Below, one piece after another: positions 1 to 64,000 of a stretch of 64,000 nt of DNA. The translations under genes were made by a program, and so were the position numbers. Source of the DNA: Macrostomum lignano. Its lineage: Eukaryota. The notes under the pieces were generated by a model that was not told the origin of the DNA, made no database searches, and was given only the letters and a program-made list of their open reading frames with translations. The stretch covers positions 62,001 through 126,000 of the forward strand of contig NIVC01002677.1 of assembly GCA_002269645.1 (NCBI GenBank), in the 5' to 3' direction. How positions within the stretch are numbered: the first letter of the stretch is position 1; each line of letters opens with the position of its first letter.

Positions 1-1820
1 ACAATTTATGGAACTTCATAAATTTAGTTTAAAAAAACAAAACTGGCTATAAAAAATGTATGCTCTTTCGTAATTTTTACCCCTTCCCCCAGTGTCACGA
101 AAAAAGAAAATAGATAAAGAGTTTACCTTAAAAATGGGCTGGGATGTTACGCGTAGAATTCTTTTACCGATCTGTTACAGGAGATCCGTGGTTAATTTAG
201 AAGATTTTAATTGAGGACTATTAATTAGAAGATAGTATCACAACAAGGACTACTTAAGAAACAGTTGTTAAGTAGTCCTTGTATCACAATTGCATCAATC
301 AGAGGGAGAAACGCAAAGCTCACATTTTATATCAATTTTCGTTTCAATGCATTGAGAAGTTGTCGTAGCAGTATCTTTGAAGCTTTAACGATCAGTTGAT
401 TTTATTCCCGGAACAACGGGAATCGATGCTATCGACATATATGAAAAACAGGGCCACACATGCATTTTACCATACCTATATATTCAGAATTGCATTGCAT
501 AATTTATATAATATACAATAACACGTACATTACTCTTGTGTTATGGATGTGCAATGCAGCCGCAGTAAATACGAACGTATGCTGAGTTGGACAAGTCAAC
601 ATGTAACGGTTAATGATTATAAACAAAAATAAACATATACATGTAGAGCTTGAAAAACTGGAACTAGATCAAATCAAATCCTTTGAAGTGGAGAGATCCA
701 CCCTTAGTTAAGTTAATTGGTTTTATGTTATAATTAGAAAATATTCATCTTCTCTGAGTGTATAACAGTCGCATTAGCATGATCTTTCAAAGCCTTACCA
801 TTGCTTGTCACACGTAACTATCGCTGGTATAGGTAGCAGGATCTCAGACAGTATAAAATCATGTGGGTTTAAAGTCACTACTGACATAATTTGATTAACA
901 TACGCATAAAGTGGCAAAATACGAACGCATGAGTGCTAGGCGTGCAGGATACAACAGGAAGTGCTGGATCCTGTACCCATGACTCATTAGGCAGTTTAAT
1001 ATTGAGGCTGGGAGGAAGCAGAAATGAAATACGATGCCAATCAAGCCAAATCCATGCCATACATGAATCTAAATTAACCTGCTTTAATTACATGTATGCT
1101 GGAGGTGTAAGCCGCAGAAGCCCCCTGCAGAATCCATTAATACATGCAATTACAGAACCACAGATACTATATAACATATAAACTATATAGCATATTATAT
1201 AGTATCTGTGTACAGAACTGATCTTACCCTCACAGAAGCATGCAGTCATTTCTCACTTAGCTTTTAGACTCCTGTAATTGTCAGGAAGTGTCCTTATCGA
1301 GTTATTTCATTGGAAATATTCAATTTTCATCAAGAAGAATTTAAAGTGCATCCGGAATTTAAAGTGCATCCGGAGCAATTATACAATAATATTTTGCATA
1401 CAATACAACTATCGCAAGAGGCCAGGCAAGGCGCAAAGTTCAGCTGCAGCAGATTAATAAATATATTCGTTGGCTTCATCTGAACTCCCAGAAGGCTCTC
1501 TACTGAGTAACCATGCACCGAAAAGTGCATATATGCTACTCTCAAATTCCATAAGACGGTCCATATTTTCTACGAGTCAAGCTCTGGCTGATATTCAATC
1601 AATGAAATGCATCGATAAAGCGCCAGAGCCTTGTCTGCATTCGGGAGTCGGGTGCCGAATCCCTGTGCACTCATCCATTATCTGCAGACACAAATATCCC
1701 TGTGTCAATAGAGAGCTAGTAGTAGAGGAAATTCCGTGTGGTCTAGTGAGAGTACATAGGCCGCGTGTGTTTGCAGGCAGGGGCGGGACTCCACGGAAAT
1801 TCCGTGTGTGAAGATTTTAA

Positions 1821-3300
<1,480 letters not shown>

Positions 3301-4659
3301 AGATGAGGCACTTTGAAGGATACTTTTTAATTCTATACTATTCCCTTACCTAAGTTATATTTGCAGCATATCAGCATTTCACAAAAAGATGAGTAGTGGC
3401 GTAAAGGACAACTGTAGTATAACTGGACGGATAACTCAACGATCATGTGATTTTTTTGGAGGCCGATTTCCTGGGAAAATACACGGCGGATACAGGAAAG
3501 AATCGTTTTGTTTTTCATCACAACATCAATAACTGCATTTGATCTGGGCCAGTGAAGATTATCATTCTTTTTATTTACCGTACAATGGAATCTAACAGAC
3601 AGCTGATACTGAGTTGAGCAGTTTAAAAGTGCATCTGCAACAGGGTTTTCCTACCTACATCAAGATAGCTTTGAGACCCAATGATCCGGTTGTTTTCGAT
3701 GACTTTAATAAAGGAAACTTCAAATTCAGAGTTAGATAGACAGATAGATGGGTAGGTAGGCAGGCAGGTAGACAGATATTACTTCGAGTTAAAAGCTAAT
3801 AAAGTGCCAGCCGCAAGGAGCTGTCACTCACATCGCCAGCAGATGCTTCAACCTTCTTGAGCGCCCAGCCTCTCTCCCCCCCCCCCGTATATTGAACAGC
3901 GTCACCCGCTTCACTTCAAGCAGCCGCTTCCTGCTTCCCGCAGGCACAATGGCCGGCAGGAAATTGGCTTCGTGAATAGCGGCATCGGTCCCGAAGAAGC
4001 AGCGGCTCTATAAATTTGACTGATGGGACGATGAGCATTGTGGAGCATGCGAGAGCGGAAAAAACTTTCCAAAGGAAATTCTGTAACTAATATACTGCAG
4101 TCTATTTTTATCCTCAGAATCTATATTTAGCATCCAGTAGAAAATACATGTATACTCCGAAAAACTATGAGTTGCGCAGTCAAATATGGTGAGCGACCGG
4201 ATTAAACAAGCTGAGTCAGAGACCGGCTTTCTATGCGTCGAGATGTTTGCCTGTCAAAAATTGAAGCAGAAATCTGAGTTTGAAAAGGCTACTCTTTTAT
4301 CGAACTAGGAATTGGCGTCACACGACCCGGATAAGAATGCTCGCCTGATGAAGCCGAAACTCTGCTCAGGCTTTGGGTAGCTGCTGCATGGGGGTGGGAG
4401 AGGAAGTGCAGACCGCTGGTCGAGTTGGGAGTCGAAATTGGGATTTCTTAGAGATTGCCAATAGCGGAAGACGGGGAGCTGACCAAGTCCTGAGGTTCAA
4501 GAGTTTGAGCTGTGAGCTGTGTGGAACAGAAACTCAGCCATTAGATTTGATATTGCTTCTCTAATTGGAGATTGGAGAAAGTTTTTTGCTTTGATAAGCG
4601 ACTGGTATATGAGGTCGGAGACTCTAGACTGGAGATAAAGAGACAAGACATGAGGGGAG

Positions 4660-5465
4660 ATGAGCTGGGAAGAGAGGGAGATTGGGTTGAATGAGGGTGA
4701 CTGGGATGAAGAGGGGGGAGATTGGGGTGAAAAAGGGAGGGATTGGGTGAAGAGGAAGAGATTAGGTGAAGAGAAGGAGATTAGAGGGAAGAGGGAGATT
4801 GGGGTGACTAAGTGGAGATTGGGGTGAAGCGGGGGGAATCGGATTGAATAAAGGGAGATTGGAGTGAATAAGGGAAGATTGGGGTGAAGGGGGGGAGATT
4901 GGGTGAAGAGGGGAGATTGGAGTGAAAAGGGGAGATTGGGGTGAAGAGGGAGAGATTGGGTGAAGAGAAGGAGATTAGAGGGAAGAGGGAGATTGGGGTG
5001 ACTAAGTGGAGATTGGGGTGAATAAAAGGAGATTGGGGTGAAGAGGGGGAATCGGATTGAATAAAGGGAGATTGGAGTGAATAAGGGAAGATTGAGGTGA
5101 AGAGGGGGAGATTGTGGGTGAAGAGGTTAAGATTGGGGTGAAGGGGAGACATTGGGGTGAAGAGGGAGAGATTGGATTGAATAAAGGGAGATTGGGGTGA
5201 ATAAGGGGAGATTGGGGTGAATAAGGGGAGATTGGGGTGAATAAGGGGAGATTGGGGTGAATAAGGGGAGATTGGGGTGAAGAGGGAGAGATTGGATTGA
5301 ATAAAGGGAGATTGGGGTGAATAAGGGGAGATTGGGGTGAATAAGGGGAGATTGGGGTGAAGAGGGAAAGATTGGGGTGAAGAAGGGAAGATTAGGGTGA
5401 AGAGGGGGAGATTGAGGTGAAGAAGGGAAGATTGGGGTGAAGAGGGAAAGATTGGGGTGAAGGTT
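4660..5465. repeat. Purine/G-rich minisatellite (GGGAGATTGGGGTGAA-type, ~20-bp unit)
   Basis: Tandem units visible; strong purine strand bias. Confidence 0.9.
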
Positions 5466-6152
5466 AGCGGTGGTACGGAGGTCAGCCGGGACGTCAGTAG
5501 AAGACCTCAGGAACAGTCTAAGAGCTACCAGCTTAGCAGATATTTGGCCAACGCTCAAAGATGAGATTAAACGCTGCTTATCAAAAATACGGGCCGCCAT
5601 CTGTCGGGCTGATTCGGATTGAGACGAAAAATAATTCATATTCAGCTCACGGCAGTTTATTCAGATCAATATGGCGTAATTAAAATATAGGTATACTCAT
5701 TTCGATTGAATTTCGACAGCTTCGTCCCACGAGATTGCAAGATTTTAATCCCATTTGGTAGGTAGCAGCAGATAAATATGTGACTTCGAGCTGCGCGGAT
5801 AATCCCAGATATTACTCCCCATATTGCTCCCAATACTCTAAATATTCCTCTCAATATTACTTTAAATATTGCTCTCAATCTGAAAATCACTCTCAATCAG
5901 TCAGTGTTTCTGGAATGAGTAAAAAAATACACTTTTAAAACCTGAACGGACTGAGCTGCTCTACCATCATCCCCCAGATCCTTGGTAGCAACCTGAGAAA
6001 CAGATAAACAAAAATATGCGCGATATTTTAACCAAATTGCAATCATTTTAAACAAAAAGATCATACACTGAGTCGTGTTCAAACTGATAATGTAAAACTA
6101 TTCCCATTTGGATATGAAAGAACTGTCTGAGAACTGCAGCTCCTTCACTCTG

Positions 6153-6325
6153 ATTGGCTGAGGGCGGACCCCACTCCCATTCTTCCAACTCAAAGCTTTT
6201 AAAGCGGCCGCTCCGTGGGAGTTTCTGTCGCGATCACCGCAGCACAAGTTGTCGAACAAAAATCCGCAGATCCTGGGAAGCGCCTTTGCTATAACTCATC
6301 TGAGCCTATCAAATATAAGGTGAGT
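6153..6325 (+). promoter_or_regulatory. Putative promoter and non-coding first exon of NPF1
   Basis: ATTGG (reverse CCAAT) at 6153-6157, GGGCGG at 6162-6167 and a strong AAG|GTGAGT donor at 6320. A matching acceptor TTTCTCAG|7009 lies 14 nt before the ATG at 7023. Confidence 0.5.
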
Positions 6326-6649
6326 ACTGGAAATTCGATTTCAATTCTCCAAATTTTCCAACTCAGAAGCCATGCGTGCGGGGTCGAGAATTCCTTGGGG
6401 GGGGGGAGGTAGAGAGCAGAGTTGCCTGTCACGATAGTGTGCTGGCTTGATTGCTGCATTAATATAGATAGGTCTGACTGGGGTGAGCAGGCTGGCTCCA
6501 GCCATAGCAGTTTCAGCAGGGAATCAGTGCTTTAGTGAGACAGACTTTCTACAGAGATTCAATATGGCTACGAGCTCAATAAATTCGTATAAAACTAGGA
6601 ATCGAATATCTTAGATTTGGAATTGGGAATGAGTGATATGTTTCCGGAT

Positions 6650-6900
6650 CTGGGGTTTTGGATCTGGGGTTTCGGGTCTGGGAGTTGGGACCTGGGATTG
6701 GGGACCTGGGATTTGGGATCTGGGAGTTAGGACCTGGGATTGGGGACCTGGGATTTGGGATCTGGGATTTGGGATCTGGGATTTGTGATTTGAGATTTCG
6801 GATTTGAGATTTCGGAACTGGGATTTCGGACCAGGGATGTGGGACCTGGGATCTGGGATCAGGGAGTTTGGATTTCAGATCTGGGATCCTAGATCTGGAT
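6650..6900. repeat. GGATCTGGG/GGATTTGGG-type degenerate repeat in the putative NPF1 5'UTR intron
   Basis: Directly visible. Confidence 0.8.
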
Positions 6901-7022
6901 CTTTAATTTCAACAAGTTTGAGTTGAGGTCTAATTGTCAATGTAATTTCTGACTGGTACACTTCACTAATGAGATTTAGCTTCAAGCACTTTCGTGCGCC
7001 TTTCTCAGAGCCACCGTCGAAG

Positions 7023-7725
7023 ATGCAGCATCTTGCCACTTGCGGCCGGCCATTGCTGGACAAGGGATCGCGGGGTTCAACGGTTCCGCCGAGGCAGCTG
7101 ACGCTGGCGCCGCTCGTGCTGGCGCTGCTGCTGGCGCTGCTGCTGGTGGCGCCGGCGCCCGCAGCCGCGTTCCGGGTGGCGGGCCTCTCCGACTCCGCCG
7201 CCATCGAGAAGCGGCAGCTGGTCAAGCCACAGATGCCGGAGCGGTTCAACTCGGAGGAGGAGCTCAAGATCTACATGCAGCAGCTGGAGGCCTACTACAA
7301 GCTGCTGGCCAGGCAGCGGTGAGTCAGGCAGTCAGTCAGTCAGTCAGTCAGTCAGTCAGTCAGTCAGTCAGTCAGTCAGTCAGTCAGTCAGTCAGTCAGT
7401 CAGTCAGTCAGTCAGTCAGTCAGTCAGTCAGTCAGTCAGTCAGTCAGTCAGTCAGTCAGTCAGTCAGTCAGTCAGTCAGTCAGTCAGTCAGTCAGTCAGT
7501 CAGTCAGTCAGTCAGTCAGTCAGGCAGTCAGTCAGTCATTCAGTCAGTCAGTCAGTCAGTCAGTCAGTCAGTCAGTCAGTCAGTCAGTCAGTCAGTCAGT
7601 CAGTCAGTCAGTCAGTCAGTCAGTCAGTCAGTCAGTCAGTCAGTCAGCCATTAAATTTCAGTTTCGGCAAGCGCTCTGACCCCGAAGTCTGGCAGGACGT
7701 TGACAGGGACGCCCTGTACTACTAA
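7023..7725 (+). CDS. NPF: Neuropeptide Y/F precursor 1 (2 coding exons: 7023-7318, 7662-7725)
   Basis: Hydrophobic signal segment, then KR, then QLVKPQMPERFNSEEELKIYMQQLEAYYKLLARQR. A GT donor at 7319 splits the Arg codon (CG|T) and the acceptor is TTTCAG|7662. Exon 2 reads F-G-K-R-SDPEVWQDVDRDALYY*. The predicted mature 36-mer has the NPY hallmarks P5, P8, Y20, L24, Y27, L30, R33, R35 and a GKR amidation signal. The phase-2 intron in Arg35 is the position known from NPY/NPF genes. Confidence 0.93.
7328..7646. repeat. (CAGT)n tetranucleotide microsatellite filling the NPF1 coding intron
   Basis: About 80 units, nearly pure. Confidence 0.97.
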
Positions 7726-8217
7726 GAGAGACTCGATTCCTCTTCTCAACTCTGTGCAAACTACTCTCAATAGTAGAAATTGAATGCTGCTATTCGAATT
7801 CCAGTTAACAGCAAAAATAAATGCCGCGAATCTGTCGCATATCGCGGTTGCTAATCGATTGATTAGCCGCTGCGGGCGGTTAAGAGACTAGAGCTTATCA
7901 ACTGCCGGTCTGTTTTCCTTTTGATGATTTATTTAGCCTTTAATTCGAGCCATTCAAGCTTGGTTGGTTGGTTGGTTGGTTGGATGGCCAACGCAAATGG
8001 ACACCGCCTGCAGACCTGCCGACCAAACTGCACAAGCCCATTTTAATTAGTTTCACGCTGTGATGGAAGCAAACAGTTAAAAATTAAAACACAAACGATT
8101 TACTGCCTACTTTTAGTATTATATTGGGCTAACCAATGATGAAAGTTAAGAAAAAATGATTAATACATGCAGCTGCTTTACACATGCTTGACCGACCGTT
8201 GCCAGATCTAACCAAGC

Positions 8218-8240
8218 TTGATTGATTGATTGATTGATTG

Positions 8241-8314
<74 letters not shown>

Positions 8315-8450
8315 CGATTGATTGATTGATTGATTGATTGAATGATTGATTGATTGATTGATTGATTGAATTATTGATTGATTGATTGATTGATTGATTT
8401 ATTGATTTATTTATTTATTTATTTATTGACTGATTGATTGATTGATTGAT
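8218..8450. repeat. (GATT)n microsatellite between the NPF paralogues
   Basis: Directly visible. Confidence 0.95.
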
Positions 8451-8824
8451 TTCGTCGTAGGAGACATCTCGCACACTCTTATCAAAGGTTGTCAATCAAT
8501 TCACTAGGAGGCTGTATTTATTGATGGGCTGCCATAGCAAAAGAATAAGAGTATATAATTAGTTCGTTCAACCAGGAGTCAGGTATTTCCTAATCTGGCA
8601 GCATTATCCACTGGACCAATCATCTATTCGATTGAATCCGAAAGGCAGAATACATAACCAGCAGAACAGTGCAGTCAGGGCTGCACAGGTGCCATTTGTG
8701 ACTGACAGAGCCGCTGAGCAATGGATGCTGGGCAATAAACAATGCAAGGCAGGTTGCTATTGGCGCGCCTTTGCCCCGCTCAAGCCGTGCGGAAACGCTC
8801 AACTCTCCGTTCGATCGATTTCAG

Positions 8825-9144
8825 ATTGGCTGCTGCTGCAAATCTCCCATCCCACTCCCTGATATCCCCTATTTTGGGCTTCTCACCGCATTTAGCTCCC
8901 CTCCCCGCGGGCCGCCCACCGCCTTGTTGTTTCGTCCCTTATAAATCCGACACGATCGAAGCCCGTCAGCCGTTGCCTGTCAGAACTGTTGAAACACAGC
9001 TAACCCTTCCGGACAAATATTGCTTGCTCTCGAGACAGCTGGCTGCCGTTCTAAGCAGTAGAAAAACAGGTAAAGCTGATGTTCACCTTCTCATATTATT
9101 TAAGTTTCCGGAAACCGAAACCGAAAATCGACCCCCCCCCGCAG
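8825..9144 (+). promoter_or_regulatory. Putative promoter, non-coding exon and 5'UTR intron of NPF2
   Basis: ATTGG at 8825-8829, TATAAAT at 8940-8946, donor CAG|GTAAAG at 9070, acceptor CCCCGCAG|9145 and ATG at 9157. Confidence 0.55.
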
Positions 9145-9156
9145 TGAGACTCCGTC

Positions 9157-9652
9157 ATGCCGATCAGCAGTACCATGAAGTCGACAGCGCCCGTCTGCCA
9201 CCCGCGCCTACTCGTGTGGGTCGCCTTCGCCGCCTTGGTGGCCGCCACCGCCTCCGCTGCCGCCGCCGCGACCGGCTCTGCCGACCTGCCCTTTGAAGTC
9301 GCCGACGCAGCCGGTGCCGCTTTTGAAAAGCGTCAGATCCAGCCGCCTGCTAAGCCGGACCGGTTCACCACCGTGGAGCAGTTTGACACCTACATGAAGC
9401 AGCTGGAGGCTTATCTAAAGCTTATCGGCCGGCAGAGGTGCGGCATAATTTATTGCACCTGCCTTATCTGATCTAATTAACCTCAGGTCCAGAGTATCAA
9501 TAATTGCTTGATAATTACAGCGCCCCAATCCAACCTCCCTTGACCGCCGCAGATTTGGCAAGCGCTCCGTCTGGCACCGCTACTCCCGACTGCGCAGGAA
9601 CCCCTGGTGGGTTCTGGGAGACTCCAGCTCGAGCGCTGACTACCTTGGATAG
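9157..9652 (+). CDS. NPF: Neuropeptide Y/F precursor 2, tandem paralogue (coding exons 9157-9437, 9553-9652)
   Basis: Signal peptide, KR, then QIQPPAKPDRFTTVEQFDTYMKQLEAYLKLIGRQR. The GT donor at 9438 splits AG|A and the acceptor is CCGCAG|9553. Exon 2 reads FGKR-SVWHRYSRLRRNPWWVLGDSSSSADYLG*. Same 36-aa length and intron phase as copy 1. Confidence 0.93.
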
Positions 9653-9917
9653 CCGGGAGTTGACTCAAGAAACTTTTCTGTCTCAAACAGCTCGGGACTC
9701 ACTTAATTATTAGCAGAATTCAATTTCAAACTGGCAGTTCAAAGCAAATAAATATTGGATGAGATTAATCTTCTGTCAGCGGCGCATTATTTGACTAGCT
9801 CACTGCAAACTGAAGATGTGTTCTGTCTTGTTTGTTACTACGGAATCGCATAAGGTCTCATGATGGAAGACGTGAAACTGAAATCTAAAGACTAAGTCTT
9901 TTTTCCATCTGACAAAG

Positions 9918-10698
9918 GATGAGACCGAGTTGAAATCTCACCCTGCAGGGGATGAGACCGAGTTGAAATCTCACCTGACAGGGGGTGAGACTGAATTGAA
10001 ATCTCACCTGCAGGGGGGTGCGACCGAGTTGAAATCTCACCTGATAGGGGGTGAGACTGAATTGAAATCTCACCCTGCAGGGGATGAGACCGAGTTGAAA
10101 TCTCACCTGATAGGGGGTGAGACTGAATTGAAATCTCACCTGACAGGGGATGAGACTGAATTGAAATCTCACCTGACAGGGGGTGAGACTGAATTGAAAT
10201 CTCACCTGCAGGGGGGTGCGACCGAGTTGAAATCTCACCTGATAGGGGGTGAGACTGAATTGAAATCTCACCTGCAGGGGGTGAGACTGAATTGAAATCT
10301 CACCTGCAGGGGATGAGACCGAGTTGAAATCTCACCTGACAGGGGGTGAGACCGATTTGAAATCTCACCTGACAGGGGTGAGACTGAATTGAAATCTCAC
10401 CTGCAGGGGAGTGAGACCGAGTTGAAATCTCACCTGACAGGGGGTGAGACCAAGTTGAAATCTCACCCTGCAGGGGGTGAGACTGAATTGAAATCTCACC
10501 CTGCAGGGGAGTGAGACCGAGTTTAAATCTCACCCTGCAGGGGGGTGAGACCGAGTTGAAATCTCACATGACAGGGGATGAGACTGAGTTGAAATCTCAC
10601 ATGACAGGGGATGAGACTGAGTTGAAATCTCACATGACAGGGGATGAGACCGAGTTTATTTATCCCCCTTACAGGGATGAGACCGGATTGAAATCTCA
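9918..10698. repeat. ~33-bp minisatellite GGTGAGACTGAATTGAAATCTCACCTG(A/C)(C)AGGG with internal dyad symmetry
   Basis: About 23 head-to-tail units with no unique spacers. Confidence 0.93.
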
Positions 10699-11417
10699 AT
10701 TGAATTTCATCGAATGCCCAAAGACTTAGAAGCTGTTCTCACATGATGACCTTCAAAGGTGATCTCAGCCGGCGCATAAGCCACCTGTTGAAACGCAATT
10801 TCAGAGAGCCACCACTGGGCTCAGAACGGGGGTGTGGCTGTAATTTTCAGCGCCTGTTTGTCGCCGGCAGCAGCCAAATTTGTCGGCAACTCTGCAGACT
10901 TGCCGACTGCGTCGCAAGCTCGCTGGAAACTTCCCGGATATTTTTTCACCACCGCTTAGATCCATTGTTCCTCTCAATAGGTTGTTTTTCATATATTTGC
11001 GCAGTCAATAGCCTGCCCTGGGTAATATCCGGCTCTGGGAACTGGAAAATTAAGCATTGTTAAGCGCTAACCAAAATGGCACGTTCTTCCCTATCCGGTC
11101 CCTGCTTCCCAGCTCCATTTGACCCCGTATGACTGCAGACTGTAGCGATCCAACATGCTAGAGGAAACTATTTGCACAGCCTTTATTCGATTTTTAAACT
11201 TGTGCATAAAACGTTGTTTCCCGCCGTGGGTGCTTGTAGTTGTTTACCATTAGGCATCCAGACTTGCAACTGTTCGTGTTTGGGGAAGGTGCAAGTAAAT
11301 GAATGAATGAAAGTTGCTTGTATTTTTACCATTCGAATATAAAAACAAATTGTATTGTTGCCTGCGCATTTAAATCATTGTGATTTCTATGCCAGTGCGC
11401 GCTTATTTAGCCCTCCC

Positions 11418-11452
<35 letters not shown>

Positions 11453-11594
11453 AAACAACAACAACAACAGCAACAACAAAAACAAAAACAACAACAACAG
11501 CAACAACAAAAACAACAACAACAACAATAGCAGGAACAACAACAACAACAACAACAACAGCAACAACAAAAACAACAACAACAACAATAGCAAG

Positions 11595-11628
<34 letters not shown>

Positions 11629-11800
11629 GCAACAACAAAAACAACAACAACAACAACAACAACAACAGCAACAACAAAAGCAACAACAACAACAACAGCA
11701 ACAACAAAAACAACAACAACAACAACAACAACAACAGCAACAACAAAAACAACAACAACAACAACAGCAACAACAAAAACAATAACAGCTACAAAAAACA
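11418..11800. repeat. (AAC)n trinucleotide microsatellite
   Basis: Directly visible. Confidence 0.97.
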
Positions 11801-14407
11801 AAAATAAAATACGCTGTCAGGGAGGCCGGATTTTTTGCTTTTACAGATTGAGAATTTGTCCAGAAAAAGTTTCTTAGAGACAAAGAAAGAGCATTTCGGA
11901 AAAAAAAGCTAGATAAGCTTGTAAGTGCATCTCGGACAAAACACCTACTTGCTTCATTTATTCGATTCAGAAGTTCGGAAGCTGAGATATAGCCAATTTA
12001 GTGATACGAGCGTAAAAATATAAAGCAAGATTGAGGCTAACCGAAGTCATCAATAAGGTGACTTCTGTCAAAGTCACATTCTACTCAAGGCCCGACTCTT
12101 GCCTATCCGATCCCACTCCATCCGTTCACTGGATTGCCTACTCAATGACAAGAGGTTCATAGTGTCTACTCAAGCTCAAGCAAGCCCACTTCTTACTCCT
12201 GCTTTTCCTCATGCTAGCCGCGAGAGGATTTCAGCAGCAGCTGTCAAGACAATTGCTGAGAAAAATGAATGAAGTCAGAGATGCCTCACTGACTAGCCGT
12301 GAACGAGCGCTTTGTTTCGGCGAGGTCTTCAGTTTAACAAGCGCAGCAGGATGTGCCTTGTGCATGAAAGATGAAGTATTTCTACGCTTTTACGAACAAA
12401 TGCATTGAGAAGCGACAGGTGCTGTGTTTGCGAGGTCGACAGACGTACAGGCATTCAACATATAGTACCGGTATGGGATACAGCAGGGACGCTAAAACTT
12501 CACGGTTCTTCAAAATTCGTGTGTTAAAATTTTCAGAAAAGTACACGTCCATAAGCCACATAAGCCAAGACTTACTTAGGCCGATTAAATGCTTATCTTT
12601 TTCATATGCATGAAACGAATTAGCGTATGTAATTACCTGATTTTATGCTCAGTTGAATTTGTAATCGTACAAATTATTCCAAAATATTTCATTATTTCAT
12701 CATTTTCCTTTTGTGTTCTCTCTTTTGGTCTAAATCCGCTTCAAAAGAAGTCGCGATAAAACTTCACGGGAGCTTGACGAGGGCTTACAGGGGGAATTGC
12801 TGAGATTCCAAGGCTTATAGGGGACTGCTGAGATGTCAAGACTGTCAAGACAGGTCAGAAGCTACATGCTTACCAAACTTAAAAATTTCCCTTTGATTTT
12901 TTTCCCTGAAAAGAGATTACTTATCGATGATTGCAGCGTTAGTAGAGAAAAAAATGGTGGAGGCTGAAACCGTCAGGCGACCGATAACTTTGGAAGAGCT
13001 GTTGGATCTATTCGATGAGCTCTTCAGCCCGTGTGTCAGCAAAGTTTTCAAATGCAGTCTGAGCCAGTTGACCCGACCGCTAGAACGTGCAATTTCAAAA
13101 CGCAAAAAATGGATCAAAACAGTATTGTCCTGGGATGCAATCACTCACGAATGCGAGAGCGGCTGCTATGAGAACCGTCTCTTACGTGGTCCACTTTCGA
13201 CCCCTCGGGGCAAAGGAAGGCGACTCCCAACTGAGAGCAAATGGACCACACCTCCGTTACCAGGGAATCTTCCCCAAGCATCCACAGTTCGTCCGCCTCA
13301 AGGACCACTAGGAACACTTCGTTATATAAGGACGTAACACTCTCGATTCGTGTAAAAATAGTTGAAGGCCGATTTTCGTTCTGGTATACATTAGTGAGAT
13401 AGATGAATTGGATGATTTTCAACATATATGTGCTGTTTGCAGAAGCCTAAGGGCTATTACTTTCCAAAATTTTGCAGTATGTAACCAGAAGCTCTTAGCT
13501 AAATTATATTTTTGTTGTATAGTCCTATTACGAGCTATTAGGTTATTTACCGTTTTGTACATTACTTATGACTAGGCTATATAGGCCTATGCTATGACTA
13601 AGGACATGTTTATCGACTGGGAACCTTGTAATAAATAATTTATAGGCCTAGACCTATCTGATTTCTGGCTAGTCATAACCCTAACTGCCTTAACTAACTA
13701 ACTTCATTAGTTCAGAAGTGTTCCTAGTGCTCCTTGATTAAACTACATGTACATGTACATTTAGCTCGTGGTCGACTCACGCCTGTCGACTGTCAGTCTC
13801 TCGGTGCTTAATGTACACTGCTTTTATCGATTCCTCAGCGCCCCTCGCTTGGCTGAAACAGAATGTACATCGTCTTAATACTTTTACAAACACAAAATTT
13901 TAGTGGCAATTGTTCATAACAAATTTCCCGATGCTTGCATTGTTATACTGATTCTCATGGTTCTGAAACTATGACTGTTTTGAATCTGAACTCAAGCGTC
14001 TCGTAAGATTCTGCAGCACATGCTAATGTAATCATAACTTAATCATAACAATAGCTAGTTCATTGAAATAGAAAATATCTATTGAAAAGGGAATGCTTCA
14101 GGATGACTAATGCATTATTAGCAAAAAAATCACAGAAAATCCGTTAAAGAAGCAAAATACTCATATTTAGATACCAAACGACTCACACATATTCTTTTCG
14201 GTGCATATTTTGTTTAAAGTGTCCCCGCCTCAGCAACTTGATGCGTGCGATTTTAATTTTAAGGAAAACTGGAGTTTTTCCAAGGTAATTTATCAACGCT
14301 ATCCTTGCGAATGCGATAAAATATTTTTGGATAGCGCAAACCGTAGCAAAGGCGATACCCAAATTTTATCATTTTTCAGTCACAACTTACTTGCAAAAGT
14401 TTTCGTA

Positions 14408-17400
14408 ATGAAAATTTACACTTGGGAGTCTCTCAAAGAGTTTCAACAGAGGGACTGTAAGCAAAAATTAATTGTTATTGAGGGAAAAGTGTATGATGTA
14501 ACTAAATTTATGCACAAGCACCCAGGTGGAGCAAAACTTTTAGGAGCCTATGCCGGAGAAGATGCAACTGTAAGTTTATCTAATAAAAAATGTCAATACC
14601 ATGTTCAATAAACTATAGTCTAAGTCTAGCTATTTGCATGTACTCTGTACTGTAAGCTGTAGGCCTAATCTGTTATCATTTATGCAGTGGCCTCAGCTGG
14701 CCTAAGCCTATTTTAGCTATATCTTTTTGCTTTGTTTCTAAGATTTTTGGACTTATTATATTGATTTTGAAGAGGCTTAACATAGCTTGTAATCCATCAA
14801 TTTTTTTCTAGATATACACCTTTATAGGGCTAGTCTACATTTAAATTACATTCAAGTGTGACTTAATTTGTCTAAAAATTTAAATAGGGGGCCTAATATC
14901 TAAAATTAACTCACTCAAAGAGCGTTGTAGCTCAGCTTTATTTATATCTGACATGCTTAGCCTATACATCCTTGTTTAAGAAAGTTTTTTTATTATTTCT
15001 ATAGAATAGAGATCTTTTATATCTATATTATTAGATCTTATGTATAATTGTTTAGGTTCTAAATTCTAACAATAGTACTCATAATTTTTAAGACAAAAAA
15101 GTAATAAAAAAAATTTTATATGTCTATAATTATGTTAAATTATTAGACCAAGGATGAGGTGTAAAAAGTAGGAATTAAAACTCTTTGGGCCTTCCCACTG
15201 TAGAAATAATCTAGGTAACAATAAAATTAAGAGACTTACTTCTAATAATCTTGTAATTAGCCTTTTAGCTATCTTTAAAACCTTTTAAAATTCCTGTGGT
15301 GCTGTTACTTTAGTTGAACTAATATAAGGTTTTATTTTTTAGTATAATACTTCTTGACTAAACTAAGCAATTTATTTCAACCTTTCTTTGAATGTTCATA
15401 AAGCAGAATTATTTACATTAAATAATTGCCATTATAATTTTCTTTTTCATCATAGGATGCATGGGTTGCTCTGCACAATGACAAAGAGCTTGTGGAGAAG
15501 TACATGAAGCCATTGCAATGTGGAATTGTTGAAGATTATGAGAAACATGTGGTAAGCTATTCAATTCCATTTTCTAAATGTAACTCTTACTTTAATCTTA
15601 ATTGCATATGTGAAAATTGAAAACAATGTTTAATTTAATAATCAAATGCTGACCTTTGAGATCAGACTCGAACTCAATATTAAACTGTTTATCCTACTAC
15701 TAATTAGTGCTTGTCAGTAGGCAGTATTGAACATCTATGCATCTAATTTATCAATGTCGGTATTTCAGTCGCCCAGCCAGGCGGATTTCCGACGCCTACG
15801 CCAGCTGGCCGAGTCGTCCGGCTGGTTCCGCGCCCGGCCGCTGTTCTTCATCAAGTACCTGCTCCAGTGCTGGGCATTCGAGTTGGCCGCTGTGCTGCTG
15901 CTATGGCAGTTCGGCCTGCACATCTGGACTGTACTGCCAGCGGCCCTGCTGCTGTGCACCGCCCAGGCTCAGGCCGGCTGGGCTCAGCACGACTACGGCC
16001 ATCTGAGCGTCTTCAACAGCCGCCGGCTGAATCATATTGGCCACGAGCTCGTTGTCGGGCACATGAAGGGAGCCAGCTCGCACTGGTGGAATTTTCGGTA
16101 CAGTTTTTGTTATTGGTTTAAATGCGCTGTTTTTCTACTATCAGTAGTGTTAATCAGGTTTTTGTCTACCAAAAGAGGATAAAAGTAAACTAAAACAGTT
16201 ATATCCTTACTTTCAGTAGCAGTATAAGAATAAAGTGATAAAAATGGTTTTATTTTACTCTTACTAGCAGTTAACAAATAATTAATTTCGGTCTTCAGAC
16301 ACTTTCTGCACCACTCCAAGCCGAATGTAGTTGGCGCCGACCCGGACATCAATGTGCCGTATCTGTTCTTGCTTGGCGACAAGATGCCGCAGGAATGGGG
16401 CAAGCGCAGACGCGGTTTCATGCCCTACAACTGGCAGCACGATTACTTCTGGCTGCTTGGGCCGCCAATGCTGCTGCCGCTGTACTTTCACTACGAGAAT
16501 ATCTACTTCATCTTCAAGCGAGGCGACTGGCGCGATTTTGTCTGGACGCTGTCGTTCTTTTTGAAATTTTTCTACGTTTTTAATCATTTCTTTCCGTCCT
16601 GGCTTGCCACGTTTGGATTCTACATGCTTGTGCGGTGAGTGCTTATTGCGGTTTATGGCAGTTGTGAGGCTTTAAATGGGCCACCATAAACGTAAAGGGC
16701 TGACATTAAAAGATTGTCTTTAAAGGAAGTCGAACAATAAAGGCACCGAAGTGAGTCAAATAGACATCAGGGGCGCCAAATGGAGATTAGGGGCGCCAAA
16801 GAGACTTCAGGGGCGCTAAATGGACACCATAGGCGCCAAATAGACTTCAGTGGTGCCAAACAGACATCAGTGGCGCCAAACAGACATCAGTGGCGCCAAA
16901 CAGACATCAGTGGCGCCAAATGGAGATTAGGGGCGCCAAAGAGACTTCAGAGGCGCCAAATGGACATCAGTGGCGCTAAATAGACATCAGTGGCGCTAAA
17001 TAGACTTCAGTGGCACCAAACAGACATCAGTGGCGCTAAATAGACTTCAGTGGCGCCAAATAGACATCAGGGGCACCAAACAGACATCAGTGGCGCTAAA
17101 TAGACATCAGTGGCGCCAAATAGACTTCAGTGGCGCCAAACAGACATCAGTGGCGCCAAACAGACATCAGGGGCACAAAACAGACGTCAGTGGCGCTAAA
17201 TAGACATCAGTGGCACCAAACAGACATCAGTGGCGCCAAATAGACATCAGTGGCGCCAAATGGACATCAGGGCGCAAACAGACGTCAGTGGCGCTAAATA
17301 GACATCAGTGGCGCCAAACAGACATCAGTGGCACAAAACAGACGTCAGTGGCGCTAAATAGACATCAGTGGCACCAAACAGACATCAGTGGCGCCAAATA

Positions 17401-18631
17401 GACATCAGTGGCGCCAAATGGACATCAGTGGCGCAAACAGACATCAGTGGCGCCAAACAGACATCAGTGGCACAAAACAGACGTCAGTGGCGCTAAATAG
17501 ACATCGGGGGCAACAAACAGATATCAGTGGCGCCAAACAGACATCAGTGGCGCAACCAGACGTCAGTGACGCTAAATGGAGATTAGGGGCACCAAAAGAG
17601 ACACCAGGGGCGCCAAATGGACATCACTTTGCTTTATCTATAGGTTACTGTAATTATAATTATACTGTACTAATAGATATCCTGTAATTATGAAACGGAC
17701 TCCTGCAGTTACCTGGAGTCGCACTGGTTCGTGGCCTGCACCCAGATGAGCCACATTCCCATGGACATCGACCGCGACCAACGGCGCGAGTGGCTGCCGA
17801 TGCAGCTGAAGGCCACCATGAATGCCGAAGGCGGCTCATTTAACGACTGGTTCACCGGCCATCTCAACTACCAGATTGAGCACCAGTGAGTTGCTGCAAC
17901 CGGGTTCTTACATCTAGTTTCTCCACTTAACGTTGTCTTGTTAGTGCGCGTTGGTCCGGGTTACTTATTGAAGCCTCCCAGATGCTCGGGCTTGACCGCC
18001 CGCCACCTCCACAGATCCTCAGTTGCTGAGCCAGCCTCCCAGATCCTCAGTTGCTTGGGCAGCCTCCCAGATCCTCAGTTGCTGGGGCAGCCTCCCAGAT
18101 CCTCAGCTGCTAGGGCAGCCTCCCAGATCCTCAGTTGCTGGGCCAGCCTCCCAGATCCTCAGCTGCTGAGCCAGCCTCCCAGATCCTCAGCTGCTGGGGC
18201 AGCCTCCCAGATCCTCAGCTGCTGGGGCAGCCTCCCAGATCCTCAGCTGCTGGGCCAGCCTCCCAGATCCTCAGCTGCTGGGCCAGCCTCCCAGATCCTC
18301 AGCTGCTGGGCCAGCCTCCCAGAATGTCAGTTGCTGAGCCAGCCTCCCAGATCATAACTCACAGGGTCAATATTGTTTCATATTTTGGCTCAGACATTCA
18401 ACAGTATAGTTGTGCTCACTTTCGACCCCCCTCCCCACCGCGCCGAGCAGCCTGTTCCCCACCATGCCGCGCCACTCCTACCCGCTGGTGCAGCCGCACG
18501 TGAAGCAGCTGTGCGCCAGGCACGGCATCCCCTATGTGGAGAAGCCGCTGTCGACCGCCCTAGCGGACATCATCAGGTCGTTGAAGAAGTCCGGCGAGCT
18601 CTGGCTTGAAGCCTACCAAATGCCCGGCTGA
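14408..18631 (+). CDS. FADS2: Front-end (delta-5/delta-6 type) fatty acid desaturase with N-terminal cytochrome b5 domain; exons 14408-14569, 15456-15551, 15769-16097, 16299-16634, 17709-17885, 18451-18631 (~426 aa)
   Basis: HPGG heme motif in exon 1, His boxes HDYGH, HFLHH and QIEHH, and C-terminal LFPTMPRH. All introns are GT-AG with consistent phases, and the exon sum is divisible by 3. Delta-5 versus delta-6 specificity cannot be read from sequence, so the symbol is family-level. Confidence 0.95.
16758..17626. repeat. 20-bp minisatellite (CAGACATCAGTGGCGCCAAA) in FADS intron 4
   Basis: About 40 units visible. Confidence 0.95.
17970..18355. repeat. 27-bp minisatellite (GGGCAGCCTCCCAGATCCTCAGCTGCT) in FADS intron 5
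   Basis: Directly visible. Confidence 0.95.
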
Positions 18632-19616
18632 GGTTCGCCTGTTGAATATTTTTGCATTCTTTCTCTTAACTTAAACTAACTGATATTTCGAGCGTAGCTA
18701 CTAAAAGTCTTATAACGCTATACTACTGCCAAGCAAAGCTAAAATAGATTTTTATAAATCTGTCGCGACTTGTCTACTCTCTCAATTTGCTCTGTTTTCT
18801 TATTCTTAGTTGAGTTTTGTTACTATCGGAAATATTTGCTCTTTTAAGCTCAAAACTTTTATACTTTGTGTCATTTTCCTGTGTAATAATTTTAGTGAAG
18901 TATTTGCACAGCTGCTCTACTGCAAGTAGCAATATAGGCAAATATTTACCCAGTGCGAATTTCTAAGACTAAGACACAGCAATACTCTGTTTTCAGATTT
19001 CACTTTTAACGCAGGAGTTTAATATGGACCAACCAATGCATACAACTCTTTTTGCAATGATTCAAATTGCAACCTAACCCATGTCTATTGTTTTTTAATG
19101 AGACACTAAGCACATGCCTCTTAGCACAGCTTCAATCTTTTCTTATCGTTGCTTATAAGAATGTTACCGAATTCAGGTCTCGATTCGATTTATTAATTTG
19201 TTTAATTGGTACGGTCAGGTCGAATGAATTGGGTTATTGTAATCAATGATTAGCATAACTATAATATCAAACAAAATTGGTGAATAACACGAGAAACATT
19301 TTTGCATAGAGTTTTTGGGAGAATACATGTACATGTACAATAACCATAATAACTGATAAGAATAATTTACTATACAATTAGCAAACTGGCTTCAGGTGAA
19401 AACTAAATTCGTAAAAGTAAAGTTCGGCTTGGTAAATAAAGCGATAGCAATTAGAATAAACAAATTAATGGAAACTTCTTTTTTAGACAAAAATACCGCT
19501 AATAATTGCATTATTGACATTCTTATTAGGTAGTTCAAATAACTTAATAAATTTTTAAGCATAAGCCCAGGTGTGATACTATTTATAGGTCTCAATTCTA
19601 TAACCAGTAAACTTCG

Positions 19617-19896
19617 CTCATTGGCTAGCGGCTTTGCCCCACCCCACGCCAGCAATAAAACCAGCTAAAAGGCCGTCCTCACCCAACGCACTCATTGGCT
19701 AGCGGCTTTGCCCCACCCCACGCCAGCAATAAAACCAGCTAAAAGGCCGTCCTCACCCAACGCACTCATTGGCTAGCGGCTTTGCCCCACCCCACGCCAG
19801 CAATAAAATCAGCTAAAAGGCCATCCTCACCCAACGCACTCATTGGCTAGCGGCTTTGCCCCACCCCACGCTAGCAATAAAACCAGCTAAAAGGCT
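19617..19896. repeat. 74-bp tandem repeat, ~3.8 copies
   Basis: CTCATTGGCT recurs at 19617, 19691, 19765 and 19839. Confidence 0.95.
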
Positions 19897-20066
19897 CGTC
19901 TTCTCAACCAATACGAGTAAGTTTATATCTTTCTACATTCATTATACACACTTGGTTCAGAAGTATCGCCCGCCGTTGCCCCACTGCACTTTTCCCGCGA
20001 GAGATCTGCCCGCCGAGCAAATGCCCGTTTCCCCGTTTTTAACGATCCGGTACAATGCTCAGTGCT

Positions 20067-20143
20067 CAGTGGCGGTGGCGGATCCAGATTTTTTCAAGGA
20101 AGGTCAGTCAGCCGACCCCCTTGACCCCTTGGATCCACCAGTG
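20067..20143. mobile_element. Miniature hAT-like remnant
   Basis: Imperfect terminal inverted repeats CAGTGGCGG(TGGCGG)ATCCAG ... TTGGATCCACCAGTG. Confidence 0.35.
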
Positions 20144-20318
20144 CTTGTGCTCCTAAATTCAATTCATTTTTCAATACAAAGGCACATTGGTTTGGTTTCA
20201 AGGACCAGTAGTCTTTGAGCTTTGGGTTTCGGGCTTTTGGGAGTTTGGCCTTTTTAATACAATACCCAGGTCCCCAAGATCCAAACCGAAGCCCCCTTTA
20301 TGCCAAGATCTTTACTAC

Positions 20319-23300
20319 TCAGACTCGCTCTTCGGCAGACTTGCCACCCAGCTCAAAGTCGTCGTCGCCGCCGCCCTGGTGGCCAAGCAGCGGCATGCTC
20401 TCGCGGCGCGGATTGCGCACCGTAGTGGCCAGAACGCTCGCCCTCATGGCCGCCACCTCCATCGAGGTCAGCGAGTCTGACGATGGCGACACGGCCAGAG
20501 CGGCGGCAGCGGCGGCGGCAGCACCAGACCCCCCAACGCTGCCGCTCTTGTCCAGCAAGTCACTGCCAGAAGCCGACTTCTTCGGCGCAGCAGCTGAAGC
20601 AGCCGCAGCCGTAGCAGCTGCCTTGGCTGTAGACTTTTTCTTGCCGACATTGCGCAGCTGCAGGAAGTCGAGGGTATTCACGATCTCCTTGCCGGTGCCC
20701 TGCAGCCGGCGCAGCAGGTGCTTGTGCAGGTGGGCTTCGACCTCCTCAGCCGACGTGAAATTGTCGTGCGCGTGCACCTGGCTGAAGTCGAAGGCTCTCA
20801 GCAGCAGAGACACCTGCTGTTCAACTGGCTCGCCATTGTCTGTGAGGCCCGGCGGGAACAGGCTGTCCTCGGCGCCGCCCAGCTTCACCGACGCCTTCAG
20901 GTTGGAGTTGAGAATGTCAGACAGGGGCAGGTCGGCCCGGTCCTTGCCCAGCGGGTTCAGCAGCATGATGCCGATCTTGAACCAGCCTGCCGGAGTGGGC
21001 GGTGACTGGGTCGGTGAGTAACTCCTCAATTGGTTTATTTGTTTCCAGTACCATTCTTTTTAACCGCTAGAGTTGCAGCATCCGAATTTTCGAAATCCCC
21101 ATATTTAAACGCACTGAATTTCTACAATTCATACTCTTATCTCGATCTCTTTTCTCCCTAGAACAGGGATCGCCAAACCCTGGCCCGCAGGCCGCATGTG
21201 CCCTGCAAAGCCTCTCTATCCTCTCTAATCTCTATCTCAATCCTATAAAAGGGCCTGTCAACTTAAGCTCACAAAGTGGAGCCCGAGTAACCTATGTACA
21301 CAAATGATACGTCATTCTGCTGACAGTGACACCAGGAAGCTGGGTTTGGCAAAAAATTAGACTTGGGATGATAGGGAATAACAAGCAAGGGCATAATTAT
21401 CGACTCTACTTTATAAGCTTAAGTTGGCAGGCCTTTACAAAAGTAATCCGGACTGCTTAATGTTTTTCTTTTCTCAGCTCTCTTTTTTTCTCTCTCCCCT
21501 CTTCTCAACTCTCTTCTCTCTTCTCACCCTCTTCTTTCCCCTCATCTGACCCGTAGCCATGAGCTAGATTATTTATCTGACCCCTGAAGTAACCAAGTTT
21601 GCTGACCCTTCTCTAGATCCTAAACACTTAATCCCTGATTGAACTTGTTGACCCGTATTGTACCACTTTTTCAAACTGTTTCAAAAAGACGCAAGCTATT
21701 GCTTTGAAAAAACCTCACCCAGGTAGAAAATGAACTCAAGCGAGCCGAGAATGGGAAAGTACGCCAGCAGCTCAACGCCCAGCACGGTGTCAATCACTGA
21801 AGACTGGGTCTCGTTGATGGACTCGGCAGCTGGGGCCATCGTTACCTGACGCACCATCTCCGGTCGGATCAACTGGGTTGACAGCAGGGTGGAGAACAGG
21901 AACAGGTACACAGCGGCCACCGCAACCTGGGTGTACACCAGCGGCACATTGAACTCGGTGTAGGACCACACGGTTCCCAGGTCGCCTCTGAACTTGTTGA
22001 TCATCTCCACTAAGAACAGCAGCTCACGCTCCTCAGCGATTAGGCCTTCAAAAGTTTTTTTGCGTATTGGTTGGATTTAAGATTCTTAACTGACAAGCAA
22101 CCGTGTTGCCTTGAAGGTTGGCCCTCATAAGCGAATTCGAAACAAATATGTGCCCTTTACACATAAATTTCAGTAGACTTAGAGATTAGAATGAAATTGT
22201 TCTAAGCACATTTTGTTGCACTCGCAATGAACATTCATGTACCATAAATAGTACTTGAACGAGTAGTCTTGCAGGTATATATTTTCATTCATTGTGCCTC
22301 CATATAAATGCCTGTAAGTACTTTAGGCAAAATGTGTTTGCTTAGAGAAAATTCAGTATGAGTACGAGTATGTTGAGTCTTAAGAGAAATATATTACTTT
22401 ATGCTACCCCTCTTTTATCTCTGTATCCTCCAGACACTCCGGTTGAATATTATAAATTGTGTAAATAAATTCTAATAACCTTATCAGCTATCAGTAATTG
22501 AGCGCTTCGTTTTTATGGCTTAAATGATTTATTATGATAATTGGGAGCGTTTTATTGCCCCAACAAGGATAAGAACTCAAATAAACTCCGAACTCCAGCA
22601 ACCCCTAAACTCCAACGAACCTTCGAAATACAACAAACCCCTTAAAATCCAACAACCCCCAAACTCCAACAACCCCTAAACTCAAACAACCCCTAAACTC
22701 AAACAACCCCTAAACTCAAACAACCCCTAAACTCCAAAAGCCCCCAAAATCCAACAAACCCCAAACTCCAACACCCCCCTAAACTCCAAAAACCCCCAAA
22801 ATCCAACAAACCCCCCAAATTCAACAAACCCCCAAAATCCAACAACCCCTAAACTCAAACAATCCCCAATACCCAAAATCCAATAACCCCAAAACTCCAA
22901 CAACCCCCAAAATCCAACGAACCCTAAACTCTAAAAAAGTCACAACAGAAACCCTGCAAAGCTCAAGATGACTGTTGAATAAAAGCATGCATTCCCAGAA
23001 ATAGGTTTCAACCATCCCCAGTCGCTCACCCAACATCCTAGACCGCTTAATGAGCCGGGTAGCCCAGGCGAGGGGCAGCCAGTACTCCGGACTGTAGGTG
23101 AGATCAGTGCTCTGCGACAGCTCGGCCGACCTGGCAAAAGTTTCAACTTCCTCAGCGGTCACCAATCGACCAAAATGTTTCTGCACCTTCTCGTCCAAAT
23201 TGATGAGGTCCAGCCTCTCGCGCCAGGTGAGCTCAAACTCGGGCTTCTTGCTATTCTTATTGCCGTCAGTGGAATCGTTGTCGGTCCCGGCTGTCGCAGC

Positions 23301-24277
23301 AGCTGTCGTGCCGGCGGAACGGTCCTGACTGCTCTTCTTGGCCTTGAGCGGCTGGTTAAAGCCAAACCGGTCCTTGATTTGCTGCGATATTGTGGCCATC
23401 ATCAGGATCCAGGATAGATTAGAATAGCGCAGTATTGTTATGCGAATTTTTCTTGCAATATCGCTTTTCACCGGATGGGTGCTCTCGACTAGGGCCTGAG
23501 TGTAGAACGACATGCTGCTGAGCCAGGGGATGGCCATGCACGTGCTCCACCAGCTGCGCGGTCATGTTGTAGCGGGGTGAAGTTGCTTTGTGAATTAAAT
23601 ACAGCTGGGTCGAACCAGGCAATGATAAGTGTATTAAACTTAAAGCACAATGGAAGCAGCTTGAGCACTGATAAACCAGTTGGAGTGTCAAAGAGGTAAT
23701 GGGCGCTGAGAAAGCAATGAGGAAGGCTGAGATGATTGATGAAGCAGTTGGAGCACCGAAAGGAAGCAGTGGAGGCTGGAGCACCAAAAGGAAACAGTGG
23801 AGCGCAGAGGAAGCAGTGGAGGCTCAGAGGAGCAAGAGTTTTAGTAAAAAAAGTTTGAAGAAAATCGGTTGAGCCGTTCGGGAGAAAATCAATTACAAGC
23901 AAGCAACCAAGCATTTCATTTTTAGTATATTGGATGATGCAATAGTTAAAAATAGAACTGCTTGGCTTATACCAGTAACTGCGTTTTCTTACTTACCGAC
24001 TAAACACGGTCGACACGAAGAAGCCCAGCATAAATGAGAGCGGCACAGAGGTGCGAATTTTGCTCAGCCAGCGCACTACAGCCTCGAATGTGATCATCCG
24101 ATGTTCGTGATTAGCCAAGGCCTGGTGATAAATCACAGCCAAAATGACGTAGGCCGTAACAAAGAAAATGTAGTCGACCCAGAGCATCTCCCATACGCTG
24201 CCAGTCCATCGGAATAGCAGCTTCAGGAAGAACAGTCGATCTTTCGTGTAGATCTTTGACGCGTAGCTGACAACCAT
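20319..24277 (-). CDS. BEST: Bestrophin family anion channel; exons 24277-23997, 23553-23030, 22045-21719, 20986-20319 (599 aa)
   Basis: Motifs MVVSY..KLLFRWTGS, VPLSFMLGFFVSTVFSRWW, YWLPLAW, VPLVYTQV and FYLGWFK..LLNPLG. Splice sites are GT-AG and the exon total is 1800 nt. Confidence 0.93.
22590..22935. repeat. C/A-rich degenerate minisatellite (AAACTCCAACAACCCCT) in bestrophin intron 2
   Basis: Directly visible. Confidence 0.88.
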
Positions 24278-26605
24278 TATTAATTAGTTTATTTCTCTTT
24301 TATTCGCGTCTGGTATCCAATATTCTGCTTTAAAGAGAGCTAATGCCAATAGGGTCGTCTGAATGTGAAGCTCTGAAAAGCGGAGGTAAGGCCTTCTCTC
24401 TCTTGAATAAAGTAAAGCCTAAATGTTCACTCGACGCTAGGGAAGGGTGGGCTGGGCCAGTCCAATAGGAATAAGAGCTTTCCCCGCCCCCGTGTGTACA
24501 TACCAACGGAGGGTGGGGGACGGGGTTGAAATGAATGTACATAGAAATAAGTGAAGAGTTTTTGTGTACATTGAATGAAAAAGAGAGGGAGCCTGGAGTC
24601 TTCTCTCTCCCTCTGGTTCCCCAATTAATTGCATACTGAGCTAGTTTGTGCCAAAGCAACTTGTACAGTATATCTTAAACATACGTATTACTATTTGCGT
24701 ATTGTATTTGTATGAATAGCCTTTTTTTAACTATATAAAATATATTGATAATGTAAGCAATTGCACAAATCAATTGATTATTCTCTGAAAAGTCGAAGCT
24801 ATCTTCTCTGTAGATTGATTGTAGATGTGAATAAACTACTAGTGATAAGCGGCTGAACCGATCGAGCAAAATGTCTCAACTCTTTATCTGCCGAGGCTCT
24901 GGTGATGTTAATGGAATATTAATATGAAGCTTCATATTTATAGCTGCATTGATTGAATTGTTTATGGTCGAAACAGGATTTCCAATTAATGACTCAAGGA
25001 CAACTGAAGCATTAAGCCCCCACACCCCCGTTCTCACTCTCCCCATGGACTTCTATACTTAGCATCTAAGTATAGAAGTCCATGACTCTCCCCCATCTCG
25101 ACTCCTTCGAATGCCATAGACGAAAGCGCATAGCAATAAATCATTGTCAGCGGGGCGGGCTGTCGTTTTCAACGGAGTATAAATGATTGTTTGAGACTTT
25201 CTTGGCAACTTGGGATTTACTCCCGATCGAAATTCTGTTTGTCGTATCATGCAAGACGCATATTATAATAATCGGTTTTTTATATGAAATTTATCTGTGC
25301 ATTCAATTTTTTGTTCTAAGAAAAGAGTACTGAAAAGTAAAACGTACCCTTCCTCAGTGTATACAATGATATACCAGAATTTCTCCAATTGGTCATGGCA
25401 TGGCTGCCATGCGCAGCAGTACTAAAGTGGATAGTGTACTTTGGTGCTTGCCGGGGTTGTAAAGGCAGCAGGGAGAAGATTAGTGAATCTGGTGCAAACT
25501 GGCAAGCGCCAGTTTCTGGGAGGATGGGAGGGGCCAATGCAATTCCGGTCAAAGCCACACACCACAAGCCCCAGCCCCTGTCTTCTTCATCTCTGTCAGT
25601 ACAGTTGCTGTTATGTGACCGAGCCTAATATTGCATTATTAAAGAAGTTTGCAGTATGCAGTCAATGTCAAACTTTGATGGAATTCTGCATTAACTACTA
25701 GCAATTAGGTCTATAATAATGTGATTGACATTAACTTAAGCAATGCAAGAAATTTGCGGTGGTTGACAAATGTACAAATATAGAGCTGTGTATGCTAAGG
25801 ATAGTCTATGTAGAAACTCTCTGATTCGCTAATGAACAGAGAGTCGGGCCATAGACCAATTGAAGGCAGAAAGGAGAGGAGCTGCACTCTCACATAGACT
25901 GCAGGCCAAGCAAGTTAAGCAGACTCTTCTCTGTGGTTAAATTATCGATTTTTAATGAATTATCCACTCGATTGGCTTTATTGGCTATAATGATCGAGTG
26001 CAGACTTTCTGTGGCAGTGGCTGCTACGGCTGCAGCGAATGGGGATTGTCGACTTTATCGGTTTAATTACGATTGATTAATGTATGCGCATCTCTGATGT
26101 CTGATCTATATTTATTAATAACGTTACTTACTACATACCGGTGATTAATTATAAGTCCTGCTACTAAAGCAGAAAACACGATTTTAAGTATAATATTTGC
26201 CTGAGACAGACATAATATAAGACGTTTATATGGAAGCGTTTGTAATTTATTTATTTCTTATACAGGGAGCTTTTTTAAAGCAACATACATGTATCGGTAC
26301 AAGGCTCGCAATTTTACTGTACTAATACTAACTTCTTGTACTAATATGTATGAGTATGTATGTACAACACTACTGGAAACTTTTACATATAGTATCTTTA
26401 TTCAAGCTTCGAAACAGAAACTCCGCACTTTATTCGAATCATAAACAAATCTATCCGTGTAAAATGCAAAACAGATTCAGAAGCAATAAAACAGTCATCT
26501 TGTAGCTAACTGTAATCGTTAACAATTGTAAACTTTGTTACCGCGGCGTCACGAACACAAACACCGCTCATTATCGCGCGTCGGAGTATCAACTCCAAAC
26601 TGGAC

Positions 26606-27995
26606 TCAACTCATCGTCAGCTCATGCTCACCTTCGTCGGGACCCACGCCTCGTTGGGCATTGATAGAGTTCCTGAAAACCTTGGATTAAAGCTTCTGAT
26701 TTGCGGGTGTGAGGGTGGAGCTGCATGGTTGCTATGCAATTTAAGATGGAAAACGATTTCCATTAATGCATACACAAAATATAGCGCGTAAATCACCTGA
26801 ACAACGGCGTTGTGCGGCCTTTGCAATCGCTGGGACTCGCTGAACAATCGGGAGGGAGGCTATAGGAGGAAATGGGGATAGCAACTGAGGATTGTTTAGT
26901 CTCACCTTCGCAGACCGACGGCAGATTCAGGATGCAAGACTCCACCCGCCAGTTGCCATCGCTGTCAAAAGTCACGCAGTCGTCGCCTTCGTTTGGCTGC
27001 TCGGGCCGCCAGACGCGCTCGCCCAGCGGCTGAAGTCGTCCTTGACGTAGACGCTGCCGTCAGTGCGCTGGAAGTAGCCTGTAAAGGGCATTCAGTTCGG
27101 TTTTGGTCCAAGCTGCCAGGCTTAGTGGAGTTGACACTGATTTTGAGTCATAAACATATAAAGTATAATAGAAGTACAGTCTTGATCGAGCTTGTCTACT
27201 CTAAAACGTATTGAAGAAGCGAATCTGTGTGAAATCCGGACGTCTAAAGAACGCCTAAGCATTATACTTGGTGTCGGTCTTCAATGCTATATTCTCGGAC
27301 GCAATACACACTTTCTTCACTTAAATTCGGAAGCCCAGAAGGTGAAATATTGTCAAATCAATTTAATACTGAAATCCCAGAAATCAGCGAGTGTAAGTAT
27401 CCTCATATTTTAGTTGTCCGTAGTTTGAGTAACAAAATTGCGCTGCAAGTCATGCCTAGATTTCGTACGATACTACTTTTAGTTTCGAGGGCAGAGCAGG
27501 TCAGCGGTAACTTGTCTGTCTCTCGCGCCGTGACTCGCAGGTTCGATTCCAGATTCGTTTGGGGCTTTTTGCACAAAAATTAGACAGCGATTTGTTGTGC
27601 AATTCAACCTCCAAACCTCTTAAGGCCCAGAAAATGTACATGTCAGGGATGCTCTACACCCTGTGTGATCGTGTATATGAGTGTGTGCCTGCCTACACTA
27701 TCCGCGCCTCACCTTCTCGCGCCTGATCGTCCATGCCAACGTAGGCCTTCTCAACCTTCTTGCCGAGCAGGAACGCTTTCACTCGGTTGTTAGTGGCCAG
27801 ATCCTTGATCGTGACCAGCCGCATTCCCTTGTCGTAGCAGGACTGGATGCACTGGTAGCGGCTGGAACCGGTGCACAGACTCATCTGACCCGGCGCCGAT
27901 GTCACAACGGCGTCGGTGGGATCAGACGCCAACATCAGCGTCAGCAACAGCGGCAGCAGGAGCCGCTGCGCTGCCGTTGCGAGCTTCTCCAACAT
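26606..27995 (-). CDS. Secreted C-type lectin domain protein, frameshifted as assembled (exons 27995-27713, 27078-26906; probable 26839-26797, 26672-26606); possible pseudogene
   Basis: Signal peptide, then SC..KGMRLVTI, AYVG, EG-YFQRTDGS, W-RPEQPNEGDDCV, GNWRVESC and LPSVCE. Exon 2 is 173 nt between two phase-1 splice sites, so 1 nt is missing. The 3' exons are less certain. Confidence 0.72.
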
Positions 27996-29514
27996 TTGAT
28001 CAGTTCGAATTGTGTTGCTGCTGATCGAAGAGTCGGGGTTTGGTTGGCTGGCAGCAGGGTTTCACTGCATGGTTTGTAAGGAAGCGGAGTTAACATAGGG
28101 AATTTGAACTTAGCATTGGTATTGATGGCTTATCGGCCCAGGTAATTAGAAGCACCGAGACATCCCGTCCAAGCCTCCTTATTAGGCCTTGTTTCTAGAT
28201 GCATGTATCTTGAGCCGTTAAGCTGTCAGTTTCAGTTAGCTGTCAGATTGGGCCCCAAATTCAGCTCCATTGTGGATTCACATCCAACTTCAAAGAAGCT
28301 TCTTTAAATTTTGTAGGCTATATCGCTTGTTCTCAATTAAAGATAAGAAGGTAGAGAGAAACATGGAAACATACTGAAATTTTTTGGGACGTGTCGATTT
28401 TAATTAAAATCATATACTCATTCTAAACGGCAAGCTTCGATGTTGAAACACTAGAGATCAAGAAGGGAACACAACCTTACCTTTGCAAATCGAAGCGAAT
28501 ACAAATCCAGTTGGCCGAAAGAATTTTCCTTTTTTTGCAAAACGGATACCTTAAAGCGGCTGAGCTATCGATCTCGGAAAATGGGGATTTATATCCAATT
28601 TTCCTCCTTGAGAGCAGATTGGGATTAGCGACAGCTGCGACCAGAAATAATCAACGAAATGGATTAGTATAGCTGAGGGATTTGAGGAAGCAAACTCGTA
28701 AGGTTGCTTTTTTGCTCCATGCACAGGAACTTCAGGAAGCCAGCTGTTGCGTCAAAAGCCTATTACAGATAGTCTAAACCCCTCATGCGAGCCAGAACTG
28801 AGTATTGCGTCCGTGATAGACAGGTGCCTCAATCACTTGCGGGCATTCATTCAGCTCAGAAGCCAAACCAAGGCCTGATTTGGATTATCGCGGCGCCTCG
28901 GGATTTTTTTGCTAGAACTGATTTCGTCAGAAAAGATCTCAATAAATATTGATAGAATGTTTACGAATTTGACAGAGGTGAGCTATCCTATAGCCAACAA
29001 ACTTTCGCAGAGATCAGATTAAGGACCATCTAGAAGTTACCGTTGTATCAGGACGTAATTAGGGACATGCAGAGTAGCTTTGCGGTACACTCGCCCGACT
29101 GTTGCGTCACGACCCCTGGTTTGATTCCGTGCAACAGCAAAGACAAATTTATTTGGGGCTTGTGTACTAGAAAGTCAGGGCCGCTGTGCACCCCTGTGTG
29201 AGCGTGTGCATGAGTGAGGGCCTGTGTACACAGTATTGACGCGCAATGGGCAGAATTGTCGTCAGCGCTGGTTGTGAGACCAAGGTGCCCTATAAATATT
29301 ATTATCAGGTAACAGTCGCATAGTATGAAAAAATATTTGAGGGCCGAATTTCGCATAGAAAATTTCTGTTGATAGTGTCTTTTATTCCCGACAACTTGTC
29401 TATCATAAAACCTTATTTATCATACGTGTAAAATGTTAAAATATAACGTTATTCGAAAAGCAAATCTACTTCTGAACTGAAATCCGTCTGAGATGATGAA
29501 AAACGGAAAACTTC

Positions 29515-29844
29515 TTATCTCATCCATGCATTTTTCAGCGAAAACCGGGACTGTTTAGTACCATCGTTCTGCTCGGTAGATCGGTAGGCCACCCAGGAGA
29601 GTCCTCTGCGCCGCCGGATGTCCTCTCCACCACGTAGGGCACCAGACAGCCACCATCCCATGCCGGGGACAACTTTAACTGGCGGTCCCACATGATGCCA
29701 GCCGAGAGCTGATGTCCCCAGCCTCTGCAGGATGTCCTGCTGCTCACTTTGCAGGGCTCGTTGAGGCGAGGCCTGGCGCAAACCTGTCGATACGTGGCCT
29801 GCCTGCTGTGCCCGCTCTGGCTCGCTTGTTGTTGTCGTTGTCAT
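29515..29844 (-). CDS. Hypothetical 109-aa orphan protein (MTTTTTSEPERAQQ...NAWMR)
   Basis: Non-repetitive, GC-rich ORF in AT-rich surroundings, preceded by a pyrimidine tract and acceptor-like TTTGTTGAG. No family recognised. Confidence 0.35.
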   Translation of the reverse strand: MTTTTTSEPERAQQAGHVSTGLRQASPQRALQSEQQDILQRLGTSALGWHHVGPPVKVVPGMGWWLSGALRGGEDIRRRRGLSWVAYRSTEQNDGTKQSRFSLKNAWMR

Positions 29845-31096
29845 GGGGGCTTTGGATTGCTGCCTCAACAAAGCAAAAACCAAATTAAAAGCATCGATAA
29901 GTGCAAAATAAAAAAACAAAATGAATTCGAAGTAACAAAATCCGATGTGAATAGCAAATCAACTATGACTATCTACTCTCCGCTTGATCTCTTAATTATT
30001 TAATTAGTTTGTTTATTTGTTTATTTCTCCGGATCGAAGCCGACAAAACTGAGTTGGTCTAATTTAAACAAATGAGGAAAAACAGCCTGAGTGCTCAGCT
30101 TAGTAAAACGCAAGACGACAACAACCATAAGTACGAGTATATATATATAGGGATATCGTATACGCAGTGAATTCAGATAGGTCGGTGTGTTCTTTTTTTA
30201 GCATAATATTTTGTGAGTTTCCTGTTAAACAAAAGGGTTCGGGTAACAATAGTATACAATATTGGCGCTTACAATAGTAAGTACAAGCGGGAGCGCTTCC
30301 AGTAAATCGGTTGATGCTTCACACTTTTAGTGACAAAAAATTGTTGTCTTTTTGATATAAAAATAGATAGGAAAAGTACACGTTGTCAGGCTGGTTTAGA
30401 GTTGATGGTGCATAAATAGTCCGCGCAGTTCACCTGCAAATTTTATAACGCGATTTATGCATGCTGTTTGAATAAACTAATTAGCCATGGAGGCGGAAAA
30501 AAGTCCTGAAAGAAATTCGTACATCAAACTTGCTTCCGACTCAGTGGGAGCTCATTAGATTGGGAGTTTGCTATAGCGGAATCAGAAAGTCCAACGGTGC
30601 TGCGGTTGCTACACAAAAAATGGGTCGCCTTTGCTTGGCTGTAACAGCAATAATTTGAAACTGCGGCAGGGAAAGTATTCAGTACAACAACAATAAAACG
30701 ACAGAGTTGTGTGACGTTTTGGTGAAAAAGCATTGGTGCAGATATTCGATCGAGTGCTCTGAAGATCTGTGCTCTAATCGTATACTCGTAAAGACTGTTA
30801 CAACAAATGTTAAGGAAAAATCTCTGTCATTTTGGTAGCGTTTTTTTATAGCCGAAAATACTTCTTCCGTAGTGTTTGTATAACGATTTGGATACGCGGT
30901 TTAAGTCGACTATCTTATTATATTGAAGTTTTTCATAACTTAATAGTGAATAAAATCCATTATGCGCCCTACATTCTACGGGCTTTCAGTCTGGTTAATT
31001 CCGTCGCTCAAGGAGTGTCAACGACAACATGGCTGTCTGTTCGACCATTCAAAAGCTCAATCAATCGATCATCTCTCATCTTGACCTCCCGCAAGT

Positions 31097-34000
31097 TCAG
31101 ATCTCCACGGCAGTCCTGGCGGAGCTCACGGAGGCCGACAGGTTCGGCAGCGAGGCGCTGAACGTAGCGAGAGGCAGCGACGGCGCTTCCGGTGGCGGGG
31201 GCGGCGGCGGCGGCAGGACCTCTGCCTCGACAACAATCCGCTGGGAGGAGACGCCCGAGTCATCGTCTTCGTCGTTGCAGTCGGTGCTGTTGTCTTCTGG
31301 ATCGTAGTTGCTGTCAAAGTCCAGACGCGAGTCGCCGTCGTCTCCGATGGCCGTGACAAAGTCCTCGGTGTCCTCGTCGCCGCCACCAGCCTGGAAGTGA
31401 GGCAGCGCCGAGTTGCCTCCTACTCCGATGGTGGCAGCATCCTCCGAGTCGCTAGTCTCTGGCGTGATGTCCAGTCGGAAGTTCAGCAGTTGCTTATCTG
31501 TCGCGGCCGTTGTCATGCAGTTATCGAAGGCCACGGAGTCCAGCGCCTTGAGCAGGTAAGCCTGCTGAGCTTTGTACTGGTCTCGCAGCCGCTCCAGTTG
31601 GGTGGCCGCGTAGTCTTTGATGCGCAGCAGCTGCTGGTTGTACTGCTCACGAACTCGCTCCACCTGAGGAATACACAGAATGCACCGTGCTACTATCCCT
31701 ATGAAACTGTTTGAGTGCGAGAAAGTTGGCATCGAGCAGAATTATTAGCATAGCTAGGAGCAAGTGCCTGCGCCTATTCTGTGAGAAATCAGCTTACTAT
31801 AAGTCATGACAAACTCTCGAGTCCAGTGTGTAGTGTACGGCTGTAGGTCCTATGCTTAAAAGTGTCCACCTTTGACGCTAGCTCATGATTTTCCTCAAAG
31901 AAACCGTGTGCAGGATATTGAATTAATTATTCAATTTCGAAAAAATCGTTCATAATGTATTCGCGAAATTGCTTTCTGAATGTTTGGCCCACTATATCTT
32001 ACCGTTGTATCAGGACGTAACTCTCGTAAATATTGCAAAATGTTTTGAAGGCTTTTTGTCTGCAAAAACCAATGCTTTACTGTACGCCTGCCGTTCCCTA
32101 CATGTAGATATGGGGCCAATGTTTGTGTCAGGCACATACACACTCTGTGGCTTGGGAGTTGGTCCATAATGATCCTTTCAACGACAAGCCCCGGGGCCAA
32201 GTTCATATCCATGCGTGAGGACAAAATTAATGTATTAATGTTAATGTTAATCCTATACGCTCCTATAGTGCCACGAATTGGATCCAAGAACTTAGACACT
32301 GAGCAGGGCTGAGCGATTACTCGGTTCTCGGTTCTTGTTTGCGAGTATAATCGAGTTTTGATGAGTATTAGACGAGTTATTATAATCAACAATTCACAGC
32401 TGAACTGTCAAGTTTTGATGTCGACGGGATTGAAGCTTTGAAAGTAATAACATTCACTATTGGAGGTGGACAAGCTCAATAAAGGTGGTATCCTTAAAGT
32501 GCAGACAGTAAAAAATCAATGGAATACGCGTGGGAGAGGGCAACTGGAGGACTAAGGTTGCAGCGACAATCGTTACAATCCAGTTGGAGAGGCTCTCTCA
32601 GTCTTGTCTCTCGCTCTACTGAATTATTGATTTCCCTAAGTGCACTTGGCCTCCATTTTGGGTTTCCAGTCAGTTGCTACGAGCATTTGGTCAGCCAGAA
32701 TTTCATTAATAGTATTCTCATGGACAGCTGAACTCTCAACCCTGCACTGTAAAGTACATTTAATCAGGTGCTCGAGACGATACGCTGAATTTGAACCTGG
32801 TAACACTATTAGGCCTTAGGTTACTTCTTCGTATTGTTGTTTTAAGTATTGTTGGTTGACTGTAGCCTTTTGCAGCGTGTCAACTAACAACATTGTGGAG
32901 TGTAACTAACTAAGGTCAATGATGAACTAATCAGCAATCAATCCCCAGACCGTTGTCTATGGCCAAAGCTCACTCCCCCATAGAATTCCATAGACACGAG
33001 GATGCAGGATGGCAGTCCCGACAAGATGGTGCTTTACTTAAACAACCCACCTGGTTCGACTTGTAGTCCTTGATTCGGCTCATCTGGCTATTGTAGCTCT
33101 CCCTCAGCCGTTCAATCTGGCAGTCGCAGTGGTCGCGGATCTTGGCGATGCGTCTATTGTAGTGCTCCTGCATGAGCATCATGTTGCCAACGCAGGCCTC
33201 CTTGACTTTGCCGACCCTGGCGTTGTAGTTGTCCAGCTGGTTGTGCCGGTAGGTTCGGAACCAATCTTTGCATTCGCGCAGCTGCTCCATCTTGGCGCCA
33301 CGGTAGGCTTCAAGGTGTTCCAGCATCTCCTTGATTGACTTCTGCTTTCGCCGTTCCTTCTCTGAGCATTTCCTGATGATCAGGCGGGTTAGGCCGATGA
33401 CTACGGCGATGCAGAGTAGGGAGGCTGCGCTTAGTGCACCCACCATCATGCCGTACTTCTTGACCTCGCGCAGCACTTCGTATTTGAGAGTGAACACCAG
33501 CTGTCGGATGGAGAGGCGGTGTTTGTGGTGGGATGTCCATTGGGTTCTTATGTAAGATGCTGCTGGATTCTAAAGTGAGGTGTCCGTTGGATACTAAAGT
33601 GAGGTTTTTTGTTGGGTTCTCATGTGAGGAGTCCTTTGGATTCTTATGTGAGGTTTTTTGTTGGGTTCTCATGTGAGGAGTCCTTTGGATTCTTATGTGA
33701 GGTGTCCGTTGGAAGCTTGTAAGATGTCCGTTGGATACTAACGTGGGATGTACCAAAGTACCTAATTTTGGTGCCTACTACATTCTAATGAGAGGTGTTG
33801 GTTAGATTCTAATAGGGTGTCCGATAGATACTAAATGTGTAATGTCCGATGGGTTCTAATTTTGATTTTCCTTAGATGTACCGTCTTTTCTAAATCTTTT
33901 CTCACCTCCCTGACGACCGGCGGTCCGATCCCATTGTCGGCGATGCAGCGGTAAAGGCCAGCGTCTGCTCTTGTCACATAGTCGATGTACAAAGAGCCAT

Positions 34001-37000
34001 CCTGCAGCACTTGCACCCGCGACGAGCCCGGACCCTCGGCTGCCTTCCGGGCTTCGTATTGAGTGTTCCAGTGCCACGGGTGCTCCGCGTGAAATGTGTT
34101 CGTGAAGGTGTCGGCTGGAGCGTGGTACCTGGAGTGGAAGTATGAGTAGGGAGGCAAAGAGTGAGACGGTTTTTCACTTGTAGGGAAAGGGAGTGAGGTG
34201 GGACAGGGAGTGAAATGGGACAGGGAGTGAAATGGGGGACAGGGAGTGAGACAGGGAGTGAGATGAGGGAGAGGGAGTGAGGTGGGGACAGGGAATGAGG
34301 TGGGGACAGGGAGTGAGGTGGGGACAGGGAGTGAGGTGGGGACAGGGAGTGAGGTGGGGACAGGGAGTGAGGTGGGGACAGGGAGTGAGGTGGGGACAGG
34401 GAGTGAGGTGGGGACAGGGAGTGAGGTGGGGACAGGGAGTGAGGTGGGGACAGGGAGTGAGGTGGGAACAGGGAGTGAGGTGGGGACAGGGAGTGAGACA
34501 GGGAGTGAGATGAGGGAGAGGGAGTGAGGTGGGGACAGGGAATGAGGTGGAGACAGGGAGTGAGGTGGGGGACAGGGAGTGAGGTGGGACAGGGAGTGAG
34601 GTGGGGGACAGGGAGTGGGGTGGAATGGGGAGTGAGGTGGGGACAGGGAGTGAGGTGGGACAGGGAGTGAGGTGGGGGACAGGGAGTGGGGTGGGGGACA
34701 GGGAGTGGGGTGGAATGGGGAGTGAGGTGAGACACGCATGGAGTGAACAAGAAAGTGCAGTTTCAATAAAAAAGAAGCCACTTTTTCCTTACTTTTCACT
34801 CAGAAGCGGAAGCAAACGAAGGAAGGCATACATAATATTGTAGTGTAAATTGGAAAAAGCCATGAAAGTGCTTATGAGTAGTGAAATAGCTTAGTGTGAG
34901 GCAACTTCCGCCCCCCCCCCGCTGAGCAGCAGTGGAGAACGAGGAAGTAGATTGTGTGAGCAGTTCAAACTGGCCAGCTCAGAGTTGAACAGCTGTCGCC
35001 GTTCTTGCCACAGCCTTCCTTTCCCCTAAACCGTCGGATTACCATAATCGGGCATGCTTGCGGCCCTACGTGTGTAGAGCGTGGGTTGGCTGTATTGGAT
35101 TTGGATGGGGCATGGACTGCTAAATCCCTAGAACCTGGACTAGAAGTTGAGTCTGAGTCCGTTCAAAAGTCCATGAGGGTCCAATAAAAGCATGTCCACC
35201 GCTATTCTCAGCGATATCCAGGCGAAGCCGTGTCCCCTAGAGGCCTCTCCCTCCCTTTCTGCATTTCCCTTGTTGGCCACCGGACCGAAACACAGTAATC
35301 TAATCATGTGGTCAGCAGCAGAGACAGAGAGGACCAGAAGAGCCGAGAGACAGAGAGGTATCCGCAGAATCGATTGCTTCAACAAACGCAGAAGAAGAGA
35401 AGAGAAGCCGAGGCTGCTGAGCACGATCGATCGGTGTTTTGCTATAAAACAGGAATCTCTATCCAACCCCAGCTAACCCCGCCGTGCTTATGTGCATTGC
35501 CTCAGCGTTTAAACAAATTTTAAAGGGCTATTTAGTGTGGAGATAGCGGGAGGGATGCATCCCGTCCCCTGCATCCGGGTGCAGAGACCGGCCGCCCAAG
35601 GACAACTCGCTCAAGGACTTTTACAACTCTCAGTCTAAATTTTTTTAGCTAGGAATAAAAAAAATTAGATGGCGCTAAAGCTACTGAACGCACTCTCCAA
35701 TTGTTGGGCACTAAAAGTGCTGTATTTTTGGATATTTTAGAAAATGCGGGTAATTAGAGCTCCCCGTAATGTAGGGATACATATTATACCTTTTGCATAT
35801 GCTGAAGCCCCTACTTAGGACAATAGGTGGGGTGTATGGTCCAAAACGAGTATATTTATACGACCTTTAATTAGTGGAGGTTGAGTGCCAATAAGAAAAG
35901 GAGGGTTGTACTTGTAGTGTGCGACTAAGGAAAGAGAGATGGGGAGAGAGGGTATGGGAAGAGAGATGGAGAAAGAGGGTGTGGGAAGAGAGATGGGGAG
36001 AGAGGGTGTGGGAAGAGAGATGGGGAGAGAGGGTATGGGAAGAGCGATGGGAGAGGGTGTGTGGGAAGAGAGATGTTGACAGTTGAGAGAGGAGAGCTGG
36101 AGGCGAGATGGCGGGAGAGAGGGAGATGAAAAATATGTGGGAAGTTTACAAACTGGTTGCATATCAGATGGGTTGCGTCGTTTGAAACTAAAATGGGAGT
36201 CGATTTGATCAATTGGGATAGAAAAAGTAGCGAGGGGAGTCAGGGGAAGGCAGTGAAGAGGTGTCAGCTTCCCTATGTGAGTACGGAAAATATTGATCTG
36301 TTATAGTCGCATGCACTGCTGAGCTAAACCGGATGAATCTTGGGACTGGGAATACTTTTGTGAATTAGTGGAGAACTCCCTTAAATCCCCTTTCTCTCTT
36401 TCAACAGTCAAAGCTAATAGAGGGCCAGAAACCGAAATTATTTTTGGTATTTTGGCAAGCTTCGTCACATGAAAAATGCTGTTGCTAGCAGATGCAAAAG
36501 TAAGGGAGATGGAGCCTTTAGTTTTTTGAAAAATGGGCTCTATTCAGATTTATCAATTAGATTTGCTCATCATTGCTCAGAATTGGTTTTTTGACGGCTT
36601 CTCTAATTAAAATTTCATTTTATCTGGGATCTGGCGGAGATGGATTCTCAAAAATGACACCAGATTCTCAAAAATGGCACCCGATTCTCTAAAATGACAC
36701 CAGATACTCCAAGATGACACCCGATTCTCCAAAATGACCCAAATTTTCAAAAATGACATCAGATTCTCAAAAATGGCACCAGATTCTCCAAAAATGGCAC
36801 CAGATTCTCCAAAAATGGCACCAGATTCTCAAAAGTGGCACCAGATTCTCAAAAATGGCACCAGATTCTCCAAAAATGGCACCAGATTCTCAAAAGTGGC
36901 ACCAGATTCTCAAAAATGGCACCAGATTCTCCAAAAATGGCACCAGATTCTCAAAAATGGCACCCGATTCTCTAAAATGACACCAGATACTCCAAAATGA

Positions 37001-38501
37001 CACCCGATTCTCCAAAATGACCCAAATTCTCAAAAATGACATCAGATTCTCAAAAATGGCACCAGATTCTCCAAAAATGGCACCAGATTCTCAAAAGTGG
37101 CACCAGATTCTCAAAAATGGCACCAGATTCTCCAAAAATGGCACCAGATTCTCCAAAATGGCACCCGAATCTACAAAATGACACCAGATTCTAAAAAAAT
37201 GGCATCAGCTTCTCAAAGATGAGGCCAGACTATCCAAAATGGCACCGGGCACTCCAAAATGGCACTGGACTCTCGAATTGTTTAACATTTATTAAACATT
37301 TTAATGAAAGCAGCGCAGAGGTTGAACAAACCTGTTCCGAAGCGGCGGCCTGTAGGTGACGTTGCTTCCCCGCCCGGTCACCCAGGTCACGTGGGCGGGC
37401 GGCTCGGCGGCCACCCGACACAGCAAGCGGGCGGAATCGCCGACTCCGTAGCTGGCCCGGCCGCTGAAGTTCAAAAATCTCGGCGCCCGGCAGCCCAGCT
37501 CGGCCGTGAAGTTCAAACCGGACAGGCGGCGGCCGCTGAGCCGAGGCGGCCCGGCGCATTTGGCGTCCGGTCCCAGCTCGACGGCGGCCAGCCAGGCGAG
37601 GCCGCAATGGCTGCAGTTCCAGGCGCCGCCGCCGTCGACACGGATGCTCAGGCGGCGCAGCGCGGGTCCCCAGCTCCAGCCGGCCAGTTTTGGACAGCGC
37701 CGGAAGCGCAGCTGGCGCAGCCGCGGCAGCTGGTTCAACGAGTCGACAAATTCGTACGTCACTTCGGTCAGGTTGGGCGAATCAACGAACTCCAGCCGGC
37801 GCAGGTTCGGGTGGCCCGCCAGGCCGCTGGCGGACAGCCGGCCGCTGGCCGAGAGGCGCAGCTCGCGCAGCCCGGACCCCCGCGGTGGCGTTGGCCAGCC
37901 GCTCCAGCTGGGCGTCCAGATCGGCCAGCGGACTGCCGGACAGATCGAGCCGGTTCAGGTCAGTCAGGACGACGCTGGAGTTGACGGTCAGGCCGGTCAG
38001 GCCGCAGGCGGAGACGTTGAGCTGGGCGAGGTTCGGGAGCGCGGCCGAGAGGCTCGTCAGCGGAAATTCGCCAACGCCACCGTCGCCGCCTTCGCAGGAC
38101 AAGTCGAGCTCCGCGAGGCCCGGCCAGAGCTGACCGCGCCGGCTAATCAGTTTGGCGAGGTCGACAGCCGGGCGTCGAAAGCTGCCGCCGAGGCGCAGTC
38201 GGCGAAGCTGGCCCCGGCGCCAGTCGGATCCGAGGTCGGCGAGTTCGGCCAGGAGGTCGACGGGCGGCGACAACGATGTTGGCGCGGCCAACGTGGCGGA
38301 GAGGCTGGCCCAGGGCGGCTGGCGGATTGCGGCCAGGCGGTTCCAGTCCGCAACCGAGAGGTCGGGACAGTCGACTTCGCTCAGGCCGTCAGCTGAGCGG
38401 CAGGTGCATCGGGCCGGACACGCCGGCTGCGGCATCGGCCGAGCGGCGGCCAGAGCGATCACCGAGAGCAGCAGCAGCTGCAGCAGCGGCGATGACGACA
38501 T
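31097..38501 (-). CDS. Type I membrane protein: signal peptide, LRRNT, LRRs, LRRCT, Ig domain, TM and helical-repeat cytoplasmic tail (~802 aa after correcting a 1-nt frameshift); exons 38501-37332, 34128-33906, 33500-33051, 31663-31097
   Basis: CPARCTC N-cap, LxxLxL repeats, WNCSHCGLAWL...C C-cap, Ig LLCRVAAEPPAHVTW...DGSLYI...DAGLYRCIADN and TM YGMMVGALSAASLLCIAVVIGL. Phases fit once one G is removed from the G5 run at 37877-37881. From recall it resembles invertebrate proteins annotated IGLR-2-like (FH..HPWH insert in the Ig domain, AFDNC motif); this is unverified. Confidence 0.88.
33540..33760. repeat. Degenerate repeat (GGATTCTTATGTGAGG...) in an LRR-Ig intron
   Basis: Directly visible. 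Confidence 0.7.
34190..34740. repeat. 18-bp G-rich minisatellite (GGGGACAGGGAGTGAGGT) in LRR-Ig intron 1
   Basis: Directly visible. Confidence 0.95.
35935..36125. repeat. Purine-rich repeat (GGGAAGAGAGATGGGGAGAGAGGGT)
   Basis: Directly visible. Confidence 0.8.
36645..37265. repeat. 21-22-bp minisatellite (AAAATGGCACCAGATTCTC[C]A) in LRR-Ig intron 1
   Basis: Directly visible. Confidence 0.93.
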
Positions 38502-40309
38502 TGCGCGATGAAGTGAGAGGCTGGACTGAGCCTGAGGAGGGGCATTCGAAAATTGAATTCGTTTGTTTGAGCTAGACTTGATTAAAAACTTAAAATCTAT
38601 TGGGATCTATAATACATCTATTGGGATCTATAATGCATCTATTGGGATCTATACAGCATCTATTGGGATCTACAAACAGCATCTATTGCGAGGATCTATT
38701 TGAAGTATGAGAAAGCACAAGCAGAGCTTACCAAATGGACAAAGTGTTGTATTAACTTTTGAATGCGTTAAGCTTCTTCTTCCTTCCGAGCAAAAGCAAG
38801 TCAGTGGCTCGTGCTTGATTATCTTTCAACCCCGACAAAGTTTTCGGACCAGAACTGGCTGTCTTGCCCAAAACTTCCTCGGGGTGGAGGCGACACACAG
38901 AGAGAACTGTAGAGTTCAGAAATACTGGCTGCTGCTGAGGTTTGGGAATTGGGTAAACTTTATTTAGAGAGAGAGAGGGGGGAGAGGGAGAGAGGGCGAG
39001 GGTAGGGCTGGGAGACACGAGAGCAGTCATGCCCCGGTGGGGACACGCACGGGAGGCCGGACGAATTTGCACTTCCCCCGTCCAATCCCGAAGCCCCTAA
39101 TCCCCAGCTGATTAGGGGAGGATGTGGGCTCCTTCACGGGTGATGGACGGGCCGCCCCGGTATTGCTTAGCAAAGGATGCGTGAAGGCGACGCCCCATGG
39201 CCTCCCTCAGTTGGGAAGAGGAATGAAAGAAATGGGGCGAGGGTGAGGGAGGGTAAGAGGCGGGAAGAGTGTGTACACAAATCGGAGGAACCGCTTCGGG
39301 TATGGGGGTGGGGGATGGTTGGTCGGCGTCAGATTCAGGGGGAGAAAGAACTTTCGGGAAGAGTGAAAACGGAAAGAAGGGGAAAAAGTCCCCAAAGAAG
39401 TTCATGAAGCCGCTATAGGCCGAGAGAAGGGAAGCGATGCAGAGCTATAGTGTTCCTCATTCGGTGTCGAGGGGAAGGAGAGCGGGGCAAAGAGAAGCTC
39501 TGGGGACGACGAGAGAGGATCGGGGACGAGTCTAAATCTTCAGCCTCGCCCTCCCCCCCCAGGCCCAATTCGGATCACATGACCGGCTCCCGCATACTGC
39601 ATAGTACTCGAACATTCGCTGGCACATGCACCAGAGTTCGGGTAAAATGAATTGCCCAAAATCCAAGTGACTTTTCTTGTTGACTCCAAGGCAAGCCAGT
39701 TGCTTTTTTCGCTTCAGCGGATCAGGGAATTCCCGCGGGCATTCCAGTTGTCTGCTCTAATTAGCGAACTAATTGGAACCAGAGAGCTGTAAAGCATATT
39801 AAGGGGCTTTGGAAATTGAAGCATGTCCTTGAACTTCACTCGGTAGAAAATTGTTAGCTAAAAGTTCAACGTCTAGAATATTTGATCATGTTAACACGGA
39901 ATTCTCATTTCAACACTTCTCCACATTTCGTTCCGAAAGTGTTGCTTCTAATAGAGCTAAATAGCCATTAAGACCATTGTGCAAACTCAGCTCAGCTCTT
40001 TAGTTTGTTTAACCAATGATACGTGTAATTATACTACACCCAAACTGAGGTTCAGGAAACGGCATCAAGCGTTCAAGCTCGTTTACACCAACTGACTGAT
40101 GCCCAAGGACCACTGTAGGATAGCGGGACGTGACACTCAAAGATCGTATAATGTTTTTGGAGGCCAAATTCCTGGAAAAAATAGACTGCGGAGACAGCGA
40201 AAAATCTTTTTATTCATCACATAATCAATGATTTGCATTTGATCTAAGACAGTGAAGATTACCATACTATATTGCATGTTACTCTACTGTGTTTTATGTA
40301 ACTGTTTAC

Positions 40310-40649
40310 TGAAACATTCACGGGCCACATTCGGCCCGCGAAGCCTCGATCTCTATCCGACATTCGGGTCCTTCGAAACTTCACAATGGCAAATCCGACC
40401 CGCTTAAAGTCTCTTCTCAGCTCTCTTACCCCTCTCTCCCCCCTCTCTCTCTCTTCTCCTCTCTCCTCTCATCTTACGTATCTATATCTTCTCCTCTCCT
40501 CTCTCTTCTTTCCTCTTAATTATCTCTCTCATCTCTTCTCTTTATCCAATCTCTATTCTCTCTCCTTTCCTCTCATCTGGCCTGCAGCCATAAGCTAGGT
40601 TCTTTATCTTGCACGGCCCTTGAAGAGCAAAAAAGTTTGCCGACCCATG
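40310..40649 (-). mobile_element. Degenerate hAT-type MITE
   Basis: One end reads CATGGGTCGGCAAACTTTTTT..AAGGGCC, and the subterminal CGCGGGCCGAATGTGGCCCG lies near the other end. This pattern is typical of non-autonomous hAT elements. A related fragment sits at ~21160-21210. Confidence 0.5.
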
Positions 40650-43220
40650 CTTTGTATACATGACCGCGTCAGAGGGCGACGTCGAAACCGTTCTGCTTTA
40701 CAACACCGAGGCCTGCATGCTGCGCGCCGCCTTCAAGACCGCGGCGACAAGCGAGTCACCAACGCGACAAATCTATCGTCGCGCCAACCTAAGGTCCGTT
40801 CAAGCGAACTATTGTGCCGTCAGCGGCTCCAGCTGACAACAGGCTACTCGTCGAGTTTTTCTGCCCACAAACGATGCAGGAGGTGCTGCTGCTTGACGCT
40901 GCAGGCAACCATACCAGAGAGGACAGGTGGTCTTTGTCAACTACATGCACATGTGCAACCCGGACTAGGTCGGTGGCGCGGCCTATTTTGTGCCCTAGCA
41001 CAGAAGCGCGCCCTCTGACTCTTCTTTTTTAAAGAAATTACTGAAAGCGTATTTTGCTGTGTTGTTTTTGCCAGTTGCTGTTTTATATTTCGCACTGCAG
41101 TAGCGCATTTTCATGTAGAATAATTTTATGACTGAATTTGATACGAAGCTCAGCAGCTTGCACGGTTAGGGCGAGAAGTGAAGTCGGTATGAATGTGTGG
41201 ATTATGATGAGACTGCAAGTAAAATCGTCAATGTGTGACGCACCACAGATCACAAACTATACGCTCGTAGTCAGAAATTGAAAAAAGATAACCGCCAGTC
41301 AGTCCTTTACTATAGAGCCTTTGGCAGAGCGATTTACGTCACAGCTCACTACACTGCAAATGACGCAAGGTTTTCCAACTCATGCTCCGGTGCACTGGGT
41401 CAGGATGGCGATTTTCATTGTCGGCTGATTTTCCATGCAAGAATGGCATTCTTGCACTCTTTTGCGTGCAGGAATGGATGTCTATGGTAAAATCTCACTG
41501 AAAAAGCATTAGGCGCAGAAATGCATTCCTGCACGGTTTTGTGCATTCCTGCACGATGAATCATCCGACAATGGAATTCCTTCACGTTCACTCGTGCGTG
41601 AAGGACATCGTGCACTCGTGCGCTAGCGCGCACTCGTGCAGATGTCATTCCCGCACTCGTGACCGTGCAGGAATATACCAATGTTGCTGAGTTATATGAG
41701 TTTCAGCAGTGCTAATATCAGAACAACGAAAATGTGTAAATGCCAAATAATAATTACATGTAAGAGTTTAAAAAACTTTCACTGTTTTTGTCATATAAAA
41801 TAGCAGAAATAATTAACACTAGAAGCCATCTGATTTAGTGAAGATGTTTTTTGATTTATGTAATTTTGTTTTTCAGGGTATGATAATAACTTTCGGATAA
41901 CTGATTCGTTGAGTTTCAAAGAAAGCGCAAAGAAAGAAGGCTTTGGTTTTCACTAGAACTGCTTGCAAGATAAAAAGTCACATAGGCCCTAGTCTGTAGG
42001 ACTACTTCAGAATCATATGTCTTAAGTCTAACCCTTTATATTAGCATTTTATCATCTCTGAGTGTCAATGGATGGTGCATGGCATTTGTTCGGGGTTTTT
42101 TTAAGAACATTAGACCTGGGCTGGGCCTATTTTATTTATATATTCTTTTGCCATCGATCACGTCAGGTGGAAACTCCAGTTGCACAAATGATTAATCATT
42201 TTCCAGATAAGTGCAATATGAAGCAAATCAGCAAAGAGTTAATACTAGGCCTAGCCAGCCCTGGGGCCTGGTCTAGGTGCTAGTTAGTAAATAAAGTCGA
42301 AAGAAAGTTGTATTTCAGCATTTTTATAAATTCCAAGCCTAAGAAAAAGCTTCTTGCAATAAATTAGACGAATTTTCTATCTAATATAGCCATAGCCATA
42401 GGCCTAGGTTACATTGCCTAGGTTAGAATTAATTGTTACTTTGTAAACAGAATTATTGCCTATTAATTGCTCATTAGATTAAAAGTCATTAGAAATTAAT
42501 AGATAGGCCTAACTAGCCTAGCCTAAAAGTGCAGAAATACAAAGTTGGCTATTGTAAGCTCTGGAAAAGTGCTTACATTGAAGTGAAAAATAATGGCCTC
42601 CCCTTGTCTTAACTGGGCTGGGCTATCTAGCCAGACTAGCTCTACACTAAATGATAGGCCTAGATAACAAAGCTGAGGTTTGAAGGCCAAGCTAGCAGCC
42701 TGCAAAGGCATGACATAGTAGACTTGTAGATAAAACTTGTATTCTAAAAATTTTATCAGAAGAAGTAAATACTTAGACTTATACTCAGACCCTATTCTAA
42801 GATCTATGCTCAGAAATTAATTATAGTTTAGCACAACTTTGGTAACAGTGATTAAGATGTTAAGAAAGAGGTTTAGCCCCATTCGATGAGAGAACCAGAA
42901 TGCCTATGACACCTTGGTGGCATAACAGTGGGATTTCCTTTAGTATAGGAAAAGGAAACAGCACTGGGACACTTTGATTGAAAAATCTGACAAAACTTAA
43001 TTATTTTAATTTATAATAATTATTATTAAAGGCCTTGATTATTAAAAAAACCTAATGTTTGTTGGTTTATAATTGATTAATTAACGCCTTAAAATATCTT
43101 AACCCATTTTCATGAAACTTATAAGTCTACTATTTAATTCGAAAATTAAGACTTAATATTTGTACAGATTAAGAAATGTTTCATGCTAAGGGGGTTAAAT
43201 ATTTAAAAAACCTATTTTTA

Positions 43221-44193
43221 CAAGGGGTGTCCAAAAAGTAGTGATACTTTTAACCATAGTTCTGGTTCTATAGCTTCCTGTGATTTAAAATTTTATGAAC
43301 TGATAGCAGAAAATCTCTTCTACAAACTGCTTTTTGAATTTTTAAAATTGATACCAGAGAACAAAAGTTATACCCACGAAAATAACAGTACCTATACCAT
43401 AGAGTTACACAAATTGTATGAAAATTTATAATAGTTGACTTCTGCACTCATTCATTAAGAAGGCATTGATAAATGTCTTGTTTAAGCAATACAATTGCAA
43501 AATGATGCTCATTGTGACTGACTGGAATTTGTCTATGGATGGAATCATGCGCAGAAAAATAAAGCATTAAATTCATTACTTTACTTGCAAACAGAGGAGC
43601 TTGCATTTTGCGATTTGTTCATGATTTTATTGCCCATACTCGACAACACATGGATGTGCACTCAGTTGTTGCTCAGCAAAGTACCATCTTCACTCTTTGG
43701 GGTGCTGGCCATAGTGCCTCAGAAATTCACGCAAAACTTTGCTCTGCGCATGGATCCTCTGCGGTCAGCAAAATGACAGTTTATCAATGGATTGAGCAGT
43801 TAAGCAAGGGAAGGACTGACTTGGCAGATCAGCATCAGACAGGGCAGCCATACGTTCATCAACCTGATGTACTAGCAGACTCCATTCTGGATCTTCTTGA
43901 CCTTTAGAGAGATCGCTGACACTCTGATAGGTTAGACATGCTGAAATCAACAATTCATTGAAGCTTACTCGGCATGTATCTTGTGAAGCTCAGCCTATAA
44001 TTTGTGTAACTCTATGGTACAGGTACTGTTACTTTCATGAGTATAACTTTTGTTCTCTGGTATCAATTTTAAAAATTCAAAAAGCAGTCTGTAGAAGAGA
44101 TTTTCTGCTATCAGTTCATAAAATTTTAAATCACAGGAAGCTATAGAACAAGAGCTATGGTTAAAAGTATCACTACTTTTTGGACACCCCTCA
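43221..44193 (+). mobile_element. Internally deleted Tc1/mariner element with ~195-bp terminal inverted repeats and TA target-site duplication
   Basis: TIRs at 43221-43415 and 43999-44193 begin (C/T)(A/G)AGGGGTGTCCAAAAAGT and are flanked by TA at 43219-20 and 44194-95. The internal ORF 43608-43907 encodes a mariner N-terminal HTH (SASEIHAKL...VSKMTVYQW...GRTDLAD...GQP) but no DDD domain. Confidence 0.9.
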
Positions 44194-44761
44194 TATAATG
44201 CTCTGAATAAATAGATAATCATTATTTATAATATTGACTTTTTTAATTTTGACTATAACAAAGATTACATCATAACTACCTTTTTGTTTATCATTAGTAA
44301 CAAGTTGATTGGCTAAATTGTAACTTTTACTTTTATTTGAATTGCATAATCACTATAGTCACAAGATTTTCCTTGGTATATGGCAGTAAAATATGAGCCA
44401 CACCTATATTGGATCCTAAAAGATATAAACCTATATTTTAAGTCAAATAGAATTAAAATTTTGTATACCAGTATGAGTTTAAATCTATGATTGGCTATCA
44501 TTTTAGACATTATTTATACAATTACTATATTATTATTATCCATTAATGTAATTTAAATAATAAAAATGTTTCGATTTCGACAGTGCATAAAGCATAAGGT
44601 TTAATTATAAGCTAACAAATAATGACTGCATTTTTGTGAAGCCATGATTTAATCTAGTAATACATAAAAAATGAATGACCTTTCCATTGATTATATTTTT
44701 CGGCTTGATCAGATAGTTTTTTATTTATTTCATGGCATCCCACTTTGCTGCATCCCACCAG

Positions 44762-47700
44762 AAAGTGAAGAAGTAGATCCAGCATCCTTGAAATCTCAGC
44801 AAACCAGGCGGGCGGTCTCGCTTTTGCCCGAGGAGTTGATGGACTCATCTGAGCAGCTGCAGCAGGCTGGGGACGAGCTTGACGATCGCAGCGACTCGCT
44901 GCCGCAGCCACCGCTGGAGGCGCCGACGCGTCCAGGACGAGCAGCAGCAGCCGACGAAGATGAAGACAAGCAGCTGGCCCTGCTTAAGACCATCGACGTG
45001 GAGGACATCCACACGGAGGTGGCCGGCAAGACCAGCCGCGGCGCCATCCGGCGCATCGCCCGCGCCTCCAGCTGCGAGGCGCCAACGCCGGCTGCCCTGG
45101 CAGCAGCAGCAGAGGCCGCATCCGAAGATGATGAAGATGACGAAGACAAAGAAGCCAATGATGAGCTGGGGACGGCAACGGCGGCGGCTGAGACTGACAA
45201 GCCGTCAGCATCCGACCCGGGCTCGAACTCGAGACCAGCCGCTGCTGTTGCCGAAGACAGCATCGCAGCCGGCGTGACGGCGCTGCTGCTTAACGAAGCT
45301 GAGCAGCAGCAGCAGCAAAAGCAACAGCAGGATGATGTAGAGGAGACACTGACAGCAGAATGGAGAACAGCTGATCGGCACGTGTTTGTCATGAGCCGTT
45401 CAGGCAAGCCGATCTTTAGTCGGCATGGCAACGAAGAGAAGCTGGTGACCCACATGGGCGTCATGACCGCCCTGGTGTCAGTAGTTGAGGACTCAGACGA
45501 TCAGGTGCATTGGTTCGAATCCGCTGATCGCAGATTCGTATTCCTAGCCAAGGAGTTCCTCATTCTCGTGTGCATCTGCCGGTCGGCCGAGTCGCCTACT
45601 CAACTGCTGCTCCAGCTCAACTATTTATACAATCAGATCCTCAGCCTGCTCACCTTCACTGTGCTCAAGCGGGCATTTCGCAAGTCAAATTACGATCTGC
45701 GCCATTTGCTACCAGATGCGGACAGGTTCTTGACCGGCCTGCTGCAGTTCATGGAGCGGGACATCGGGCCCCTGCTGGGCGCAGTCCAGTGCCTGCCACT
45801 GCCCAAGTCTACCAGAGACGCTGTCGGCGATGCCATCTGCTCTGGAGCTCGGGTTAAGGTGAAAATCTGGATTTTTTTAAGGAGATGGGAATAATAATTG
45901 AATTGAATACCGCTGCCCTGATTGCCCTGATTGATTGTCGCCACACCTGCAGCTGGGTGAACTGAAGCAATGCAGAGTTAAGTGGTCTTCTTGCTTAAGG
46001 ACACAAATTGTTCCAGTGGGATCCGGAATCGAACCCCCGACCTTCACGTCGTTAGTCCGACGCTCTGACCACTGGGCTACAAACCTTAGACACATTAGAC
46101 ACATTATAGAGTAATCCAATAGAGAATTAAGCAACTCCAAGCCAATCAAAATACAAGTATTGAAAATTTTTTGTTTTTTTAAAAATCAATTTTCTTTATT
46201 TGAGGAATGAGATCGCGAAAATGCCGCCTTTCGATACATATCGTCATCGTGTTTGTTTCTTTAGTAGAAGGACCTACTGCATGCACTTTGAAATTTTGAT
46301 TAAAATTTCAATGTGGAGATAGTTTTCCTTTGTACTTTAATGACTAATTAGTGTTAGTGGCAATTCAATATGATCAACTTTAAAATAGGGTCCGCGTGCT
46401 TCCAGTTTTCATTGCGGTATTTTCTCATTTTTCTGTACTGCACTGCCAAAGATTGCAAATTAAAATAAAATAAAATTTTACTATTAGTAGCATATAAAGT
46501 ATATTTGCTTTATTTTTTATTATAGTCCATATATTACCCTATATATTTATGCTAAGAGTAAAACAGTTAATAGAATTTCATTATTGCTAATTTCGTGAAT
46601 GCAATATTTCGCTATTTCTACTGTAAGTAAAGTATCTAGAAGTTGCAAAACAATTAACAAAAAAACAAGTGGTTCGACAAGCTCAGTTCATGGGCTGTTA
46701 CTAAAATTTGTTATTGTCATTAAGAAATCATAAAAAATATATTCATTAATTCGTTAACTCGCTTCCAGAATCGTCGCAATCCGGTAAGTATTAGGTGATT
46801 GTTTGTTTGTTTGTTTAATCTCTTTTTGTGTCTTCTGTGTGCTTCTGGTTCAATTTTAACATTCTATCATAAATGCGCTTCATTGGTGGTTTGTTTTACA
46901 GTAGCTGCTATTGTTTACCCACTTTGTTGTGCCTAGTTTTTATTTATTTGGTTTAATAGTTAAAATATCCTGCTCACCAGTACTAATAATTAATAATTTA
47001 GTAGTTGAAAAACTGTTCTATACGTCTAGCGAAGATAATTTTAAGTGGTTTTTAAGACTTTCAGTTTTGGGGAATTCTAGCCTTTTTAATTGCTCACAAA
47101 TTGGCTCTCCCTTGCTGTTATAACTTTAGAATATTGGTAACAATCTCACAATTAGACAATTATTCAAGAAGACGATGGGAATCTCTATGCTAGAGAGTGA
47201 GAATCTCAGGGTGAGGCACAGTGAGCAGGTGACTGAGGTGAGACAGTCAGAATTTCAGGTTAAGACAGTGAGAATCTCACAATAAAATTATGAGAATCTA
47301 AAAAATAGACCGTCGGAATATCTAAGCTAGAGAGTGAGAATCTCAGGGTGAGACATTGAAAATCTCAGGGCGAGGTAGTGAAAATCTCAGGGCGAGGCAG
47401 TGAGAATCTCGGTGAGACAAGGAAAATCTCACAATGAGATAATCAGAATCTCCAGAGTAGCCAGTTGGGATCTCTAAGCTAAAAGAGTGAGAATCTCAGG
47501 GTGAGACATTGAAAATCTCAGGGCGAGGCAGTGAGAACCTCAGGGTGAGACAAGGAGAATCTCAGGGCGAGGCAGTGAGAACCTCAGGGTGAGACAAGGA
47601 GAATCTCAGGGCGAGGCAATGAGAACCTCAGGGTAAGACAAGGAGAATCTCAGGGTGAGACAAGGAGAATCTCAGGGCAAGGCATGAAGAATCTCAGGGT

Positions 47701-49602
47701 GAGACACTAAGAATCTCACAAAGAGATAATGAGAGTCTCCAGAGTCGACAGTTTTAATCTCTAAGCTAGAAGAGTGAGATCTCAGGGTGAGACACTGAGA
47801 ATCTAGCCCCCATCACTCGCAGGATCTGGTGTTCGGCATCCTGCTGAGCGGCACCAAGCTGGTGAGCCTGGTGCACATGAAGCGGCAGTACCTGCACCCG
47901 TTAGACATGCATTTGATTATCAATTTGATTAACTGCACCGAGTCCTTCAAGACCAGTCAGGCCTGGACTCCGATTTGTCTGCCGAAGTTCGACGCCAGCG
48001 GCAACCTGTACGCCTACGTGTGCTTTCTGGACGAGGAGCTCTGCTTGGTGCTGCTCACTGTCGACGGCAACAGCTTTGACGCTTTGGCCGAGGCCAAGAA
48101 TAAAATACTTGAGGTAGGTACACTTCGGTTGGGCTTAGTCAATGGGATCTGTGCATTACTTGGGATGTTTTAGTCCATGGGATCAGTGCAATCAGTGGGG
48201 AGTTTTAGTCAATGGGGTCTGTACAATCAGTGGGGAAGTTTTAGTCCATGGGGTCTGTGCAATCAGCGGGGCAGTTTTAGTCAATGGGATCTGTGCTATC
48301 TGTGGGGAAGTTTTAGTCAATGGGATCAGTGAAATCAGCGGGGCAGTTTTAGTCAATGGGATCTGTGCAATCAGTGGGGAAGTTTTAGTCAATGGGATCT
48401 GTGCAATCAGTGGGGAAGTTTTAGTCCATGGGATCAGTGCAATCAGCGGGGCAGTTTTAGTCAATGGGATCTGTGCAATCAGTGGGGAAGTTTTAGTCAA
48501 TGGGATCTGTGCAATCAGTGGGGAAGTTTTAGTCAATGGGATCTGTGCAATCAGTGGGGAAGTTTTAGTCCATGGGATCAGTGCAATCAGCGGGGCAGTT
48601 TTAGTCAATGGGATCTGTGCTATCTGTGGGGAAGTTTTAGTCAATGGGATCTGTGCAATCAGTGGGGAAGTTTTAGTCAATGGGATCTGTGCTATCTGTG
48701 GGGATTTTTTTGTCAATGGGATCTGTGCAAGACCAATCGGATTAAACTTTGAATTGGAAACTGCTAAATTAGTCGTTAAAGTTTCCAACCTACTAACAGT
48801 ACTAACAGTAGTGTTTTGGCTTGTCAGTAGCAAATTTTATTTCACTCCTTCGCACGCAGAAGCTGCAGAAGGCCAATTGTCTGGCCCAGATTCGCGAGAG
48901 CGCCGTTGCCGGCCAGTGGACCCTGGCGCAGACTGGGGCGGAGGAGGTGCGCCATTTCGTGTACAAAATCAAGCTGGCTGGCCAGTACTTCTCGCCGCAG
49001 ATGGGCGACCCGTTTGGCCAGCCTGAGGACCAGCAGCGCGTCATGGCGCTTTACCAGCGGATGCACGCCCTGCTGCATCGGCGGACCAGGCCGCTTAAGC
49101 TGGTGTATCACACCAACCAGCTGGCATCCGTGATGGGCTGGGTGAGCCTGTTTGACATCTCACTAACAAATAATACACTTCTGACATCCCGCTGACAGAT
49201 ACCCCTGACATCCTGCTGTCAGATACCCCTGACAACCCTTTTACAGGTACTCCTGACATCCCTCTGACATACTCCTGACATCCCTCTGACATACTCCTGA
49301 CATCCTGCTCACAGATTCCCCTGACATCCCGCTGACATACCCCTGACAACCCGCTGTCAGATACCCCTGACATCACGCTGACATCCCGCTGACAGATTCC
49401 CATAGCAGCTGATGGCGGCACTCCGCTAAGCACTCAACATCCCATCAATTCTCGTTGCCAGATCACCGAAGAGTTCGAGCTGTACGCAGCCTTCAGCCCG
49501 CTGGCCAGCAAGCGGTCGGCCATCCAGTCGGTGAACCGGGTGCTTAAATGGCTTGGCAGGGAGCGGGACCGTCTCTTCTGCTTGTCATCTCCGTCTTTCT
49601 GA
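44762..49602 (+). CDS. MON1: Vacuolar fusion protein MON1 (Rab7 GEF subunit, SAND family); exons 44762-45858, 47823-48113, 48860-49141, 49462-49602; 5' end uncertain (candidate first exon 41128-41164, or internal ATG 44839)
   Basis: HVFVMSRSGKPIFSRHG, NYDLRHLL, LHPLDMHLIINL, WTPICLPKFD and FELYAAFSPL...WLGRERDRLF are MON1 longin-domain motifs. GT-AG junctions are in consistent phase. Confidence 0.95.
45905..46085 (-). mobile_element. tRNA-derived CORE-type SINE, copy 1 (3'-truncated), in a MON1 intron
   Basis: The minus strand has A box TAGCCCAGTGG and B box GGTTCGATTCC, followed by TGTGTCCTTAAGCAAG..CACTTAAC..GCTTCAGT, which resembles the MIR/CORE central domain. Confidence 0.7.
47195..47805. 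repeat. ~22-bp minisatellite (GAGAATCTCAGGGTGAGACAAG-type) in a MON1 intron
   Basis: Directly visible. Confidence 0.88.
48135..48730. repeat. 36-bp minisatellite (TTAGTCAATGGGATCTGTGCAATCAGTGGGGAAGTT) in a MON1 intron
   Basis: Directly visible. Confidence 0.95.
49180..49400. repeat. CTGACATCCC-type short repeat in the last MON1 intron
   Basis: Directly visible. Confidence 0.85.
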
Positions 49603-50114
49603 TCTCATCTGGTCCGATGCCTTGGCTGTACCGCCGAAATTCAGGGCTAGAAAGAATTTCAGTTATTGCTGCTATTAGTTATTTATGATAGTAAGATCTT
49701 TTTTAATTGAGTTTTTAGATGTCTGTGTACCCTATTTATGTAATTCTGTGTGTGGCGTTGATTTAAAAGGTTATTCTTCTGTTTATTAATGAGAAAAAAT
49801 GTCAGATATTCCGTTTGTAATTTCCATGCTTTCAATGGCGTTACGAGCGTAATGGGATAATTTCTTGTGGTGCGGTGCCTCTGATTAAATTATTGGCATT
49901 GTAAATATAATTGACATAATTATGCCGAAGTCACACCACCACCAATGCTACATTCTGTATGAGGCTGGAATGGGGTGTGACCGTAGACTATTTTATTCCT
50001 GAACGAATCAAAAAGATAATAAAAAATTAGGGGGCACTAAATACTTGAAAATGATTTTTCGCTTGTTGTTTATGGTAATTAACTGAATATTTCCTATTTG
50101 CTGGCCAAGGGTAG

Positions 50115-50445
50115 TGAAGTCGGGTGGGGGGGGGGGGTTTGCCGGGGTAGTAAAGTGGAGGGTAGGAAAGGGGGGTTGGCCGGGCAGTAAAGTGGGGGTT
50201 GGCTGGGGTAGAAAGTGGAGAGGGGTTGGCCGGTGTAGGAAAGGGGGTTGGCCGGGGTAGTAAAGTTGAGAGTAGGAAAGGGGGGTTGGCCTTGGTATGA
50301 AAAGGGGGTTGGCCGGGGGATTGGCCGGGGTAGGAAAGTGGGGGATTGGCCGGGGTAGGAAAATGCGGGGGTTGGCTGGGGTAGGAAAGGGGTGTTATAC
50401 GGGGTAATAAAGTGGGGGGTTTGGCCGGGGTAGTAAAAAGTTATC
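50115..50445. repeat. G-rich minisatellite (GGGGTTGGCCGGGGTAGGAAA), block 1
   Basis: Directly visible. Confidence 0.88.
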
Positions 50446-51554
50446 AAATTCTTTTAAAGCACAATAAAGTTATGCCAAATTGTGTGACAAGGTGCTCTGA
50501 AAATTGCCAAGCAGCCATTAGCAACAAAACACGATCCAATAAATTTATCTGACAAAATGCTCGCAGCCTATTACGTTTTGCAGTAGTGCCATGAGCATAG
50601 TTACATCAAGTGCATTAATTCAATGCTGAGTGGCTCTGTTGATATCTAGTTATGCATATAATCTTTATAATTCCAAAAAGATATAATGAAATACTCACCT
50701 GCATACTCCTCAATATTTGCCAAATAGTGTCACTTCAGCTAGTAGTTAACAACCTGACTTAATAACTTGTGTATTTTATTGCAATTTCCACCAAGTTAGT
50801 AAAGCAATGGTTACGGTACATATTATATGCATAATTCATCTGTTTTGGCGGCCTTTCAACCTGTGATTAAACTGTAATTATGCTTACAGATTTAGTCATT
50901 ACGAACATGCATGTGTTTACTTAGTTTTTGTTTTCGTAATGACTTCTGTTAGTTATACAATTGTGCTTTTTCTTCTATAAAAATCTTCCTCTCAACATGG
51001 ATATACAGACTACAGTCAGTGTACAGGGATTGCTAAAATTGTGCCTTAGTTTAATATAATTTCGATACATATCGGTAGCTAGCAAATTATTGAAAAATTC
51101 AGAAAAATTTAGCAGGTTAAATTAAACCAATCTATCTAATGATTTATAATCTTGGATTTTACACAGGTAAAGTTTCTTTTAAGCAATTCCTAGCTCGGAT
51201 GGCCTGTGCTACTACTGATTTAATAAGTAGTAGAGCTACTTGTGTTATCTTTTTTCCTATCATAATTATACCTAACCTTGTCAGGCCTGGTCTATTTCTA
51301 GTTCCCAGAGTGCTTACCGAAAAATTCCCATACTCTATCTGGATTATTAAATCAGTTGTGCTGGCTCCCGTGAGCGCATGTAAGATTCCAACACTTATCT
51401 GACAATAAATGACAACTGAATGCCAATTTGATTCATTTTCGGAAAGTTGCGTGTTTAGCACAGGAAGAATGCAAATATAAAAAAATTTTAGTAGTGTATC
51501 TTGGTTTACCTGTTCTTTGGGCTGATTGTGGGGTTTTACTGGAAATTTTTGGGA

Positions 51555-52160
51555 AAAGTGGGGGTTTGGGTCAGGTTGGGAAAGTTTGGGGGGTTGGCCA
51601 GGGTATGAAAGTGGTGGGTTTACCAGGGTAAGAAAGTGTGGGGGTTGGCCGGAGTAAAAAAGTGTGGGGGTTCGGCCGGGATAAGAAAAGGTGGGGGGTC
51701 GGCCGGGGTAATAAAATGAGGGGGGTCGGCTGGGGTAATAAAATGGGGGGTTGGCCGGGGTAATAAAATGGGGGGTCGGCCGGGGTAAGAAAATGAGGGG
51801 GTCGGCCGGGATAATAAAATGGGGAGTTGGCCGGGGTAATAAAATGGGGGGTTTGGGTCAGGTTGGGAAAGTTTGGGGGTTGGCCAGGGTATGAAAGTGG
51901 TGGGTTGGCCGGGGTAAAAAAGTGTGGGGGTTCGGCCGGGGTAAGAAAATGTGGGGGTCGGCCGAGGTAATAAAATGGGGGGTCGGCCGGGGTAAGAAAA
52001 TGAGGGGGGGGTCGGCCGGGGTAATAAAATGGGGGGTTGGCCGGGGTAAGAAAATGGGGGGTCGGCCGGGGTAAGAAAATGTGGGGGTCGGCCGAGGTAA
52101 TAAAATGAGGGGGGTCGGCCGGGGTAATAAAATGGGAGTTGGCCTGGGTAAGAAAGTGAA
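51555..52160. repeat. G-rich minisatellite (GGGGTCGGCCGGGGTAATAAAAT), block 2 of the same family
   Basis: Directly visible. Confidence 0.88.
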
Positions 52161-53077
52161 TTGGTGGTTGGTCGGGGTAAGAAATGGGATTTGCGGAGAA
52201 AAAATAATGCTCTTATCAGATGGATTAAGTATGAGTATCATAATTCTCGGCCACACCATGTGAGATTTATGCTCATTTCTTCATTCCCGAATTTTATGCA
52301 ACCCACAAGTGAGTTAAAGCAGCTAGACGAGTTCCTAAGCAGCTGGGTCGCGTATGACTCTGGGCCATTCTCAATCATGCACAGTTCAATTTATCATGTC
52401 AGTGTAGTTAGTAGTCATGCAATTTTTTGTTCCTTGTTAAAATTCCACGCATCGCTGGAAAAGGCTCGTTTAATTGGCAAAATAGAGAGAGAAAGAGACC
52501 GCCGAGTGGGAAGGGAAAACAAGATGAAGGCCAGTTATGTTGAGAGGCCTCAAAATGCTCCTAGCTATACCGCGGTTGTTCGTGCGCATCCATATTGATG
52601 ACATAGACAAGCAGCTATGGGAATTACTATGAAATTTTGGGGCTGAGCTCCCCCCGCCTGTCAGAGGGGAGTTGCGTGACTTGCTGGCTCAGATTTTTGA
52701 CCGTTTTCTTCACTAAGAGTAGATTTCGGAAAAGCCTCCATTGCTCTCTGAATTGGCGATTCTCCTGCTTCGCGTGTCGCCCCGGTCCCGTGCTTCGCTC
52801 TTACCTGTCATCTGCCGCTGTGACGTGCGATCCTTCGAATCTTGACTCAGCGAAAGCAGGGCATCAGTTCTCGTAATTGTGTTCCTGCATTGCTTGTCTT
52901 GCGGTTGTACGAGCGTAAAATGACAAACAATGCGTTATTAGCAATCTCGGGTGCGCGATCATCACTGCCTGGTCTGAAGCTCACAAAAAAGTACTTCGAT
53001 CGTTTTCCTCAGAAGAGTATACGAAACTTTGAACTAACTTGTTTTAGTGTGTAGTCGCTGCCTTACATCTTTAGGTA

Positions 53078-53345
53078 AGCACTGCGTCATCCTTCAGTAA
53101 TCACTGCGTCATCCTTCAGTAATCACTGCATCATCCTCAAGTAAGCACTGCGCCATCCTTCAGTAATCACTGCATCATTCTCAAGTAAGCACTGCGTCAT
53201 CCTTCAGTAATCACTGCATCATCCTCAAGTAAGCACTGCGTCATCCTTCAGTAAGAATTGAGTCATCCTTCAGTAAGCACTGCGTCATCATCCAGTAAGC
53301 AATGCATCATCCTTCAGTTAAGCGCCTCAAGTAAGCGTCTGTAAG
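53078..53345. repeat. 22-bp minisatellite (CAGTAAGCACTGCGTCATCCTT)
   Basis: Directly visible. Confidence 0.9.
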
Positions 53346-54787
53346 CGCGTCAGTAAGTTTTAGTCAGTTCTATTCGAGTATGCACTTCGTCATGCTTAAT
53401 TATGTCAAGAATACAGGTAAGAAATGTACTTCAACACGATATTATCGCTGAAGACGTTTCGCCCCAGGGGTTTATCCACAGCCACAGTACCTGTAACTGA
53501 CGGCTCGGCGCATTTTTGTCTTCAATATCGAGCGGAAAATTATCTTATTACAGCCTATAGCTGTTGGGGGGGGGTCTACAAGACAACACTTTCACTTGAT
53601 CCTCCTCCTCCTCCTTGGTGTGGCCGCATCTGTGAGCTGAGGCGGCTGGCTGGGTCTTGGCTGATCCGCATACCAGCAGCATCAATACCTCATCTCTCCC
53701 GTGTCTGTTTCTGCTTTGCTTTGCCTCTCTAATTAAGCATCAGCCGCCGGGGTCTGCTATACCTTATCCCTTGGCTCTGGGCATGCCGTGTTTACTTTGC
53801 AGTAAATCTCTGTTCCTTTTCTCATTCCCTATATGAGGATTATAGAGAATTCCGCTGGCTCCTAAATCTTCGCATTTCAACTTGATCGGCACGGCTAATA
53901 CGCATGCCCCATCTGCGGGGATTAGCTTTTATTGCACTCAATGCTGTGCAATTCCAGCAGTACCTAATTACTCTTTCGTAATAAAAACTGTTTGTCTAAT
54001 GCTAGATCCCGAATGAGAACTGGATCCCGGTCTTTCGGGTGTCGAATTCCGCTGCTTGAGAGGGCAGCTGGTCACACCCACAAGCTGGGCACTCTGCTTC
54101 AAGTCGCGTTCATTAGCGAACCTCTCAAAAGTACTTCGATTGGGGATCGGGCTAAATGAAAACGAAAATCCTTGAGGATCCGAACGGATTATCTTATTCG
54201 ATTTTCAAGTTGCCGCGCAAATGTCAAGACTGCACCGGCAGAGGCAGATAAACAACGAGGAAGTGACTTGCGGACACCCGACTGACTGACTGGCTTTGGA
54301 CTGCTTCAGCTTGACAGGGGCCGTCACAGCGGATTTGCCGATGCACACTCGAGTGTTGCGTCGAAGGCTTAGGCGAGTAATTATGAATACACAATTCTGA
54401 AGACTGCGGCGGCTGCAGGGGATGACTTGGTATGAGGTTGCGCCTGTGGTTGATTTCCGGTCAGCATCCATCATCACCAACGCTATGCATGCAACGGTGG
54501 AAATTTTTCTGCTGTTTGTGAATTTTTTCTTAGAGCAGAATATTTTTCCACCAGCTGTCCAAGCTTCAATGTAGAAAAGTTTCCTTTATCCCATGAAGGC
54601 CAACCCCCGAGGCACAGAGGGTGCAAATGCCTGACGACTAGAAAGTCAGGGCCGCTGTACACCCTGTGTGAGCTGTGCATGAGTCCTCAGCGACATGGCC
54701 CCACAGCCAGCGCTGGCGGCAATTTCCGCCCATTCCGTTGACTCCTGAGTACATGCAAGCGCGTCAATACTGTGCGCAGGCACCACT

Positions 54788-57700
54788 CAGTCTGTAAACT
54801 GTCACTAGCACAGTCTGTAAACTGTTCGCTAGCACAGTCTGTAAACTGTCACTAGCACAGTCTGTAAACTGTCACTAGCACAGTCTGTAAACTGTCGCTA
54901 GCACAGTCTGTAAACTGTCACTAGCACAGTCTGTAAACTGTCACTAGCACAGTCTGTAAACTGTCACTAGCACAGTCTGAAAAAACTGTCACTAGCACAG
55001 TCTGTAAACTGTCACTAGCACAGTCTGTAAACTGTCACTAGCACAGTCTGTAAACTGTCGCTAGCACAGTCTGTAAACTGTCACTAGCACAGTCTGTAAA
55101 CTGTCACTAGCACAGTCTGTAAACTGTCACTAGCACAGTCTGTAAACTGTTGCTAGCATAGTCTGTCACTAGCACAGTCTGTAAACTGTCACTAATGCAG
55201 TCTGTAAACTGTCACTAGCACAGTCTGTAAACTGTTGCTAGCATAGTCTGTCACTAGCACAGTCTGTAAACTGTCACTAGCACAGTCTGTAAACTGTTGC
55301 TAGCATAGTCTGTCACTAGCACAGTCTGTAAACTGTCACTAGCACAATCTGTACACTGTCGCTAGCACAGTCTGTAAACTGTCGCTAGCACAGTCTGTAA
55401 ACTGTTGCTAGCATAGTCTGTCACTAGCACAGTCTGTAAACTGTCACTAGCACAGTCTGTAAACTGTTGCTAGCATAGTCTGTCACTAGCACAGTCTGTA
55501 AACTGTCACTAGCACAGTCTGTAAACTGTTCGCTAGCACAGTCTGTAAACTGTCACTAGCACAATCTGTCACTAGCACAGTCTGTAAACTGTCGCTAGCA
55601 CAGTCTGTAAACTGTTGCTAGCATAGTCTGTCACTAGCACAGTCTGGAAACTGTCACTAGCACAGTCTGTAAACTGTTCGCTAGCACAGTCTGTAAACTG
55701 TCGCTAGCACAATCTGTCACTAGCACAGTCTGTAAACTGTTGCTAGCATAGTCTGTCACTAGCACAGTCTGTAAACTGTCACTAGCACAGTCTGTAAACT
55801 GTCACTAGCACAGTCTGTAAACTGTTGCTAGCATAGTCTGTCACTAGCACAGTCTGTAAACTGTCACTAATGCAGTCTGTAAACTGTCACTAGCACAGTC
55901 TGTAAACTGTTGCTAGCATAGTCTGTCACTAGCACAGTCTGTAAACTGTCACTAGCACAGTCTGTAAACTTTTGCTAGCATAGTCTGTCACTAGCACAGT
56001 CTGTAAACTGTCACTAGCACAATCTGTACACTGTCGCTAGCACAGTCTGTAAACTGTCGCTAGCACAGTCTGTAAACTGTCACTAGCACAGTCTGTAAAC
56101 TGTTGCTAGCATAGTCTGTCACTAGCACAGTCTGTAAACTGTCACTAGCACAGTCTGTAAACTTTTGCTAGCATAGTCTGTCACTAGCACAGTCTGTAAA
56201 CTGTCACTAGCACAATCTGTACACTGTCGCTAGCACAGTCTGTAAACTGTCGCTAGCACAGTCTGTAAACTGTCGCTAGCACAGTCTGTAAACTGTCACT
56301 AGCACAGTCTGTAAACTGTTGCTAGCATAGTCTGTCACTAGCACAGTCTGTAAACTGTCACTAGCACAGTCTGTAAACTGTTCGCTAGCACAGTCTGTAA
56401 ACTGTCACTAGCACAATCTGTCACTAGCACAGTCTGTAAACTGTCGCTAGCACAGTCTGTAAACTGTCACTAGCACAATCTGTCACTAGCACAGTCTGTA
56501 AACTGTCGCTAGCACAATCTGTCACTAGCACAGTCTGTAAACTGTAGCTAGCACAATCTGTCACTAGCACAGTCTGTAAACTGTCGCTAGCACAATCTGT
56601 CACTAGCACAGTCTGTAAACTGTTCGCTAGCACAGTCTGTAAACTGTCACTAGCACAATCTGTCACTAGCACAGTCTGTAAACTGTCGCTAGCACAGTCT
56701 GTAAACTGTCACTAGCACAATCTGTCTCTAGCACAGTCTGTAAACTGTCACTAGCACAGTCTGCAAACTGTTGCTAGCATAGTCTGTCACTAGCACAGTC
56801 TGTAAACTGTCACTAATGCAGTCTGTAAACTGTCACTAGCACAGTCTGTAAACTGTCACTAGCACAGTCTGTAAACTGTTGCTAGCATAGTCTGTCACTA
56901 GCACAGTCTGTAAACTGTCACTAATGCAGTCTGTAAACTGTCACTAGCACAGTCTGTAAACTGTTGCTAGCATAGTCTGTCACTAGCACAGTCTGTAAAC
57001 GGTCACTAGCACAGTCTGTAAACTGTTGCTAGCATAGTCTGTCACTAGCACAGTCTGTAAACTGTTGCTAGCATAGTTTGTCACTAGCACAGTCTGTAAA
57101 CTGTCACTAGCACAGTCTGTAAACTGTTCGCTAGCACAGTCTGTAAACTGTCACTAGCACAGTCTGTAAACTGTTCGCTAGCACAGTCTGTAAACTGTCA
57201 CTAGCACAATCTGTCACTAGCACAGTCTGTAAACTGTCGCTAGCACAGTCTGTAAACTGTCACTAGCACAGTCTGTAAACTGTTGCTAGCATAGTCTGTC
57301 ACTAGCACAGTCTGTAAACTGTCACTAGCACAGTCTGTAAACTGTTCGCTAGCACAGTCTGTAAACTGTCGCTAGCACAATCTGTCACTAGCACAGTCTG
57401 TAAACTGTTGCTAGCATAGTCTGTCACTAGCACAGTCTGTAAACTGTCACTAGCACAGTCTGTAAACTGTCACTAGCACAGTCTGTAAACTGTTGCTAGC
57501 ATAGTCTGTCACTAGCACAGTCTGTAAACTGTCACTAGCACAGTCTGTAAACTGTTGCTAGCATAGTCTGTCACTAGCACAGTCTGTAAACTGTCACTAG
57601 CACAATCTGTACACTGTCGCTAGCACAGTCTGTAAACTGTCGCTAGCACAGTCTGTAAACTGTCACTAGCACAGTCTGTAAACTGTTGCTAGCATAGTCT

Positions 57701-58127
57701 GTCACTAGCACAGTCTGTAAACTGTTCGCTAGCACAGTCTGTAAACTGTCACTAGCACAATCTGTCACTAGCACAGTCTCTAAACTGTCGCTAGCACAAT
57801 CTGTCACTAGCACAGTCTGTAAACTGTCGCTAGCACAATCTGTCACTAGCACAGTCTGTAAACTGTCGCTAGCACAGTCTGTAAACTGTCACTAGCACAA
57901 TCTGTCACTAGCACAGTCTGTAAACTGTCGCTAGCACAATCTGTCACTAGCACAGTCTGTAAACTGTCGCTAGCACAATCTGTCACTAGCACAGTCTGTA
58001 AACTGTCGCTAGCACAATCTGTCACTAGCACAGTCTGTAAACTGGCACTGGCACAGTCTGTGTCATTAGAGCAGTCTGTGTCATTAGCGTAGTCTGTAAA
58101 CTGTAATTAGCGCAGTCTTTAAACTGT
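54788..58127 (+). repeat. 23-bp satellite array (CAGTCTGTAAACTGTCACTAGCA) with a 16-bp deletion variant; left arm
   Basis: 3.3 kb of tandem units. Confidence 0.97.
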
Positions 58128-58593
58128 TTTCATTGCAGTGCTACTAAAATGAAAGCTTTTAATACTCGTAAGCCAAAAATGGCCGAAAATTCATTCTACT
58201 AAGGTATTGAATACGCGTACTTCAACAGTATCCGGCATATTTATGCTCAGCATAAATAAATTCCAAGCATTCTTAGAAAGGAATTAATTTTTCTAATTGG
58301 AATTTTTCAATTTTCTGAAGAGATTAGACAGCAGTGAAGGAGCGACTATATATAAGACTACAGTTAAATGCTATGCTAACTATATGGAAAATAATTGAAA
58401 GCTACTCAAAACTGAGCTCTTTGAGTGCGGCTCTCCAGCTGGGAGTCGTCAGCGTCAAAATAGCGGAGGCAAAGCTCAGCTGTCAGTGTTGGCTTTGAGT
58501 CTTCTATTGTTGGCTGTGGACTGCGGTGTGCTCACGATTTCTGAGAAATCTATCATCATATGCAGGGAAATCATTTCCTTTGGGATTGTTTTG

Positions 58594-59738
58594 GACTGCG
58601 CTAGTGACAGATTGTGCTAGCGACAGTTTACAGACTGCATTAGTGACAGTTTACAGACTGCGCTAGTGACAGTTTACAGACTGTGCTAAGTGACAGATTG
58701 TGCTAGCGACAGTTTACAGACTGTGCTAGTGACAGATTGTGCTAGCGACAGTTTACAGACTGCATTAGTGATAGTTTACAGACTGTGCTAGTGACAGATT
58801 GTGCTAGCGACAGTTTACAGACTGCATTAGTGACAGTTTACAGACTGCGCTAGTGACAGTTTACAGACTGTGCTAAGTGACAGATTGTGCTAGCGACAGT
58901 TTACAGACTGTGCTAGTGACAGATTGTGCTAGCGACAGTTTACAGACTGCATTAGTGATAGTTTACAGACTGTGCTAGTGACAGATTGTGCTAGCGACAG
59001 TTTACAGACTGCATTAGTGATAGTTTACAGACTGTGCTAGTGACAGTTTACAGACTGCATTAGTGACAGTTTACAGACTGTGCTAGCGACAGTTTACAGA
59101 CTGCATTAGTGACAGTTTACAGACTGCATTAGTGATAGTTTACAGACTGTGCTAGTGACAGTTTACAGACTGCATTAGTGATAGTTTACAGACTGTGCTA
59201 GTGACAGTTTACAGACTGCATTAGTGACAGTTTACAGACTGCATTAGTGACAGTTTACACACTGTGCTAGTGACAGTTTACAGACTGTGCTAGCGACAGT
59301 TTACAGACTGCATTAGTGACAGTTTACAGACTGTGCTAGTGACAGTTTACAGACTGCATTAGTGATAGTTTACAGACTGTGCTAGTGACAGTTTACAGAC
59401 TGCATTAGTGACAGTTTACAGACTGCATTAGTGACAGTTTACACACTGTGCTAGTGACAGTTTACAGACTGTGCTAGCGACAGTTTACAGACTGCATTAG
59501 TGACAGTTTACAGACTGCGCTAGCGACAGTTTACAGACTGCATTAGTGACAGTTTACAGACTGTGCTAGCGACAGTTTAGAGACTGCATTAGCGACAGTT
59601 TACAGACTGCATTAGTGACAGTTTACAGACTGCGCTAGGGACAGTTTACAGACTGCATTCGTGACAGATTACAGACTGTGCTAGTGACAGTTTACAGACT
59701 GTGCTAGTGACAGCTTACAGACTGCGCTAGCGACAGTT
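58594..59738 (-). repeat. The same 23-bp satellite in inverted orientation; right arm
   Basis: The unit TAGTGACAGTTTACAGACTGTGC is the reverse complement of the left-arm unit. Confidence 0.96.
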
Positions 59739-60091
59739 GCTTGCAGCACTCGAAGTCAATGAAAGCATGTCATTTATAGACTCAGAAATCAACGAATTCC
59801 GACTACTTGTCTTGTGGGCAGATCCTCAGCTCTCGTGAATGCCTCACTGACTTCTCCTGATTGCAGTCAAACTTCTTAGCTTTCATGGATTGCTCCTTGA
59901 GCCCTGGAGTCTGTCAAATACCATTTTCCGATCCAGGACAGTCTTAAAAACGTTTTTGAACAGCTATTTGTTGACTTTGTTGGCAGGTTCTCTTTAAAAA
60001 AGATTTTTTAAGACCATTTTTCAATTCGACAAGGAAAATTTTTTTAACTCAGAAGCAATTTTTCCTAGAAGTGACGGCATGGCTATTTTTT

Positions 60092-60570
60092 CGGCGTCAT
60101 TGTAACACCCTGTTGGCGTCATTGTAACACCCTGTTGGCGTCACTGCAACACCCTGTTGGCGTCATTGTAACACCCTGTTGGCGTCATTGTAACACCCTG
60201 TTGGCGTCATTGTAATTGTAACACCCTGTCGGCGTCACTGTAACACCCTGTTGGCGTCATTGTAATTGTAACACCCTGTCGGCGTCGTTGTAACACACCC
60301 TGTCGGCGTCATTGTAATTGTAACACCCTGTCGGCGTCACTGTAACACCCTGTTGGCGTCATTGTAATTGTAACACCCTGTCGGCGTCATTGTAACACAC
60401 CCTGTCGGCGTCACTGTAACACCCTGTCGGCGTCACTGTAACACCCTGTTGGCGTCATTGTAATTGTAACACCCTGTCGGCGTTATTGTAACACCCTGTC
60501 GGCGTCACTGTAACACCCTGTCGGCGTTATTGTAACACCCTGTCGGCGTCACTGTAACACCCTTTTGGCG
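60092..60570. repeat. 22-bp minisatellite (GGCGTCATTGTAACACCCTGTT/C)
   Basis: Directly visible. Confidence 0.93.
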
Positions 60571-60749
60571 CCAATATTATGGCACTGTTTTGGCACCACT
60601 GTTGCACTTTTCTGGGCGCCACTGGTTCCTTATTTTTGCTGCCATCCTACAAGTACATTGTGAGGTTAGGGTTTTGTTTCTTCAGTAGAAACAGTTCCCA
60701 GCCTTTAAATAAGCGGCTGCTCGGCAGCGGTGGCTTCTGGTTGAGCTAC

Positions 60750-61027
60750 AAGTTATATAATAATTGATTTCACCTGCCCCAATTGGGACAGATGTGCAAC
60801 CGACAGCTCAGCCGCAGCTATTGCGCGGCGCATCTGAAGTCTGCGTACGGCCGCTCAGTCCAAGAACTTTGGGGTCGCCACGCACACCCTCAATTACCCC
60901 AGCTAATGCTGGCACCCATTTTACAGCTGGGTGTCTTGCTCAAGGACACAAATTGTTCCGAGTGGGTCGAGACTCGAACCCCCGACCTTTCAGTCGTCAG
61001 TGCGACGCTCTGACCACTGCGGTAGGC
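60750..61027 (-). mobile_element. tRNA-derived CORE-type SINE, copy 2
   Basis: Same head as copy 1 (CAGTGGTCAGAGCGTCG...GGTCGGGGGTTCGA), then TGTGTCCTTGAGCAAGACAC and CTGTAAAATGGG (CORE end motif), ending in a TTA-rich tail. Confidence 0.72.
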
Positions 61028-62084
61028 TGCAACCCCAAGTTAATTCCACTGGTTTTGATCTGGCGGTTGAAGCCACTGCATGCGCCAGCTGATCCCGTCA
61101 TTAGTTATTAATGAGCTGATGCAGCCCTCCTGTCTCTCTATTCCGGAATCCAACACACTGAGGTGGGGCAGCTGGTACCCTTCCTGATCTCCCTCACTTC
61201 CCCCCCCTCTGCGTCTCTCCACCACCCCCCCCCCCCCCCAGCATCTCAAGGGGCAGCTCCACCGGCGGCGAGCCACTCGAGCACGGAGTCTGCATCAATA
61301 TTCGGCGTCTCAACTCAGTCCCCACCTGATCCCTTCGCTAGGCCGCGCGATCTTCCATCCGATGAGGTCCCGAGGCCTCAAACCCTTGCGTCTGTCGCTT
61401 CGCACCGATGGCGTTTAAGAGGCGCAAAGTGCTTGAAGTTTTTTTCCTGCACCAAACAGCTTCTCCTCCTTTGCATGTTCGAGCTTCGAACTTTTGAGAA
61501 CTTTTTTCTCATCTCTCGTTTTCGTTTCGGTGCGGCTACTCGAATTCTCGAACGATTTGCTCAAAACTTTCTTGTGTTTTTAACAAACTCGTCTCGAAGC
61601 TGCATCAGCTCCCCTGGACACTGTACTCGCAAAGAATCGTTTGTCGCTACTCAACGGAAAGTTTTCTCAGTTTGTTTATCAAGGACTACTCAAGTTTAGG
61701 GGGCCGGTTATTTCCAGATAAATACACTACGGAGATAGGAAGTTTTCATTTTTTCAGCACAAAATAATTGTGTTATTTCTTTCAATCGGAGGCAGACCCA
61801 ATGTTCATCTTCTGATATGTTGTGCCTTTCTTATAGCTCTATTGATATTCATAAAGCTTTTCGTTCAGAAAATTAGAGTTCTTTGTTAATTTTTTTTTCT
61901 ACGAGTACGTAACATTGTACATTTCCTGTGCCTAAAACCATTAAAAATGTCACGGCTCGGCTCATTAGTTTTATGAATCTATTTTTAATTCTTAGCTGAC
62001 TTTGTGACAATGCGTGTAGCAGAGATGAAAAAGAAAATTGATTCAAAATACTGACAATCAAATGTCACTGATAATCAATTGCCA

Positions 62085-62650
62085 CTGACAGTCAAATTTC
62101 ACTGATTGTCAAATGTCACTGACAGTCAAATGTCACTGATTTTCAAATGTCACTGGGAGTAAAATGTCACTGACAGTCAAGTGTCACTGATTGTCAAATG
62201 TCACTGATTGTCAAATATCACTGATTGTCAAATATCACTGATTGTCAAATGTCACTGGCAGTCAAGTGTCACTGATTGTCAAATGTCACTGATTTTCAAA
62301 TGTCACTGATTGTCAAATATCACTGACAGTCAAATGTCACTGTTGTTAAATGTCACTGACAGTCAAATGTCACTGGCAGTCAAATGTCACTGTTGTTAAA
62401 TGTCACTGACAGTCAAATGTCACTGACAGTCAAATGTCACTGATTGTCAAATGTCACTGATAGTCAAATGTCACTGACAGTCAAATGTCACTGATAGTCA
62501 AATGTCACTGACAGTCAAATGTCACTGACACTCAAATGTCACTGACAGTCAAATGTCACTGATAGTCAAATGTCACTGACAGTCAAATGTCACTGATAGT
62601 CAAATGTCACTGACAGTCAAATGTCACTGACAGTCAAATGTCACTGACAG
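62085..62650. repeat. 17-bp minisatellite (TGTCACTGACAGTCAAA) with a palindromic core
   Basis: Directly visible. Confidence 0.93.
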
Positions 62651-64000
62651 TAAAATGTCGTAGGCCCATTTGCGAGTGCAACATCTTTCTACTTCAGTTC
62701 TTCATGCTTGTAAGAATTTAATTCAGCGCCATTTCCAGCTGAATTTTTTGGGACTCCAGGCTCATTCTGCGCCAAAAGCGACTATCATCAATTCCTACGA
62801 GCGTAATTTCATTACCGTCCCACCATCTGCTGGCTGTCTGCGCCAAATCCCACTGCAAATCTGTCTTCCCATTTCTATGGCGATCCTTCCCCTCTTTTTC
62901 AGCGTCCTCGACCGGCTCCATCATAGCTAATTTCAAGTGCCAAAACCAAATATAGAGATCTGAGGGGGTGGGGGGGGGTGTAGAAGAGCCACGGGCTGAG
63001 GGTCCCGTGGGACAATGTGTGCTCAACGCTGCCTCACCTCCCCGAGGATTCTCCCCCCCTTTTCACTCATCGACTCGAGTGAGGCGAAACAGAAGCGGAG
63101 TTAAGCAGGCAGCCACAGACCGACTCGAGCTCGGGCGGCAGTCTTCAACTGATGCAAAATTAATTGCGGCTTCTCGAATAATTTTGTTTTAGCGGCCGGC
63201 CAGTGAAGAGAGCTGGGCGGCACGGGCAGGTGAGGATCCGGTTGCCACGGGCGGGGCATCATCTGCTCGAATCCATTTGTCGATTTTTCCATTTCTGCTA
63301 CGGCAACCCTTCGGTTGATTGGCGCGTCGAGAGCGCCAGCTGAAGCACACCGGGGGCACAAAGCGATTTCCTGATCCCAGCTCTGTCCGACTGTCCTTCA
63401 TGGATAATTCAGCCGCAGCCGCCTCAAAGCCGGGTAAAGGGGGGGGGAGGGTTGGTAGAGCGGCTTTCCGCTGTTACAGGCCCGATCGCAATTCCAACAC
63501 AGCGGCTCCACCGCACCGCTTGTCTTGATTCGATCAGGCGTACCGACTCTCCCGCCTTCCTGCCTGTCCTTGTGTGTCCCCGCGTCCTCTCTCTCTCTCT
63601 CTCTCTCTCTCACGGTTTCCCTGTTTAGCACACGTCTAATATTCATTTGTTCTCCCTGTATGCCCTCCGCGGGTCTCTCTCTCTCTCTTATTTATTCGCT
63701 GCAGAAGCGGCTGCGACCCAAACTTGATCCTTCAATCTATCAGGGGGGGGGGGCTCGAAGCGCTGGAGCGTCACTCGATCTGGTGCGCATGCGACCGAAT
63801 ATGATGGAGGCAAACACGGGCCCCAGCGCACAGACTGCCATGTTGCTTGACTATCATTATATTTTGCTTTCTGTCCCATTCGTCTTTTTGCTCAGCCGGC
63901 CACACCCCAGCGGCTCCCGCCTCGTCAGGGCCGAAAGGCTGCGGATCTCCCCGCTGTGCCCCCAGAGTGTCGCTCGCTTGAGCGCTTTGCCCGCCTGAGT

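Follow-up and report, generated by a model that had tools for sequence, protein, structure and literature searches.

Neuropeptide Y/F (NPY/NPF) signalling controls feeding and, through planarian npy-8 (PMC2953531), sexual maturation; Macrostomum lignano serves as a transgenic flatworm model for germline and regeneration work. A first-pass annotation of the DNA analysed here (the window, a stretch of 64 kb) described two neighbouring genes as an NPF pair whose peptides carry glutamine at position 34 (Gln34), which raises the question of what these genes are, how far the variant extends, where it came from and whether it matters for receptor recognition. The span proposed at that stage, 7023-9652, runs exactly from the first ATG through the second stop codon. 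Very probably both are expressed tandem NPY/NPF-family prepropeptide genes of M. lignano that belong to a Gln34 subfamily and are processed along the route outlined below.

Structure and integrity of the tandem pair

The two genes share one layout (Table 1). Exon 1 of gene 1 codes for Met1-Gln98 and the first two bases of the Arg35 codon, with residues 1-34 of the mature peptide starting at 7215 (CAG, Gln1), and exon 2 supplies the third base of that codon, Phe36 (7663-7665), Gly-Lys-Arg (7666-7674) and the C-terminal peptide SDPEVWQDVDRDALYY, for a spliced product of 119 aa. Exon 1 of gene 2 codes for Met1-Gln93 and two bases of the Arg35 codon, residues 1-34 starting at 9334 (CAG, Gln1); its exon 2 holds the third base, Phe36 (9554-9556), Gly-Lys-Arg (9557-9565) and the C-terminal peptide SVWHRYSRLRRNPWWVLGDSSSSADYLG, and the spliced product has 126 aa. 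The hydrophobic cores, placed by eye, are LAPLVLALLLALLLVAPAPAAA in gene 1, preceded by an unusually long charged stretch of 25 residues, and LLVWVAFAALVAATASAAAAA in gene 2. An upstream ATG at 6969 is in frame with gene 1.

Table 1. Features of the two peptide genes and their neighbour (window positions; a slash marks a splice junction)
Feature	Position	Strand	Remarks
Gene 1 coding exon 1	7023-7318	+	ATG at 7023; 3' end ...CAG CG/GTGAGT; translation and splice reconstruction
Gene 1 signal region	~7023-7169	+	placed by eye
Gene 1 spacer FRVAGLSDSAAIE-KR	7170-7214	+	placed by eye
Gene 1 intron	7319-7661	+	343 nt, GT..AG, phase 2 within Arg35 codon (CG/T)
Gene 1 coding exon 2	7662-7725	+	starts cag/T TTC GGC AAG CGC; stop TAA
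AATAAA, likely gene 1 poly(A) signal	7816-7821	+	91 nt past stop codon; pattern only, function inferred
TATAAA, possible gene 2 core promoter	8940-8945	+	217 nt 5' of gene 2 ATG; pattern only, inferred
Possible gene 2 5'-UTR intron	9070-9144	+	75 nt, GT..AG; pattern only, inferred
Gene 2 coding exon 1	9157-9437	+	ATG at 9157; 3' end ...CAG AG/GTGCGG
Gene 2 signal region	~9157-9270	+	placed by eye
Gene 2 acidic spacer TGSADLPFEVADAAGAAFE-KR	9271-9333	+	placed by eye
Gene 2 intron	9438-9552	+	115 nt, GT..AG, phase 2 within Arg35 codon (AG/A)
Gene 2 coding exon 2	9553-9652	+	starts cag/A TTT GGC AAG CGC; stop TAG
AATAAA, likely gene 2 poly(A) signal	9747-9752	+	95 nt past stop codon; pattern only
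Fatty-acid desaturase exons	14469-18631	+	Pfam FA_desaturase fragment 15727-16179; separate from peptide genes

Gene 1 is 99% identical to GenBank BOX15_Mlig011275g2 (P0001), with an identical junction, and its exon 2 matches L001 10748-10811 at 100% identity. Exon 1 of gene 2 is identical to L001 13621-13901 and 96% identical to a UniRef entry (P0004); since the annotated coding sequence in L001 spans 496 nt for 126 aa, that is 281+115+100 nt, the same gene 2 intron is implied there. On NIVC01003022.1 (GCA_002269645.1) the pair recurs, annotated as transcript-derived "hypothetical proteins" with identical junctions. The M. lignano annotation was built on an RNA-seq-based transcriptome assembly (PMC5730564), and by this stated method both genes appear to be expressed. 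Each also has its own AATAAA, 91-95 nt past the stop codon.

Redundancy is high in the DV1 genome, as is its repeat content (PMC5730564), and the gene 1 intron consists almost entirely of an (AGTC)n microsatellite (7322-7647), its length being 451 nt in the Mlig_3_7 contig versus 343 nt in the window. Such a setting would suit decaying or unexpressed duplicates, yet reading frames, splice sites, dibasic sites and the amide-donor glycine are intact in both copies, both genes are present in the transcript-derived GenBank annotation, and, unlike the microsatellites, the peptide-coding parts are the same in the window and the second assembly copy. Moreover, over 43 codons the two genes show about 52% synonymous differences with dN/dS of about 0.3 (purifying), as the earlier proposal of an old duplication under selection had anticipated. 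That one or both copies are degenerate is scarcely credible against this evidence.

A six-frame scan for further NPF-like exon pairs gave none in the 64-kb window, L001 or L002, and an Rfam scan of the window returned no matches. The other open reading frames within 6500-10000, whether on the reverse strand or in a different frame, were rejected as genes, being antisense, low-complexity or repeat read-throughs.

Membership in the NPY/NPF family

Both precursors match Pfam PF00159 (Hormone_3), gene 1 at 40.3 bits (E 3.3e-10) and gene 2 at 43.6 bits (E 3e-11), where the curated gathering cut-off is 28.7 bits. The junctions CG/gtgagt...cag/T in gene 1 and AG/gtgcgg...cag/A in gene 2 place a phase-2 intron within the Arg35 codon, the position of the conserved NPY/NPF intron in the penultimate Arg codon (PMC7314547, PMC2953531). 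The match is far beyond chance: besides the Pfam scores, each gene independently shows the family-specific intron position and phase. A profile of the two peptides aligns without gaps to PYY/NPY, residues 4-36 onto residues 4-36, and the gapless correspondence to NPY read earlier at P5, P8, Y20, L24, Y27, L30, R33, Q34 and R35 is present in full, with E15 in both peptides in addition.

The family motif is defined as RXRF/Y-amide (PMC6389622), and both genes have RXRF followed by a Gly amide donor and a dibasic site (RQRF-GKR), the amidation itself being predicted. Long peptides of the family are described as having 36-40 residues, N-terminal prolines and conserved Tyr20, Leu24, Tyr27 and Ile/Leu31 (PMC7314547); all of these are found in both peptides, with Leu31 in gene 1 and Ile31 in gene 2. 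The second typical intron is absent, as the C-terminal peptide and stop codon share an exon with Phe36-GKR in both genes; this intron is called merely typical in PMC7314547. An sNPF- or PrRP-type identity was rejected on the ground of a single 36-residue peptide per precursor and the phase-2 intron at Arg35, whereas those peptides are short and often several per precursor, or have a phase-1 intron in an N-terminal or central position (PMC7314547). At one point both genes depart from the canonical protostome RPRF-amide, namely at position 34, which is Gln (codon CAG) and not Pro.

Both peptides would take the PP-fold, a proline-rich N-terminus packed on an amphipathic helix of residues 14-31. 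For the gene 2 peptide, which was the one modelled, AlphaFold gave a 37-residue model at pLDDT 86.6 in which DSSP assigns a helix to residues 14-31. Foldseek matched it best to NPY (7x9a_P) and PP (7x9c_P), both receptor-bound, and to an avian-PP miniprotein (5wlb_C); TM-scores were 0.70-0.75, while chains this short gave E-values above 1, which are not significant. Over residues 14-31 the window peptides have a hydrophobic moment of 0.37-0.45, as compared with 0.43 for human NPY.

Predicted peptides and their processing

Exactly 36 residues lie between KR and GKR in both precursors, as first reported, and our reconstruction gives the same peptides, QLVKPQMPERFNSEEELKIYMQQLEAYYKLLARQRF for gene 1 and QIQPPAKPDRFTTVEQFDTYMKQLEAYLKLIGRQRF for gene 2. 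Each runs from Gln1 to Arg-Gln-Arg-Phe36 and continues with Gly-Lys-Arg across the splice junction; the two are identical at 19 of 36 residues. By the established prohormone pathway, the signal peptide would be cleaved off in the ER, a PC2-type convertase would cut after both dibasic sites and a carboxypeptidase would trim the Lys-Arg, whereupon peptidylglycine alpha-amidating monooxygenase would use the Gly to form Phe36-amide and the exposed Gln1 would cyclise to pyroglutamate. Cleavage, amidation and pyroglutamate formation are thus predictions from motifs. The expected products are the pyroglutamyl, Phe-amidated forms of QLVKPQMPERFNSEEELKIYMQQLEAYYKLLARQRF, with a monoisotopic mass of 4498.33 ([M+H]+ 4499.34), and of QIQPPAKPDRFTTVEQFDTYMKQLEAYLKLIGRQRF, with a monoisotopic mass of 4337.28 ([M+H]+ 4338.29).

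Other mature products, N-terminally extended if KR is unused or lacking pyroglutamate, are conceivable for precursors whose processing is read from motifs: by mass spectrometry, planarian NPY-1 occurs in several alternative forms, an internal KK site being cleaved, and the C-terminal peptide of gene 2 includes RLRR, a further possible cleavage site. Neither 36-mer, however, contains an internal dibasic pair, 36 residues is the exact family norm, and the KR-Gln1 junction is kept in all four Gln34 genes described below although the spacers before it cannot be aligned. We consider such products improbable and retain the predicted 36-mers.

Extent of the Gln34 subfamily

Word-indexed homologue searches returned just M. 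lignano self-matches and frame-shifted old gene models and missed even Mlig023721, so we relied on an exhaustive profile HMM search of 1.84 billion proteins in a library clustered at 50% identity, which gave 62 NPF/NPY precursor clusters. RQRF occurs in four of these 62 best clusters, all from M. lignano: genes 1 and 2, Mlig023721 (P0006/P0065) and Mlig010426 (P0076). The remaining matches, planarian NPY-1 included, have Pro34, rarely Gly or Ser, and other Macrostomum species were absent among the matches whose source was checked in the 50%-clustered library. The tandem pair and the distinct Gln34 subfamily of the first-pass annotation stand, but the subfamily is larger than a pair, with four genes or more at three loci.

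Among the peptides compared, those with Gln34 resemble one another most, with 16-23 of 36 residues identical; RPRF peptides reach at most 19 of 36 against genes 1, 2 and Mlig023721, and the M. lignano RPRF gene Mlig009644 has 10-15 of 36 against the Gln34 peptides. As dS, at 0.5 to infinity over 43 codons, is near saturation and too noisy to order the duplications, only dN and identity groupings were used; dN is 0.25-0.42 within the subfamily versus 0.64-0.83 to the same-species RPRF paralogue. Like the window genes, Mlig023721 and Mlig010426 have a spacer, KR, a 36-residue Gln...RQRF peptide, GKR, and a desaturase neighbour, and the phase-2 Arg35 intron is common to all four and to Mlig009644. 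Against either window gene, the Mlig023721 peptide is identical at 23 of 36 residues and that of Mlig010426 at 18. Unlike the window pair, both genes are single at their loci, with unrelated signal, spacer and C-terminal peptides; Mlig010426 has Pro9 but neither Pro5 nor Pro8, and its net charge is +6.

The RPRF-type genes of M. lignano, Mlig009644, Mlig009822 and Mlig007142, belong to the same Pfam family but have Pro34. Mlig009644 has its intron at the same position as the window genes, but this intron is 16-22 kb long and the peptide is not preceded by KR. Another tandem pair is formed by Mlig009822 and Mlig007142, whose precursors contain two or three copies of the peptide and whose RPRF motif is uninterrupted by an intron. 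Among the single-peptide NPF genes found here in M. lignano, four of five are Gln34.

Further afield, the npy genes of Schmidtea mediterranea (Collins et al. 2010, PMC2953531) are likewise an expanded flatworm NPY/NPF family with the same intron. Planarian NPY-1 has the PPAKP-x-F motif of gene 2 and a pyroglutamyl N-terminus seen by mass spectrometry, while its cut at an internal KK site differs from what is predicted for the window peptides. The spacer before KR, presented earlier as an extra propeptide, is present but not new, since in planarian NPY-3, -4, -8 and -10 an N-terminal spacer likewise leads up to a KR or KKR. Unlike the window peptides, all 11 planarian peptides have Pro34 (RPRF, RPRY, RPRL), at lengths from 29 aa up. 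The NPFs of Moniezia expansa, Arthurdendyus triangulatus and Schistosoma mansoni/japonicum resemble the window peptides in their 36-39 residues, amidation (predicted for the window peptides), Y..L..Y core and Arg-X-Arg-Phe (PMC6389622 supplement); these classical flatworm NPFs differ in that all end in GRPRF-amide and their N-termini are not Gln. It was in the M. expansa gene that the Arg-codon intron was first described (Mair et al. 2000, as cited in PMC2953531 and PMC7314547). Vertebrate NPY/PYY and the amphioxus NPY-like peptide share with the window genes the 36 residues, GKR site, intron position and PP-fold (modelled for gene 2), but have Tyr36-amide and a Tyr1 directly after the signal peptide, without spacer or pyroglutamate, and identity of the window peptides to vertebrate NPY/PYY is only about 30%.

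Novelty is lowered by the fact that GenBank and UniProt already contain both genes, with Pfam Hormone_3 matches. No earlier description of RQRFamide or of stretches of the two peptides was found in the full-text literature searched, whose scope was incomplete, so that a prior listing is possible. The window genes are further members of a known family with a lineage-restricted Gln34 variant, a real but modest addition.

Origin of Gln34 and duplication history

The terminus had been called "vertebrate-type", and Gln34 is indeed shared with vertebrates, but the simplest reading is a derived CCG-to-CAG change that converged on the chordate state rather than a feature retained from an ancestor. Macrostomorpha are an early branch within rhabditophoran flatworms, which would suit an ancestral bilaterian Gln34 retained by Macrostomum. 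Gln34 is also found in chordates, amphioxus RQRY-amide included (supplement of PMC6389622). Against such retention, all other protostome matches (molluscs, arthropods, planarian NPY-1) have Pro34, rarely Gly or Ser, and RPRF is termed typical of protostome NPFs (PMC7314547, PMC6389622); Pro34 is also the state in all 11 planarian NPYs and in the reviewed cestode, schistosome and land-planarian NPFs, and a canonical RPRF gene sharing the intron persists in M. lignano. In all Gln34 genes examined the codon is CAG, one transversion from CCG. Retention is thus very unlikely, and the Gln34 shared by vertebrates and M. lignano is most likely convergent. By similarity the four Gln34 genes fall into one group, which speaks for a single origin within the M. 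lignano lineage.

The neighbourhood adds to this history. The window desaturase has 83% nucleotide identity to the neighbour of Mlig023721 and 71-78% to that of Mlig010426, and the presence of a desaturase paralogue beside Gln34 genes at all three loci indicates that the subfamily grew by segmental and tandem duplication. Most likely the subfamily began with one CCG-to-CAG change, followed by duplication of an npf-desaturase block and one local tandem duplication.

Receptors and the meaning of position 34

The two window peptides would activate NPY/NPF-type class A GPCRs via their C-terminal Arg-X-Arg-Phe-amide. A receptor of their own, as suggested in the first-pass annotation, is pure conjecture, while the vertebrate pharmacology invoked for it is correct: the Y2 receptor does not tolerate Pro34, and [Gln34]PP gains Y2 agonism (PMC3563083). 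A position-34 ligand-selectivity switch may have evolved independently in M. lignano, with Gln34 and Pro34 peptides addressing different NPY/NPF receptor paralogues, much as vertebrate Y2, with its need for Gln34 and rejection of Pro34, is set apart from the PP/Y4 pairing. We rate this switch as unlikely; if true, it would show ligands and receptors diversifying together by convergence, in a transgenic flatworm that is open to experiment.

A simpler reading, which we find plausible if slightly short of probable, is that Gln34 is functionally neutral, the peptides acting on the same NPF receptor(s) as RPRF-amide and the four genes differing mainly in place and time of expression. Drosophila NPF ends in RVRF, another tolerated residue at X. 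The family is defined by RXRF/Y-amide, in which X varies, with RGRY and RSRF among our matches (motif: PMC6389622); this motif already permits Gln34, so the current family picture is unchanged. Differences in place and time of expression have been proposed for the 11 planarian npy genes, all of whose peptides are Pro34, so that family expansion needs no ligand switch. What speaks against neutrality is that all four paralogues keep Gln34 despite differences at 36-56% of the remaining peptide positions, and that position 34 is a proven selectivity determinant in vertebrates (PMC3563083).

Several practical points follow from the Gln34 assignment. The natural Pro34/Gln34 contrast in M. lignano can be used for receptor deorphanisation, and Gln34 should guide peptide and antiserum design, as anti-RPRF-amide reagents may miss these peptides. 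The assignment also corrects database names such as "RxLR effector", "Gastrin domain" and "GLUCAGON domain".

Tandem NPF genes and their family membership

Direct reading of positions 6500-10200 combined with splice reconstruction yields two tandem two-exon genes, gene 1 and gene 2, and the coordinates (7023-9652) and both 36-residue peptides of the first-pass annotation proved correct. In each precursor a hydrophobic core near the N-terminus is followed by a short spacer, which closes with Glu-Lys-Arg, and by exactly 36 residues (QLVKPQMPERFNSEEELKIYMQQLEAYYKLLARQRF in gene 1, QIQPPAKPDRFTTVEQFDTYMKQLEAYLKLIGRQRF in gene 2, with 19 of 36 residues in common); then come Gly-Lys-Arg and a C-terminal peptide. 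By pattern match, AATAAA lies 91 nt past the gene 1 stop and 95 nt past that of gene 2, and TATAAA 217 nt upstream of the gene 2 ATG, positions that suggest two separate transcription units. A scan of the 64-kb window gave no further NPF-like exon pair, and the opposite strand of the gene 1-gene 2 region has no credible coding sequence.

Features of the window locus and of the desaturase-bearing paralogous loci (L002, Mlig023721 locus; L006, Mlig010426 locus)
Feature	Position	Strand	Remarks
Gene 1 start codon	7023	+	splice reconstruction
Gene 1 exon 1	7023-7318	+	3' end CAG CG/GTGAGT
Gene 1 intron	7319-7661	+	343 nt
Gene 1 exon 2	7662-7725	+	starts cag/T TTC GGC AAG CGC, ends TAA
Gene 1 product			119 aa
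Gene 2 start codon	9157	+	splice reconstruction
Gene 2 exon 1	9157-9437	+	3' end CAG AG/GTGCGG
Gene 2 intron	9438-9552	+	115 nt
Gene 2 exon 2	9553-9652	+	starts cag/A TTT GGC AAG CGC, ends TAG
Gene 2 product			126 aa
Desaturase paralogue, window	14469-18631 (~14.5-18.6 kb)	+	beside gene 1 and gene 2
Bestrophin exons	20322-23537	-	Pfam 41.6 bits
Ig-domain exon, with upstream ORF 37782-38501	33834-38501	-	
MON1/FUZ longin-domain gene	44671-45891	+	107.8 bits
Desaturase, L002	20226-21109		10 kb downstream of Mlig023721; 83% nucleotide identity in exons
Desaturase, L006	2717-6045	-	4 kb upstream of Mlig010426, opposite strand; 71-78% identity

Gene 1 and gene 2 are bona fide NPY/NPF family members. 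Both precursors exceed the gathering score of Pfam PF00159 (pancreatic hormone/NPY; 40.3 and 43.6 bits against 28.7), and the two-peptide profile matches PDB entries for PYY and NPY gaplessly over residues 4-36, position for position, bearing out the earlier alignment to vertebrate NPY; Moniezia NPF was matched as well. The position and phase of the Arg35 intron, a conserved NPY/NPF gene signature from vertebrates to flatworms (PMC7314547; PMC2953531), distinguish both genes from the PrRP/sNPF type. For the gene 2 peptide extended by Gly, AlphaFold (15 aligned sequences; pLDDT 86.6) predicts a helix spanning exactly residues 14-31, as amphipathic as that of human NPY. Among PDB entries the model most resembles receptor-bound NPY and PP and a miniprotein based on avian PP (TM 0.70-0.75, with E-values non-significant at such length). 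The peptides depart from the RPRF-amide of typical protostome NPFs at position 34, yet remain within the family motif RXRF/Y-amide (PMC6389622).

Indirect transcript support and previous records

The top database matches are Macrostomum lignano proteins, including BOX15_Mlig011275g2, 99% identical to gene 1 with the same junction, and a UniRef entry 96% identical to gene 2. A second assembly copy of the locus, NIVC01003022.1 (Mlig_3_7, GCA_002269645.1), runs collinear to the window (97-99% identity) and carries the same annotated tandem pair (119-aa and 126-aa products, Pfam Hormone_3 in both). Differences between the copies are chiefly in microsatellite lengths: the gene 1 intron there has 451 nt, 108 nt (27 units) more than in the window with unchanged junctions, and the intergenic (TTGA)n tract is ~1 kb longer. 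The GenBank annotation was built from an RNA-seq-guided transcriptome assembly (PMC5730564), which lends the predicted junctions indirect support from transcripts.

GenBank and UniProt already list both genes, as hypothetical proteins or under wrong names and with Pfam matches; a search of the accessible literature found no publication mentioning them. Older UniProt models of these loci (P0002, P0003, P0004, P0021) are frame-shifted or truncated, and automatic naming labels them misleadingly as 'Gastrin domain-containing', 'Secreted RxLR effector peptide protein' and 'GLUCAGON domain-containing'.

Distribution of Gln34

The two genes carry a lineage-restricted residue variant, Gln34 in the RQRF-amide end, within a known family. 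An exhaustive HMMER search of 1.84 billion representative proteins with the two-peptide profile (E <= 1e-3) returned 62 matches, all with the NPF/NPY precursor motif and, where the source was looked up, NPF/NPY family entries. Only four of these clusters end in RQRF-GKR, all from M. lignano: gene 1, gene 2, Mlig023721 (QLEPPVKPEHFKSIEEFKLYMKELEAYLKLLGRQRF) and Mlig010426 (QFQLALKTPRFNSAKQLHAYIRQLEVYMKLLGRQRF), each with KR ahead of Gln1 and a 36-residue peptide. The other matches have Pro34, save a few with RGRY, RSRF or KPRF; those with checked or evident source include krill, shrimp, moth and planarian NPY-1. Pro34 is likewise found in 11/11 Schmidtea NPY-family precursors, and a 2019 review (PMC6389622) gives RPRF-amide for the protostome NPFs in its table and RQRY-amide for amphioxus, as in vertebrates. 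Pro34 genes persist in M. lignano as well (Mlig009644, Mlig009822 and Mlig007142). On these counts Gln34 is common within M. lignano (four of the five single-peptide NPF genes found), and none was seen elsewhere in protostomes among the HMMER matches, Schmidtea and the review table. To a specialist, the variant would be mildly interesting and unsurprising.

Krill (Meganyctiphanes norvegica, P0005/P0067) NPF precursors, with three tandem RPRF-amide copies, ranked third in the profile search owing to a helix motif, QLEAFYAIAGRPRF, similar to the QLEAY core of the window peptides.

Among the RPRF genes of M. lignano, Mlig009644 encodes a single peptide and has the Arg35 intron of gene 1 and gene 2 at 16-22 kb (22.5 kb in one genome copy, L004 8327-30876; 15.7 kb in the other, L005 8327-24012); no dibasic site precedes its peptide. 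Mlig009822 (three copies) and Mlig007142 (two) are tandem multi-copy precursors on NIVC01000624.1 (L003 1-421, 8001-8426) with intronless RPRF motifs. An annotated 99-nt 'intron' of Mlig007142 excises exactly one peptide repeat, reflecting perhaps either alternative splicing or an annotation error; there is also a three-copy form of 141 aa.

Origin of the Gln34 subfamily

The observation of the first-pass annotation is confirmed, and its interpretation as a locally duplicated Gln34 subfamily is supported with qualifications: the peptides are mutually nearest by identity and dN, and local duplication is one step in the history of at least four genes at three loci. They share 16-23 of 36 residues with one another, RPRF peptides at most 19 of 36 with gene 1, gene 2 and Mlig023721, and Mlig009644 10-15 of 36 with the Gln34 peptides; dN is 0.25-0.42 within the group versus 0.64-0.83 to Mlig009644. 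Also common to the group are KR-Gln1, Tyr20-Met/Ile21, Leu24-Glu25, Lys29-Leu30 and the RQRF end. All three genes checked encode Gln34 by CAG, a single transversion away from CCG.

A fatty-acid desaturase paralogue adjoins the npf gene at each of the three Gln34 loci, and the subfamily therefore grew by copying of a block that holds both npf and desaturase, and through a single tandem duplication within the window. One of the three paralogous blocks is inverted relative to its npf gene.

Gene 1 and gene 2 differ at ~52% of synonymous sites with dN/dS ~0.34, over 43 codons, a sample too small and saturated for ordering duplications, and their signal, spacer and C-terminal parts are unalignable. 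As proposed earlier, this pattern fits an ancient duplication whose mature peptides have stayed under purifying selection.

Predicted processing and receptor action

The analysis establishes the gene and precursor architecture and the family membership. Processing as in other prohormones would begin with loss of the signal peptide and continue with convertase cuts after KR and GKR, carboxypeptidase trimming, Phe36 amidation with Gly as donor and Gln1 cyclisation, to give pGlu...RQRF-amide 36-mers of 4498.33 Da (gene 1) and 4337.28 Da (gene 2). Because both 36-mers are free of internal dibasic pairs, they are expected to be released at full length. Retention of KR-Gln in four paralogues with otherwise unrelated spacers argues for use of the KR site. 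The extra propeptide and cyclisable Gln, present in both genes as first described, are not new: N-terminal spacers carrying a dibasic site, and pyroglutamyl N-termini, are on record for planarian NPYs.

The predicted peptides should act via NPY/NPF-type GPCRs. In vertebrates, Y2 does not tolerate Pro34, and [Gln34]PP gains Y2 agonism (PMC3563083); by analogy, a shifted receptor preference of the Gln34 peptides is a plausible hypothesis. A convergent Pro34/Gln34 receptor-selectivity switch in M. lignano would be the most far-reaching reading and seems rather unlikely.

Neighbouring genes and repeats

The bestrophin, Ig-domain and MON1/FUZ genes are unrelated to the peptide genes; the ORF at 37782-38501 appears leucine-rich-repeat-like by eye, with no match in the Pfam search. 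An upstream in-frame ATG 54 nt 5' of the annotated gene 1 start (6969-7022) would add MRFSFKHFRAPFSEPPSK; its Kozak context is weak, an acceptor-like ctttctcag lies between both ATGs, and start choice would depend on the transcript 5' end or trans-splicing. The gene 1 intron is almost wholly an (AGTC)n microsatellite (7322-7647, 81.5 units); unique sequence is confined to the GTGAGT donor and the final ~14 nt ahead of the acceptor. Tandem repeats flank both genes (6646-6888, 8218-8451, 9909-10698): a 14-bp unit x17 lies immediately upstream of gene 1, a (TTGA)n tract separates the two genes, and a 33-bp unit x24 begins 257 nt past the gene 2 stop codon.

Follow-up and report, generated by a model that had tools for sequence, protein, structure and literature searches.

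In the solved BEST structures, the side chains of D301 and D304 are the only ones that bind Ca2+, and E300, D302 and D303 do not take part in its coordination (PMC8496536). The current of mBest2 is abolished by D301A and by D304A, while E306A behaves like the wild type (PMC2650406). For hBest1, nearly all single substitutions between residues 293 and 308, including E300Q, D302N, D303L and E306Q, are non-functional (PMC2585866), and D302A has been found recurrently in Best disease (PMC12410269). The C-terminal extension of BEST1 runs toward the Ca2+ site of the neighbouring protomer (PMC8496536), and a BEST1 tail peptide docks beside the clasp via an R356-E306 salt bridge (PMC6219684). A second cluster of five acidic residues is present at positions 380-384 of hBest1 and was judged unlikely to bind Ca2+; hBest1 cut after residue 390 shows gating like the wild type (PMC2585866). 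A literature search retrieved no paper on the bestrophin expansion of the regenerating flatworm model Macrostomum lignano.

Here, a bestrophin gene from a 64,000-nucleotide stretch of M. lignano contig NIVC01002677.1 (the window) is described. An earlier sequence-only reading had suggested that its product lacks the Ca2+ clasp and carries a clasp-like motif close to its C-terminus. We consider it probable, with moderate confidence, that the protein is a Ca2+-binding, pore-competent bestrophin subunit whose clasp is minimal and less acidic, and that the tail motif is incidental.

Gene model and predicted protein

The gene is located on the minus strand and consists of four exons encoding 599 amino acids. 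The predicted protein is 100% identical to M. lignano PAA55995.1 (P0160). The following features were assigned:

23997 to 24277, minus strand: exon 1, residues 1-94, with the ATG at 24277-24275 (GT-AG model and tblastn match)
Inside 24020-24046 (exon 1), minus strand: codons of the conserved neck-helix residues V78/F82/F86
23030 to 23553, minus strand: exon 2, residues 94-269 (gene model and tblastn with canonical bestrophins)
About 23258-23348 (exon 2), minus strand: paralogue-specific low-complexity insert of ~31 amino acids, residues ~163-193
21719 to 22045, minus strand: exon 3, residues 269-378 (gene model and tblastn)
20319 to 20986, minus strand: exon 4, residues 378-599 and stop (gene model and tblastn; 100% identical to NIVC01002677.1)
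20982-20984, minus strand: coupling Trp W379 (= W287 of hBest1)

Exon 1 also codes for the N-terminal extension, and exon 4 contains W379, the clasp loop, a conserved post-clasp block and the entire C-terminal tail. A six-frame motif scan and tblastn with eight bestrophins recovered the four exons only, which excludes a further exon encoding a normal clasp inside the window, one of the findings that would have refuted the sequence-only reading.

The Pfam Bestrophin profile (PF01062) matched the protein with E=5e-71 and 239.9 bits (cut-off 24.2), PDB sequences of BEST1/BEST2 were matched by HMMER at E about 1e-40, and 1483 relatives were identified in a library of 1.84 billion proteins. The AF2 monomer model used was based on an 84-sequence alignment and had a pLDDT of 75.8 and a pTM of 0.68; an earlier run with 11 sequences (pLDDT 52) was set aside as too poor. 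The model superposed on BEST1/BEST2 chains with TM scores of 0.73-0.86 (best 0.82-0.86) and on KpBest with about 0.75-0.80. V78/F82/F86 and W379 are invariant across the M. lignano clade and agree with the family consensus.

The insert in exon 2 is missing in every other clade member and was modelled with a pLDDT of 51-63. The Arg at the aperture-equivalent position (R275) was considered as a special feature and rejected, since 12 other representatives also have Arg in this highly variable column. Loss of the tail in the frameshifted copy P0162 was rejected as well, since this copy differs by a 1-nt deletion in a G-run on a single contig and is otherwise identical; the frameshift is probably an assembly error.

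The clasp loop

HMMER paired NPLGKDRADLP residue for residue with NPFGEDDDDFE of chicken BEST1, which placed the following features:

20925 to 20957, minus strand: Ca2+-clasp loop N388-P-L-G-K-D-R-A-D-L-P398, aligned to cBest1 NPFGEDDDDFE
20940-20942, minus strand: D393 (= D301), equivalent of a Ca2+ ligand by alignment
20931-20933, minus strand: D396 (= D304), equivalent of a Ca2+ ligand by alignment

The loop had been located exactly at these coordinates by the sequence-only reading, but three positions of the acidic cluster are altered (E300K, D302R and D303A in BEST numbering) and not two. Together with F305L and E306P, this leaves two of the five acidic residues of E300-D304 (K-D-R-A-D) and replaces the F-E pair by L-P. 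To say that the clasp is lacking is an overstatement, as the equivalents of both ligands, D393 and D396, are present and the loop is strongly conserved in the subfamily. In the AF2 model the loop lies between two helices with a pLDDT of about 93.

Of the 146 family representatives that were aligned, 143 have D in the D301 column and 143 in the D304 column, and positions 300, 302 and 303 vary naturally, even in otherwise canonical bestrophins. That the acidic cluster is degenerate and unusual was borne out: K-D-x-A-D-[LI]-P is restricted to the M. lignano clade within the 150 top-ranking family representatives. All members of this clade, which comprises at least six paralogue lineages with 50-62% identity, contain G-K-D-x-A-D-[LI]-P; K at position 300 and P398, which replaces E306, are invariant, and position 302 is occupied by K, R, E or Q. 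Across the paralogue lineages, identity is 0.74-0.82 in block 376-435, compared to 0.62 in the core and 0.13 in the tail, and it reaches 0.80-0.82 in the N-terminal extension. As judged from these alignments, the trimmed loop is a selected subfamily trait.

At the corresponding post-clasp position of the M. lignano protein, no RPSFLGS-like inactivation peptide was found. RRESMPLL in the tail has R-x-S-hydrophobic in common with RPSFLGS and nothing more. N-terminal position 13 is acidic in the clade and Arg or Gly in canonical bestrophins.

In the mechanism proposed here, a flatworm subfamily that expanded in M. lignano would have cut its Ca2+ clasp down to the essentials. The chelating carboxylates of D393 and D396 are retained along with the N-P-x-G turn, the hydrophobic neck residues V78/F82/F86, the coupling W379 and the N-terminal extension, and the non-chelating acidic neighbours are exchanged for Lys, Arg/Lys/Glu/Gln and Ala. 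E306, which forms a salt bridge with the inactivation peptide in BEST1, is Pro here, and docking of a BEST1-type peptide would be lost. We infer that the trimmed clasp is still able to bind Ca2+ and to gate the neck, probably at lower affinity because of the loss of local negative charge.

Since E300Q, D302N, D303L and E306Q are non-functional in hBest1 and D302A is pathogenic, a K/R/A clasp might fail as a Ca2+ switch, and a Ca2+-independent or regulatory subunit is an alternative, which we regard as unlikely. In such a subunit, the charge reversal at K392/R394 together with A395 would abolish Ca2+ binding, and D393 and D396 would be retained because they pair in intramolecular salt bridges with the newly gained basic side chains, these taking the role of a tethered cation. 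Such a clasp could be permanently ordered, resulting in a constitutively activatable channel, or permanently inert, so that the subunit would be silent or modulatory when assembled with other paralogues into heteropentamers. The clade-invariant K at position 300 agrees with this. Near-canonical M. lignano paralogues exist (P0017, DDDEDFH) and therefore the clade was free to change its function, and the fully degenerate clasps of P0139 (ETHSGFP), P0020 (DDLDGLP) and P0018 (DSPLDLD) indicate that loss of the sensor does happen in the flatworm phylum. However, the invariant positions are exactly both Ca2+ ligands, and because position 302 varies between K, R, E and Q, a fixed salt-bridge partner at this position is unlikely. 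Moreover, the N-terminal extension, a carbonyl donor to the Ca2+ site, is highly conserved too, and the natural variation of 300, 302 and 303 in otherwise canonical bestrophins also speaks against this alternative.

The C-terminal tail

The tail contains the following features:

20322 to 20663, minus strand: Ala/Gly/Ser-rich C-terminal tail, residues 486-599, predicted to be disordered (pLDDT below 50 in both AF2 models)
20385 to 20408, minus strand: R571-R-E-S-M-P-L-L578, from local alignment to R-A-E-S-L-P-L-L of paralogue P0003
20352 to 20369, minus strand: tail motif G584-D-D-D-F-E589, codons GGC GAC GAC GAC TTT GAG, with GGC GGC before

The 16-residue string LLGHQGGGDDDFELGG spans 20343-20390 on the minus strand. 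GDDDFE is real, but the interval 20349-20376, to which the longer string had been assigned, encodes only GGGDDDFEL. The distance of ~190 residues from the clasp was given correctly (189 residues from D396 to D585), and 10 residues separate E589 from the stop.

At GDDDFE, the pLDDT was below 40 in the 84-sequence AF2 run. Mean identity of the tail to the paralogues is 0.13, compared to 0.62 for the core. GDDDFE is confined to the M. lignano gene and its ~99%-identical copies, and it is absent from every paralogue in all six lineages with the trimmed clasp; paralogues and ~99%-identical copies are the sequences on which conservation of the tail is judged. Homologue queries with the core (196-490) and with the post-clasp region plus tail minus poly-Ala gave almost no matches and missed the known paralogues too, and scanning metagenomes for the conserved clasp block resulted in 511 pattern hits with zero relatives among them.

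When the protein's own 189-residue tail was shuffled 200,000 times, DDDFE was obtained with a frequency of 1.0e-4, an estimate for a motif chosen post hoc, [DE]3-F-[DE] with 1.1e-3 and [DE]3-hydrophobic-[DE] with 0.8%. The tails of 144 other bestrophins, 33,720 residues in total, yielded a single match to [DE]3-F-[DE], located in a genuine second bestrophin domain; the looser [DE]3-hydrophobic-[DE] was present in 14 of these 144 tails. The shuffles and the family-tail counts thus indicate that exact DDDFE is rarer than expected from composition. This rarity (p about 1e-4 to 1e-3) counts against a minimal clasp with an incidental tail motif. Runs of [DE]3+ were found in the tails of 76 of 130 canonical-clasp and 7 of 15 degenerate-clasp bestrophins; among these tails, a family-wide compensation, with more acidic runs where the clasp is degenerate, was not seen.

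A comparison of haplotypes showed five non-synonymous differences, one codon indel (in-frame GCC) and one synonymous difference in codons 500-565, and zero non-synonymous and two synonymous differences in the last 34 codons (Fisher p about 0.11 versus upstream). The indel and the five non-synonymous differences mark the tail as labile, while the counts for the last 34 codons are weakly compatible with constraint on the end of the tail. Triplet slippage was rejected as the proven source of the GGG-DDD stretch. This stretch is encoded by (GGC)3(GAC)3, but GAC accounts for 23 of 27 Asp and GGC for 26 of 33 Gly codons of the gene, and since they dominate to this extent, codon identity is not diagnostic. 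Evidence for slippage in the tail is limited to the GCC indel in an Ala run. Homology between GDDDFE and LGDDDSN of P0003 was rejected too, since they lie on opposite sides of the common R-x-E-S-x-P-L-L element.

This element, R-x-E-S-[ML]-P-L-L, is the only one that the tail has in common with the nearest paralogue P0003, where it lies at a similar distance from the C-terminus. The local alignment of R571-L578 scored 34, which was reached by 12 of 300 shuffles. R571-L578 fits RxxS and RxxSxP (basophilic-kinase/14-3-3-type) and [DE]xxxL[LI] (dileucine sorting), all of them textbook consensus patterns, and is a candidate for such sites.

Since GDDDFE lies in a predicted-disordered tail not shared with the paralogues, its resemblance to the clasp is probably coincidental, as far as sequence comparison can tell; that the resemblance could be coincidental had been added as a caveat by the sequence-only reading, and the evidence favours it. 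We infer that the motif has no sensor role. Rather than a relocated clasp, it would be a small acidic stretch within a tail that is disordered, low in complexity and fast-evolving, and at most a generic acidic or trafficking element adjoining the weakly conserved R-x-E-S-x-P-L-L.

It is doubtful, and somewhat less likely than loss of Ca2+ control, that the end of the tail forms a trafficking or regulatory module unrelated to Ca2+ sensing. RRESMP would then be a phospho-dependent RxxS/14-3-3-type site, ESMPLL an acidic-dileucine adaptor signal and DFE a di-acidic (DxE) ER-export signal enhanced by the DDD run. The element common to the nearest paralogue, the segment without non-synonymous haplotype differences and the pattern matches, which are readable straight from the sequence, are consistent with such a module. 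However, it is deduced from consensus patterns, short linear motifs match by chance very often, the common element is weakly significant (12/300 shuffles) and the DxE/acidic part occurs in no paralogue.

A charge-swapped latch, in which acidic GDDDFE would dock on the exposed basic positions of the clasp (K392, R/K394) and regulate gating, is very improbable. Such a latch would possibly be controlled by the adjacent RRES phosphosite, and the clade-specific acidic position 13 at the N-terminus could belong to this electrostatic rewiring too. In the BEST1 precedent, basic R356 of the inactivation peptide binds E306 of the acidic clasp; here the polarity would be reversed, and E306 is lost.

Hardly credible is the original proposal that GDDDFE is a displaced clasp element which makes up for the lost acidic residues and, on a flexible tail, reaches the sensor region of its own or a neighbouring subunit to confer or tune Ca2+ gating: the compositional improbability of exact DDDFE, the course of the BEST1 C-terminal extension toward the neighbour's Ca2+ site (PMC8496536), the docking of the BEST1 tail peptide by the clasp through R356-E306 (PMC6219684) and the last 34 codons with zero non-synonymous haplotype differences speak for it, but none of the residues that the loop has lost is a Ca2+ ligand, which leaves nothing for the tail to replace, all paralogues have the trimmed clasp and none the tail motif, degenerate-clasp members show no family-wide excess of acidic runs, the tail is predicted to be disordered and undocked in the AF2 monomer, and the motif is separated from the clasp by ~190 residues and located where the haplotypes differ by indels.

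Discussion

If the trimmed clasp still gates, as is favoured here, the M. lignano subfamily would provide a natural minimal Ca2+ clasp consisting of two ligand Asp with basic neighbours. Since mutagenesis of the human protein implied that the loop tolerates no change, the subfamily would separate affinity-setting from binding-essential acidic residues. If the clasp does not gate, the subfamily would show animal bestrophins escaping Ca2+ control with the loop kept. Either outcome bears on the reading of BEST1 disease variants at E300, D302 and D303.

Vertebrate channels were compared using the structures of chicken BEST1 (4RDQ/6N23-6N28), human BEST1/2 (8D1E-8D1O) and bovine BEST2 (6VX5-6VX9). 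Although identity to vertebrate BEST1/BEST2 is about 23-24%, the Pfam domain, the fold (TM 0.82-0.86), W287, the N-P-x-G turn and both Ca2+-chelating Asp are in common. The neck is V/F/F instead of I/F/F (I76/F80/F84), and the five contiguous acidic residues are reduced to two of five, with basic residues at 300 and 302, L for F305 and P for E306. The RPSFLGS inactivation peptide, which follows the BEST1 clasp at about 52 residues, is missing from the M. lignano protein, and the subfamily, unlike vertebrate BESTs, has its own inserts and the post-clasp block GGAEDSxFPxGLTDxGE...FDFxxVHAHD.

The closest precedent in the literature for acidic residues of this kind in the tail of a bestrophin is the 380-384 cluster in the regulatory region 350-390 of hBest1 (Xiao et al. 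2008), an acidic run in the cytosolic tail for which a Ca2+-bowl resemblance was noted (PMC2585866). This cluster follows the clasp at about 80 residues, compared to about 190 in M. lignano, in a protein with a full clasp, and was linked to rundown (PMC2585866).

Outside the clade, the nearest relatives are the flatworm 'DDDEDF' subfamily (Paragonimus KAF7261697.1, Spirometra VZI33875.1, Cichlidogyrus KAL3312613.1 and M. lignano A0A1I8JEY2), with E about 1e-46 to 1e-59 and 35-37% identity. In common with the protein described here, they have the INxDxxV insert and, behind the clasp, the S/D-ILxxNL signature, but they carry five acidic residues at 300-304 and F at 305. The environmental sequences P0022/P0173 (ENA metagenome ERZ2272740; about 37-41% identity) have the clasp K-E-Q-S-D-L-P and agree in K300, non-acidic residues at 302/303, D304, L-P at 305-306 and an acidic N-terminal position 13; they differ in E at 301, a short tail of about 50 residues and an intronless gene on the contig. 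Finally, bestrophins with degenerate clasps or without a clasp, namely the Ca2+-insensitive bacterial KpBest, P0139 of Cichlidogyrus and P0020 and P0018 of M. lignano, also depart from the EDDDD consensus, and several have Pro at 306. However, these proteins have lost one or both ligand Asp, whereas the M. lignano protein described here has kept both.

The bestrophin gene, its copies and its surroundings

The DNA of the window is eukaryotic and contains a four-exon bestrophin gene, the fourth exon of which matched contig NIVC01002677.1 with 100% identity. The product matched Pfam Bestrophin (E=5e-71) and the solved BEST1/BEST2 chains (E about 1e-40). Its sequence is the same as that of Macrostomum lignano PAA55995.1 (BOX15_Mlig013525g1), for which annotation as a bestrophin homologue already exists. 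On three further contigs of the same assembly there is a second version of the locus, either another haplotype or a homeologue (about 98.8% identity including introns and flanks). In one of the four genomic copies, locus L005 (~4297-4982 of NIVC01003022.1), the G-run (GGGGGG) corresponding to window 20534 is short by 1 nt. The annotated product P0162 is shifted in frame by this deletion, reads LVLPPPLPPPLW and loses the tail; since the downstream sequence is otherwise identical, the deletion probably reflects an error in the assembly rather than a pseudogene.

The last exon of the desaturase neighbour extends to 18631, and about 1.7 kb separate it from the stop codon of the bestrophin gene. 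Minisatellites are dense (about 20 arrays with 3-74-bp units, 1998-62659) and account for strong local GC-skew spikes.

Features in and around the bestrophin gene
~14285-18631, plus strand: Cyt-b5 and FA_desaturase gene, 467 aa, front-end-desaturase-like, convergent downstream neighbour
18002-18353: minisatellite, 28-bp repeat, last intron of the desaturase neighbour
19617-19900: minisatellite, 74-bp unit x3.8, directly 3' of the bestrophin gene
24277-23997, 23553-23030, 22045-21719, 20986-20319, minus strand: bestrophin exons, GT-AG introns, product 599 aa
22591-22931: minisatellite, 17-bp unit x19, within bestrophin intron 2
~26972-27995, minus strand: small upstream gene; the other-haplotype product matches C-type lectin (Lectin_C)
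~31097-33449, minus strand: upstream gene, 321 aa, without Pfam match
54788-58061: minisatellite, 23-bp unit, about 154 copies, 3.3 kb

The clasp loop retains both ligand residues

The loop NPLGKDRADLP was confirmed at 20925-20957, and HMMER aligns its columns to NPFGEDDDDFE of chicken BEST1. A sequence-only reading had taken two acidic positions as replaced and the Ca2+ clasp as lost. Replacement was indeed observed, but at three positions (E300K, D302R and D303A in BEST1/BEST2 numbering), and F305L and E306P are two more changes beyond the acidic cluster. Loss of the clasp was overstated, since both ligand aspartates are retained as D393 (D301) and D396 (D304). E300, D302 and D303 do not contact the Ca2+ ion (PMC8496536; PMC6771118), and in mouse Best2 the Ca2+-activated current is abolished by D301A and D304A, while E306A behaves like wild type (PMC2650406). 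A second clasp-like exon, which that reading had considered as a source of a normal clasp, was found nowhere in the 64 kb by six-frame motif scan or by tblastn with eight canonical and clade bestrophins.

A 1.84-billion-protein library yielded 1483 significant relatives, of which the top 150 representatives were aligned; ligand columns 301 and 304 each contain Asp in 143/146 aligned sequences. Columns 300 (E 75, D 39, K 10, G 7), 302 (D 127) and 303 (D 100, E 30, A 9) are more variable. Within the clade, V78/F82/F86 of the neck and the coupling Trp, W379 (W287), do not vary.

An AF2 model built from an 84-sequence alignment (pLDDT 75.8, pTM 0.68) superposed on BEST1/BEST2 chains with TM 0.82-0.86 and placed the clasp loop (pLDDT about 93) between helices 367-387 and 399-414; as a monomer without ions it gives no information on Ca2+ binding or on docking between subunits. 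A low-complexity insert of ~31 residues (LKAKKSSQDRSAGTTAAATAGTDNDSTDGNK; residues ~163-193, window ~23258-23348), modelled with low confidence, lies in the cytosolic loop past R156-F157 in this paralogue and is absent from every other clade member.

The trimmed clasp is shared by a flatworm clade

G-K-D-[K/R/E/Q]-A-D-[L/I]-P is present in every M. lignano paralogue of the clade (at least six lineages, 50-62% identity); judged from these sequences, the trimmed clasp is a subfamily trait.

Identity to the query across paralogue lineages
Neck helix: 0.93
N-terminal extension (carbonyl donor to the site): 0.80-0.82
W379 through the clasp and 35 residues past it: 0.74-0.82
Core average: 0.62
Tail: 0.13

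The closest outgroups are flatworm bestrophins with a DDDEDF clasp (Paragonimus, Spirometra, Cichlidogyrus and one M. lignano protein). VDEEDFP and DDLDGLP in further M. lignano proteins, the fully degenerate ETHSGFP of Cichlidogyrus and KEQSDLP of an environmental relative indicate that the loop diversified repeatedly in flatworms; the clade studied here is the version in which exactly the two ligands are retained.

N-terminal position 13 (codon 24239-24241) is Asp or Glu in 14/14 K-type clasp sequences, including environmental KEQSDLP relatives. Other bestrophins usually have Gly, Arg, Ser or Thr there (vertebrate BEST1 has Arg), and an acidic residue in only 3/73. The change, a single phylogenetic event, may be a charge swap linked to E300K/D302R. 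At the position of the cytosolic 'aperture' (V205 of chicken BEST1, I205 of human BEST1) all clade members have Arg (R275, window 23454-23456); family-wide this column is highly variable (F, V, L, R, Y, Q), with Arg in 12 other representatives.

The reading considered most likely is that of a channel whose minimal clasp binds Ca2+. Its Ca2+ affinity would be lower, because the peripheral negative charge, suggested in a review to concentrate Ca2+ and recruit the termini (PMC8496536), is gone. The main rival, a Ca2+-independent or regulatory subunit, is rather unlikely; it is favoured by the finding that hBest1 does not tolerate single substitutions at 300, 302 and 303 (PMC2585866), by the pathogenicity of D302A (PMC12410269) and by canonical-type paralogues in the same genome.

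The C-terminal tail

GDDDFE was found at residues 584-589 (20352-20369), 189 residues from D396 and with 10 residues before the stop; the span first assigned to it covered only part of the quoted string (20343-20390). The tail is rich in Ala/Gly/Ser, and residues 486-599 are modelled with pLDDT <50 (GDDDFE about 35-39). Between haplotypes, codons 543-565 carry five non-synonymous changes and an in-frame GCC indel, versus 0 non-synonymous and 2 synonymous changes in the last 34 codons, a difference that is not significant (Fisher p about 0.11, our calculation). That the tail end is a trafficking and phospho-regulatory element is weakly supported and improbable.

Exact DDDFE is rare in tail shuffles (p about 1e-4; [DE]3-F-[DE] p about 1e-3), which counts against pure coincidence, and both patterns are absent from 33,720 residues of other bestrophin tails, save one true duplicated domain. 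The (GGC)3(GAC)3 codons are compatible with slippage, yet also expected from codon bias. Strigamia maritima P0015 (T1JF92, 845 aa) has two tandem bestrophin domains with NPFGDDDDDFE in each; either the protein truly has two domains or its gene model is a fusion.

The proposal that GDDDFE serves as the clasp is very improbable: the motif is limited to this gene and to copies with ~99% identity to it, occurs at a comparable place in no paralogue, and acidic runs are not commoner in degenerate-clasp tails (7/15) than in canonical-clasp tails (76/130), with equal acidic fractions. On this count, acidic runs are common to bestrophin tails in general. LGDDDSN of the nearest paralogue, P0003, was rejected as a counterpart, lying on the opposite side of R-x-E-S-[ML]-P-L-L, the sole shared tail element. 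In the most likely reading, the tail motif would have no sensor role.

Comparison with known bestrophins

Our literature search found no paper mentioning both bestrophin and Macrostomum. As a subfamily variant within a known channel family, the K-D-x-A-D clasp appears not to have been described before; it is relevant to bestrophin biophysicists and does not amount to a new kind of system. Human BEST1 likewise bears an acidic cluster in its tail, a second EDDDD-like stretch (380-384) judged not to bind Ca2+, and gates normally when cut after residue 390 (PMC2585866).

In BEST1, E306 forms a salt bridge with R356, which belongs to the inactivation peptide RPSFLGS (PMC6219684). In contrast, the flatworm clade has an invariant Pro at the equivalent position (P398, window 20925-20927) and no RPSFLGS-like motif ~52 residues past the clasp; residues ~414-456 instead form a conserved clade-specific block, GGAEDSxFPxGLTDxGExEExQ...FDFxxVHAHDxF. 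With the salt-bridge partner stripped by E306P and RPSFLGS absent, BEST1-type inactivation would probably be absent or rewired.
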